Part shown: positions 1 through 64,000 of the stretch, in pieces
Layout of the letters: each line of letters opens with the position of its first letter
Position numbering within the stretch: position 1 is the stretch's first letter
Source of the DNA: Mobula hypostoma
Lineage: Eukaryota
Assembly: GCF_963921235.1 (NCBI RefSeq)
Contig: NC_086097.1
Coordinates: 38,814,001 to 38,878,000 of the forward strand
Direction: 5' to 3'
DNA: 64,000 bases
Notes under the pieces: generated by a model
Database searches by the model: none
Told to the model about the DNA's origin: nothing
The model's input: the letters and a program-made list of their open reading frames with translations, nothing else
Position numbers and translations under genes: made by a program

Positions 1-204
1 ATAGCTAGATAAGTATTTTAATGCTTGTTCTGTTCTGTTCTAATGTAGATGGTTTTATGCAATTAATTGGCATTAGTATCTTTATGCCTATCTGAGCCAG
101 ATCCCAGAATCTTTTTGACGTAACGAAGCACAGTACCTGTTTGAAGCCCCTGCCTGCAAAGCAACTGATGTCCAGGTGACTGGCTATGTTCAGGAAAGCC
201 AAGA

Positions 205-385
205 CCATACGCAGACACCAGAGATTCTACAGATGCTGGAAATCCAGAGCAACACACATAAAAAGCTGGAGGAATTCAGCAGGTCAGGCAGCATCTATGG
301 AACAAAATAAACAGTCGACACTTTGGCTGAGGCCGTTCTGCAGAACTGGAAAGGAAGGTGGATGAAGCCAGAATAAAAAAGTGGA
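205..385 (-). mobile_element. Degraded Penelope-like element terminal (pLTR) fragment
   Basis: Resembles the terminal sequence of the GIY-YIG-encoding element at 41856-43180 (gattctacagatgctgga...gcaacacac...gcaggtcaggcagcatct...cagtcgac). Confidence 0.6.
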
Positions 386-934
386 TAAGAATAACTGTAC
401 ATGACCTGAATTTAGTTCATAAAAGGATTACAGAACACTGTTGTGGAGAAATACAACATGCCAACAGGCTCTATGGACCATCAGGTCTATGCTAACCATC
501 AAGCACCCACTTACATTAATTCGACACAAACCACAATTTATTTTCCACACGTTTGTGCCAATTGACCATGTGCCCCATCTTTCCCAGGTTCTACCAATTA
601 CCTACACATGAGGGCAAATTTACCATAACTAATAAACTCATTGACCTGTAGACTCATTGAAATGTGGAAGAAAGTTGGAGCACATGCAAAACCATACAAG
701 CAGCACCTGTCTATAGGAGTGAACCAGGTGTCTGGCTCAGTGGGACAGCAGCACTGTGTCAACCAGATCAGAAGAAATTAACTACTATCAAAAAACTAAT
801 TTTGTTAAAAGTATTTATATGAGCTTGAAGTTGGGAGATCTACATTTGTAGGTTTGGTTCCATATTTAAACCAAGGTTTAATAACTTAGGAACATAAAAT
901 TTAAATGGTTGTCTCTTCTTATTTATTATTTTTT

Positions 935-1172
935 TAATGAGATACAGTGCAAAGTAGGCCCTTCCAGCTCTTCGAACTGTGCCCCGATTTGACAGTAACC
1001 TAATTAAGGCCAATTAACCTATAAACGGGACATATTGGGACTGTGGGAGGAAACTGGAGTACATGGAGGAAACCCAAACAGCCATGGGGAGAACATACAA
1101 AATTCTTACAGGCAGCGGTGGGAATTGAACCTGGGTCGCTGGTACAGTAAAGCGCTGTGCTAACCACTACAC
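935..1172 (-). mobile_element. tRNA-derived SINE (HE1/V-SINE-like)
   Basis: Minus strand reads gtagtggttagcacagcgctttactgtaccagcgacccaggttcaattcc (A/B-box head), V-SINE-like body and CR1-like tail. Confidence 0.6.
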
Positions 1173-1944
1173 TTACAGGCTGTTCTTAATTTCCCCTTGC
1201 ATTTATTCCAGCACTGTAAGGTTATGACTGATCTTTTATTCCTGCAATGACTTTATGCCCCTTTATTCCTCATTATCCAAGAACCTAATCAATCTCCCTC
1301 TTGAATATACTCAGCAGCTGAGCAGTCACTACCCTTTCTGGTGGAGAATTCCTAACATTCACTGCACTCTGGGCAAAGAAATTTCTTTTCATTTCATCCC
1401 GAATAGCGAATCTTTTAGTCTGAGACTATGATCCCCTTTTCTAGATACCATAACAATGGGAAACACATCTACCCCATTGTGTCCCTAAGGATTTTGTTCA
1501 CCTGCTTTGTTCAGTGTCTTTCTATTCAACTTACTCCCCAATATCCAAAACAGTATCTCCAGTAATGAAGCAACTTTTCCCTTGTCCCAGTTCCAACTGA
1601 CCCTCTCAAATGTTGCAGGGTTTGGAGCATAACCCGTTGTAGTGCAGGATTTCTGCAGGAATATATAAATTCCTAGGCCAAAGGTTTACTTGTAAATCAA
1701 GTAAAATCCCCCAGTTTGTATTGGAAGCATTTTCAAATATAAATTGGAATATGACCACAAGGACACAATCCAATTTTTCCTTCTGGTTCCCTTTCTGCCC
1801 TTTTCCACCATTCAGCAATAAGTTTGTTCAGTTGCAATTTAATTTTTTTTTAATTCCCACCTTTATGCAAAGCTGACATTCGAAGATTTCTGCTTAATGA
1901 GACACATCACATTTGAGCAGGAGACAATAGTGAAGGGTGAGACA

Positions 1945-3225
1945 AAACTCGTTAGACCATACTTGGAGGACTGCGTTCAGTTCTAGTCGCCTGATTACTG
2001 CAAGGTTGTGGAAGCTTTGCAGAGCGCGTAAAGGAGACTTACCAGGCTGCTGCCTGGATTTAGAGAATACTGTATGTCTAATGAAGAATGACTGAAGGAG
2101 CAAGGCTTTACTCTTTGGAGTTAAGGAGGATGAGAGGAGACCTTATAAGAAGCATAGAGTGGACAGCTAGCAGCTTTTAGCCATAGTGGCAATCAATGGT
2201 CAATGCCAGTGGATATTTGTTTAAGGTGAGAGGAGAAAAGTTTAAGGGAGATATCAGAGGTGGTGTTTCTTTCGACATAGAGAGTGCTATGTGCCGGTAG
2301 AGGTCGATATAATAGGGACATTGAAGAGACTCCTAGATAGTAATGTGGATGTAAGAAAAATGGAGGGTAATGGGCTGTGTAAGGGGGAAGAGTTAGATTG
2401 ATCGCGGAACAGGTTGATACAACATCGTGGGCTGAAGGGTCTGTATCTAATCAGAAAGTACGAAGAACATTACAGCACGGTACAGGCCCTTCGGCCCACA
2501 ATATCGTGCCAACCTTTTAAGATCAATCAATCTAACCCTTCCCTCCCACATCACTCTCCACTTTTCTTTCGTCCATGTGTCTAGGACCACACACGGATTA
2601 CTGTGTTCAGTCTGGTTGCCTGATTATAGGAAGGATGGTAAAGAATTTGAGAAGGTGGAGAAGGTGCGGGTGAGATTTACCAGGACGCTGCCTGGATAAC
2701 AGAGTGTGTTTTATGAGGAAAGGTTGAGCAGGTTAGGGTTTTCTCTTTGGAGAGGAGGATGAGAGGAGACTTGGTAGAGGTGTACAAGATAATAAAAGTC
2801 AGAGATAGAGTCGACAGCGCCAATGGCTACGGGGATCAGGGGGTATGGAGGGAAGGCTGGTGCAGGGTTCTGAGTTGGATGATCAGCCATGATCATAATA
2901 AATGGCGGTGCAGGCTCGAAGGGCCGAATGGCCTACTCCCGCACCTATTTTCTATGTTTCTATGTTAATATGAGAGGACATAATTTTAATGTGATTGGAA
3001 GGAAGTATAGGATGTTGTCAGAGGTAGGTTCTTTACAGAGTTTGGTAAGTGCATTGAACGCACTGCTAGCAGTAGTGGTAGAGATAGATATGTGAGGGGC
3101 ATTTATTAGGTATGCACATGGATGTTAGAAAAATGAAGTGTTATGTGGGAGGGAAGCATCAAGTAGGTTAAAAGGTTGGCAAAACATCGTGGGCCAAAGA
3201 GCCAGTACTGTGCTGTGTTTTACTA
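1945..3225 (+). mobile_element. Cluster of old CR1 LINE 3' fragments, with a young CR1 3' end nested at ~2823-2965
   Basis: Decayed LVRPHLEYCVQFW / RRMRGDLVEVYKI motifs; the nested piece matches the 3' UTR and (TTTCTATG)n tail of the young CR1 copies at 6823, 9989 and 49438. Confidence 0.75.
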
Positions 3226-3977
3226 ATTAGGTTCTGTAGTCAAGGGACTAAAGAACCTCTTTGACCCAGTTCTTGCCCGTTTATCAGTTTTATGTCATCA
3301 AGGAAGGAATAGAAGTCTATTTTCCTTATTTTTGAACAACTTATATCCAAGGTTTGTTAAAAGATTCAAAGTGCATTTATTATCTAGGTATGTATGCAGT
3401 ACACAACCCTGGCAGTCGTCTTCACACAGACACGAAACAAAGAAAACCATGGAACCTGTTCAAAGAAAAACATCAACACCCCCCAAAAAAACGAGCAAAT
3501 GGTAATAAAAACAAGCGAGCGAAAAACACAGAATATAAAACACAAAAATCAAAAGAGTCCAGGCATATTCAGTTCAGTGGTATAAGGGAATGCATTGAAA
3601 AATCTGAAGGAATTGTACAGAAGAGCATTTTGAAATCTGTTTCCAGCTAAGCTCATGCCTTAAAGGACTGAGAGATAAATGAAAACCATCATAAACGCTA
3701 GTCAAGAAATCAATACTGGTTGTTGGTATGAAGTGATTATTCCTCTTTGCATTCACTCAGTCTCATGCACATGCTGTTGCATGAGATAATAATCAAGAAC
3801 ATTTTTGAAATGTGTTAATTAGCATTTCTTCAAATAATTTTGAGAAATTGTTCTGAAGAAAGATTAAAATATTTTTCCAAAGTACTGTTGCTGCTGCTAA
3901 CTTCTATGTATTTCATTGTTTAAGTCGAATCTATCTTCAGTTACCTGATCCACAGAGCGGAAATACACAAAATTCAG

Positions 3978-4280
3978 GGCAGCACAGTAACATAGCTGGT
4001 AGAGCAGCTACCTCACAAGACCGGAGACTGAGTGCCTCTCTGAGTTTGTACATTCCCTCTGTGACAACATGACTTTCTGCCAAGTGCTCCTGTTCCCTCC
4101 CAAATTCCATTGCTCCGATTGATGATTGATGTATTGATCACTCTGAATTGCCCGTATGTGAATGCGAGTGGTAGAATTTGCAAGGAATGATATGAAGTTG
4201 TGGAGAATAAAAATGGGATTAATATCAGATTATATGGATGGTTAACATGGATTTGATTCCACCGGACTTCCACTCTCAGC
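3978..4280 (+). mobile_element. Degraded tRNA-derived SINE (HE1/V-SINE-like)
   Basis: gggcagcacagtaacatagctggtagagcagctacctcaca head and gagtttgtacattccctctgtgac body shared with other SINE copies in the window. Confidence 0.5.
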
Positions 4281-6099
4281 TCTGAATTTACTCAAAGACT
4301 GAATATCCAACTAAAAAATTCTACAAAGCAAATGCCTGTCTTGAATATGACATCCAAATAACTTTCACCACAAGATTTCTGCTGAGAATTAAACAGCAAT
4401 TCTGTATTATGGTCCCATATTGGTGAGCTCAAAGAAGTGTCTTTTGATGGATTGGTATGTAGACTTAATTAGGGTGTAACAGACAAAGAGATACCAGTAA
4501 CTGATAGACTGATTCCTTCATCTGTTCACTTGATAAAATAAAATGCTAGTTTATTTATCTTAGCATATGCCTTGAAGCCTTTAACCCATTTCCTGATCAC
4601 TCCATGTCCCAGAGATCTCACACTGCATTAATTCAATAGAAGGTTCCTGGCAAGAAGCCTAGTTGTCTATATTTTGAGGACGAAAGCCTGGAAGAGGGAG
4701 TGTGTATAAGCACCTTCAGTCCATCCCTTCACAAGTTGGGACAGCAAGATGACAAACAGATTGGCTGATGTAGTGGAGGCAAATAGCATGGAAGAGATAC
4801 TGGAAAGAAAGGTAGCGGCAACTCGAACAAGGCACAGCCGCTGCTGGCGACCACATAGGGAATTATCTTGTATGGCGTGCCCTCTGAGCGATCCAATAAT
4901 AATGCTAAAGAAAGTCAAAGAAATGCATTCAATCCTTTATTAGCAACTAATAAAACTTACAATCTTGAAGCGATGAAACTTATGAAACTAAAACTAGCGA
5001 TATTAAATGTACTTAAGCAGACCTAAGCAAAGTTAAGTAGAGTTAAACGATTTCAAATGTCATTAAGTGGTGAACGAAGATATGATACCCGGTGGTCTTC
5101 AGCTTTAAACTGCCCAGAACAAAGCATGTACACATAACTAAACCCTTCATTTTTACCACACCCCAATCCATCTAGCTAGCTATCATAAAACATAATAAAC
5201 TCCCAACACAAAATAAAATGCAGGCAGAGAACAGATGCATGGCTCCAAAAGAGGGACCTAAGCACTTGGGACCAATCTGAAGGGTAGCAGATCTGTTTCT
5301 AGTGCTGCCTTTTCACTGTTGCTACATGATTGATAGTTTCAGATTATCTACGGAAAATAGTTAACAATGTTAGATATGCACTGGAATTTGTTAACACTGT
5401 TCAAGATTTAATCTCAAGATTTCTATATACAGTTTGACAGTAAAGTTAGCATGAAGTTGATAAATTATGAAAACCTTGGGTACGATTACCAGTTCCTTGC
5501 TCTTTAACTGGCCTAGTGGAGATTTTGGAACTATTGCCAATTACTAAAAGGTGAATAGTGATTAATTCATATCAGTACATCGAGTGATTTGGATTCTGTT
5601 GGAGCTCAAGGTAAGTTGATCAAAGTAAGTTGATTTATTATTATCACATGTACTGAGATATTAGTGAAAACCTTCTCTTGCATACTGTTCAGAGTGACAA
5701 TTCATTACAACAGTGCAGCAAGGTAGTACAAAGTAAAATATAGCAATAACAGAATGGTATGCTGCATCTGGATAGGATGCCTGCTATGGTACATCAATAA
5801 AAATTGATATGGATAATTTTTACCACCTTAAATATTCATTAAAATTTAGTTGCTCTTAGAGATGAAAAAATGATATAGCTGCAAAGGACAAAGGAAACAG
5901 CACTGACCAATAGGAAGATGAATGTGACTGAATGATACTTAGTGAAGCCGTTGAACAATTTGAAGCTGAAAAGGAAACAGAACAAGAGGAGGCTACATGC
6001 AGCATATAAACTTAATGAGGACTTGGTTCAAAAGATAAGCTCTGTGGACATTGAATCATCGAAAACATACAGTGAAGTGCCTATTGAAAGACCGAGATA

Positions 6100-7512
6100 G
6101 TTTCTATTCTCATATTAATCCTTTTTGTGATAGATGTCAGGGGCAGATAGCCTCTTTAACTCATATGTTTTGGTCCTGTCCTACTCTGGAAACTTTTTGG
6201 AGAGACATTTTTAATATTATCTCAAAGGTATTGAATATAGATATCTCTCCTCATCCTATTACTGCTATCTTTGGACTACCTAAAATTTCCAGTAATCTTT
6301 CTCCTTCAGCCCATAGAATGATTGCATTTCTTACTTTAATGGCGAAAAGATGTATTTTACAACATTGGAAAGAGACTAATGCTCCAACTACGTTTTTTTA
6401 GTTTTCCCAGACGATATTATGCTTAAATTTGGAGAAAATTAGAAGTAATCTTTATGATTCTTCAGTTAAATTCCATCAGACCTGGAGATTTTTTATTCAA
6501 CATTTTCATTTAATGTAATTTTTTTTCTCTCGGTCCATATTTATATTCCCTTCTTGTTTTTTTTTAACTGTTTTTAATGGAGGTCAGGTTTGAGGATGTG
6601 ATTTTAAGTACTTTAACTCTACTTGTTTCCTAGTTAGCCCATTGCTTTGCTTTGCTTTTTAGTTTAGTTGCACGATGGGGTTTTTTTTGGGGGGTTTTTT
6701 GGGTTTTTTTTTTCTTTTTCTATTGATATATATAAAAATTAGTATACTATTATATTACCTTGTTATTTATGTTTAAATTGCACTGTTTGTATTAATTTTT
6801 TACTGTATTAATATTTCCTGTAATAGAAACATAGAAACATAGAAAATAGTTGCAGGAGTAGGCTATTCGGCCCTTTGAGCCTGCACCGCCATTTATTATG
6901 ATCATGGCTGATCATCCAACTCAGAACCCTGTACCAGCCTTCCCTCCATACCCCTTGATCCCCGTAACCACAAGGGCCATATCTAACTCCCTCTTAAATA
7001 TAGCCAATGAACTGGCCTCAACTGTTTCCTGTGGCAGAGAATTCCACAGATTCACCACTCTCTGTGTGAAGAAGTTTTTCCTAATCTCGGTCCTAAAAGG
7101 CTTCCCCTTTATCCTCAAACTGTGACCCCTTGTTCTGGACTTCCCCAACATCGGGAACAATCTTCCTGCATCTAGCCTGTCCAATCCCTTTAGGATTTTA
7201 TACGTTTCAATCGGATCCCCCCTCAATCTTCTAAATTCCAACGAGTACAAGCCCAGTTCATCCAGTCTTTCTTCATATGAAAGTCCTGCCATCCCAGGAA
7301 TCAATCTGGTGAACCTTCTTTGTACTCCCTCTATGGCAAGGATGTCTTTCCTCAGATTAGGGGACCAAAACTGCACACAATACTCCAGGTGTGGTCTCAC
7401 CAAGGCCTTGTACAACTGCAGTAGTACCTCCCTGCTATATTATATTCTAACAGTGTATTAGAGCCTATATGGCTTACCTTCTGTGTACTTATTCAATAAA
7501 AAGATTTAAAAA
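6100..7512 (+). mobile_element. 5'-truncated L1-type LINE (ORF2 C-terminus + 3' UTR), interrupted by CR1
   Basis: CDRCQGQIASLTHMFWSC zinc-knuckle motif, T-rich 3' UTR, AATAAA and A-rich tail; 14-bp TSD GAAAGACCGAGATA at 6086-6099 and 7513-7526. Confidence 0.85.
6823..7436 (-). mobile_element. Young 5'-truncated CR1 LINE nested in the L1 3' UTR
   Basis: Open ORF2 C-terminus (YKALVRPHLEYCVQFWSP...RRLRGD...FFTQRVVNLWNSLP) and (TTTCTATG)n tail. Confidence 0.92.
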
Positions 7513-7529
7513 GAAAGACCGAGATAAAT

Positions 7530-7830
7530 TGAATATAGTGGGGGAGTCTAGTTCAGGAGGGTACAGCCCCAGGATAGAAGGGAACTACTTTATAACAGAG
7601 ATGAAGAAGAATTTCTTTAGCCAGATGGTGTTGAATCTGTGTAGATTGCCACAGATGGCTGTAGAGGCCAAGTCAATGGGTATATTTAAAGAAGAGGTTG
7701 ATATGTTCGTAATTAGTAAGGGCATCAAAGGTTATAGGGTACAGACAGGGAATGGGATTGAGAAGTATAATAAATCAGCCATAGTGGAATGGCGGATCAA
7801 TGGTCTAATTACGCTCCTACGTCTTCCTTA
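7530..7830 (+). mobile_element. Old CR1 3' fragment
   Basis: EMKKNFFSQMVLNL...AVEAKSMGIFKEEVD, a decayed CR1 C-terminus. Confidence 0.7.
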
Positions 7831-7924
7831 TGGAAATGTTTCGTTTTGCATCAGCACCAACACAGTCTGATGATTGTGCTGGAGGCATTTGTCAAATGTC
7901 TCGTTTCCAGCAGCAACGTCAGGT

Positions 7925-9298
7925 GTCAAGTGACAAGTGAAGTTTATTGACATTTAACTACGTACATGTAATCATATAATATATAGAGAAACAAGACAGT
8001 GTTTCTTTAAACCAGGGTGTAAAGCACATAACACACGATAACTTATGAAGGTAAGGATAAAATCTACAGATGAATCACACGTAAGTAACAAACTAAAGTG
8101 CATTAATATTAACTATTGTAAGGTACAGAACAGATTAACTGGAGACACTTTGAATATGATGCGGCAGGGAGTTCAGAAGCCTAATGGCCTGGGGGAAGAA
8201 ATTGTTTTTCATTCTAACAGTTCTTGTTTTTATGCATCGTAGTCTCCTGCCTGATGGTAGAAAGTCAAAGAGTATGCCGGATGGATGGGTGGGATCCTTA
8301 ATAATACTAAGGGCCCCACATACTCAGTGCCCCTGATAAATGTCCCCAGTAGATGGTATGGAGACCCCTATGGTCCTCTCAGCTGTTCTCACAGTCCTTT
8401 GTAGGGACTTCTGGTCTGATGCTTGACTGCTCCCATACCAGATGGAGATGCAACTTGTCAGGATGCTCTCAATGGTGCTCCTGTAAAACACAGTTAAGAT
8501 GGGAGTTGGGAGCCTTGTTTGCCTAAATCTTCTTAGGAAGTGGAGGTGTTGCTGTGCCTTCTTGTTCAAGGAGGTGATATTAAGGGACCAGGTGAGGTCA
8601 TCTGTGGTGTAAACTCCTGGAACTTGGTACACTTAACTCTCTCTATGGAGGAGCCATATATTCACACAGAGAGATGGTTTGACTGCACCTTCCTGAAGAC
8701 CACAATGATTTCCTTTGTCTTCTCTATGTTAGGTTGTTCTTCTCACACCAATCCACCAGCCGCTCCACTTCCTCTCTATACTCCATCTCGTCGTCGTTCT
8801 TGATAAGGCCAGCCACCGTTGTGTCATCTGCAAACTTGCTGACCCGGTTTGAGCTGGATCCTGCAACACAGTCATGAGTCAGCAGTGTGAGCAGCGGCGG
8901 GCTGAGCACACAGCTTTGGGGAGTGCCACTGCTCAGCGTAGTGTGACGAGAGACGCCGCTGCCCACACAGACTGACTGTGGCCTTACTGTTAAGAAGTCC
9001 AGTGATCACTAGCAGGGGGAGGTGTTGACACCCAGCGAGGACAGTTTCACCACCAGTTTCTGCGGTATGAACTGAAGTCTATAAACAGCAGTCTGGCATA
9101 AGACCCCATTTTTCAAGTGGGACAGGACAGAGTGGAGGGCGGGTGTTATTGCATCAGCAGTGGATCAATTTGAGTGATAAGTGAACTGGAAAAGGTCCAA
9201 TGTAACTGGGAGAGAGGCTTTAATGTGCTCCATGACCAGCCGCTCAAAACATTTCATAATGGCTGATATTAATGGCACCGGACGATAATCATTTAGCC
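7925..9298 (-). mobile_element. Rex1/Babar-type LINE, 5'-truncated and degenerate
   Basis: GTPQSCVLSP, KFADDTTVAGLI, KKAQQHLHFLRR, FYRSTIESILTSCISIWYG motifs; caataaacttcacttg tail. Confidence 0.88.
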
Positions 9299-9624
9299 AT
9301 GCCTGTAACTCACTAACCCTAACACGTATGTCTTTGGGATGTGGGCGGAAATTGAAGCACCCAGTGGAAACCTACATAGTCACAGGAAGAAGGTTCAGCC
9401 TCCTTAAAGACAGCATCAAGAAGCAAACCCCAACAGGTGACCAATGACACTGCAAAGTGATTGCGCTAATCTCTCTGCTACTGTGCTGCTACAGTAGAGT
9501 CTCATTTTAAAGTATTCAGAATGTATAATGACATCTCTGCAACATGTTGTGGAAATTTTTTTTAGACACATAGACACTGTGAGATTGAGGGACTACCATG
9601 TGTGGCTTGATAGCATAACGATTC

Positions 9625-9930
9625 ACGCAATGCCTTCCAGTGCCAGCCATCACTGATCAGGGTTCGATTCCCGCTGCAGTCGGTAAGGAGTTTGTACATT
9701 CTGCCCGTGACCGCGTAGGGTTCCTTCGGGGGCCCCTGGCCTCCTCCCACATTGCAAAGACATACAGTCAGGGTTAGTGAGTCGTGGGCATGCTAAGTTG
9801 GCGATGGAAGCAAGGTAATGCTTGTGGACTGCCCCCAGCATAAGCATCGGACTGTGTTGGTCGTTGATGCAGACGATGCATTTCACTGTGTGTTTCAAGG
9901 CACAGGTGGCAAATAAAGCTAATCTTTAAA
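9625..9930 (+). mobile_element. tRNA-derived SINE (V-SINE-like)
   Basis: B box GGTTCGATTCC at ~9661, gagtttgtacattctgcccgtgaccgcgt body, aataaagctaatctt end. Confidence 0.65.
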
Positions 9931-9988
9931 ACCTTTGATTATACATTATGTCCTCAAGGCCAACATTCATTCAAGTCAGAAGAATAAG

Positions 9989-11480
9989 ACATAGAAACAT
10001 AGAAACATAGAAAATAGGTGCAGGAGTAGGCCATCTGGCCCTTCGAGCCTGCACCGCCATTCAGTATGATCATGGCTGATCATCCAACTCAGAACCCCGC
10101 CCCAGCCTTCCCTCCACACCCACTGATCCCTATAGCCACAAGGGCCGTATCTAAACTCCCTCTTAAATATAGCCAATGAACTGGCCTCAACTGTTCCCTG
10201 TGGCAGAGAATTCCACAGATTCACCACTCTCTGTGTGAAGAAGTTTTTCCTCATCTCGGTCCTAAAAGGCTTCCCCTTTATCCTCAAACTGTGACCCCTC
10301 GTTCTGGACTTCCCCAACATCGGGAACGATCTTCTTACATCTATCCTGTCCAATCCCTTTAGAATTTTATACGTTTCAATAAGATCCCCCCTCAATCTTC
10401 TAAATTCCAGAGAGTATAAGCCTAGCCGATCCAGTCTTTCATCATATGAAAGTCCTGTCATCCCAGGAATCAATCTGGTGAACCTTCTTTGTACTCCCTC
10501 TATGGCAAGAATGTCTTTCTTCAGATTAGGGGACCAAAACTGCACACAATACTCCAGGTGTGGTCTCACCAAGGCCTTGTACAACTGTAGTAGTACCTCC
10601 CTGCTCCTGTACTCGAATCCTCTTGCTATGAATGCTAGCATACCATTCGCCTTTTTCACCGCCTGCTGTACCTGCACGCCCACTTTCAATGACTGGTGTA
10701 CAATGACACCCAGGTCTCGTTGCACCTCCCCTTTTCCTAATCGGCCACCATTCAGATAATAATCTGTTTTCCTGTCTTTGCCACCAAAGTGGATAACCTC
10801 ACATTTATCCACATTAAATTGCATCTGCCATGAATTTGCCCACTCACCTAACCTATCCAAGTCACCCTGCATCCTCTTAGCATCCTCCTCACAGCTGACA
10901 CTGCCGCCCAGCTTCGTGTCATCCGCAAACTTGGAGATGCTGCATTTAATTCCCTCGTCTAAGTCATTAATATATGTTGTAAACAACTGGGGTCCCAGCA
11001 CTGAGCCTTGGGATACCCCATTCGTCACTGCCTGCCATTCTGAAAAGGTCCCGTTTATTCCCACTCTTTGCTTCCCGTCTGCCAACCAATTCTCTATCCA
11101 CATCAATACCTTACCCACAATACCATGTGCTTTAAGTTTGCACACTAATCTCCTGTGTGGGACCTTGTCAAAAGCCTTTTGAAAATCCAAATATACTATA
11201 TCCACTGGTTCTCCCCTATCCACACTACTTGTTATATCCTCAAAAAATTCTATGAAATTCGTCAGACATGATTTTCCTTTCACAAATCCATGCTAACTTC
11301 GTCTGATGATTTCACCGCTTTCCAAATGTGCTGTTATCACATCTTTGATAACTGACTCTAGCATTTTCCCCAACACCGATGTCAGGCTTACCGGTCTATA
11401 ATTCCCCGGTTTCTCTCTCCCTCCTTTTTTAAAAAGCGGGGTTACATTAGCCACCCTCCAATCTCAGGAACCAATCCAGA
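9989..11480 (-). mobile_element. Young 5'-truncated CR1 LINE (RT domain + 3' UTR)
   Basis: ORF 9976-11283 has YLDFQKAFDKVPH, QGSVLGP, KFADDTK; frameshift near the 3' end; (TTTCTATG)n tail. Confidence 0.95.
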
Positions 11481-11961
11481 CATTTCATTCTTCTAACAAA
11501 CAAGGGTTTATAAGTTGGATATAGGTATTTAGAACATGAGGTGTTTAGAACAAGGTGTTCAGCTCAGTCACAGGACTAAACAATCCACTTTGATTGGCAC
11601 CCCATCCACTAACCTAACGTTCATTCCCGTACGATCAGCAAACACACCTTAATTATTCATCCTATCCCCCGCCCACTAAAACCAGTAAGGACAAGGGGAC
11701 ACCACCACCTATACATTACCCCCCAAGCTGAGCAAGATCCTTACTTGGGAATATATTGCGGCTCCCTCCTCATTACTTTGCCCAGATTTGTAGAACTCTC
11801 TCCCCAATAGTACCATGAGAGACCTTCATCAAAAGGACTGCAGCAGTTCAAGAAAATGGTTCACCAATACATCATGAACGTGCACTACACAAGCGGGCAA
11901 TTGCCAACAACACCCACATTGCACAAATAAACATTAAAAAATGATGGTAAAGCACAACTTT

Positions 11962-13168
11962 TCAAAGTTCAAAGTAACTTTTATTATCAAAGTACATATA
12001 TGTCACCATATACAATCCCAAGATTCACCTTCTAAAGAGCATACTCAGCAAATCTATAAAATAGTAACCATAATAGGATCATGAATGATCAGCCAGAGTG
12101 CAGACGACAACAAACTGTGCAAATGTAAATATAAATTAATTGTAATAAATCACAAGAATGAGGTAGAGTCCTTGAAAGTGAGATTATTGGTGTAACCCTG
12201 GGGTTCGGCCAGCATACATTTGTCTAGGGTAAGACAGCTTCTGGCCCAGCCAAACTGAGAAATCTCGATTGTGTGGAAGGTATGTGATGTGTCGCCCGGT
12301 TACAAATCTGAACCGCAAAATATCAAACAGTACACCATATGCAATTAAACTATCGAACTTTATAAATCTTAAGCTGACTATAGGGTTAGTAAAGAAACTA
12401 AAAAGAAAAAGGGCCCATTTCAATGAAACAGTCTAAAGTATGCGCTGGAACTCACGGAATCGTCCATTCGTTCCCCATCGACCTCCTCTGAGTGTCGCTG
12501 ACCACCAGACCCTCACTCTGAGTCCTCTCCGTACACTGGTCTACCAACTCTCTCCACTCGCATCTTCTCTCTTCATCTCTCACTGACAAAAGACCGCAAA
12601 ATCCCTGCTCCAGACCCATAAGAACAACATGCTGTCCTTGGCTAACATACATTCCAAAAGCCCCGTTATCTCTAGTCATAACCCAAACATTGCTGCTACA
12701 GAGAAACCATTACCTTCGCAGTGAAACATTACAGGGAGGCCATTACATTAGCAGAGAAACCTTGCAGAGCGTTACATTGGTTATGGGAATATTTCAATGA
12801 TGGGGCAAGTGAAGTTGAGGGTAGCTATCCCCTTTTATTCAAGAACCTGATGGCTGAGGGGTAGTAACTGTTCTTGAATCTGATGCTGCAAGTCCTAAGG
12901 CTCCTGTACCTTCTACCTGATGGCAGCAGCGAGAAGAGAACATGAGCTGGGTGGAGGAGATTTCTGATGATGGATGCTGCTTTCCTATGCAGAGTTTAAT
13001 GTAGATGTGCTCAGTGGTTGGGACGGCTTTACCCTGTGATGTACTGGACCGAATCCACTACTTTTTGTAGGATTTTCCTTTCAAAGGCATTGGTGTTTTC
13101 ATACCTGACTGTGATAGAGCCAGTCAATACACTCTCCACTACACGCCTATAGAAGTTTATCAAAGTTA
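11962..13168 (-). mobile_element. Rex1/Babar-type LINE 3' fragment interrupted by a solo LTR
   Basis: Decayed Rex C-terminal coding sequence (LPSGRRY) and 3' UTR with (CTTTGAA)n-like tail; sequence resumes on both sides of 12191-12776. Confidence 0.65.
12191..12776. mobile_element. Solo LTR (586 bp), probably Gypsy-like or retroviral
   Basis: Begins TGTAAC and ends GTTACA; 4-bp TSD TTGG at 12187-12190 and 12777-12780; interrupts a Rex element. Confidence 0.8.
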
Positions 13169-13473
13169 TCAAGATATTCATGGAATCTGTCCTTCTGAAG
13201 AACTGCATTCAGATATAAATGAGAGGAGTTCTATGGATATATTATGAGTCCCAAAAATCATTATTGCAGGGGAAGAAAGAGAAACTACTGCAGATTATCT
13301 AGCTACGACAGGAGAGGTTATTGCACAACCTTTGGGTCCCAAAGGAATACCACCTACCACTTGAACTGTGAATGTCCATGGAAGACAATTGGATGACCTC
13401 CAGAGAATAAATTCAGAATTTCCATCTTCATTCTGATTGATAATATCATCTTGGAAAAAACTCATTTTCTTAC

Positions 13474-13511
13474 CAGCTGAAATTAGATCGTCACTGGTAC
13501 TTTGTTTGACC
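13474..13511 (-). other. Candidate 38-nt internal exon of an unidentified host gene
   Basis: Non-repetitive context; acceptor atttctgtctccgtag and donor gtaaga; only one frame is open (VKQSTSDDLISA). Protein not recognised. Confidence 0.3.
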
Positions 13512-13806
13512 CTACGGAGACAGAAATGCCTTCAATTTCCTTCTCAGTATACATTGCAAATTAGCTGCAAATTACTGGCTCCACTGGAAGATTCTGTTTA
13601 TCTTTTGCTTCACAGTGTCAATTATACCTTTGCAAATGGTTTTAGCAATTAAATTGTCGCAAATTGAAATCAAATTAAAGTTTTAGTTTTCCTCCATCAA
13701 ATCTAGTGAAATTAAATCAATTTTGCTGCTTTTATCAAAAGTCAAGAACTTTACTGGCATTACTGTAACTAGATTTACAGATAAAGACACAAGTAAAAGA
13801 AAAAGA

Positions 13807-13994
13807 TGCAAACATGAAGAAATCTGCAGATGCTGGAATTTCAAGCAACACACATAAAAGTTGCTGGTGAACGCAGCAGGCCAGGCAGCATCTCTAGGAA
13901 GAGGTACAGTCGATGTTTCGGGCCGAGACTGTACCTCTTCCTAGAGATGCTGCCTGGCCTGCTGCGTTCACCAGCAACTTTTATGTGTGTTGCT
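13807..13994. mobile_element. Short fold-back Penelope-like insertion (perfect 69-bp-arm hairpin)
   Basis: Arms 13843-13911 and 13927-13995 are reverse complements; 13-bp TSD TAAAAGAAAAAGA at 13794-13806 and 13995-14007; homologous to the ends of the element at 41856-43180. Confidence 0.88.
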
Positions 13995-14804
13995 TAAAAG
14001 AAAAAGAAATAGTTAAAGTGAAACAATATTGTTTCAGCAAAAGATATAATATTGTGTTTCTATACCAATTAGTTTTTCTCAATGATAAAACTATTTTGAT
14101 ATAGAGAAATGTTTTATATAAGAAAAAAAAATTCAAAAATTCTTTATTTAGCTTTGTCACATTGTTGCCACAGAATGTTTTACGAAACATGTTGTGAAGA
14201 AGAAGTGAGGGAACAAAATATCAAAACAGCAGTCAGCTGGGTCTATTAACAAAGCATTTGCAAACAATTACCAGTGATTTTGGAAAAATTCCAGAAACGA
14301 CTTGCTTCACAAATTCCAACATCCGATCGCCAACATCTGACAGGAAGGTATCTGCTCCCGCCAGACCTCTGTAATCTTTTTTTCTGTAGGGCAATTCTGT
14401 TCTATTTTAATTAGATTTCATGGTGATTTAATTTTTTCTGCCTGTTGCAGTGAGCAGCATCAGTACTACAAAGTGAAATGAACAGACAAAATTTTAGTGT
14501 CAAGCAATATTAGCCTAGCCAGAATGCAGGCAGTTGCACTGTTAAATCTTTTGCTCCAAACAGTGATGGAAATTCCTTTTTTGCACTATGGGAGCAAAGT
14601 TAGAAACACATTTATAAGGTTTGCATTTATATTCAGTTGCAGCAATGCACAGAGGAAATAATACTTGTCTGAATAAGAGAAACTCTCTCCCCTGACGTGA
14701 CATTTTTCTCACTACTAGTGAACACTGGCTACACTACAAAATGGCTGAAAGGTGAGGTTGCTAATACAAAGGATGAAACTGCATCTTTCACTTTCTCACT
14801 TTGC

Positions 14805-15225
14805 ACCGCATGCTGTCGGAGCAGTGCTGCCAGGATAATCAAGGACACGACCCACCCAGCCAACACACTTTCCGTCCCTCTTCCCTCCGGGAGAAGGCTC
14901 AGGAGCTTGAAGACTCGTACGGCCAGATTTGGGAACAGCTTCTTTACAACCGTGATAAGATGCTGAACGGATCCTGACCCGGATCTGGGCCGTACCCTCC
15001 AAATATCCGGACCCGCCTCTCGGTTTTTTTGCACTACCTTACTTTCCATTTTTCTATTTTCTATTTAAGATTCATAATTAAAATTTTTATATTTACTAAT
15101 TTTTACTATTTTTAATATTTAATATTTGTAATCCAGGGAGCGGGAAGCACAGAATCAAATATCGCTGTGATGATTGTACGTTCTAGTACCAATTGTTTGG
15201 CATCAATAAAGTATAAAGTATAAAG
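14805..15225 (+). mobile_element. Rex1/Babar-type LINE 3' end
   Basis: RIIKDTTHPANTLSVPLPSGRRLRSLKTRTARFGNSFF motif, 3' UTR and (AAAGTAT)n tail. Confidence 0.85.
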
Positions 15226-15619
15226 GTTAAGTGTTTGTACATGTACCTATTTTGTCTAGAAGAGCTTCAATTTTAAAAAAATAATACATGCCAAATAATT
15301 AATATGTTTAGTACTGAATCCGTATTTTCTCAGATGGGTTCAGGTTCTTTAGATATCAGGAGGGTATTTAGAAAATTATTAATTTATCATCAAGGGTGTC
15401 ATCACTTGTCTTTAGCGACTTGCGTGTACAGCATATAGCACCTTCAATTAGTAAAATGCTCCAAAGTATTGAAAGGTGGGCGAGGAAACAAAAATTTGCC
15501 GAGACAAATACAAAGATATCAGCAGGCAATGACAAATGTAGGTTTAGGAAGTGTTTCAAAGTGGTGGAAAGGTGGAAATATCAATATTTTCATACAACGT
15601 ATCAGGCCGGTCAGGTCAT

Positions 15620-16405
15620 GAAGTAAATTGGTTTATTGTTGTCAGCTGTACGGAGGCACAGTGAAAAGCTTGTCTTGTATGCCATCCATACAGATCAAGG
15701 GTGCATTGTGGTGAAACAATAACAGGGTACAGAATAAAGTGTTCCAGCTACAGAGCAGGTGCAGTGCAGGCAGAAAATAAGATGTCAGGCCATAGTGAGG
15801 TGAATTGTGAGGACAAGAGTCCAACTTAATGTACTAGGGGACCACTCATTCGTCAATAGTTACAAACAGTTCCTGAGCCTACTGGAATGTACATTCAAGC
15901 TTTTGTATGATCTGCCTGATTGGAGGGGACAGGAGAGGGAATATCTGGGGAGGGTGAGGTCTTTGATTCTGTGGCAGCCAGAAGTGTAAAAGAGTCCTTG
16001 GAGGGGAGATTGGTTTCTGTGATGTGTTGAGTTGTGTCCATAATTATCTGCAGTTATTTGTGGGCACAGGGGGAGCAGTTGCCATACCAAACCGTGATGC
16101 ACCAGGAAGGGATGCTTTCTGTGCTACGTTGATAAAGGTTTGTGAGGGTCCTAAGGGATGTGCCAACTATTTGAACCTCCTGAGGCAGCAGAAGCATTGG
16201 TGAGATTTCTTGGCAGTGGAACTTGAAGCTCTCAACCTTCTCAACTTCAGCACCGTTGACGTAAACAGGAGCATGTTCACCAGCCATTTTGTTTTGCTGA
16301 CATTGAGGGAAAGGTTGTTAGCATGATACCATATCACTGGGCTCTCTATCTCTTTTGACTCATCATTAATTGAGATTCGGCCCACTGTGGTGGTATCATC
16401 TGCAA
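15620..16405 (-). mobile_element. Degenerate Rex1/Babar-type LINE fragment
   Basis: ADDTT, NNLSLNVSKTK, CITVWYGNC, LQSGRSYKSL motifs across frameshifts. Confidence 0.8.
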
Positions 16406-16429
16406 TTGCCTTGCAAAGTCGATACTAGC

Positions 16430-17062
16430 TCACAAAAAAATCTAATTCTCTCACTAATTTGCCCTCTAACTTATTCTCCTACACTCCCATCAACTCTATC
16501 AATTCATTTTCAAACCAACATGTAATTGCATTCATTACATTGTTGGCAAGAAGAGCTATTTTATTGAAGTGGAAAGATACCTCTGCTCCTACACTAATTC
16601 AATGGTTTTCCCAAGTAATGTTTTGTCTTAGTTTAGAAAAAATTAGAAGTAGAACCTTTGATCCTCAATTCGATTTTGAGAGAAGGTGGGGCTCTTTTGC
16701 CAAATATTATCGTTTATTTTGAATTAATTTGTATGGTTTCCTTCCAATTTTATGTTATATAAATATGATTTGGTGGTTGTTGTTTTTTTTTCTCTTTTAT
16801 ATATATAGATGATTGTAAGATGTATTGCTCCAGGAGTTGGTTCCTAATGGTTTTATTTTGTGGTTAGTGGGTTTTTTTAAAAGTTAGTTGGGGTTCTCTT
16901 TTTTCCTTCTTTTTCTTATATAAAATTTCTTTTTTCATTAGCATATACAAGTTTTTTTCCTTCAGCTTTATTAATTATATATATACTAATTTGTTGAACT
17001 TTTGTATTTTATAGCTGTAGAAGATTATATATCAATAAAAAGATTTTAAAAATGAGAATGAA
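16430..17062 (+). mobile_element. L1-type LINE 3' end
   Basis: IAFITLLARRAILLKWK...SLEKIR...W C-terminus homologous to the L1 at 6100; T-rich UTR; AATAAA and A-rich tail. Confidence 0.8.
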
Positions 17063-17149
17063 ACTCGATCAATCACCTACACCAGCACAATTTACAGCGT
17101 CAGTTAACTTACCAAGCAATATGTCTTTGGAGTGTGTAAAGAAATCTTG

Positions 17150-17432
17150 CCTCAAAAATCTAATTGAGTTTTTCTGAGGAAGTAATGAAGAGGATTAATG
17201 AAGGCAGAGCAGCAGGCATAGTATACATGTAGCTTTTGACAAAGTCTGACATGGCAGGGTTAGTCCAGAAGATTACAGTGCATTGGCTCCCAGGGATATT
17301 GGCAAACTGGATCCAGAATTGGCTTGGTGATGGGGGGCAGAGGGTCATGATCAAGAGCTGTTTTTCTGACCGGAATTCTGTAACTAGTGGTATACTGCAT
17401 CAGTTGTTACTGGGATCTTTATTGTTAGTTTT
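17150..17432 (+). mobile_element. Old CR1 RT fragment
   Basis: Decayed KSCLxNLIEF and WIQNWLGDGGQRVMI motifs. Confidence 0.65.
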
Positions 17433-17439
17433 ATATACA

Positions 17440-19425
17440 CAGTACTGTGCAAATATCTTAGGCACATGTAAAAAAATCTGCAAAGTGAAGATACTTTCAA
17501 AAATAATGAAAGGAAAAGTTTCCAAATATGAAAAAAATTACTATAAAGAGCAGTAAACAGTAAAAAACTAAATCAAATCAATATTTGGTGTGGCCACCTT
17601 TAAAACTGCATCAGTTCTCTGAGGTACACTGTCATGCAGTTTATCAAAAAATTAGCTAAAAGGTTGTACCAAGCATCTTGGAGAACTTGGCACAGTTCTG
17701 CTGCAGACTTTGGCTGTCTCTCTTGTTTTTGTCTCTCCGAGTAATCCCAGACAGTCTCAATGATGTTGAGATCAAGGCTCTGGAGGCTGTACTATCTGTT
17801 GAGGAACTCATTGTTCTTCTTTTCGCTGAAGATACTTCTTTATGACCTTGGCTGTGTGTTTGGGGTCATTGTGCAAAACGAAGTTGGGACCGATCAGACC
17901 CCTTCCTGATGGTTTGTGTGATGGATGAGAATCTGCTCGTACTTCTCAGCACTGAGGATTCCATTAATTCTGCCCAGATCACCAACTCCATTTGCAGAAG
18001 TGCAGCCCCAAAACCTGTAGGGAGCCTCCGCCATGCTTCACTGTTGGCTACAGACACTCTCCAGCTTTTCTATGGATAAACTGCCTCCTGCCTGAGCCAA
18101 GACTTTCAAATTTTGATTCAGCAGCCCAGAACACTTGCTGCCATTATTCAGTACCCCAGTCCTTACGTTTTTGTATGTTTGTGAGTCTCCTGGCTTTGCT
18201 TCCACTTTGGAGGAATGGCAACTCCTCCATGAAGACCACTTCTGACAAGAGTTCTCTGGACTGTAGAGAGGTGTACTTGGGCTCCAGTGGTTTCTGTGCA
18301 TTCAGAGCAGGTATCAGTGCTGGACTTCCTCCAATTTAGGGACGTCATTTTGATGTAACTCTCATCCTGCTGCACTCAGTTTCCGTGGCTAACTACTGCG
18401 TTTCTGGTCCTCAATCTTGCCCATTTCTTTGTGCTTCAGAAGAGTTTGGACGACACATCTTGAAACTCCTATCTGCTGCAAAATTTCTGTTTGGAAGAGA
18501 TGCCGGAGGACCACCTTGTGTCTTGTTGCTATGCTCACTCTAACCATGGTGTAAGAATTAATGATTAGAAGGTTAAATTGTCACATCTGACACACCCTCG
18601 CCTTTTAGTTTGGTTGTCCTTCGCCCAGTTTGAGTTTCAGTTAATTAGTTTAGTTCATTCAAATCATCAGGTCATTGGAGGGAGGAGAAGGTGGCAGCAC
18701 GACGCAGCTCGCAGCGGCCACTCCGGTGAATGATATCTGTTATCTGTCAAGTAGGGTGCCATGCACAATCCTGATTTGATGGAGACAGACATGAGAGCAT
18801 GGAGGAACATCTGGTGAAACTTCTGAAATGCCTGTTTTGCTGCCACTGCTACTGTGTGATCCAGAGTCTCTGGAGAGGAAGGCCCTGAGTCCTCGGCTTT
18901 GTTTGTTGCTCGGCGGCCGGGGCAGGGTCGAAGCGCTCAGCAGAGATGGTGCTTGGTGCTCGGAGGGCTGGTCGGAGGCTCGAAGTTTTTGGATGGATTC
19001 AGAGTCAGCTGCGGTCGGGTGCTTCCAATGCATCGGCAAGTTTGCAGCGCTTCCATCTGCGTGAGATGATGGGGCTATCGGGACTTGAGACTTTTTTTTA
19101 CCGTGCCCATGGTCTGCTCTTTATCAAATTATGGTATTGCTTTGCACTGTTGTAACTATAAGTGTCCTCATAATCTAATCTAATATGTTATAATTATGTG
19201 GTTTTGTCAGTTTTAGTCTTGGTTGTCCTGTGTTTCTGTGATATCTTTCTGGAGAAACATTGTATCATTTTTAATGCATGTATTTCTAAATGACAATAAA
19301 CAAGGACTGAGTGTCCTCATAATCTAATCTAATCATTAGCATCCTGTTTGTTATCCTTGTTAATCATGCACTAGCCTATATATATACTACAAAGTAATCA
19401 AGCTTTTATTTGAAAAGTGGTTGAT
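17440..19425 (-). mobile_element. Degenerate Tc1/mariner DNA transposon; one TIR kept, interrupted at 18677-19332 and truncated by L1
   Basis: TIR CAGTACTGTGCAAA..TCTTAGGCA at 17440; minus-strand remnants (DESYIKMTSLNWRKSSTD...GAQVHLSTVQRTLVRSGLHG) match a Tc1 transposase DNA-binding region. Confidence 0.8.
18677..19332 (+). mobile_element. Non-coding, non-autonomous retroposon with Rex1-like 3' end
   Basis: GC-rich 5' part, 3' ctggagaaac...aaatgacaataaac shared with the Rex 3' UTR at ~34563-34618, (AATCT)n tail, probable TSD TCATT. Confidence 0.6.
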
Positions 19426-19545
19426 TTGGAGTTCTCGTGACGTCATCATTCAGAATGGCCCCTCCGGAAAAACGCTTATTTCACCCCGTTAATCTGCCAA
19501 ATACTAGGTCTCTAAAAAATATCTGAACTGGTAAGTGGGACAAGA

Positions 19546-20511
19546 ATGGGGAAAAGGAATGGAGATAAAAGAAGTGTCACTGCAGACCCTGTGGATGAGA
19601 GGGGTGCAGCGAGCGGCTCTCCTACACGTGCGCGTGGTGGCAAGGCTGACGATGGGCCTCGTTCAGGTGAAGCGGCAAATGTAGTAAAAATTCTGGAAGA
19701 GACACGGGAATTCCAAAAAGACATAAAACAGCAACTAAATGATATCAAGTCAGAGCTCACCAATGTTAATCAAAAAATAGCGGTGACAGAGACACAAATT
19801 GAAAAGATGGAAGATCACGTTCAAAATGTGGAACGGATGCTAAGTAAGATGATAAAAGTGTTAAATCAACAATAAAATAAATTACTCGACCAAGAAGGAA
19901 GGTCACGACGAAAGAATATCAGGTTATATAATGTTCCCGAAGGAGCGGAGGGGTTATCTATGGTGGAGTTTGTAGAAAACTTGCTACGGGACACACTGGA
20001 GCTTCACCCAACCATGGCACCCGACACTGAGAGAGAACACCGCGCGCCTGTCCCGAGGCCTTCTGGAGACAGGGAAAATAAGCCACTGTCAATAGTAATT
20101 AGATTCCTTCTGTACAAAACCAAAGCAGAGATTCTGCACAAGGCCTGGGGAAAGAAGAATATATTTTTAAACGGGAAATTAATATATTTTGATCAAGATT
20201 ACCCCCCAGCAGTCCTGCAGAAATGTAAGGAATATTCTGAAGCGAAGCGAGTATTAAAGCAAAGAAGGATTAACTTCCAGACTCCGTACCCTGCTAAATT
20301 GCGAGTGTTTTATGAAGACAGGACGCAGCTGTATCAGACAGTGGAAGAGGCGACTGCAGACATGAAGGACAGAGGGTTGCCTGTCAGTGTGATCAAACCA
20401 AGGGAAAGCCTGGCTGAGCAGCTATCCCGCTCTGCTTGGAAAATAGTGAGAGAATCGAGAAAGCAGGGGACAGGAGGAGGGCAAGAGAAGAATATCAGGA
20501 AGAGACTGTGA
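19546..20511 (+). pseudogene. L1 ORF1p (RNA-binding protein) with an in-frame stop at 19873-19875
   Basis: Coiled coil, then EGRSRRKNIRLYNVPEG, IVIRF, YFDQDYP, YPAKLRV motifs in one frame. Confidence 0.85.
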
Positions 20512-21014
20512 GTTCTCTAAAGACAGCCCTCACCCCCTCCAGAAGAGCCATAAGGTCTGACTAATTTCAAAAGTGTTGATAAGCTAAACAGAAGCAAAGA
20601 TAGGCGGTGCTATACTTATCTCAAGAATTACATATTATAATGTGGATTTTATATTACTCAATTATTTTATTTTTTATTCATTCATTCACTCCTTTTTCCC
20701 CACCCAAATGAGAATATACACATGGGAGGAATACACAGGGAAGTCTTTTCTGTGTAATGGACATAGATTTTTTTTACTTACTTTTATGGGTACTGCAGTG
20801 GGGGCCCTCAACTCACAGGTAGGAGAGGCTATCCCCCACGGCTAGACGTTTCCTCTAGCTCAACCCAGGGTCATCTACTCGATACCTCAGCCTTGGAATC
20901 ACACCTTCGCTACCTTTTTTTTCATTTGCGTTTCTTGGTTCTTATTTGTTCAGGGAGTAGATCGATTAAGTTCTATTTTGCTAATTTTAATGATATACTG
21001 ACACATAAATACAC

Positions 21015-24000
21015 GTGGCTAAGGACAAAGTAAAATTAATTTCTTTTAATGTCAATGGGCTGTTAAATCCAATCAAACGCAGTAAAATTCTGTCAAAGAT
21101 GAAGAAAGAACAAGCCCATGTTGTATATTTACGGGAAACTCACAAGTGATAATGAGCATGGAAAACTAGAGAGAATGGGCTTCACTAATTTGTTTTTCTC
21201 CTCATATAAATCGGGAAATAGGAGAGGAGTTGTTATTCTCATCTCAAGCAAGGTAAATTTTGAAAAAGTATTTGAAATGGGAGTTAAGGAGGGCAGATAT
21301 ATTCTGGTAAGGGGGAATATAGATGGAAATTCAGTTACTCTATTGAATATATACGCACCCCCAGGAAGTGATATTTGTTTCTTCCAGAAAATTACTAATA
21401 TTATGGTAACGGAAACAGAAGGTCTCTTGATATGTGGGGGGAGACTTAAATTTACAATTACAACCAAAGTTAGACTCTTCCAATAGAAAAACCTATGAAA
21501 CAAAGTCCTCACATAAGAAAGTTAACACACTTTTTCAGGATGTTGGTCTAATTGATATGTGGAGGGACCTTTTCCCCGATAGAAGGGATTACACTCATTA
21601 TTCTGCCCCCCATTCTGTATATACAAGAATAGACTATTTCATAACATTTGGAAAAGATAAAGACAAAATAATCACCTGTGGAATTGGGCAATAGATATTA
21701 GTGACCATGCACCTATATATTTATCTGTTGATTTTGACCCACATCCAAAGAATACAATTTGGAAACTAAATTCAAGTCTACTCAATGATCCCTATTTTAA
21801 GGAACAAATTAAAAGAGAAATTGGTCTTTACTTCGAATTCAATGATAGTGGAGAGGTTTCACCTCCCATTCTATGGGATACTCTGAAGGCTGTCTTAAGA
21901 GGGAAAATTATAGCGATATTTTCATCTAAGAAAAAAAATAAGGAATAAAACATTAGAGGAATTACAAAATAAGTTGAAGGAACTAGAAAAAAACACAAAT
22001 TGAGTTTGACACAGGATACATTAGAGGAAATTTTAAAAATTAGGAATGAAATTAATAGTTTGGCTACACAAGAAATCAGGAAAAATCTGATGTTTCTGAA
22101 ACAGAGACACTATGAAAGTGGATCTAAATCTATGAAAATACTGGCGTGGAAACTGGAAAAAAAAGATAGCAGAAAATACAATTCATAGAATTAGGGATCC
22201 AAGAACAAAACTGATAAAAAATAAGCTAAGTGAAATTCAAGAAGCTTTTGAAGTACTTTACAAAACTCTATATTCCAAAGTTCCAGGGGGAAGCATATCC
22301 CAAATTGACACCTTCCTGAATTCTCTAGAGTTACCCTCTTTAAGCGAAGAACAAAATAGAATGATGACTGCTGACATAACTGAAGCTGAACTAAAAACTG
22401 CTGCCATTAGTAGGCTTAAATTAAGCAAGTCACCAGGATCAGATGGATATACGGCAGAGTGGTACAAAGAATTTAAAAATGAATTAATTCCTGTTTTACT
22501 CCCCACACTGAACTGGGCTCTAAGAAAGGCGCAAATGCCACCCAGCTGGAAGGATGCGGTAATCTCAGCTATACTGAAAAAGAAGGCAAGGATAAACTGG
22601 AATGTGGGTTATTTAGACCAATATCTGTTCTTAATGTAGATTATAGATTAGTTACCTCCATCATGGCCAAATGATTAGGAGAGTTTCTACCCACACTGAT
22701 ACATAATGATCAGACAGGTTTTATCCAACAATGCCAAACACAAGACAATATACGAAGGACACCACATTATGGACCATATACAAAAAAAATAAAATTGAAG
22801 CAATGGTGATAAGTGTGGACACTGAAAAGGCATTTGATTCAGTTAATTGGAATTTTCTTTACAGAGTTTTACATAGATTTGGTTTACATGACACAATTAT
22901 TAAAACTATACAGGCACTATATAACAATTCTACTGCTAGGATTAAAATCGATGGATATTTATCAAATAGTTTTACCCTAGACAGGGTTACGAGACAGGGT
23001 TGTGCATGGTCACCGCTACTCTTCGCATTATATCTGGAACCATTAGCTCAATACATCAGACAAAATGAAGATATCAGGGGAATTATTATTACAGGGACAG
23101 GGCATAGATTGGCCTGATACGCGGATGACATTTTGATCTATCTAGGGCAACCAACATACTCTTTACCTAAATTGATGCAATCCTTTGAACAACATGGTCA
23201 ATTATCAGAATACAAGATCAACATAGATAAAACCCAATTACTTCCATATAACTATAGCCCACCAAGAGAAATTGAAAGTAGATATCCTTGGGCATGGCAA
23301 ACAGAGTCTTTCAAATATTTGGGCATTATTATGCCAAAAGATTTGGCAAAATTATCAGAATGCATTTATCCGCCTATATATAAAAAAATTAAGGAAGATA
23401 TATCAAGGTGGAACCTAATTCCTTTTCTTGGTCTCAGTTCAAGGATTGAATCCATTAAAATGAATATATTGCCCAGACTATTATATCTCTTTCAGACCCT
23501 ACCAATAGAGATTAACCAAAATCAATTCAATGAATGGAACAAGATGTTATCAAGATATATATGGCAAGGTAAAAGGCCTAGAGTTTGTCTCAAAACTTTG
23601 CAATTAGCCAAGGAGAAGGGGGATGGGGCCTACCTTCTCTCAGAGATTATTATTTTGCAGCACAGTTGAGAGCTGTGATATGCTGGTGCAACCTATCATA
23701 TGGCGCTCAATGGAAAAACATTGAGGAGAGGATACTTTCCATCCCCATACAGGCAATTTTGGCTGATAACAACCTACAAAGTTACATAAATACTATTGAT
23801 AACCCCTGGGTGAAATGGACTCTTAAAATATGGAAAACTATTATAAAAGAATATAAACTAGAGGGAGATATTGCAATTCCTAAATGGTGTGCATATGACT
23901 CGGATTTTACGCCAAATAAACTGGATGCTAGATTTAAGGACTGGACAGCTAAAGGAATAACAGTTCTTTGCAATATAATGAAAGAAGGAATACTGTTCAG

Positions 24001-24558
24001 TTTTGAAATGCTTAAAGAGAAACACTTATTAGAAAAACAAGACTTTTATCGGTATTTGCAGATGCGACAGTATGTTAACAGGAGGGTTAAAAATGTAACC
24101 AAGGTACATGCTTGATAGAGCTATTTAGAAGAGCATATAATTCAGATAATGGTAGTAGAATCATTTCAAGCATGTATAAGGGTTTGTCAAATCTTAAAAC
24201 ACACTCAACTTCATACATTAAAACAAAATGGGAGAAGGAAGGAGGGATAATTATATCTGAGGAAGAATGCACAATAATATGGAGGTATCAATGGAAGTGT
24301 ACCAGTTCACAGAAATGGAGGGAGTTTGGATGGAAAGACGTGATAAGATATTTTATTACACCCGCTCAGAAATCCCATTATGATAGTAACCTCCCTGTTT
24401 GCTGGAGAAATTTGGAAATCAAAATGCAAGCTATCACCATATTTTCTGGGATTGCCCCATTATCAAAGACTATTGGAGTGGGATACACAATGCCCTATCA
24501 GACATTTTTAAATGTGAAATACCCTTAGAAAGTAAGACCATATATTTTGGGTATATTT
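21015..24558 (+). pseudogene. L1 ORF2p (APE endonuclease / reverse transcriptase), frameshifted
   Basis: SFNVNGL, NIYAP, GGDLN, RIDYF, SDH (endonuclease); SPGSDG, DTEKAFDSV, RQGCAWSPLLF, YADD (RT); HHIFWDC. Confidence 0.9.
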
Positions 24559-24930
24559 CCTTTCCCCTCCCCAGCCCTCCAGACCTACCCACCATCTTCG
24601 CTTTGTAACTTCTAGTTCTTGGCCTCTTCTCTTTTGTCCTGTTGTCCCCTCCTATCAGATTCCTTTGCCAACCCTTTACTTTTCCTATCCTTCACCTCCC
24701 AACTTCTCACATCATCCCCTTTCTCCACCCTCCCCCTCCCTCCCTCACCTGGATTCACCTATCACCTACCAGCTCGTGCTTGTTCCCCTCCTGCTTTCTT
24801 TTTATTCTAGCTTCTGCTCTCTTTCCTTCCGGTCTTGATGAAGGGTGTTGGCTTGAAATGGTGACTGTTCATTCCCCTCCATAGATGCTGTCTGACCTGC
24901 TGAGTTCCTCCAGCATTTTGTGTGCGTTCC
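24559..24930 (+). mobile_element. Old Penelope-like 3'/pLTR fragment
   Basis: Pyrimidine-rich tract, decayed hammerhead-like motif (tgatgaaggg...gaaatg) and atagatgctgtctgacctgctgagttcctccagcatttt end. Confidence 0.7.
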
Positions 24931-27183
24931 TGCGGAGATTAGAGCCTGGGCTACGAAAGGTAAGTCTAAGCATCAATAGTTAGGCCAATTTGGAGAAGAG
25001 GAGGTTTCTAAAGTGTTTTGATGAGATTTTTGAGATAGTGAGCAGTGAGGGTATAGAGGGAATTGCAAAAAAAGTTTAAAAAAATTAAATTCAAAGTGTA
25101 GTCAGATCAGGAGCAAACATAAGGAAATGGAAGAGCTTGGATCTGGGTGGTTGAGTTTTATTTAAGCACAAGTTCATTTAGTGTGGAAGAATTAGTTAAG
25201 ACAATTGATATTAAAAAGTATGGATTATGATTTTAGTAGCAGATCTGAAGCAAGCCAGTCAGTAAGTGTGGTCCTAGTGATGGTGTACATGTGGTCAGAT
25301 ATTCAACTCATGCAAATTGGTGAAGAAATAAAACTCTCTACCCCTCACTAAATTCGTGTTCAGTGTTAGTAAAACAACCTTACTTTCAATCAGCTCCAAT
25401 ATTTTTTAAAAAATGTGAAAACCTGCAAATAAAGAAGTTTTGCATTCTCTGATTTTCTTCCAGGTTTGTCTAAAGTGCTGAGCTGGATGTCAGTCTTTAA
25501 CTCCTGGACCCTGCAAAGCAATTGAGGAATGTTAATAAGCCTCCAGTATTTGGATAGCAGATGGCTATGCTGTTTTGTAATTGTAACAGCTGTCCCCTTG
25601 CTGTCCAGGATTCTTTCTGTGAACACATGCATGTGGAAGACCAGAACTGCCTCCTAACAACACGTTTTGATAACATATTTGGGCCACAGCCCATCACAAT
25701 GCAGATCCTCTGTTGGGATGCCCTAGGAAGTCCCAGGGAGGGATAGAACTCAAATGTTGCAAGTTAACATCCTTTTATCCCAATTCTCCTCTGTCCTCTG
25801 CTGAGGAATATTGCAGACCATAAAGAGTAAATGTAATCTATATATTTATCAGAAAACATGCCTTAATTTCCATATTTCTACTTATTAAATCTGTTTTTCT
25901 AAGATTAATACTAAATATGTCATTTCTTGCAAGCTACAGCTGTTTTGTTTGTATGCCTCTGTAGTGGCCACAGTATGTGCAAGATACATATATCAGTAAT
26001 TGTTACTGCAAAGTCACTTATATCAGCATGGTTTCTAAATTTCCCCTTCCTCACACAGTGTCAGAAGTATGAGCAATTGGAACTGAGTCAGTTAAACAGC
26101 TGGAAGCAAATATATGAAAGGATTATATCACACTGATAAAAACACACTGACAAAATAGTGCTTCGTCCACCACGCTAATGAACTTCAGAATTAATTATCA
26201 GTATCAATTATTTATTATTTACCGATGCTCCTGTGAATTACATCAATAAAAATAATTCAGAAATAATTGATTTTACTAAATCTTTTTTCAGATTAACATA
26301 ATATTCTTATGGGTGATATTTCCAGATAATCTGACTTATATGGTAATAAATAGTTGTATTATTTCTATCTGTTTCTTTGTAATATTCTACAATAAATTAC
26401 ATATTTGTGGAGAAGATGCTATAATTAGAAATAACTTTGAAATGTCCTCTCTGGATTAAAAGTGCAACTTAATCATTGTCAATTTGCATTACAATGAACA
26501 TTCAAGTTTCTGATTTTCCATGATCTTCACTGTATAATTGAAGATATTTCACATGCTTAAATAACAATAGTTGCTGAAAAAAGAAGACTGTCATTTTCAA
26601 ATGATACAATAATGAGGTGTATCTACCAAGAAAGCTGTAAATTCAGCTTGTATTGTATCTTGAAGTATTTGTTAGCAGAGTGGTGACTTCAAAAATCATG
26701 ACATGGACAGGGAGAAAATGAATCATAGAAAATCCACAACACAGACTGAAACCATTTCATCTTATTTGGTCCGTGTCTGTCAAAACAGAACAATCCAACC
26801 TAATCCAAAAGGATAAAATGAAAGAGAAGATGGAAACTAATATAGATAAACTGTGAGGTCATCCACCTTCGTTGGACAATGGAAATGTGGATCTTAGGTT
26901 TGAGGTTAGGAAGGATATTTTTGTGATAGGTGGAGTGTTAACAAGTTCACTGGAATAACTCCTGGCATTTGGCAGGGTGGGGAAATGAGGAGAGATTAAG
27001 TAGATCAGACCCAAAGACCTATAGAATTTCAGATAATCAGTGTTGCAAGAGATTCTGAGCAGGAGAGTGTTGCTGAGGCAATGAGCACCCATGATTTTAC
27101 TGAAGGGGGGTCAGGTACAGGGGAATGACTGGTGTACTGTACTCCTGTTTCGATTTCTTATAAAATTTAATGCACCTCAATTA

Positions 27184-27773
27184 CAGTACTGTGCAAAAGT
27201 CTTGGGCTCATATACATAGCTATGGTGAGCTCAGAATTTTGCAAGTACTGTAGTATTTTTATGTATTACACTATACTTCTGCCACCCACACACACCCACA
27301 CACACACACACACACATTTCATGACATACATACAGTATGTCAGTGTCGATAAACCTAATTCTGATAGAGGTCTCTGTTGTGGACTGCGGGGGAAGGTGGC
27401 AGGGAGAGGGGAATTGTAGCTGGGAAAAGAGAAAGGGAGAGGGGAGAAAGCAGAAAGCACCAGAGAGACATTCTATGATGATCAATAAACCACTTGCATT
27501 GGAAACAAATAACCTTGCTTGTGTCTCAGGGCTGGGTGTGTCTGAACCACGCCACCTTCCGCCCTTGGCACTCCTTCTCTGCCAGCTGTGCCAGACTGTC
27601 CCGTGGTACTCCATCCTCACTATTCCCTACATCCTTTCTCCCACCAGATTTACAAACTCGATCTCTACCCCACATTGACAAATACAGTAGTGTCCAAAGG
27701 TCTTAGATATAGATATATACATACACACACACACATACTGTATATATGTGCCCGAGGCTTTTGCACACTACTG
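27184..27773. mobile_element. Composite Tc1-related MITE-like unit bounded by two mini TIR hairpins (27184-27250, 27685-27773)
   Basis: TA|CAGTACTGTGCAAAAGTCTT...TTTTGCAAGTACTG|TA and a second decayed copy; same TIR as the Tc1 at 17440. Confidence 0.6.
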
Positions 27774-28784
27774 GAGAACCCCTCCTCACCACCATAGCTT
27801 ACCTGCTCCATTGCCTTACAATCTACCTTGTTATGATCTTACATCTTCTTGCTTATCTGCACTGCACTTTCTCTGCAACTTTTACACTTCATTCTGCATT
27901 TTTATTGTCTTACCCATTTTTTTCCTCAATGCACTCTGTAATGATTTTGATTTGTACGAACAGAATGCAAGACAATTTTTTCACAGTACGCTGCAACATG
28001 TGACAATAATAAACACATTCTATTCTATTCAATTTAATTATCATATCTTATCATAACTTTTCTCACTGCTAAGATTTTACAGACCTGGCAATGCCTTTGT
28101 AAGCTTGCAACCTCCATCAACCCCCGCCCCCTCCAGTTGCAATCACATCTTCCCTGTAATATAGAGCCTTGAATTTATGCAGCCCTCAAACTATGGCCTA
28201 ATTGGTATTGTGTACAGTACTAGCACCACAACACTCCCCCCCCCCCCACCACCACTCATAGATTAAAAGTGATTAATCCATGGAATTTTTCAGATTATCT
28301 GTTCTGGAAGTTTTTGAGTCACACCTTCCTGAGATCAGACAATTACAACCCGAAGTAACAGTACCTACTGGATTTTCTGATCAGCAGGTCAACACTTTGG
28401 CATCAGCTAGGGTGAGATGACAATCTTTTGGATCCTTGCATTACAGTCCTGAAGTATCTGAGTTGCAGTGCTGAGCTTGGAGCTCAATGTCCCAGCACTG
28501 TCTCATTTCATTCAAGCTTCCGTCTGCCACCAGTCATAAGTCAGAGCACCTTGCTGGGCGGACTGTGCAGGATGATAAGGCAGGCAGGAGACTCCTTTGC
28601 CTGACGCTAGTTCCTTGTGGTGAAATATGGACTGTCCTAAATGCAGCTCTGACCTGACGCCTGTCAGTCTTTGTCCTTGATGTTCACCTGCCATCTGAAA
28701 TCTTAGAAATTGAATCGTGCAGTCCATCTGATGTTGTTTGTTTCAGCACAGCCTTTGTAAGAGGGAGAGCAACAGAGGAACGGC

Positions 28785-29710
28785 AAGTTAGGCAACATCT
28801 ACGGAGGGGAATAAACAATCAACATTTTTGGCCAAGACTCTGGAAGGGTCTGGAGAGGAAGGGATTAGAAGCTGGAATAAAAAGGTAGGGGAAGGGAAAG
28901 AGTATGAGTTGGCAGGTGAAAGGTGAAGCCAGGTGAGACTGAAGGTGGGTGTGTGGGGATGGGGGGTGGGGGGGATGAAGTGAGAAGCTAGGAGGTGATA
29001 GGTGGAAAAGGTAAAGGGGCTGAAGAAGAAGGAATCTGATAGGAGAGGAGAGTGGACCACGGGAGAAAGGGAAGGGGCAGGGTCACCAGAGGTGGGTGAT
29101 AGGCAGATAAGGAGAAGAGAAGGGGTAAGAGGGGAGCCCGAATGGGGAATGGGAGAGGAAAGAAGAGGGAGGAAGGAGAAATTACCCGAAGTAAGAGAAA
29201 TTGATGTAGTCAGGTTGGAGACTACCCAGATGGAAGATGAAGTACAGTCGACGTTTCAAGCCAAGACCCTTCGTCCTGACGAAGGGTCTCGGCCTGAAAT
29301 GTCGACTGTACCTCTTCCTAGAGATGCTGCCTGACCTGCTGCATTCACCAGCAACTTTGATGTGTGTTGCTTGAATTTCCAGCATTTGCAGAATTCCTCG
29401 TGTTTGGAAGATGAAGTATTGCTCCTCCAATCTGAGAGTGGTCTCATCACGGCAGTAGGGGAGGACATGGACCAACATGTTCGAATGAGGATGGGGAGCA
29501 GAGATAAAAAGGGTGGCTACTGGAAAATCCCACTAGTTGTGGTAGATGGAGCGAAGGTGCTTGACGAAGTGGTCCCCCATCTTAGTCAGATTTCAGAGGA
29601 GGCCACACCGAGAGTATCCGACTCAGTGGATGACCCTGAAAGATTTGTAGGTGAAGTATGGCCTCAACCTGGAAGGACTATTTGAAGCCCTGAATGGTAG
29701 TGAGGGAGTA
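28785..29710 (-). mobile_element. Older Penelope-like element 3' part (GIY-YIG remnant + pLTR), interrupted at 29245-29404
   Basis: YCRDETTLRLEEQYFIF / HLGSLQPD remnants match the GIY-YIG ORF at 42456-42791; purine-rich tract. Confidence 0.8.
29245..29404 (+). mobile_element. Short fold-back Penelope-like insertion nested in an older PLE
   Basis: 14-bp TSD TGGAAGATGAAGTA at 29231-29244 and 29405-29418; ~32-bp inverted arm centred at ~29276; hammerhead motif 29273-29306. Confidence 0.88.
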
Positions 29711-29848
29711 GATGTGGGGGAAGGTGTTGCAGTCTGTGAAAGGAATAAAGATGATTGCATCACAGGTAGGAAACATGTCCTCTATTGTACTGAAGTACTG
29801 TCACTACCAGCAGAACAGAGCAGAATGGCAAACAATTGTCTAGAGTTC

Positions 29849-29850
<2 letters not shown>

Positions 29851-29886
<36 letters not shown>

Positions 29887-29890
29887 CGTG

Positions 29891-29941
<51 letters not shown>

Positions 29942-29958
29942 ACGCGCGCACACGCGCG
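29851..29958. repeat. (TG)n microsatellite with (CG)/(CA) interruptions
   Basis: Direct observation. Confidence 0.97.
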
Positions 29959-30959
29959 CCCAACCGGATACAAAAGGAAGCTAAAGTACCTACTTGTAAC
30001 ATTGGCACTGGGCAAAATCCCAAGAAAAAAAATGGCTGCCAAAGCTAGCATCAGTGATGCTCTGCAGGCCATTTGAAGTGGAGAAGTAGAGTTAATGATA
30101 CTATGCACCTCCAGCAGAAGTCAAAAATACACTACTCAGTGGAAGTGAACCCATAAAATGTTGTGAAGTGGCACTTTATTGCAGGTTAGAAGGGGTCATA
30201 TGGTGCTTTATTGCAGGTTAGAAGGGATTATTTCACACACTTTATTCTGGTACTTGGTGCTTCTCTTAAAATCTTGAGCTGTTCCCTTTAAACTAGGCCT
30301 TCATAAGTCAAGGCACTGAGTATGAAAGTTGGGGGTCATGGGGTGGTGGACAAAATGCTGGTGAGGCCACACTTGAACTATTTGTCCAGTGACTGAAAGC
30401 TTCTCAGCAGCTTGCCAATTGTCAGAAGAATCAGCAATCTGATATGGTATGAAATGCTCTGGCTGACTTGTAGATCCCACCCCTCAGACAAACATTCAGC
30501 AATCACTCTGGTCTCATTCAGGGTACATGTCACAGAGACTGAAACTACACCCAAATTCCAAATAAGAGGGAACTCACAGAGTCCTAACATACTACATCAT
30601 TTCGCTTTCTTAAATTCACATTGACTCTGACTACTTCTAGTATTTTCTATGTGTTCTGCTACCATTTTCTGAATCTCCACTATTTTCCCTGTTACTGATG
30701 TCAGGCTAACTGGTCTAAAGTATCTGGTATCTGGAATATTTCATGTCTAGCCTTGCTCACTTTAAGCCAAGCCACTGTAATTGTTATTAGATCATACTCA
30801 TTAATTTCCATTTGTGCAATTAATTCACCTATTTTGTTACCAAGAATCTATGCACTTAACATTTTCCTTTGCTCTGACCCTAATTGGAGATATATACTCA
30901 TATACTTGTATACTCCATTCCCTTCCTGACACCCATTCTGTTACCCTGACCAACCATTC

Positions 30960-31410
30960 CCCTACAACTTTCTAAAATTCTCCTCACCAGAAATCCTTTT
31001 CACCCACAACTTAATTTTAACCCATTGCACATTTCTATGAAGGATGCAAAGAACAACATCTCAAATTATGCTTGAGTATCTTACAACCCAATGGTATGAA
31101 CACGGATTTTTCTGGTAACCCATGCCACCAATGATACTCCCTCACCCTCCACACACTCACCTGTCCATTTCGTTTTCTTCTCCCTTTTATCACCCTTCCC
31201 ATCCCCTACCTCTGCTTGGTTCCATCTGCCATTATTCCCTCCACTCCTGATTCCACCACCAGCCTCTGCCCATGTCCACCCCCCTGCCCCCCCTGTACTG
31301 TCACATACCGTCAATCTTTCCTTCTCTCTCTGAGTCCTGATGCAGGGTCTCATCCACCTTTAGCTTCCACAGATGCTAACTGACCTGCTGAGTTCTTCCA
31401 GCATTCTGCT
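30960..31410 (+). mobile_element. Old Penelope-like fragment
   Basis: Decayed EQHL..LQPNGMN coding remnant, pyrimidine tract and acagatgct...gacctgctgagttcttccagcatt end. Confidence 0.6.
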
Positions 31411-31844
31411 TTTCTTTTTGCCAATGCTGTAGTTTTGTTTGTGGATTAATGTCAATGCTAATTCCATTTTTGGCATTATTGGTTGGATTTCATCTCTGAG
31501 GCAGAAGATTTTAGTTGCAATTGCCTTACACATGCAACAATACAGAACCATTCAGCCAGTGGCCCCATGCCCACAGCTAGATGAGCCGTATTCCTTTTCC
31601 CTTACTTCCTGGTACCCGTGCAATGTATTTTCTCTCACATGGCCCATTAATTCCCTTTGATTCTTTTCACTGCTATTTTACGCCAACTGGTCCTTTACAG
31701 TAGCTGATCACTTTAGGACGTGGGAGGAAATCAAAGCACTGGGAGGAAAGCCATGGGGTCATCTAGAAAATGTACTAAACTCATCCCAAACAGCATTCAG
31801 GGTCAGGATCAAGCCAGAGTCCCTGGAATTCCAAAGCAGCTACA

Positions 31845-32150
31845 CCACTGAAGGAGACTTGCACCGTCAAGGGCGCCGTCTTCCCAATTAGTATTCAAAC
31901 ACGTGTTCCTTCATGCTCCACTGGGCAAATGTGAAAGATCCTATGGTTTCATTCCAGAGGAGAACAGTGCCCTTATTCCTAATTGGATACTCCTCAACCA
32001 ACTTTGGAGAGACAGAACGTTTGATCAATATTAGTTTGTTGATAGTTTTGTGTGAAATGGTCATGCGTTTCCTGAATTACAACATTCAAAGTGTACATTT
32101 TGGCTATAATGTGCATTGGGATGTCATGAAAATGCTTAATAAATGTAAGA
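31845..32150 (+). mobile_element. Old Deu-domain-type SINE remnant
   Basis: tgcaccgtc..ggcgccgtctt...gtgaaagatcctatgg...cctcaaccaac...gcgtttcct..attacaaca resembles the Deu-domain SINE consensus (recognised by eye). Confidence 0.5.
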
Positions 32151-32519
32151 AATCTGATGGCAGAGGGGAAGAAGCTGTTCCTAAAATGTTGAGTGTGTGC
32201 CTTCAGGTTCCTGTACCTCCTCCTTGTTGGTAGCAATGAGAAGAGTGCAAGTCCTGGATGATGTCCTGAGTTTTGTAGAAAATAGTGGAATACAGATAGT
32301 TTACCAAAGATACAGAGTTTAACATCAATCTAAATTCCACCAGCATGTTTGTTTTGCTACCAGAGGTGAAAATACTCTAGTTCTCGTTTATACTAACATT
32401 CGGATGCAGATAATGCAGTTCCCCAACCCCACATTGGGCTCTCAGATCACTTATTTCAGCACACAAACTACAGCTTAAATGGGCCAAACAAGCTCTAACG
32501 GTGGTGAAAACCTGGTCGG

Positions 32520-34632
32520 GGCGGGGGCAATCTCAGCATTGCAGGACTGCTTTGAAAACTGAACTGGAGAATGTTCAGGGAGGCTGCTACCTATGGCAGC
32601 CATGTTAACATCGAGAAATATGTGGATTCTGTGACCCGCTGCATAGAGAAGTGTACTGACGACGTTACTGACATGAAACACATCTGGGCGAAGGTAAGTC
32701 AGAAACCATGGCTTACTGCAGGGGACCCAGTATGGCTGAGGGGATCATGATGCTGCCTTTAGATCGGGTGACATGACAGCAAGAACTGAGTTTTCCTGCT
32801 TCATCAGGAAGGCAGAACAGGAGCATTCTCAGAGAATATACAACCACTTCTGTGATACCAGAGACATGAGGCACATATGGCAGGGAATTCAGAGGATTAC
32901 AGACGACAAGTCTACCCAGCACATCACCGACCAGGACGCCTCACCGCCCAAAAGGCTGAATGTCTTTTACGCCCGGTTTGATGCACAGAACAAGGTGCTG
33001 GCAAGGAAGGCACCCTTTCCCACAGGGGAGCAGACACACAGTCTGGCTGAAGCTGAGGTGAGGAAGACCCTGGCCAGAGTCAACCCACATAAAGCTGCAG
33101 GGCCCAATATACCAGGTTGGGTTCTGACAAATGGTGCAGCCCAGCTAACTGAGGTATTCTCAACATCTCTCTGGACAGTCCATTTTCCCCCAGTTTTCAA
33201 GGCAGCAACCTTCTTTCCAGTGCCAACGAAGGCAACAATATCCTGCCTAAATGACCATTGTCCTATGGCATTAACATCAACCATTATGAAATGCTGTTAG
33301 TGGCTGGTCATGGAGCACATCGAAGCCTTTCTCCTGGCTACATTGGGCCCTTTCCAGTTCACCTATCGCTTGAGTTGACCCACTGATGATGCCATAAACT
33401 CTGCCCCCCAACTCTGGCCTGTCCCACCTGGAAAATGGAGACTCATGTGCCAGACTGTTGTTTATAGACTTCAGTTCAACGGTTAACACCATCACACCCC
33501 AGAAACTGGCGGGGAAACTGTCCTCACCAGGGCTCATCACTTCCCTCTGCAGTGGGATCCTGGGCATCTCAACAAGGCCACAGTCAGTCCGTGTGGGCAG
33601 CGACGTCTCTCGTCCCATTACGCTGAGCACCGGCGCTCCCAGGGCTGTGTGCTCAGCCCGCTGTGTTCACACTGCTGACGCATGACTGTGTCACGGGATC
33701 CAGCTCAAACCGAGTCGTCAAGTGTATGGATGACACAACAGTGGTTGGCCTTATCAATGGTGATGATTCGGAGTACAGAGAGGAAGTGAGGCAGCTGCTG
33801 AACTGGAGTGAGAACAACAACCTAAGTCTGAACGTGGAGAAGACCAAGGAAGTGATTGTGGACTTTAGGAAGGTGCAGATGAACCGTCCCCCTCTGTGCA
33901 TACATGGCTCTTCCATTGAGAAGATTAAGTGCTCCAAGTTTCTTGGAGTTCACATCACGGCTGACCTCACCTGGACCCTTATTATTGCCTCCCTGTAGAA
34001 GAAGGCACAGAAGCGCCTCCACTCCCTGACCAGATTGGAGCGAACAAGGCTCCCCCACCCCCCTGTCTTAACTGCATTTTACAGGAGCACCATTGAGAGC
34101 GTCCTGACATCTCCATCTGGTATGAGAGCAGTCGAGCATCGGACCAGAAGCCCCTACAAAGGACTGTGAGAATGGCTGAGAGGATCATAGGGGTCTCCCT
34201 ACTGTTCATCGGGGACATTTATCAGGAGTACCATGTATGCAGGGCCCTTAGTATTATTAAGGATCCCACCATTCTATCCAGCATCCTCTTTGACTTTCTA
34301 CCATCAGGTAGGAGACTCTGATGCATAAAAACAAAAATGGTCAGGATGGGAAACAGTTGCTTCCCACAGGCCTTAAGGCTTCTGAACTCCCTGCTGCATT
34401 GCCATCAAAGTGTCACAGAATAACTTGTACTGGACCCTACAACATTTCAGTTATGCACTTTGTTTATCTCTGCGTGATTCATTGGTAAGTATTCTTCTTA
34501 CTTTCTGAAATAATTGTACGTTATGTGTGAGTTATGCGTATGACTTTGCTTTACACCCTGGTCTGGAGAAACGTCTCGTTTGGCAGTATACATGTATATA
34601 GTTAAATGACAATAAACTTGACTTGACTTGAC
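32520..34632 (+). mobile_element. Rex1/Babar-type LINE, degenerate
   Basis: [61 protein letters not shown] motifs; aataaacttgacttgacttgac tail. Confidence 0.9.
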
Positions 34633-36059
34633 ATCAGAAAGACCTTTAGTGTACGAGTATGACTTTTATTTCTGCCACAATTGTTGAAGATAATCTGATT
34701 AATTAGTGTTTAGTTGTGGATTAATTCTTATTGTAGATACACTGCCCTGTGTTTTAGCTAAGCATACTCTGAGTCAAACCAAGCAAGACGAGCTACTAAA
34801 GGAAAAGAACTTCCAGTCCTGGCTGGATTCGAACCCCGAGGCGAAAAGGCAGTGTGCCATCATACTGCACCATCCAGTTTCTGATTAGTGATAAATTGAA
34901 TCGAAACCAATGTCTTCACAGGGAAAACAACCAAAAATATGTGATGATTCTGTTATTATCATTACAAGCCCACAGAAGCAAAACGAAAACAAAGCTAACC
35001 TATTTGGTGGGAACCATAACTTTATGAAAACATCTCATCAACTTAAACTGTATCAGCCTTCAGATCTGAAATGCCACTTCTCTTTCATGAATTTTATCAG
35101 CTACGTGCCTTTGAGTTTATGTGTTAACATTTTCCATTCTGCATTGTTTTTTAGTTTTATTTCTGCATTCTTTTCAGCTTTGGAAAAATTTAGTTTTTGG
35201 AAGTTTGTTTTCCACAAATCACATTCCGTCAAAAATTAATTGTGCAATAAACTATGCTAGGTTTCCACCCTCTTCCGCACAAGCCAAAATGAAAAACACA
35301 TAAAGTAATTCACAAAGCCATAACATTGTTAAATCAACAGCTAAAATAATCTCAGATTCAGTCTGCAGTTCCCTGAGATCAGTCAAAATTTGTTTACATA
35401 AATTTTCCATCAAGAGCGATAACTTCACGTCAGCAATGATTTTATTTTGTGGTGGAGTTCTTGGGGCCCCATTTCATGTCAACCGGTTTCTGCAGTCTCC
35501 TCAACTCCCATCAGTCAGAATATTGCCTGCCTATTCACCCTGCTGGTAGAAGTTGAAGGAACTCAGCCCCAACACATACCCGATGTTCCAAAGATCTGAA
35601 AGCAATGCCTTTCTACAGCCTCTTTGTTTCTGCTTGTTTTTACGGCTCATCCCTCAGGATTTATTTTTCTATTGGTTCCTTTCTTGGTATGAGAGTCTGC
35701 TGAACACTGTGATCATTTTCAGGTCTGTGCCTCCCCTCAGACTGCAGCATGACTGCAAGAAATGAGAAATGACATTGGTGTTTCCAGCACAGTCCTTCTG
35801 AGGTAGCTTCTCAGGATTAAAGATGATATGAATCCACTCCTTTCTTGAGTGTCTAATGAGGCCAATATGGAAACAATTGATTGTGCTGCCAGTGGGGTAG
35901 GAACTGCCTGACAGGCAGGTGAGTGGTAGGCTTGGATGTCTACAGCAGACAGTTCAAGGTACTGGAAAATACACCAATGCTGACCCAGCAAAACTCCCTT
36001 ACCTTGTCGGGGTAAGTGAAGAAACACCAGTGCCCTGCCCTATTCCAGTATCCCCAGCA

Positions 36060-36310
36060 GTGACACCCTAGTTGCTGTCCGACGGCTGACAGCATGCTAC
36101 CAAAATGGACACTCTATTCAGAGCTCTGTTGTGGGAGGTACAAGGATGTGCTCAAAGGTTCCTTGCGAAATGCAGCATTCCCATTAACTCCAGGGAATCT
36201 CTGGCCCAAAGTAGAGAAAGAACATTTGTGATGGTACTGAGAATTTTGAAGCCATGCATCAGGAGCACTCCGAGGCAACAGAACGAGCAGAGGAAAGGAG
36301 CAGGTGATAA
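36060..36310 (+). mobile_element. Old RTE LINE C-terminal fragment
   Basis: DSMLPKWTLYSELCCG..RYKDVLK and KCSIPINSRESLAQ across a frameshift; parallels the RTE at 54545-55124. Confidence 0.55.
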
Positions 36311-36867
36311 ATGATGAAGAGATGAATGAAGAAGATAGAAACCAACTAAAGTGAAAGCTGAGATGGTAGATAAATGATCTAAGTACAGATCCACCCCAAG
36401 TTACAAACACCATGCTTATGTCCAGCCCACGCACATGAACGAATGCTTGATGGATTTGCTGACTTCCTTGTGGTTACCATATGGGAAATCAGTTTGTGGT
36501 CACATTCCTCATTTATGAACTCTTTGGGTTATGGACTGTTCGCAGGAACGGAATCTGCTTTAACCTAGAGATGACCTGTAACCAGTTGCCGGTTATTGGT
36601 ATGAACCTGCTTTCTGCATTTTGTTATATTTTCTAACATCTCACTCCAGACAGCCTAAACATCCATCTCCCAGGGCTTCCACGTGGGTGGTCTCTCTAAA
36701 ATTCATGTTAAAAGAACACTTGGAGTATTGTGTTCAGTCCTGGTTGCATTGTTATAGAAGGATATGGAAGCTTTAGAGTGGATGCAGGGAGAATTTACCA
36801 GGACGCTGCCTGGATGGGAGAACCTGTCTGAAGAAGACTTTTTTCTTTGGAGTGAGGGGGAAGTAAC

Positions 36868-39305
36868 AACATAGAAACATAGAAAACCTACAGCACAATA
36901 CAGGCCCTTTGCCCCACAAAGCTGTGCCGAACATGTCCTTACCCATAGCCCTCTATTTTCCTAAGCTCCATGTACCTATCCAGAAGTCTCTTAAAATACC
37001 CGATCACTTCGGCCTCCACCACGGCCGCCGGCAGCCCATTCCACGCACCACTCTCTGCGTAAAAAACTTACCCATGATATCTCCTCTCTACCTACTTTCA
37101 AGCACTTTAAAACTATGCCCTCTCATGCTAGCCACCTCAGCCTTGGGATAAAGCCTCTGACTATCCACACGATCAATGCCTCTCATTATCTTGTATACCT
37201 TTATCAGGTCACCTCTCATCCTCCGTCGCTCCAAGGAAAAAAGGCCGAGTTCACTCAACCTATTCTCATAAGGCATGCTCCCCAATCCAGGAAACATCCT
37301 TGTAAATCTCCTCTGCACCCTTTCCATGGTTTCCACGTCCTTCCTGTAGTGAGGCGACCAGAATTGAACATAGTACTCCAAGTGGGGTCCGACCAGGGTC
37401 TGATATAGCTGCAACATTACCTCTCAGCTCTTAAACTCAATCCCATGGTTGATGAAGGCCAATGCACCATATGCCTTCTTAACCACAGAGTCAACCTGCG
37501 TAGCAGCTTTGAGTGTCCAATGGACTCGGACCCCAAGATCCCTCTGATCCTTCACACTATCAAGAGTCTTCCCATTAATGCTATATTCTGCCATCATATT
37601 TGACCTACCAAAATGAACCACCTCACTTTTCTGGGTTGAACTCGATCTGCCATTTCTCAGCCTAGTTTTGCACCCTATCAATGTCCCGCTGTAACCTCTG
37701 ACAGTCCTCCACACTATCCACAACATCCCCAACCTTTGTGTCATCAGCAAATTTACTAACCCATCCCTCCACTTCCTCATCCAGGTCATTTACAAAAATC
37801 ATGAAGAGTAGGGGTCCCAGAACAGATCCCTGAAGCACACCACTGGTCACCGACCTCCATGCAAAATATGACCCATCTACAACCACCCTTTGCCTTCTGT
37901 GGGCAAGCCAGTTCTGGATCCACAAAGCAAGGTCCCCTTGGATCCCATGCCTCCTTACTTTCTCAATAAGCCTTGCATGGGGTACCTTATCAAATGCCTT
38001 GCTGAAATCCATATACACTACTCAAAAAATTCAATCATGCTCATAAGGGCCTTTGACAAAGCCATGCTGACTATTCTTAATCATATTATGCCTCTCCAAA
38101 TGTTCATAAATCCTGCCTCTCAGGATCTTTTCCATTAAATTACCAACCACTGAAGTAAGACTCACTGGTCAATAATTTCCTTGGCTATCACTACTCCCTT
38201 CCTTGAATAAGGGAACAACATCTGCAACCCTCCAATCCTCCAGAACCTCTCCCGTCCTCATTGATGATGCAAAGATTATCGCCAGAGTCTCAGCAATCTC
38301 CTTCTTCACTTTCTACAGTAGCCTGGGATATAGCTTCTTCCCCTCTGCCATCTGATTCCTAAATGGTCTTTGAAACTTTAGACACTACCTCACTTTTTTT
38401 AATATACAGTATTTCTGTTTTTGCACATTGTTTTAATAATCTATTCAATATATGTAATTGATTTACTTGTTTATTATGCTTTTATTTATTTTTTTCTCTC
38501 TCTCTCTGCTAGATTATGTATTGCATTGAACTGCTGCTGCTAAGTTAACAAATTTCACGTCACATGCCGGTGATAATAAACCTGATTCTGATTCTGATTC
38601 TGATCCCACCCAGTTCCGGTGACTTATCCAACTTGATGCTTTCCAAAAGCCCCAACACATCCTCTTCCTTAATGCTCAAGCTTTTCAATCCACTGCAAGT
38701 CATCCCTACAATCGCCAATATTCTTTTCCGTAGTGAATACTGAAGCAAAGTATTCATTAAGTACCTCTGCTATCTCCTCCGGTTCCATACACACTTTTCC
38801 ATTGTCACATTTGATTGGTCATATTCCCTCACGTCTTATCCTCTTGCTCCTCACATACTTGTAGAATACCTTGGGGTTTTCCTTAATCCTGCCCGCCAAG
38901 GCCTTCACTTGGCCCCTTCTGGCTCTCCTAATTTCATTCTTAAGCTCCTTCCTGCTAGCCTTATAATCTTCTAGTTCTCTATCATTACCTAGTTTTTTGA
39001 ACCTTTTGTAAGCTCTTCTTTTCTTCTTGACTAGATTTACAATAGCCTTTGTACACCACAGTTCCTGTACCCTACCATGCTTTCCGTCTCATTGGAATGT
39101 ACCTCTGCAGAACCACACACAAATATCCACTGAACATTTGCCACATTTCTTCTATATGTTTCCCTGAGAACATGTTTCCAAGTTATGCTTCTAAGTTCCT
39201 GCCTGACAGCCTTGCATTTCCCCTTCCTCCAATTAAATGTTTCCCTAACTTGTCTGTTCCTATCCCTCTCCAATGCTATGGTAAAGGAGATAGAATTGTG
39301 ATCAC
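36868..39305 (-). mobile_element. CR1 LINE (second family), degenerate; nested in an older plus-strand CR1 (36715-36860, 39310-39650)
   Basis: CDHNSISF, YMDFSKAFDKVPH, QGSVLGP, KFADDTKV, RRRMRGDLI motifs; (TTTCTATG)n tail. Confidence 0.9.
38332..38604 (+). mobile_element. Rex-type 3' end with (CTGATT)n tail nested in CR1
   Basis: SFFPSAI remnant, 3' UTR, aataaacctgattctgattctgat; near-identical to 41334-41553. Confidence 0.75.
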
Positions 39306-40243
39306 ACAATAGGTGTATTTAGTGACAAGAGGTATTGACAGAGTGGACAATCAGCACTTTTTTCTCAGGGTGGGAATGGTTAATATGACAGGGCATGATT
39401 GGAGTAAAGTAGAATGGAGATGTTGGAGGTAGGTTTTTACCCAGAGTGTTGTGGGTGCATGGAATGTACTGCCAGGAGTGATGGTAGAGACAGATACATT
39501 AGGGGTGTTTAAGAGACACGAATGAAACAGAAATGGCAGGGTGGGGGGATATGTTGAAAAAAGCATTAGATTGATCTTGATGTTGGCTAAAAGGTCAGCA
39601 CAACATTGTGGGCCAAAGTGCCTGTATTGTGCTATAATGTTCAATGTTCAGCAACTCTGCATGCACAGTAATCACTTGGAGTTCAGCACTCTCTTAACTG
39701 AAGCACAGTGGAGACTTAAATTCCTTTGTTTTGTTCATTTAAGCATTTTCTCGAAAGCCCCCACACACACAGAGCTTTGGGGTGATTTGTACCATCCATT
39801 ACAAATAAAACATCCCTTTGATTAACAATTGATCACTGCTACAGCCCTCAGGTTCACTTGTACTCAGCAGACCTGTTATTAGTTGCCACATTTACTCTGA
39901 TGACCCTGTGTCACAGACTTAATACTCCTTCTTACATTCCAGCAGAGATTAATTATTTTATTATTCTTTATCTCTTTCCTACCCTCCAGCTATCTGGTAA
40001 GTTGCTTGTCTGGAGAACACAAGTGTCTCTATATCTCCATCCACACTGTCCTCTTACTGAACTAAGCACCAGATTGCCTTGGATATTGCTACAAAGGGTG
40101 CTACAGACCTGTCACCCCTTCCAAAACTACCTTACCTTCATGATAAAGTTTTAGCAGGCTATTTGTTTCTCATTATTTGCAATCTCACCAGTTCATACAT
40201 GTTTAATAGACAAGGACATTTGCTCTGTTACATCTTGTCTTAT

Positions 40244-40664
40244 CCTCCAAGAGGACCACAACCTTGTCGTGGTTTGGAGGCTTGCGTTCCTCAGTGACCT
40301 GTAGATCAACGTTGGCTGGAGTCAGGGCCTTGTGCTTTGGCTCTTGGGAGGGTCACCCATGCCGAACAGGTCAAAGGGTAGAGGGCAGAAATGAGCGTGG
40401 TCCACCAGTCCTCCAGGTTCAGGGGTTCAGCTCAGGGCTAACAACCATGACTGGTAAAGCAAAATTGTTCTGGAAACAGCAATGAAGAATCCTTCTACAT
40501 CTGAGTGCAACAGTATTTCAGAGTCTCCATTCAGGATTTGCACGACTGACAGTAGTGAAAACTGAGAGGAAGCCACTGACACGATGAGGAAAATGCTGCC
40601 AGAGATGGAGGACCTTCACTGCTGCCCTAAACGCCATGGCGTAACAGGCAGTAAGTAAGTAAGT
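40244..40664 (+). mobile_element. Non-autonomous bipartite RTE-derived element
   Basis: RTE-like 5' UTR (accttgtcgtggtttggaggcttgcg...gggctaacaacc), short ORF-end remnant (RWRTFTAALNA), (TAAG)n tail; TSD ATC(T/C)TGTCTTAT at 40232-40243 and 40665-40676. Confidence 0.7.
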
Positions 40665-40899
40665 ATCCTGTCTTATACCAGCTGTGTTAATGTCTGAATG
40701 CCATAAAATATTCTCCTCAGAACCTACAACTCCTACTTAGAGCTTACAGTTCATAAACACCATATCAAATTTTGTTCCTGGTTCTGACCAGCACAAGGGA
40801 AGTACTGTACATAAGAGATCATGCAGAGTAGCTCAGATAAAATTATGGAAAACTGGGATAGAAGTAATATTCTCAAGGGGAAACTAGCCTCTTTTAACG

Positions 40900-41250
40900 T
40901 TGCTATACACTCTGCAATAAGGGCCCATCTTTCCAAGATTATTACAGAGAATAGCAGCATTTAAAGAATATTGTACTCAATCATAAACTGACTTTTAATC
41001 CCTGCCCTAACTTATAATGTCCTCAGTCAAGCATCTGCCACTAATTGTGAGGAATTCACAATATTCCTTAACAATAAAATTACTTCCATTAGGTAGAGTA
41101 TTGCTACAGAATACAGCTAAGCTCTGTAGCCAACCCCGTAAAAAGACGGCGTCCATGTCAGGATGAGGGAGCATATAATTCCTGTCCTAACTACTCTGTG
41201 TTGGCTTCCTGTATCTTTCAAAATGGATTTTTAAAAAAATGTTGCTTTAA
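40900..41250 (+). mobile_element. Old L2-type LINE fragments joined by internal deletion
   Basis: CEEFTIFLNNKITSIR and REHIIPVLTTLCWLPVSFKMDF motifs typical of L2 ORF2. Confidence 0.55.
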
Positions 41251-41333
41251 AGAAATCTAAAATCTGACGGGTTAACTAACGTCATTCAAGGGAAGGACCT
41301 ACCACCTCTAACTGTCTAAACAGAATATGAAGC

Positions 41334-41553
41334 TTTGGACACTACCTCACTTTTTTTTAATATACAGTATTTCTGTTTTTGCACATTTTTTAATAATCTA
41401 TTCAATAAACGTAATTGATTTACTTGTTTATTTATTATTACGTTTTATTTTTTTTCTCCCTCTGCTAGATTATGTATTGCATTGAACTGCTGCTGCTAAG
41501 TTGACAAATTTCACATCACATGTCAGTGATAATAAACCTGATTCTGATTCTGA
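41334..41553 (+). mobile_element. Rex-type 3' UTR fragment with (CTGATT)n tail
   Basis: Near-identical to 38375-38604. Confidence 0.7.
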
Positions 41554-41952
41554 TGACAGTCTTAGGCAATAAGGGATGGGTAATAAATATAGTCCATATT
41601 TTCAAACCAAATAATAAAGAACTTCACAGGTAGATTTGGAAACATGGAAACTCTTACGTTGGTGGATGAGTTTTGGAAAAGTGCATGCCAGTCAATCTAT
41701 GCCCTGGACAGTAGCATCCCTTTCAAAATAATTGATGCTGCACTATTTCTTAACTGGAAAAATGGAAAAAAAATCAAAATAGACTCTGCTGTGATAAACT
41801 ATTGTAGGGAGTCAATATCAATATTTTCTTCAATAACTAGTCTAAATTCGCATTTAACAACAGGAATTCTGCAGATGCTGGAAATTCAAGCAACACACAT
41901 CAAAGTTGCTGGTGAACGCAGCAGGCCAGACAGCATCTGTAGGAAGAGGTGC

Positions 41953-41988
41953 AGTCGACGTTTCAGGCCGAGACCCTTCGTCAGGACT
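41953..41988 (-). ncRNA. Minimal type I hammerhead ribozyme motif in the PLE terminal repeat
   Basis: AGUC-CUGACGA-AGG(gucucgg)CCU-GAAAC-GUC-GACU: stem I, catalytic core, stem II, palindromic ACGU stem III, GUC cleavage triplet. Confidence 0.75.
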
Positions 41989-42455
41989 AACTGAAGGAAG
42001 AGTGAGTAAGGGATTTGAAAGTTGGAGGGGGAGGGGGAGATCCAAAATGATAGGAGAAGACAGGAGGGGGAGGGATAGAGCCAAGAGCTGGACAGGTGAT
42101 TGGCAAAAGGGGATACGAGAGGATCATGGGACAGGAGGTCCGGGAAGAAAGACAAGGGGGGGGTGGAACCAGAGGATGGGCAAGAGGTATATTCAGAGGG
42201 ACAGAGGGAGAAAAAGGAGAGTGAGAGAAAGAATGTGTGCATAAAAATAAGTAACAGATGGGGTACGAGGGGGAGGTGGGGCCTTAGCGGAAGTTAGAGA
42301 AGTCGATGTTCATGCCATCAGGTTGGAGGATACCCAGACGGAATATAAGGTGTTGTTCCTCCAACCTGAGTGTGGCTTCATCTTTACAGTAGAGGAGGCC
42401 GTGGATAGACATGTCAGAATAGGAATGGGATGTGGAATTAAAATGTGTGGCCACT

Positions 42456-42791
42456 TCCTTCCAGGTGAGGCAACACTTCACCTGTGAGTCGACTGGGGTG
42501 ATATACCGCGTCTGGTGCTCCCGATGTGGCCTTTTATATATTGGCGAGACCCGACGCAGACTGGGAGACCGCTTTGCTGAACATCTACGCTCTGTCCGCC
42601 AGAGAAAGCAGGATCTCCCAGTGGCCACACATTTTAATTCCACATCCCATTCCCATTCTGACATGTCTATCCACGGCCTCCTCTACTGTAAAGATGAAGC
42701 CACACTCAGGTTGGAGGAACAACACCTTATATTCCGTCTGGGTAGCCTCCAACCTGATGGCATGAACATCGACTTCTCTAACTTCCGCTAA
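42456..42791 (+). pseudogene. 5'-truncated Penelope-like GIY-YIG endonuclease domain (frame still open)
   Basis: FTCESTGVIYRVWCSRCGLLYIGETRRRLGDRFAEH...RLEEQHLIFRLGSLQPDGMN. Confidence 0.9.
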
Positions 42792-43082
42792 GGCCCCACC
42801 TCCCCCTCGTACCCCATCTGTTACTTATTTTTATGCACACATTCTTTCTCTCACTCTCCTTTTTCTCCCTCTGTCCCTCTGAATATACCTCTTGCCCATC
42901 CTCTGGTCCCCCCCCTTGTCTTTCTTCCCAGACCTCCTGTCCCATGATCCTCTCGTATCCCCTTTTGCCTATCACCTGTCCAACTCTTGGCTCTATCCCT
43001 CCCCCTCCTGTCTTCTCCTATCATTTTGGATCTCCCCCTCCCCCTCCAACTTTCAAATCCCTTACTCACTCTTCCTTCAGTT

Positions 43083-43118
43083 AGTCCTGACGAAGGGTCT
43101 CGGCCTGAAACATCGACT
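43083..43118 (+). ncRNA. Minimal hammerhead ribozyme motif (CpG-decayed copy)
   Basis: agtc ctgacga agggtctcggcct gaaac atc gact; one G>A change relative to the 41953-41988 copy. Confidence 0.6.
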
Positions 43119-45176
43119 GCACCTCTTCCTACAGATGCTGCCTGGCCTGCTGCGTTCACCAGCAACTTTGATGTGTGTTGCTAAATTCACATTTGCTTAT
43201 TTGAAAGGTTAGTGCACCTGTGAACATAATCTTTATTTTGCATAGAAAATGACATATGGTCAGGTATGATGCATAAGGTTTCAGCCTATGTGTTCATCAC
43301 TTGCCGTACAAAGTAATTATGGAATCCTGGAAGCTAATAGAATGAGGCATCTAAGAAGGCAGTAGACTCATTTTAAATGGCATGCAATTAAATAATATCT
43401 AACAAATTACCTCATAGCAAACAACTTCTATTAATATTTCAAAAATATAATTTACAATTAGATCATATTTTCCTTTTGATTACTTTACATCACTCACGTC
43501 AAGAAGTTTATTTTCAAATTTGTGACTCACAGAATACCTTGATAAGAAATAGGTCAGTTCAAGTTGTGAGAGTAATGTCCTCCAAACCTGTGAAGAATTT
43601 CTGTACTGGCCATGATCCAACAAAATCACATTTTCTGCTTCGGAAATTACAGTACATTTAGATATAAATGCAGTATGTCAAATCAACATTAATCAAGTTC
43701 CCAAGCTCAGCTGATGGAATCGTGGAATGATGGATTATAAATTATACTGACCATTTGGTGTAACTCAACATCCAAAATATTGCTTAATTGGATTCTGCCA
43801 TCAGTTTATTTTCCAATCTCATCTTGATATGCAATCTGCTGCTATCCATAGTGACAGACTGGGTCAATGTGACTACTTTGGTGCAGCTGGAAAAGTGATG
43901 TTTAAAAATCAGCCAATCATAGAAAGTTAGTCAGGTGGATAAGAGGCTGAATTCTTTACAGTTATTAGTATCAGCAATTTCATGATTAAACAAAAATCTG
44001 ACGTCAGTTTTAGAATTAATTTCCCTTTGTGTAAATTTTTCAATCCCCATCACAGCTTCTCACACAATGTTCTGCTAAGTTCCCTGTTGTCCCTCAATTA
44101 CAAACTTGAAGTTCCCAGTGTCTTATTGGTGAGGGAGTCTGAAGATCTCCTTAATTTATTTTTGTAGGAATATTATAATGAGAAAGGGGATAAAAAATAG
44201 CAAGTATAAAGGAAGAGAAAGTAAACAGTGTACAGGTATGAGTGTACCTTAAGTTCCAAACTGGTCACAATATTGCATATTACACATTTAAACTCCAGAG
44301 AGCATTTTGTGACATATTGTAGAACATCTTTGGATTGGCCCATTCACTGGAATCTTGCTCATCATTATATTTGCATCACTAAACATTTCTCTGCAACTTT
44401 GATGGTGTTCTAATGAGGAATCATTGATCCAACGAAGAGGAGGACAGTCCTTTTCACTTTTCCTCACTCCTGTCTTTGTTGAAACAGAGATGAAACACTG
44501 ACAGGCACCATTGCAGCAAGTGTTCTGTTCATAAACAAGGTGCTGTGTCCTGTAGCATAAATAAAGTGTAGATTTAGGAATGGGAGAGCGTATCTGCAGT
44601 TACCTTTGGGTCCTGCATGGATACATTCAACAGCCTAAAAAGGGGCTATGAAATAATAAGGTTATTCTGTAAAGTTACAATGGCACATACATCCACATGT
44701 GTGACAGCCACTTTAACTGTCTAAAATGAGCTGCTTTAACAAAATTGCTACTGCCAACTTCCAAAGAAATTTACATCAAATTGGCTAATCTGACAAATGT
44801 CTCTTTGACCCCCTGTAGCAAATGGTTTAAGCACTCTGCTCACGCTCTCTACCAGCAGGGGTCCTCCATGTAATGGACCTTGACTGCAAATACGGCAGCA
44901 TCCACTTTAAATTCAAAGCTCTGTGACTGAAGTTCACCTCTTGAGACAGGTTTCTTTAGACAGGCCCGAGAAAATGAGGTCAAACACATTATCTGCTGAT
45001 TATTGTAAAGCTAGTTTAACTTCTCTCTGGGCTGCATGATTTAACATAGCCTCCTACTCTGTTAGTATATCAAACATTTAAAGCAGGAACCTCATTATGT
45101 AGCCCCCAGAGCTTAGCTCAGTCATAATGTGTTCTTGTGGGGGAATATTTTAAGAGCACAATTGAATCCATGAAGA

Positions 45177-46419
45177 ATCTTGTTAATCATCATTCATTTT
45201 AAAATTACTTTGATCAGAAAGCTTGGTAAAACACTCCTTGTGAACGGTGGCAGTGGTTTTCAAGGGAGATGAGAAGGGAACATACTTAAATATGGTACGA
45301 GCGACATTAGATCTTCCTAACTCCATCATCTGCTATTGGCTGCTATTGGAAGTGTCACTTCTTTCATCAGCCTTTCCTGAAACTGAACTTAGGTTTTGAA
45401 GGTATGCTTCTCGAGCAGAACTTTGGGAATAACCAGAAATTCTTGGCCACATACATACTGTATGCAGAACAGGTTTATACCATTCCCTAACATAAATATC
45501 CTGTGGCTTTGTCTCTTTACCAGACAAGTTCACTTTCAATATATATGTGCGCAGTCTGGAACAAGTGCAAACTAAATTTAGCCACTCATGACTATTAAAA
45601 TTTAAATTTGAATATTTCCAATGCAATTAATACCTATTTTCCCCACTGCTTTTGTTTCATGTTAATTTTTAAATTTAGCCATCATTGTATAGCAGCTGTA
45701 TTGGCCAAGAAGGGTAGTATTAAGGTAAGAGGTAGACAATAAGAGTGCAATAATGCTTAAGGCACCTTATATCGAAATATTATTTTGGCTCACTGTGTCA
45801 TCAAAACAATTCAATAAATTCTAGTTGTTTTCAGATTTCGCACAGATTAATTTATATTCTAAACACTTCAGATGGTTCTGCAATAAGAATTTTTATGTGA
45901 GCTGTTGGCAACATCATCAGTAGGCAAATGCATCAAAGACTGTGTGGTTCTTATGTCTGATCTCTCAGCCTTCAGTAAAATGACATAACTGATTTCAATA
46001 ATCAGCATACTGTCAAACTCAAAAGTTAATGGATATGATTTACATTTCCATACACACGTTAGGGTGTGGTAATGCTATGTAAGTTCCCATGATTAATGTC
46101 TACTTATTTTTCCTCCATTTATATAGGCATCCGTTACTCTCGTGAGACCATGGATTTGTGCCTTCGAAGGTTTGCAGGGTGCAAGCCTGGGCAAGGTTGT
46201 AAGGAAGACCTGCAGTTGCCCATGCTGCAAGTCTCCCCTCTCCACGCCACAGATGTTGTCCAAGGGAAGGGCACCAGGGCCAATACAGCTTGGCACCGGT
46301 GTCGTCGCAGAGCAATGTGTGGTTAAGTGCCTTGCTCAAGGACACAACACGCTGCCTCAGCTGAGGCTTGAACTAGTGACCTTCAGATCACTAGACTGTT
46401 GCCTTAACCACTTGGCCAC
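45177..46419 (+). repeat. 1.24-kb direct repeat, copy A (non-repetitive DNA + SINE)
   Basis: Colinear with 52681-53915, with scattered substitutions and small indels. Confidence 0.95.
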
Positions 46420-46424
46420 GTGCC
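46121..46424 (-). mobile_element. tRNA-derived SINE with RTE-type 3' tail
   Basis: A box TGGCCAAGTGG, B box GTTCAAGCC; 3' end matches the RTE 3' end at 54550-54587. Confidence 0.85.
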
Positions 46425-46727
46425 AACATGATCTCGTTTACACAGCTATTAATATCCAGCAAAGGGCAAATAGTGGAAATTTACTTGCTAAAATGGATAT
46501 AAAGTTTTGTAATTTTCATCAGATTAAGCAAGATAGATTTCGATTTAATTTAAGTGATGACTTACTTGTTACATACACCTGTTAGGGTGCATTCTCCAGT
46601 TACCTTATAAGTTAACCGTAGCCTTCAGCCAGGAGCAGATGTCATCAGGTGGTTCCCAATCTTCACCGAGTGTTTCAACCCTTAACCACGACACTATCCA
46701 GTTGGTGGGCCGGCAGTGGTGGCCAAA

Positions 46728-49700
46728 TCACTGCCCATCTGCTCCTGGCTTCCAGCTTCCCTCCTCTCGTCTACTCCAAATCCAACAGGAAGCTCGTTCT
46801 GCCTCTTCCTCCATCCTATGAGCTGCTTGTTTTTTGCTCCTTTCGTCCAGGCCCAGATCTGACAACAACCGCAAAGTTGATTTGGCTGGGAAACCAATGC
46901 AGCAGATCTCCACAAGGAACAACTATGCCTGCCATCCCTTGTCTTTACACTCCTGCACTAAGGGCTGGTAATTCAAGGCCTTTCTCTCGTGGGCCTCTTC
47001 GTATCCCTCCTCCCACGGCACAGTCAGCTCAACTAGAATTATTTTCTTGTCTTCAGTTGACCACAGTACAATGTCCGGGCGTAGGGTTGTGTGCACCACA
47101 TCCGGGAACTGCAACTTCCTTCCCACATCGACCCTCATCTCCCAGGACCTGGCCGTTCGCAGCAGATTGGGCTTTAGTTGTTTGGTCACGAAAAGACCTG
47201 GCTCCCTCTTTGATGAAGGTGATGGCCTTCCTCAAATCTGTGCTGGCCGTCCTCTTCTTGCACTTCTCCCGCTCTAGTGTGTCAGCAAGAGCCAGAAGCA
47301 CCTTATCATGGCGCCACCTATACCGTCCTTGAGTTAGAGCTGTTTTACACCTGGACAGTATATGAGCCAGTGTCCCCTTTTGACCTCAGAGCTTATAGTT
47401 CAGGTCCTCTCTCATCCCCCATGTGTACAGATGTAATGGTGAAGGAAGGGTGTCATACACGGATCGCAAGAGGAAGGAAATACGGAAGGGCTCCCGTCTC
47501 CATAACTCTGCCCAAGAGATCTTGCGCTTAGGCAGATCCCATTTTGTCCAGGCACCCTGGGACCCTTGTTCCACTGCCTTTGAAATCCGCTTCTCTTCCT
47601 CATGGATCCGTACTTCTGCCTGTACCATGTCTCACCTGTTCCTTATGCTTGCGTTTCCCCACTTCTGGAAGTGAACTGAGCCGAGGCCTTGCCGCCCAAC
47701 ACAGGGGTTGCTGATGATATCTCGCAGCTTCAGACAACACACTGCCTCCTCCACAGCTGCATTGGCTGCCCACTTGCGCCCAGATCTGGTTGTAACACCT
47801 GCTTGCTTTACCAAGATATCATTGGAATCTCTCAAGCTTAATAAAGCTCTGCATTTTGCCACCTTGAATTCCTCCACAACAGATGACAGGGGAAGCGCAG
47901 TTGCCCAGAACGAATGTAGAGGCCCACTGAAGAGAAGCTTGAGGGAACTCCCAACCATCTCCGCAGGTGCTTGTTAGTTTTCCTCTCGATGCCCTCTACG
48001 ACAGTCATGGGGAACTCATAAAGTATGAAGAGCCAGAGAAGCCTGGGCAGAATGCTGTATTGGTATAGCCAGGTCTTGAATTTACCTGGAAGTCCGGATT
48101 TGTCGATCTTCTTCAGCCATTCCTCTGTCTGCTTCACAGCATTGGTGACATTGGCCCCATCTGTCGGTGACATATTAAATCACTTCTCCAAGCATTTTAT
48201 CGGGTTATCTTTCGATGGAAGGGATTACCTGACCCTGAACTTGGAGGTTAAACTTGCTAGTAACTTTGTCGTTTCTGATCACCATGCACCTGGACTTCTT
48301 GGCCTTGAAGGACATCCTCGCCCAAGTGGCTACATTACCCAGGGTTTCCAATACCCATCTTGCTTGGACATGTGACACAGTTGTTATAGTGATGTCATCC
48401 ATGAACCCTTGTAGAGCTGGCTGAACAATGCCTGACTCCAGCATCGGGCTGCGGGTTACATCTTCTGCTGCTGATAATAGGAGATTCATTCCCATAGTAA
48501 ATAGGATGGGGGAGATGGTGCACCCTGTTGGAATCCCCTTCTGGAGGTCCTGCCAACTAGTTGTGAAACGGGCTGATGTAAATCTGAGTTTGAATCCTCC
48601 TAGGTAGCTGGTGATCATGTCTCGAATAGTCACTGGGATGTAGTAGTGGTCGAGTCCTTCTAGGATGAGGTCATGTGGAATAGACCCGTAGGCGTTCGCC
48701 AGGTCTAACCAGACAACTGTTAGGTCACCTTTTTTCTGCTTGGACTCATGGATCAAATGGCTAATCATTGAGGTGTGTTCCAGACACCCCAAAAAGCCTG
48801 GAATACCGCCTTTCTGGATGGATGTGTTGATATAGTGGTTCTGCGTCATGTAAGAAGTCAGTCTTCTTGCAAGCACAGAAAAGAAAATCTTACATTCCAC
48901 ACCCAGGAGAGAAATTGTCCTAAACTGGGCAATTGTGGAAGAAACCTCTTCCTTTGGAATAAAGCATCCCTCTGCCAATTTCCAACTTGATGAAATAGTA
49001 CCTTTGGCCCAGATCTTTCTCATGACCTTCCACAGCCTCCGAAGTAGTTTCGGGCATTTCTTATACACCTTATAAGGTATGCCGCTTGGGCCTGGGGCAG
49101 CTGATGCTTTAGCTTTCTGGATGATGTCCTGGATTTCCTGCCATGTAGTCTCCTTTACATTCAGCTCAATTGATGGATTTTCCCGTCTACGCACAGTCCG
49201 ATTGGTTCCTAGTCCCTGACCCCTCCGTGGGTCGCTGTGTGCCTCCCGCAGGAACTCCTCTACCTCTGGCTTCGAGCTGGATAGTATACCAGATTTTTGT
49301 TGGCCGAGAAGTGTCCAGGTGAAGCTGAATGGATCTCTCAGAAACTGCGCTCGCCTTTTCTCTTTCTTCCTTCTTTGCTGTCGCAGATGTTCCACCCTCC
49401 AGAGTTTGCACAGCCTTTCCCACAGCATACTGCTTAAACATAGAAACATAGAAACATAGAAAATAGGTGCAGGAGTAGGCCATTCGGCCCTTCGAGCCTG
49501 CACCGCCATTTATTATGATCATGGCTGATCATCCAACTCAGAACCCAGCCTTCCCTCCATACCCCCTGACCCCTGTGGCCACAAGGGCCATATCTAACTT
49601 CCTTTTAAACATAGCTAATGAACTGGCCTCAACAGTTTGCTGTGGCAGAGAATTCCACAGATTCACCACTCTCTGTGTGAAGAAGTTTTTCCTAATCTCG

Positions 49701-52046
49701 GTCCTAAAAGGCTTCCCCTCTATCCTCAAACTGTGACCCCTCGTTCTGGACCTCCCCAACATCGGAACAATCCTCCCGCATCTAGCCTGTCCAATCCCTT
49801 TAGGATCTTATACGTTTCAATCAGATCCCCCCTCAATCTTCTAAATTCCAACGAGTACAAGCCCAGTTCATCCAGTCTTTCTTCATATGAAAGACCTGCC
49901 ATCCCAGGAATCAATCTGGTGAACCTTCTTTGTACTCCCTCTATGGCAAAGATGTCTTTCCTCAGATTAGGGGACCAAAACTGCACACAATACTCCAGGT
50001 GTGGTCTCACCAAGGCCTTGTACAACTGCAGTAGTACCTCCCTGCTCCTGTACTCGAATCCTCTCGCTATAAATGCCAGCATACCGTTCGCCTTTTTCAC
50101 CGCCTGCTGTACCTGCATGCCCACTTTCAATGACTGGTGTATAATGACACCCAGGTCTCGTTGCACCTCCCCTTTTCCTAATCGGCCACCATTCAGATAA
50201 TAATCTGTTTTCCTATTTTTGCCACCAAAGTGGATAACTTCACATTTATCCACATTAAATTGCATCTGCCATGAGTTTGCCCACTCACCCAACCTATCCA
50301 AGTCACCCTGCATCCTCTTAGCATCTTCCTCACTGCTAACACTGCCACCCAGCTTCGTGTCATCCGCAAACTTGGAGATGCTGCATTTAATTCCCTCATC
50401 CAAGTCATTAATATATATTGTAAACAACTGGGGTCCCAGCACTGAGCCTTGCGGTACCCCACTAGTCACCGCCTGCCATTCTGAAAAGGTCCCGTTTATT
50501 CCCACTCTTTGCTTCCTGTCTGCTAACCAATTCTCCACCCACACCAATACCTTACCCCCAATACCGTGTGCTTTAAGTTTGCACACTAATCTCCTGTGTG
50601 GGACCTTGTCAAAAGCCTTTTGAAAATCCAAATATACCACATCCACTGGTTCTCCCCTATCCACTCTACTAGTTACATCCTCAAAAAATTCTATGAGATT
50701 CGTCAGACATGATTTTCCTTTCACAAATCCATGCTGACTTTGTCCAATCATTTCACCGCTTTCCAAATGTGCTGTTATCACATCCTTGATAACTGACTCC
50801 AGCAGTTTCCCCACCACCGACGTTAGGCTAACGGGCCTATAATTCCCCGGTTTCTCTCTCCCTCCTTTTTTAAAAAGTGGGGTTACATTAGCCACCCTCC
50901 AATCCTCAGGAACTAGTCCAGAATCTAACGAGTTTTGAAAAATTATCACTAATGCATCCACTATTTCTTGGGCTACTTCCTTAAGCACTCTGGGATGCAG
51001 ACCATCTGGCCCTGGGGATTTATCTGCCTTCAATCCCTTCAATTTACCTAACACCACTTCCCTACTAACATGTATTTCACTCAGTTCCTCCATCTCACTG
51101 GACCCTCTGTCCCTTACTATTTCTGGAAGATTATTTATGTCCTCCTTAGTGAAGACAGAACCAAAATAATTATTCAATTGGTCTGCCATGTCCTTGCTCC
51201 CCATAATCAATTCACCTGTTTCTGTCTGCAGGGGACCTACATTTGTCTTTATCAGTCTTTTCCTTTTTACATATCTATAAAAGCTTTTACAGTCTGTTTT
51301 TATGTTCTCTGCCAGTTTTCTCTCATAATCTTTTTTCCCCTTCCTAATTAAGCCCTTTGTCCTCCTCTGCTGAACTCTGAATTTCTCCCAGTCCTCAGGT
51401 GAGCCACTTTCTCTGGCTAATTTGTATGCTACTTCTTTGGAATTGATACTATCCCTAATTTCTCTTGTCAGCCACGGGTGCACTACCTTCCTTGATACCT
51501 TCTTTTTTGGCCGGTGAGCTGGTTTTATACCTCTTGTTAAGCATCTTTAATTCACCTCTCAAGTGACGAATCCCCGTTTCCCTCCTATTTGGTTGCCGCG
51601 GTAACTCCAGCTGGCTTCTCCGCTCCATTGGGCCAAATCGTTCCTTAGCTAGATTGTACGCTATGGCTGTGAGTGAGTCGATCTTTCTGTGTACTGGACC
51701 TGCTAAGGCAACTTCCAGGATGCCGTCTAGATCATCATCGAACTGCATTCAGGCGACGTTGTCTGATGATCTAGGCCATTTGATCCTGCCTTTCCTTGAC
51801 GAATGGATTGGGGTAGCCGAAGAGGACCTCACTAGGTCTGTTGTCCGGTGCTTCCTGGCTGGAATTCTCCTTCGTCTACCCGGACACTAAGTCCATGCGC
51901 TGCACTTGGGTCACCACTGATCCATATCTAGACCTGCTCTGGAGTATCTTGAGCCCTCTGATGTTGTTGCAGACTTTCCCGCAATGACACCTTACCATGA
52001 ATTCCTCTCCGGTCAGTGTTGTTTGCTTTAGCTTCCTCGTAGCCAT
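46728..52046 (-). pseudogene. HERO-like single ORF (ZF-RT-CCHC-REL), frameshifted and split by CR1
   Basis: Track ORFs 51876-52325, 51455-51748, 48205-49509, 47838-48173, 47632-47958, 47386-47628, 47053-47301, 46923-47189, 46728-46922 are consecutive pieces. Start codon inferred. Confidence 0.85.
49438..51487 (-). mobile_element. Young 5'-truncated CR1 LINE nested in the HERO ORF
   Basis: 585-aa open ORF2 segment (KSPGPDG, NYRPVSLTS, YLDFQKAFDKVPH, GVPQGSVLGP, FADDTK), one frameshift near 49765, (TTTCTATG)n tail. Confidence 0.96.
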
Positions 52047-52308
52047 GTTTCCTGTCCTGGCCGTTGCTGGTATGACCGTCCTGTTGAGTCTCTCATCCTC
52101 CCCGCCCTCCTCTCGGGAGACTCTGGGGGTACTGCTCTTCGTGTTCGGTCGTAGCTTGAGTGGTGCCCTCTTGCGAGTGCTGCCCACAAGGTTGCTAGCC
52201 TTGTGAACTTGTGCCAGTCTTTCCTGGAGGTCAGCTGTCTCTCCAGTGTCACCGACCTTCCTCGTTGCCATCCAGTCTTTCCTGGAAGCCACTGGTACAA
52301 ACCAGAAA

Positions 52309-52683
52309 TTACTTCTTACATACACCTGTTAGGGTGCATTCTCCAGTTACCTTATAAGGTAACCGTAGCCTTCAGCCAGGAGCAGATGTGATCAGGTGGT
52401 TCTCAACCTTCACCGAGTGTTTCGACCCTTAACCACGACACTCTCCAGTTGGTGGGCCGGCAGTGGTGGCCAAATCACTGCCCATCTGCTCCTGGCTTCC
52501 AGCTTCCCTCCTCTCGCCTACTCCAAATCCAACAAGAGGCTCGTTCTGCCTCTTCCCCCATCCTAGGAGCTGCTTGTTATTTGCTCCTTTCGTCCAGGCC
52601 CAGATCTGACAACAACCGCCATGCTGATTTGGCTGGGAAACCTCTGCAGCCGATCTCCACAGGGAACAACCATGCCTGCCATC
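52309..52683 (-). mobile_element. Second copy of the HERO 3' end, fused to the 5' end of the full-length copy
   Basis: Colinear with 46562-46936; about 21 substitutions in ~375 nt by manual count; similarity starts at the same terminal nucleotide. Confidence 0.93.
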
Positions 52684-53915
52684 TTGTTAATCATCATTCA
52701 TTTTAAAATTACTTTGATCAGAAAGCTTGGTAAAACACTCCTTGTGAACAGTGGCAGTGGTTTTCAAGAGAGATCAGAAGGAAACATATGGTACGAGTGA
52801 CATTAGATCTTCCTAACTCCATCATCTGCTATTGGCTGCTACCAGAAGTGTCACTCCTTTCATCAGCTTTTCCTGAAACTGAATGCAGGTTTTGAAGGTA
52901 TGCTTCTCGAGCAGAACTTTGGGAATAACCAGAAATTCTTGGCCACATACATACTGTACGCAGAACAGGTCTAAACCTTTCCCTAACATAAATATCCTGT
53001 GGCTTTGTCTCTTTACCAGACAAGTTCACTTCCAATATATATGTGCGCAGTCTGGCACAAGTGCAAAAAAAATTTAGCCACTCATGACTATTAAAATTTA
53101 AATTTGAATACTTCCAATGCAATTAATACCCATTTTCCCCACTGCTTTTGCTTCATGTTAATTTTTAAATTCAGCCATCATTGTATAGCAGCTGTATTGG
53201 CCAAAAAGAGTAGTATTAAGGTAAGAGGTAGACAATAAGAGTGCAATAACTTTTAAGGCATTTTATATCAAAATATTATTTTGGCTCACTGTGTCATCAA
53301 GACAATTCAATAAATTCTAGTTGTTTTCAGATTTTGCACAGATTAATTTATAGTCTAAACGCTTCAGATGCTTCCGCAATAAGAATTTTTATGTGAGCTG
53401 TTGGCAACGTCATCAGCAGGCAAATGCATCAAAGACTGTGTGGTTCTTATGTCTGATCTCTCAGCCTTCAGTAAAATGACATAACTGATTTCAATAATCA
53501 GTATGCTGTCAAACTCAAAAGTTAATGGATATGATTTATATTTCCATACACACGTTAGGGTGTGGTAATGCTATGTAAGTTCCCATGATTAATGTCTACT
53601 TATTTTTCCTCCATTTATATAGGCATCCGTTACTCTCGTGAGACCATGGATTTGCGCCTTGGAAGGTTTCCAGGGCACAGGCTTGGGCAAGGTTGTACGG
53701 AAGACCGGCAGTTGCCCATGCTGCAACTCTCCCCTCTCCACGTCACCAATGTTGTCCAAGGGAAGGGCACTAGGGCCAATACAGCTTGGCACCGGTGTCG
53801 TCGCAGAGCAATGTGTGGTTAAGTGCCTTGCTCAAGGATACAACACGCTGCCTCAGCTGAGGCTTGAACTAGTGACCTTCAGATCACTAGACTGATGCCT
53901 TAACCACTTGGCCAC
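52681..53915 (+). repeat. 1.24-kb direct repeat, copy A' (includes SINE copy ~53618-53915)
   Basis: Colinear with 45177-46419. Confidence 0.95.
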
Positions 53916-54195
53916 TTGTCTAAATTGGGCAATTGTGGAAGAAACCTCTTCCTTTGGAATAAAGCATCCCTCTGCCAATTTCCAACTTGATGGAATAGTC
54001 CTTTGGCCCAGATCTTTCTCATGACCTTCCACAGCCTCTGAAGAAGTTTTGGGCATTTCTTATACACCTTATAAGGTATGCCACTTGGGCCTGGGGCAGC
54101 TGATGCTTTAGCTTTCTGGATGATGTCCTGGATTTCCTGCCATGTAGGCTCCTTCACATTCAGCTCAATTGATGGATTTTCCGGTCTACTCACAG
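53916..54195 (-). mobile_element. Internal HERO RT-region fragment
   Basis: Colinear with 48915-49196; about 11-12 differences in ~280 nt by manual count. Confidence 0.92.
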
Positions 54196-54544
54196 AATCC
54201 CAAATCTAGATAACTCTACAGAATAATAATTGAAGCATTCCCATTTTCCTCATTTTATATAAGAAGTATCAAGAGTGGAAACCATCTAATTTAAAGATTT
54301 AATCCACTTCAGTCATCTTTATTTTTTCTATAACTATTTCCTTTTATCCCATGATAAATTCGTTATATGTAATAACCCAATATTTTTCTGCTAGTAATTT
54401 TCCTCTTGCTTCTCCTCATTTCACATTTTTCTGTTTAATTTTTATTCATAGTTGCCTCAGTTGAATCTACCTTTATTGGGCACATATTCATATTTACCAC
54501 TATTTTTAATTCACTTATAAAAAAGTAGCTCTAGTAACTACTCT

Positions 54545-55124
54545 TCGGTGGCATCCATTAGTCTCCCGAGACCATGGATCTGCGCCTGGAAAGTCTTGCT
54601 TCAGTCTGTGTTAGAGCAGCGTCTATTGTGGCTGTAGAAGCCCACACGGGAGTGACAGTCTCGGCTGCAGCGACTGCACTTGAAGGCGCTGTTCTCCAGT
54701 GTTGTCTTGATGCTGTTTTTCCGATGAGTGCGCTTTTCTTCAGCAGCAAGCCTCAGCTTCTCTTCTCCTTTTTTTAGGCCTCTGTATAGTTCCAGCCTCC
54801 AGTGAGAGCGATCACTTGCGATGTTCTCCCACCTCTCGATGTTCATTTTCAGTGACTTCATGTCTGTCTTGCAAACGTCTTTGAAACGAAGATGGGGCCG
54901 CCCTTGTGTTCTCTTGCCGGAGGCCAGTTCCCCGTACAGCAAGTCTTTTGGGGTCCTCCCGTCTGACATGCAGTGTACGTGGCCCAGCCAGCGGAGACGG
55001 TGTTGTTGGAGCAGGGTGAAGAGGCTGGGTATCTGGGCGCTGGCCAGGACCTCATTGTTGGTGACTCGGTCAATCCACGTGATGTCCAGGATGCGTCTCA
55101 ATCTTCAATGCCTTCCACCTTCGC
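54545..55124 (-). mobile_element. 5'-truncated RTE LINE with short 5' inversion
   Basis: RRILDITWIDRVTNNEVL...RLRWLGHV...PKDLLYGEL...GRPHLRFKD...CSRCSRDCHSRVGFYSH; 12-bp TSD AGTAACTACTCT at 54533-54544 and 55125-55136. Confidence 0.92.
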
Positions 55125-55639
55125 AGTAACTACTCTATATCCCAAATAACCCCTTTATTCTTTTGATGGAAACACTTCTTCCTGCATTAGCATTTCGAAT
55201 TCCTGAATCATGAACACCTTTATCAGACTGAACATAAGAATGCATTTTCCTGATCAAAAGCCCATCAGTTTTTCTCATCTTTTCCCATAAATCAATTCTC
55301 TAGACTCTGACATAATGAATAAATATTTTATATCTTCCTCATGACCTTTACATCCTTTCTAAAGAAAGACCTCTACCCCCCACTGTAGATCTATATGTTG
55401 TTGAAAAATTACACAAGGAGCACAGTGGAAGATCAGATATTTTCTCTTGGTGCCATTGATGCTTCTAGCTTCTGGAAAGGTCTGCATAGTCAGAGGTCTT
55501 CTCCCTTTCATACAAGGATTGAAGGCTGTGCACAATGTCTAGGGGAGCATGGAGAACAGTACTGGACTGGCAAGATAAAAATATTCAGAGGCAGATTCCT
55601 TTTAGTACCTATCCTCAAAAAGTATTTCATTTTAAAAGT

Positions 55640-55780
55640 AGGTCCTGATGAAGGGCCTCAGCCTGAAATGTCGACGGTTTACTCTTTTCCATAGATGCTG
55701 CCCGGCCGGCTGACTTCCTCCAGCATTTTGTGTGTGTTGCTTTGGATTTCCAGCATTCTGCAGATTTTTTCGTATTTATG
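55640..55780 (+). mobile_element. Penelope-like pLTR fragment with hammerhead motif (55642-55675)
   Basis: gtc ctgatga agggcctcagcct gaaat gtc gac, followed by the PLE terminal sequence. Confidence 0.75.
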
Positions 55781-56029
55781 AAGACAACACTGTTGATATT
55801 CATTATATGCTGTCTATATGTAATAACTCATATCAGCCTGCCATAAGGCCTTCAACAAGGTCCCACATCGCAGGCTGATGTGGAAAGTTAGGTCACATGG
55901 GATTTGGAGATAGGGGTTGCTGGCTAGATGGATTCAAAACTGGTTGAAGTTGAAAGTTGATTCTCTGACTGGAGGCCTGTGACTAGTGCTGTGCTCCAGG
56001 GCCAGTTTTGGAAACTCTGTTATTCGTCA

Positions 56030-57935
56030 TAACAGCCGGGATATAGATTACAAATTACAGCAGAGATAGAAGAGCTTGTCAGAAGGGCAATGTCATGATA
56101 ATCATTGGGAATTTTAACGTAAAAGTGGATTGGGAAAACCAGGCCAGTACTGGACTTCAAGAGAGAGAATTTGTAGAATGTCTCAGGGGTGGCATTTTAG
56201 AACAGCTTGTTGCTGAGCCCTCTAGGGGATCGGCTGTGCTGGAATGGGTGTTGTGCAATGATCTGGAGGTGATAAGAGAGCTTAACGTTAAGGAACCCTT
56301 AGGGATCAGTGATCACAAAATGGTTGAGTTCACTTTGAAATCTGAGAAGGAGAAACTAAATTCCAATGTGTCAGTATTTCAGTGGAATAAAGGAAATTAC
56401 AATGGCATGAGAGGGGAACTGGCCAAGGTTGACTGGAAAGGGACACTTGCAGGAAGGACAGCAGAGCAGCAATAGCTGGAGTTTCTGCAAAAGATGAGGG
56501 AAGTGCAAGACAGATATATTCCAATTAAGAAGAAATTTTTGAATGGAAGAAGGAGACTACCGTGGCTGACAAATGAAGTCAAAGTAAAAGCAAAATAAAG
56601 GGCATACAAGGAAGCCAGAGCTAGTGGGAAGATAGAGGATTGGGAAGCTTCTGAAAACTTGCAGAAGGAAACTAAGAAGGTCATTAGGAAGGATAAGATG
56701 AATTATGAGAGAAAGCTGTCAACTGATATCAAAGAAGATACTGAGAGCTTTTTAAGTATATAAAGGGTAAAAGAGAGTCGAGGGTAGATATAGGACCAAT
56801 ACAAAATGATGCAGGAGATATTATAATGAGAGATGCAGAGAAACTGAATGCGTATTTTGCATCTGTCTTCACAGTGGAAGACATTTGCAGTATACCGGAC
56901 ATTCAAGAGTATCAGGGAAGTGAAGCTGGTGCAGTGAAAATTTGGACCGCTACTTTTTACGATGTATGTCTATGATTTGGACTAAGGGATTAATGGATTT
57001 GTGGCTAAATTTGCCGATGATACAAAGATAGGTGGAGGAGCGGGTAGTGTTGAGGAAACAGAGAGTCTGCAGAGACACTTAGATAGTTTAGGGGAATGGG
57101 TAAAGAAGTGGCAATTGAAATGCAGTGTATGGTCATGCACTTTGGTGGAAGAAATAAATGGACAGGCTATTATTTAGATGGGGAGAGAATTCAAAATGCA
57201 GAGATGCAAAGGGACTTGGGAGTCCTTGTGCAGGATACCCGAAAGGTTAACCTCCAGGTTGAGTTGGTGGTGAAGAAGGCGAATGCAATGTTAGCATTCA
57301 TTTCTGGAAGTATAGAACATAAGAGCAAGGATGTGATCTTGAGGCTCTATAAGGCACTCATAAGACCACACTCGGAGTACTGTGTGCAGTTTTGGGCTCC
57401 TTATTTAGAAAGGATATACTGACATTGGTGAGGGTTTACAGAAGATTCACGAAAATGATTCCAGAAATCAAAGGGATGAGGAACATCTGGCAGCTTTTGG
57501 ACTGTATTCCCTGGAGTTCTGGAAAATGAGGGGGGATCTCATAGAAACATTACGAACGTTAAAAGGCCTGAACAGATTAGATATGGCAAAGTTATTTCCC
57601 ATGGTAGGGGAGTCTAGGACAAGAGGACACGACTTCAGGATTGAAGGATGTCCATTTAGAACAGAGATGCAGAGAAATTACTTTAGTCAGAGGGTGGTAA
57701 ATCCGTGGAATTTGTTGCAATTTGTTGGAATTTGTCGGTGTGGAGGCCAAGTCATTGGGTGCATTTAAGGCAGAGATAGATAGGTTCTTGATTAGCCAGG
57801 GCATCAAGGGGTATGGGGAGAAGGCAGGGGAGTGGGGGGTGACTGGAAGAATTGGATCAGCCCATGATTGAATGGCAGAGCAGACTCGATGTGCTGAATG
57901 GCCTACTTTTGCTCCTAAATCTTATGGTCTTATGG
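56030..57935 (+). mobile_element. CR1 LINE with internal deletion (~56945), nested in an older CR1 (55840-56030, 57937-58265)
   Basis: IIGNFN and LGISDHKMVEF (endonuclease), KFADDTKIGG, RPHSEYCVQFW, MRGDLIE; (TCTTATGG)n tail. Confidence 0.87.
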
Positions 57936-58787
57936 TTATTTATGTAAATGATTTGGATGTGAATGTTCGTTGCATGATAGCAAGTTTGCTGAAGGGGTCT
58001 TGTTAATAGTGAAGCAATTTACAGTGAATTCCAAAGTGATCTCGATCAGTTAGAGAGATGGCATGAGAAAAGACAAATGGATTTCAGCTTAGATAAGTGT
58101 GAGGTAATTTATTTTGGGCAGTCAGAGTAGGACTTATAGAGTGAATGGCAGGACAATGCCAAAGTTCAGAGGGATATGGGCAAATGCCAGCAAATGAGAC
58201 TACCTTACACGGTATCTTCGTTAGGCCCAAAGGGCCCATTTCTGTGCTGTATGACTCTATGACTTTACGAAACGATCATCGATTCAAGTAAGTAACCCAC
58301 CATTGCCTACACAAGGGCAATAAAATTTGGGAAATAGGTGCTGCCATTGCCAATAATGCCCACAGCCAGAAAATACATAAGTAACAGGCAAGTGAGTGAA
58401 TTTAGTTTGATTTTATATTTGGGTTTTTCATGAAACATCCAACAGTGAAACTCCTGCAGAAATAGGCAATTATATTAGCATTAGTAATTCAACTCCATCA
58501 ATAATTCCTGAATCATAAAATATTTTCTGGCAATTCGTTTTCCATTGTTGTTCCAAAACTGATCCAAGTCAATGCACTAGATACTGCAAACATCAGAAAA
58601 CCCTTGGGAAATTAGAGAGCATTCGACAACCACAGTGATATCATTCACAGGTTCATTGAACTTTATGCTAAATTTAAGGATATTCCTCATTCCTGACCAC
58701 TGTAATGGATACATGCTTTCACACACATTGATGAAACATTGTCAAACTTGGGAAACTGCGAAGTGTTCAGCTGAAGTTAAGTCGGAA

Positions 58788-59045
58788 AAAATGGCTAACA
58801 CGAGAGGGCACAGTTTTAAGGTGCTTGGAAATAGGTACAAAGGAGATGTCAGGGGTAAGTTTTTTTTATGTAGAGTGGTGAGTGTGTAGAATGGGCTGTC
58901 AGCGACAGTGGTGGAGGCAGGTACAACAGGGTCTTTTAAGAGAATCTTAGATAGGTACATGGAGCTCAGAAAAATAGAGGGCTAAGGGTAACCCTCAGTA
59001 ATTTCTAAAGTAAGTACATGTTCGGCACAGCATTGTGGGCCAAAC
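58788..59045 (+). mobile_element. CR1 3' end
   Basis: MANTRGHSFKVLGNRY motif and 3' UTR like the 36868 family. Confidence 0.8.
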
Positions 59046-59119
59046 AGCTTGTATTGTGCTGTAGGTTTTCTTTGTTTCTATGAAACTTGTTATTATTTAT
59101 TATATCAATATATAGTAGT

Positions 59120-59375
59120 ATAGTGGCTAACACAACACTTTACAGTACCAGTGGCCCAGGTTCAATTCCCATCCACAGCCTGTATAGAGTTTGTATGTAC
59201 TCCCAGTGACCATGTGGGTTTCCTCTAGATGCTCTAGTTTACTCTCACACTCCAAAGATATACCAGTTGGTAGGATAATTGGTTATTGTAAATGACTAGA
59301 CTAGGATTAAACAAGGTTGCTTGGCAGCATGGTATGAAGAGCCAGAAGGGCCTATTCCGTGCTGTATCTCAATAA
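59120..59375 (+). mobile_element. tRNA-derived SINE (HE1-like)
   Basis: tagtggcta / ggttcaattcc boxes, gagtttgtatg...gtgggtttcctc body, CR1-like tail ending ctgtatctcaataaa. Confidence 0.7.
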
Positions 59376-59879
59376 AATGTTTTTAAAGTACCAAGCTTCC
59401 CCTTTTAAATAGAAATTACAAAAATAAGATGCACTGTCTGGTAATCAAAATCTATACCCACAAACCGATAGTGGGAATAAATCGCACAGTTACTAATTTA
59501 AACTATACTTCTACTTTTAAATGCATAGATGAAGTGCATTGGTCAGAGGATTCTTAAGGTTAAAAATGAACTTTGAAGCCCTTTCTTGGCTTTTCCACTT
59601 AGACCTTCTGTGCAAACCTAATTTCAACATTTTCTCATGTTTCTACCAGAAGTGAGGAATGGCTCTTGAGTGGTTGAGATTAAATTCACTTTATCAAATA
59701 AACCTGAAGTTTAAAATAAAATGGCATCAACCTGGTATCATTGATACCACTCATTTGGCTGTCTGGTAACAAATAAGTCATGGTGTACACAAATTATGCT
59801 TTATAAATAGGAGCCAGGCTTGACAGTCTCTTGTTTAAAGAGAAAGAGAAGCCGTTATGTAAATCTGCCACATTTCCAT

Positions 59880-60015
59880 TATAGACAATAGACAATAGGT
59901 GCAGGAGTAGGCTATTCGGCCCTTCGAGCCAGCACCACCATTCACTGTGATCATGGCTGATCATCCACAATCAGTATCCCCTTCCTGCCTTCTCCCCATA
60001 TCCCTTGACTCCATT
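59880..60015 (-). mobile_element. CR1 3' UTR fragment
   Basis: (TTGTCTA)n tail and the same terminal stem region as the young CR1 copies. Confidence 0.75.
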
Positions 60016-60044
60016 ATATCTTGCTGCAAAGGGAGATTTCCAAA

Positions 60045-60680
60045 ATGGCTCAGTTATGTCTCAAATGATAGCATTCTCTGAGTCAGAAAATGTTGGGTTC
60101 AAAGTTCCATTCTAGACGCTTGGAGATAAACTCCAGCTGATTGTGCGGTGCAGAACCAGAGGTGGGCTGCATTGGGAGAGGCCATCACATGGATGGGATA
60201 TTGAACTGAAGCACAACCTACTCCCTCTAGTGAATCCAAGAAAAGATCCCATGCCAGTACCAGGTGGAACACAGGAATGATTCTTGCTGAGTTCCTCCAG
60301 AATTCTGTGTGTTCTGTTCAAGATCTCCAACATCTGCAGAATATTTTTATATATTTAGAGATTCAGCATGGAACAGGCTTGTCTGGCCCAATGAGCCACA
60401 CCGCCCAGAACCCACCTATTTCACCCTACCACAACTTACAATGTCCTATTAACTGGAACATGGGGGGAAACTGGAGCACCCAAAGGAAACTCACACATTC
60501 TTGGGGAGGATGTACCAACTTCTTACAGAGAACACCGAAATCGCACTCAGAACTCCGACACCCCGAGGTGCAATGCCTACATGCCACATGATATAAAGAA
60601 CATCATATGCTGTGACGTGTTTTGAGGTTTTCTAAATGGGCAATGGAAGGTGCTATACAGAAAAGGATTTTTCTTCCTTC
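60045..60680. mobile_element. Nested cluster: Deu-type SINE (+) interrupted by a PLE end (~60280-60350) and an HE1-like SINE (-, ~60355-60590)
   Basis: ctctgagtcagaa..gttgggttcaa head, aaaagatcccatg motif, gaaggtgctata tail; internal pieces match other repeats in the window. Confidence 0.5.
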
Positions 60681-62794
60681 CTGTCCATAATGAATCCATT
60701 TGCAGGAAGTAAGGAAAAGGCAGGGAAGCCCAATTATTCCTGCCTTTCCTACTTCTCCTTGTTCTTAAGGAGTTCTCACTAAAGATGTCTTAAAGATTAC
60801 ATTTTGGCTACTGTCAAGGTCTTACTGTTGACTCTCCAGCAACACTTGTTGAAGTGGGCTTACCTTGCTGATGAGTGCTTTGTGTCATAACTTCCCATGT
60901 GAGGTACAGCAGCTCTCTGTCATCACAGCCGCAGCTAGCTCACATCTCCAGCATCTTCATTCTTTGTCTTCATTGCTACTTTTGGTAGGTGTGGAAGTGA
61001 GGAAACAAGAGTTCAGTACTTTTGCAATGAACTTACGCATGGGAGCATTTAGGTATTTCGTCTTGAATTAACCAACAAACACAAAACTATCACAATTGAC
61101 ATATCTGATTTTTTTAACAAACCAATATTTAATATACATTCTCATGACCAAATTCAGAGCAGCCTGTGTATGGATGGCAGAATCTTTTTCAATGAACTGC
61201 CCATCAGAACGTTGTTTTCTAAGCAGAAGGCAGAAAATTACATACTGAAATGCCAGATGTAAGCTGAACTTCATTCTGAAAAGGTTGGGTTTACGCATGA
61301 GCAGAACTAATTAATTTATCAGATGCACCATAACTTGGTCTGTGAAGCTACTGCCAGTGGGTAAGAAATAATTAGTGATTTTTATTTTTTTAATTATCTA
61401 GCAAGGACAAAGTACGAGCTTTGATTTAAAAAAATGTAAATTCCCTTTAGCACATTTGTGCCATAATAAGCTACTGAATAAGAGTTTGCCACTAAGGATA
61501 TGCCCTGCAAAATTTAAAGTAAAGTGTCACAGCACCTTAAAATTTAAGACCAACTGGATAGTAATAATACTCATTTCTTTTGCAAGTTCATGAAAATGAC
61601 AACCATTGGAAAATACCTTAAGCAAACAGTATATGAAAATATTGGAGACCAGTGTAACTGCTGCCATCTATTGCTGGTTTCAGGAAATTCAACTTGTATA
61701 TTTCCTGCAGACTGACAAATAGACCATGTTCAAGAACTCCAGAAAATACGTAAACTTTGAATTTTAATATTTACTTAATAATAAATAAACACATTGGTCT
61801 GGAACTAGTTAAGAGGATGGGACACAGTAAATTATATCCAGCCTATGTATGCATAGTTGGGCTGAATGAGGAGGGTCGACAGTCTAACCCCCCACTCCCA
61901 CCACACCTAGGGATATACAGCAAAGCCTCAGATGGTGTACTGTGGACAACCAGTCCAGAATATCCCAACATCTTCACAGAATACAAGACTGTAGTTGGTG
62001 CCCAGCCTTATGTCAAAGATTATAAGGCTTTGTAAAAGTTTTTAAAAAACGGAAGTTGGGAGGGAGGAACTTGAGGAGCAGTAAAAAAAAATTTTAAAAG
62101 ACGTTTGAACATGAAGGAATTGTTGGATAGTGATCCAATACACACCAGTACAGGTCATGGGTTAATTGGAACTGATAAAAATTACAAGATGGGCTACACA
62201 TGATTGCTGTTGATATTAGTTAATATTTAACATACTCCTGTGACCTTCCTCTGATTAAAACCTCAAACATGTTTAATGAAAATTAAATCACCAAAAATAT
62301 CCTTGTGTCCAATACAAAGAGGAGATTTTGGAGGAGCATTGCTTTGAATTATTATCAATTCAGAGCGCGATATGAGGACATTCTTACCTTCGGCCATTAA
62401 TTCTATAATGAGTCAACCTATAGCCAGGAGAGTGACAACCCCCCTTCCAGTTAGACTGTTTGAGGTAACTTATTTTTTATTCTTTCTACTTCTCTTCTAA
62501 TATTTATATATCTGTGCACTTGTAATGCTACTGTGACACTGTAGTTTCCTTTGGGATAAAGTATCTATCTATCTAATAACATTATTAACAATCTGGATGC
62601 TGATGTGTAACTTGGATTCTATCAGGACCTCATTACAACATGAGTACAACCATAACAAGAATAAGAGAAGATTTACTATCCTTAATATCAATTTAGCATG
62701 TTTAATATCAAAGTTGAAGTTGGTGTAAATCAGCAGTTAGTTTTCCTGTGTCTAGAGACATGCCTTATACAAAAGAAGGTCCTGTAGTCATTTA

Positions 62795-64000
62795 GACCAA
62801 AGTCCGAAGTCAAAGTTCAAAGTGAATTTATTATCAAAATATGTATATGTCAGCCGGCTGGTGGCGCAACGACATCGGCTCCGGACCCGGGAGTGGAGGT
62901 TCCTGGGTTCGAAACTAGTGGGGTCCGCCCCCGAGTACGCTTTCCATCCGTGCCAGGTTGAGTGTCGAGATCGCAACTCGACCTCGTAAAATAAAGGGAA
63001 AAATACTGCGAAATGTCTGTGTGAGCAGTGGCGTTCCACACAGTCTCTCTCTCACTCTCGCTCAGCGCCGTGAGAAGCCATGAAAAGACATCATCATGGA
63101 CGCACGCAAGGACATGCAGATGCACACGCACAGACTCGCATGTACGCAGGAACACGCCAAAAAAAACCAAAAAAGCAAAATGTGTATGTCACCAAATACT
63201 ACCCTGTGGAGGGATTCACAGTAACTACAAAGAAACACTATAGAATCAATGAGAAACTACACACAATGATGAACAAACAACCAATGTGCATAAAAAGACA
63301 AAATGTGCAATTACAAAAAATAACAAATAATATTAAATAAACAAAAGAAAGAACAAATAAATAAATAAAATTGAGACCATGAGTTGTAGAGGCCTTTAAA
63401 GTGAGACTATGGATTACGGAATAGTTCAGTATTGAGGTGAGTGAAGTTATCCACTCTGGTTCTGGAGCCTGATGGCTGAAGGATAATAACTGTTCCCCAC
63501 CCTGGTGATGTGGGACCTAAGGCTCCTGTACCTCCTTCCTGATGGCAGCAGCAAGAAGAGAGTATGGCCTGACTGTGGCGGTCACTGAGTGAGACGTTGT
63601 TGCAGGGGTGCCATTCAACCAGATTTTCAGTCTCCCTTTTATACGCTAATTCATCACCACCTTTGATTCGGTCAACAACAGTGGTGTCATCAGCAAACTT
63701 TATTATGACATTGGAGTTATACTTAGCCTCATAGTTATAAGTATAAAGCAATTAGAGCAGGGGGCCAAGCACACAGCCTTGTGGTGAACCTGTGCTGATG
63801 GTGATTGTGGAGGAGGTGATATTGTCAATCCGAACTGACTAGGGACTGTAGGTGAGGAAATCAAGGGTTCAGTTGCACAAGGAGGTTTCAAGGCTTACGT
63901 TGTGGAGCTTATTGATTAGTTTTGAGGTGGTGATCGTATTGAATGCAGAGCTGCAGTCAATGAGAGCGTCCTGATGTGCCAAGGCTGAGTGAAGAGCCAA
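62795..64000 (-). mobile_element. Rex1/Babar-type LINE running off the window end, interrupted by a SINE
   Basis: SSAFNTI, PQGCVL, IIKFADDTTVV, LLPSGRRY motifs; aataaattcactttgaactttgac tail. Confidence 0.85.
62853..63179 (+). mobile_element. CpG-rich tRNA-derived SINE with A-rich tail
   Basis: A-box-like TGGCGCAACG, B box GGTTCGAAAC; TSD ATGT(A/G)TATGTCA at 62841-62852 and 63180-63191. Confidence 0.8.

Follow-up and report, generated by a model that had tools for sequence, protein, structure and literature searches.

A HERO/Zebulon-type RLE retrotransposon occupies positions 46562–52308, on the minus strand, of the window, the whole 64,000-nucleotide stretch of Mobula hypostoma DNA analysed here. 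Its single ORF is decayed and harbors a younger, 5'-truncated LINE, also on the minus strand (49436 to a right end at ~51491), which presumably belongs to the CR1 clade. This LINE possesses a 606-codon open frame with PF00078, and matches two window copies (9989–11480 and 6823–7436) at 93–95%; in contigs of organism C it is absent, and sequence of the 54195 type is joined to 51500. The original prediction described an uninterrupted full-length element, but removal of the nested CR1 leaves a HERO unit of ~3.7 kb. The HERO reverse transcriptase (RT) matches PF00078 with an E of 2.5e-21, and tblastn maps residues 1–1156 of P0128 and residues 88–1100 of P0113 in order over 46731–52217; the copy shares 78% identity with P0001. 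In the ORF, the RT is followed by a restriction-like endonuclease with a stretch at 46923–47231 that has no Pfam match and that we take to carry the PD...E.K motif. Translations compared against P0128 and PF13966 revealed both an N-terminal zinc finger and a CCHC knuckle before the endonuclease, each of them decayed. The RT is 48% similar to two Tetraodon proteins that form one 90% cluster (E 2e-125), compared to E values of 3e-13 to 3e-11 for the solved R2 proteins. We take these two entries, AAN12398.1 and BAC82599.1, to be Zebulon/HEROTn of Tetraodon nigroviridis.

The element is embedded in a patchwork of host and element sequences. On its left, the native copy of flank A (A1, 45177–46419), which has a single counterpart in organisms F and C, is followed by an unduplicated spacer S (46420–46561) composed of 10 bases of a SINE head and 132 bp of host DNA. 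Flank A ends on the right in a tRNA-derived SINE (46126–46429, minus strand), the 3' tail of which resembles a LINE fragment at 54550; the assignment draws on a weak tRNA match on its copy (E 0.21), a 44-bp tail match, and contigs of very high depth with a loose-end consensus at the 5' end. Further left, the frame 44288–44599 matches neither a Pfam family nor P0128. On the right of the element, a 375-bp partial copy of the HERO 3' end (B2, 52309–52683, minus strand) stands head to tail upstream of the unit. The bases ATC at 52681–52683 of the plus strand join B2 to a duplicate of flank A (A2, 52681–53915), which breaks off ~10 bases before the 5' end of the SINE and meets, in a blunt join without microhomology, a duplicated RT-region fragment (D2, 53916–54195, minus strand; its source D1 at 48915–49196, minus strand). 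D2 abuts the right host flank G (54196–54544), which has a different left neighbour in organisms F and C; no source for the first bases of G was found within the window. The hexamer AGAATC is present at both outer edges of the block (45174–45179 and 54194–54199), and the ends of the HERO element display no target-site duplication.

Self-comparison of the window confirmed the three duplicated pieces of the original prediction, along with the shared terminal base of the two 3' ends, the ATC microhomology and the lack of a conventional target-site duplication. A1 and A2 differ at 60 of 1235 columns (4.9%) and by one 8-bp indel, B1 (46562–46936) and B2 at 21 of 375 positions (5.6%), with an identical terminal base, and D1 and D2 at 10 of 280 (3.6%). 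These divergences, given as similar and about 4–6% in the original prediction, are compatible with equality (chi-square test for heterogeneity, p=0.48). The three pairs together carry 27 derived changes in the left-hand copies vs 10 in the right-hand ones (p=0.008). A microhomology of at least three bases at one junction, such as the ATC, has a chance of 0.05. The four junctions at 52308/9, 52681–3, 53915/6 and 54195/6 are bridged by none of the contigs listed from other samples, those of organism B included, so the continuity of the patchwork rests on the assembly. Overall, the patchwork is real and mostly a one-off repair scar, the first piece (B2) excepted.

The exception of B2 comes from a survey of relatives for tandem 3' ends, as the original prediction had proposed. 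Among 29 5' starts in relatives, 20 have 3'-UTR sequence directly upstream according to a profile (12 of 21 outside the seed loci), and the count rises to 23 of 29 when self-repeat or protein-order evidence is added. The alignment of L002, a fish relative, runs across the 3'-end/5'-start junction with 81% over 416 bases, and three loci of one family (L009, L036 and L065) share an identical junction base for base. The upstream partial copies vary from ~84 to 1800 bases in length, and L036 has an inverted element-derived piece at its 5' junction. As judged from these alignments, having 3'-end sequence upstream of the unit's 5' start is the family's normal partial-tandem structure, precise and conserved. 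Since the junction is conserved across the family, the first jump of the original prediction is not peculiar to this locus. Genome contigs contributed five further loci, none passing the strict hammerhead descriptor described below, with both core words present in L081 and L080; no relative was found in viral contigs.

The duplicated 3' end carries what looks like a complete hammerhead core, whose strands follow an order not among the six permutations described. The motif lies in the 3' UTR on the minus strand, with an intact core in B1 (46642–46711; descriptor match, alignment and pair counts) and a single core change, CUGAUGA to CUGAUCA, in B2 (52389–52458; alignment). The core features are CUGANGA, GAAA, U-H, R10.1-Y11.1 and A15.1-U16.1, and the predicted cut in B1 falls between 46690 and 46689, which leaves 128 bases to the 3' terminus. 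Hammerhead cores are found in 33 of 39 unselected HERO 3' ends, and the descriptor yields 34 real matches vs 0 in 10 random sets of 370 kb. The U16.1-A15.1 pair forms in 36 of 36 sequences and the G10.1 pair in 31 of 36. In a structure model derived from the same sequences, stems I, II and III have 97%, 89% and 95% of their cells paired, with 13 of 15 pairs changed on both sides, and a fourth helix, which connects stem I with stem II, is 88% paired, with 5 of 5 pairs so changed. The four helices together have 92.4% of 685 cells paired and 18 of 20 pairs changed on both sides, compared to 36–47% pairing in slid controls.

The block order S, G, C and the helix linking stems I and II are those of the type-SGC hammerhead. 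A stem II strand directly after CUGAnGA, the published SGC position, can be ruled out, as only 46.7% of its cells are paired, its first pair is broken in 35 of 36 sequences, and it performs no better than shuffles or slides. Published hammerheads need that strand in stem II, which counts against the ribozyme reading. Nested minimum-energy folding, a method that cannot represent crossed helices, prefers another hairpin (z about +0.45), and the three weak Rfam matches over 43000–57000 include no ribozyme. We consider it quite probable that the candidate actively self-cleaves, and the predicted ribozyme may set the start of the HERO RNA. L009 and L011 start one base past the predicted cut. According to the depth profile, most ray-family copies extend beyond the cut site to the terminus, so cleavage does not simply remove the downstream motif from the template. 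No link between HERO and a ribozyme was found in the literature searched.

Two related species, organisms F and C (about 5% and 10% diverged), inform on the timing. Each carries flank A once, continuing into DNA that is not element sequence, and in both the right flank G is not joined to D2 but extends to the left into 391–464 bases unlike D2. Within 827 sites, A1 and A2 differ at 43 and organism F differs from A2 at 46. The single A, the lack of a D2|G junction in organism F and these two counts place insertion and duplication just after the split from F; with the RT-fragment junction missing from F and C alike, the element and the patchwork both date from one short interval. By this comparison, the patchwork is about as old as the insertion. 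The single copy of A predicted for the empty site is seen in these contigs, but a direct joining of 46561 to 54196 is seemingly off by ~200–250 bp of extra host DNA; read from contig overhang lengths, this suggests that such a length was lost. Neither the holes in organism F (53508–53569 and 54379–54500) nor the low word shares found for organisms D and E are evidence either way.

We propose that the element was inserted by target-primed reverse transcription at 46561/46562. Copying would have started at the fixed 3' terminus, proceeded through the 3.7-kb unit and over the conserved head-to-tail junction of the family, and stopped after 375 further bases (B2); the resulting structure is directly observed, and we infer the steps that lead to it. 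As template we consider most likely an RNA that the 3'-UTR hammerhead-type ribozyme had cut and that was afterwards multimeric, circular or entered again end to end; a circular or re-entered template is a possibility to which we give somewhat less than even weight. In a second step, the free cDNA end in ATC would have paired at a site 1.38 kb upstream of the nick and been extended 1.24 kb along the host flank, followed by a switch to the element RT region for 280 bases and joining of the right flank at a cost of some 200–250 bp of host DNA. Either the element RT or a host repair enzyme could have been the polymerase, and the sequence does not discriminate between them. For L1, insertions containing pieces copied from genomic DNA nearby are described in the available part of PMC11702581. 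Later, the CR1 inserted into the HERO ORF and all copies decayed. We put at even chances that such insertion-coupled template switching yielded A2 and D2. Against it, the 27 vs 10 asymmetry is not predicted by a simultaneous origin with equal rates, the ATC match stands at the 5% chance level, and the A2|D2 join has no microhomology.

A close competitor, which we rate somewhat below even, is a partial-tandem insertion followed by a DNA-level tandem duplication of 45177–52683 via ATC and two deletions, one of about 2.5 kb and another of at least 1.6 kb (the latter including some host DNA), that trimmed the second copy to A2 and D2; a variant is a single replication-based multi-switch event soon after insertion. 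Because A2 and D2 are collinear with A1...D1, this series gives the same map without coupling to the insertion. After the family junction, the ATC join (B2|A2) is the sole backward switch and the other two are forward skips in left-block order, as a duplication with deletions would leave them; moreover, the loss of host DNA beside G, read from overhang lengths, comes free with the second deletion. The B pair is the most diverged of the three, as expected if the insertion came first, although not significantly so. However, the breakpoint would have to fall in the 375-bp partial copy very soon after insertion, given the 43 vs 46 differences, and one copy would have suffered two kilobase deletions and the other none.

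The full model of the original prediction, in which a single RT jumped three times in succession, starting with a chance end-to-end transfer to another RNA, is unlikely. The equal divergences and the narrow window given by organisms F and C agree with one insertion, template jumping by the R2 polymerase is known (PMC2718515, in part), and A2 ends near the SINE 5' end, as run-off would give. The junction at 52308/52309 also fits an end-to-end jump, but it is family-wide and precise, and both later switches begin within their templates, at 52681 in host DNA and at 53916 in the ORF, where nothing points to an RNA end. As the template for A, a read-through Pol III transcript started at the SINE was rejected, for it would have to read through six T4 runs shared by both copies, without a U-rich end. 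In addition, the available part of PMC2718515 prefers microhomology annealing to jumping for 5' junctions. Very improbable is a reading of 45180–54193 as one insertion with a 6-bp AGAATC target duplication and with A and S as a 3' transduction from elsewhere: the hexamer at both outer edges would explain why both A copies share their first base, but the organism F contig on A runs 2332 bases, near the 2288 expected for the window's left flank without its young Penelope pair, and in two organisms the G contigs end 390–440 bases to the left, an effect not expected of a unique 2-kb left flank (lengths, not letters, in both cases). Least credible is a haplotype assembly mis-join, which the unbridged junctions would allow: the copies are evenly 4–6% apart compared to 1.7% from organism B, the nearest relative, at flank G, and the organism B contig on A begins just past the A1/A2 indel with extra depth to its left, indirectly resembling a fork of two copies.

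By itself, the patchwork is a modest case of complex LINE insertion. The motif outweighs it, as it contradicts an explicit assumption of the 2023 hammerhead permutation classification, and would be a candidate RNA-processing element for the HERO clade, where R2, RTE and Penelope already have theirs. A tentative extension, which we hold a little less probable than its opposite, is that throughout the HERO clade, from fishes to invertebrates, an active hammerhead of a seventh topology (open between A9 and G10.1) cuts read-through head-to-tail transcripts, and that unit RNAs are circularised or re-entered and reverse-transcribed for more than one round. If so, it would be the cause of the family's partial tandems, 52309–52683 included, and would turn HERO into an autonomous LINE that bears an endonuclease and cycles its RNA in retrozyme-like fashion. 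The motif offers a testable cause of partial-tandem insertion. Screens of RLE retrotransposons for gene insertion have included HERO elements (PMC13580325, in part), so knowing how HERO RNA ends form has practical value.

Compared with known systems, the element resembles Zebulon/HEROTn in its single ORF with an RT and a C-terminal restriction-like endonuclease (47–50% identical along residues 239–1100) and in carrying a partial copy of its 3' end upstream of the complete unit. Bouneau and colleagues reportedly described Zebulon as a 'partial tandem array' in 2003. They differ in that the 5' junction here additionally has a flank copy and an RT fragment, and in that no mention of a ribozyme was found for Zebulon/HEROTn in the literature searched. 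Non-canonical L1 insertions, in the available part of PMC11702581, likewise have nearby genomic and element pieces at the 5' junction and target-site loss, with locally templated DNA, small deletions and duplications; those are fresh events in cultured cells, whereas ours is an old germline RLE copy that may have been rearranged later. Penelope-like elements and non-LTR retrozymes share hammerheads in tandem repeats and partial tandem insertions, and produce unit-length linear and circular RNAs (PMC7229834 and PMC7761336, in part); however, their hammerheads are of type I, unlike the HERO motif, which is known here from DNA. R2 with a 5' HDV-like ribozyme is also an RLE-type LINE whose RNA 5' end is possibly set by self-cleavage of a read-through transcript (PMC7761336 and PMC13580325, in part), but the HERO ribozyme would be of a different class and, instead of occupying the 5' end, lies in the preceding unit's 3' UTR. 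The type-SGC hammerhead shares with the HERO motif all core nucleotides, the order of cleavage site, GAAA and CUGAnGA, a short linker between stems I and II, and the fourth helix tying these stems. Eckert et al. 2023 (PMC10085705) described six permutations and assumed a strand break after CUGAnGA to be impossible; in HERO, the cleavage block is preceded on its 5' side by the stem II partner strand, which does not follow CUGAnGA directly, and the host is the 3' UTR of an autonomous LINE.

Self-comparison of the window recovered the three predicted duplicated pairs: the host flank A (A1, 45177-46419; A2, 52681-53915), the 3' end of the HERO element (B1, 46562-46936; B2, 52309-52683) and an internal reverse transcriptase (RT) fragment (D1, 48915-49196; D2, 53916-54195). 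Global alignment revealed 60 differences over 1235 columns (4.9%), 21 over 375 (5.6%) and 10 over 280 (3.6%), respectively; as predicted, these rates are homogeneous (p=0.48; p=0.15 without CpG-type changes). The B2/A2 junction has a 3-base microhomology, ATC (chance 0.05), and the A2/D2 junction is blunt. The right end of flank A is a tRNA-derived SINE overlooked in the original prediction, and A2 terminates ~10 bases short of the SINE 5' end. The coordinates of the minus-strand element (46562-52308) hold but its continuity does not, as a nested LINE occupies 49436-~51491, with a 606-codon RT frame and 93-95% identity to two further window copies; once it is subtracted, the HERO copy is ~3.7 kb.

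HERO is described as a clade of RLE elements, mostly non-specific (PMC4640811). The RT frame of the window element has 487 longer homologues out of 5735 candidates, the best from Pimephales promelas at 78% identity, and full-length relative proteins show collinear matches along 46731-52217. The Tetraodon proteins AAN12398.1 and BAC82599.1 (one 90% cluster), which we take to be Zebulon and HEROTn, share 47-50% identity with the window element, and the solved R2 and L1 proteins are much more distant. Over 48205-49437, the 78% protein identity to the minnow element and the 81-84% DNA identity to L002, a metagenome-contig locus, exceed what the presumed host distance would suggest, a hint of horizontal transfer. 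Short hairpins whose GAAAGA/GAGAGA loops follow UGAC recur at the HERO 5' start (52190-52308, minus strand) and are kept across distant families (fold z -1.3). Among other metagenome loci, L001 (3426-3698) joins two HERO families, only 68% alike, head to tail, and L043 (3050-3840) has two full-length copies head to head. L006 (3994-10315) has a 1.9-kb flank duplication (98.9%) around a 5'-truncated HERO in a 60-bp repeat beside a transposase-like frame, with the filler junction on the 3' side. Elsewhere in the window, a decayed L1/Tx1-like element spans several frames at 19516-24528 (weak PF02994 match, E 0.047), and a 103-codon cysteine-rich frame in unique DNA (44288-44599, minus strand), with no Pfam match, may be an exon or chance. 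The window's repeats point to a cartilaginous fish.

The junction of a 3' end with a 5' start at 52308/52309 recurs in relatives. Our metagenome-contig scan matched 373 stretches and confirmed 172; the top 80 of the latter correspond to 79 loci, 28 of which contain, by 5'-start and 3'-end profiles, 29 full 5' starts. Directly upstream of 20 of the 29 lies 3'-end sequence (12/21 without the eight seed loci), and self-repeat or protein order adds three more, which makes 23/29. Three of the remaining six have <80 bases upstream, and three (L008 and both L043 copies) have no profile match. Since many relative contigs are collapsed circular consensuses, the 3'-to-5' path dominates in them. Upstream partial copies bordered by host DNA measure ~84 (L015), 120 (L009), 430 (L065), 900 (L045), 1260 (L036) and 1800 (L046) bases. 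Across 52308/52309, L002 aligns over 416 bases with 81% identity. The N-terminus predicted for the Pimephales protein seems, by eye, to read through the same junction. By sequence comparison, this first junction is a family trait rather than an event peculiar to this locus.

The duplicated 3' end contains a hammerhead-like motif on the minus strand (46642-46711 in B1, 52389-52458 in B2), which is the sense strand, just past the stop codon. Its strands run as 10.x of stem II, a fourth-helix strand, 16.x of stem III, U-H, 1.x of stem I, 11.x of stem II, GAAA, 15.x of stem III, the fourth-helix partner, 2.x of stem I and CUGANGA. The core is intact in B1, and B2 has CUGAUCA. The motif descriptor gave 34 matches in 31/80 sequences (30 loci and window B1), every one on the coding strand; random sequence (ten sets of 370,043 bases) gave none. 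Independently of pairing, both core words lie within 330 bases in 33 of the 39 distinct 3' ends that are followed by 200 or more bases (40 rows minus one duplicate, nine shorter rows being left out); of the other six, two show strict matches further on, three differ by a single core change and one lacks GAAA. In a plain MAFFT alignment of 36 stretches picked on core words only, 92.4% of 685 cells pair and 18/20 pairs changed on both sides. None of 500 shuffles scored as high and slid controls reached 36-47%, although the structure was drawn from the same sequences, which favours it over the slides. A stem II in the type SGC position was rejected, as pairing fails there. An Rfam 15 scan of 43000-57000 did not detect the motif. 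Covariation strongly supports this hammerhead-like motif, a putative ribozyme. By eye, L080 (1170-1250), a distant relative on a circular contig (28-36% identity), has GAAA followed by CUGAUGA, stems I and III, and perhaps a stem II past the core; this would bring it nearer to type SGC.

The predicted cut, between 46690 and 46689, is separated by 128 bases from the 3' terminus; B2 goes on for 247 bases past the cut. The upstream boundary is readable in 11 copies. It lies one base past the cut in L009 and in L011 (there a contig start), further in for two and before the cut for five, and two lack a partial copy; the two starts at the cut have a chance of 0.008 to 0.05 by the range assumed, in a post hoc test. 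A cut in the upstream unit would yield an RNA beginning with the 128-base tail and the junction, from which insertions of the L009 kind would follow; for longer partial copies such as that in the window, the template would have to be an uncut multimer or a circle, or be re-entered at the RNA end. Contrary to a simple picture, family copies in the organisms compared keep, by contig depth, the tail beyond the cut, which would put the start of reverse transcription at the unit terminus instead of the cut.

Searching sequencing runs with 43200-46561 listed 18 runs, 15 with part of the query; among samples of related species, the share of query words was 0.79-0.87 in organism A, 0.50-0.58 in B, 0.20 in F and 0.07 in C. 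Contigs of four runs (B, F and two of one C sample) were placed on 51500-55630; the listed pieces are 32 of ~61,400, with overhangs known by length alone. Among these, the right host flank G (from 54196) differs from the window at 13/777 sites in B, 30/562 in F and 80/808 in C. F has one contig on flank A (46 differences over 827), which goes on unforked for 2332 bases left of 52681 and does not follow B2; 2288 would be expected from the left flank in the window once the young Penelope pair is taken out. C has one (85 over 805), extending 568 or 563 bases further. The F contig on flank G begins at 54198 and has 391 unplaced bases to its left; those of C begin at 54222 and have 464 and 427. Single A contigs and non-D2 overhangs thus indicate that F and C carry one A and no D2/G junction among the pieces listed. 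At the 827 sites where F and A2 differ by 46, A1 and A2 differ by 43, which makes the duplication almost as old as the split from F. The B contig reaches 19 bases into the SINE. If the F and C overhangs consist of the spacer (46420-46561) up to a break within the SINE, their length exceeds expectation by 200-250 bases and suggests that host DNA was lost. B has one contig over 52796-53638 (36 differences; A1 has 40 there) and, among the pieces listed, none across any patchwork junction, leaving B neutral. The Penelope-like pair at 41856-43189, whose inverted arms (41889-42455 and 42620-43182) share 98% identity and which carries a GIY-YIG frame (PF01541), seems absent in F, judged by the length of the F contig. 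A presumably RTE-like LINE fragment (54545-55124) lies between 12-bp direct repeats (54533-54544 and 55125-55136); C contigs end at 54544 and restart at 55146, as if it were absent.

Past the family junction, the ATC switch is the sole backward step, the other two being forward skips in left-block order. We propose, at about an even chance, that switching of the free cDNA end coupled to insertion made the rest of the patchwork. Timing and position at the 5' junction favour this, as does one relative, L036 (5795-5940), where a partial tandem copy has a 132-bp inverted element piece and short filler at its 5' junction; L1 precedents are described (PMC11702581). Somewhat less probable is a tandem duplication that deletions then cut down, or a single replicative event shortly after insertion; this rival accounts for both the collinearity of the pieces and the lost host DNA. 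Neither this nor insertion-coupled switching fits well with the excess of derived changes in the left copies: with fish relatives as outgroups, 16 in B1 vs 5 in B2 and 6 in D1 vs 3 in D2, and, by a loose-end consensus, 5 vs 2 in the SINE part of A1 and A2 (27 vs 10 over all three pairs, ~2.7-fold, p=0.008, some calls resting on weak outgroup majorities). Pure RT jumping, as originally predicted, overlaps with insertion-coupled switching and is unlikely; for R2 5' junctions, microhomology annealing is the preferred account (PMC2718515). The original prediction is upheld in its pairs and their equal divergence, and not in an uninterrupted element or a first jump peculiar to this locus; the patchwork is a complex insertion of known kind.

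Eckert et al. 2023 defined six hammerhead permutations on the premise that CUGAnGA remains joined to its two neighbouring stems, and showed type SGC to be active; the parts consulted yielded no link to retrotransposons (PMC10085705). HDV-like ribozymes in R2, twisters in RTE, type I hammerheads in Penelope elements and retrozymes, and pseudoknots linking stem I with stem II have been described in PMC7761336, PMC13725137, PMC7229834 and PMC3088659, whose consulted parts do not name HERO. The accessible literature gave no HERO-ribozyme link; most subscription papers and Repbase lie outside it, so an earlier mention is possible. Compared to the type SGC hammerhead, the window motif does not share the position of stem II. 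A partial tandem like that at 52308/52309 has reportedly been described for Zebulon, which resembles the window HERO in carrying a 3'-end copy upstream of the unit.
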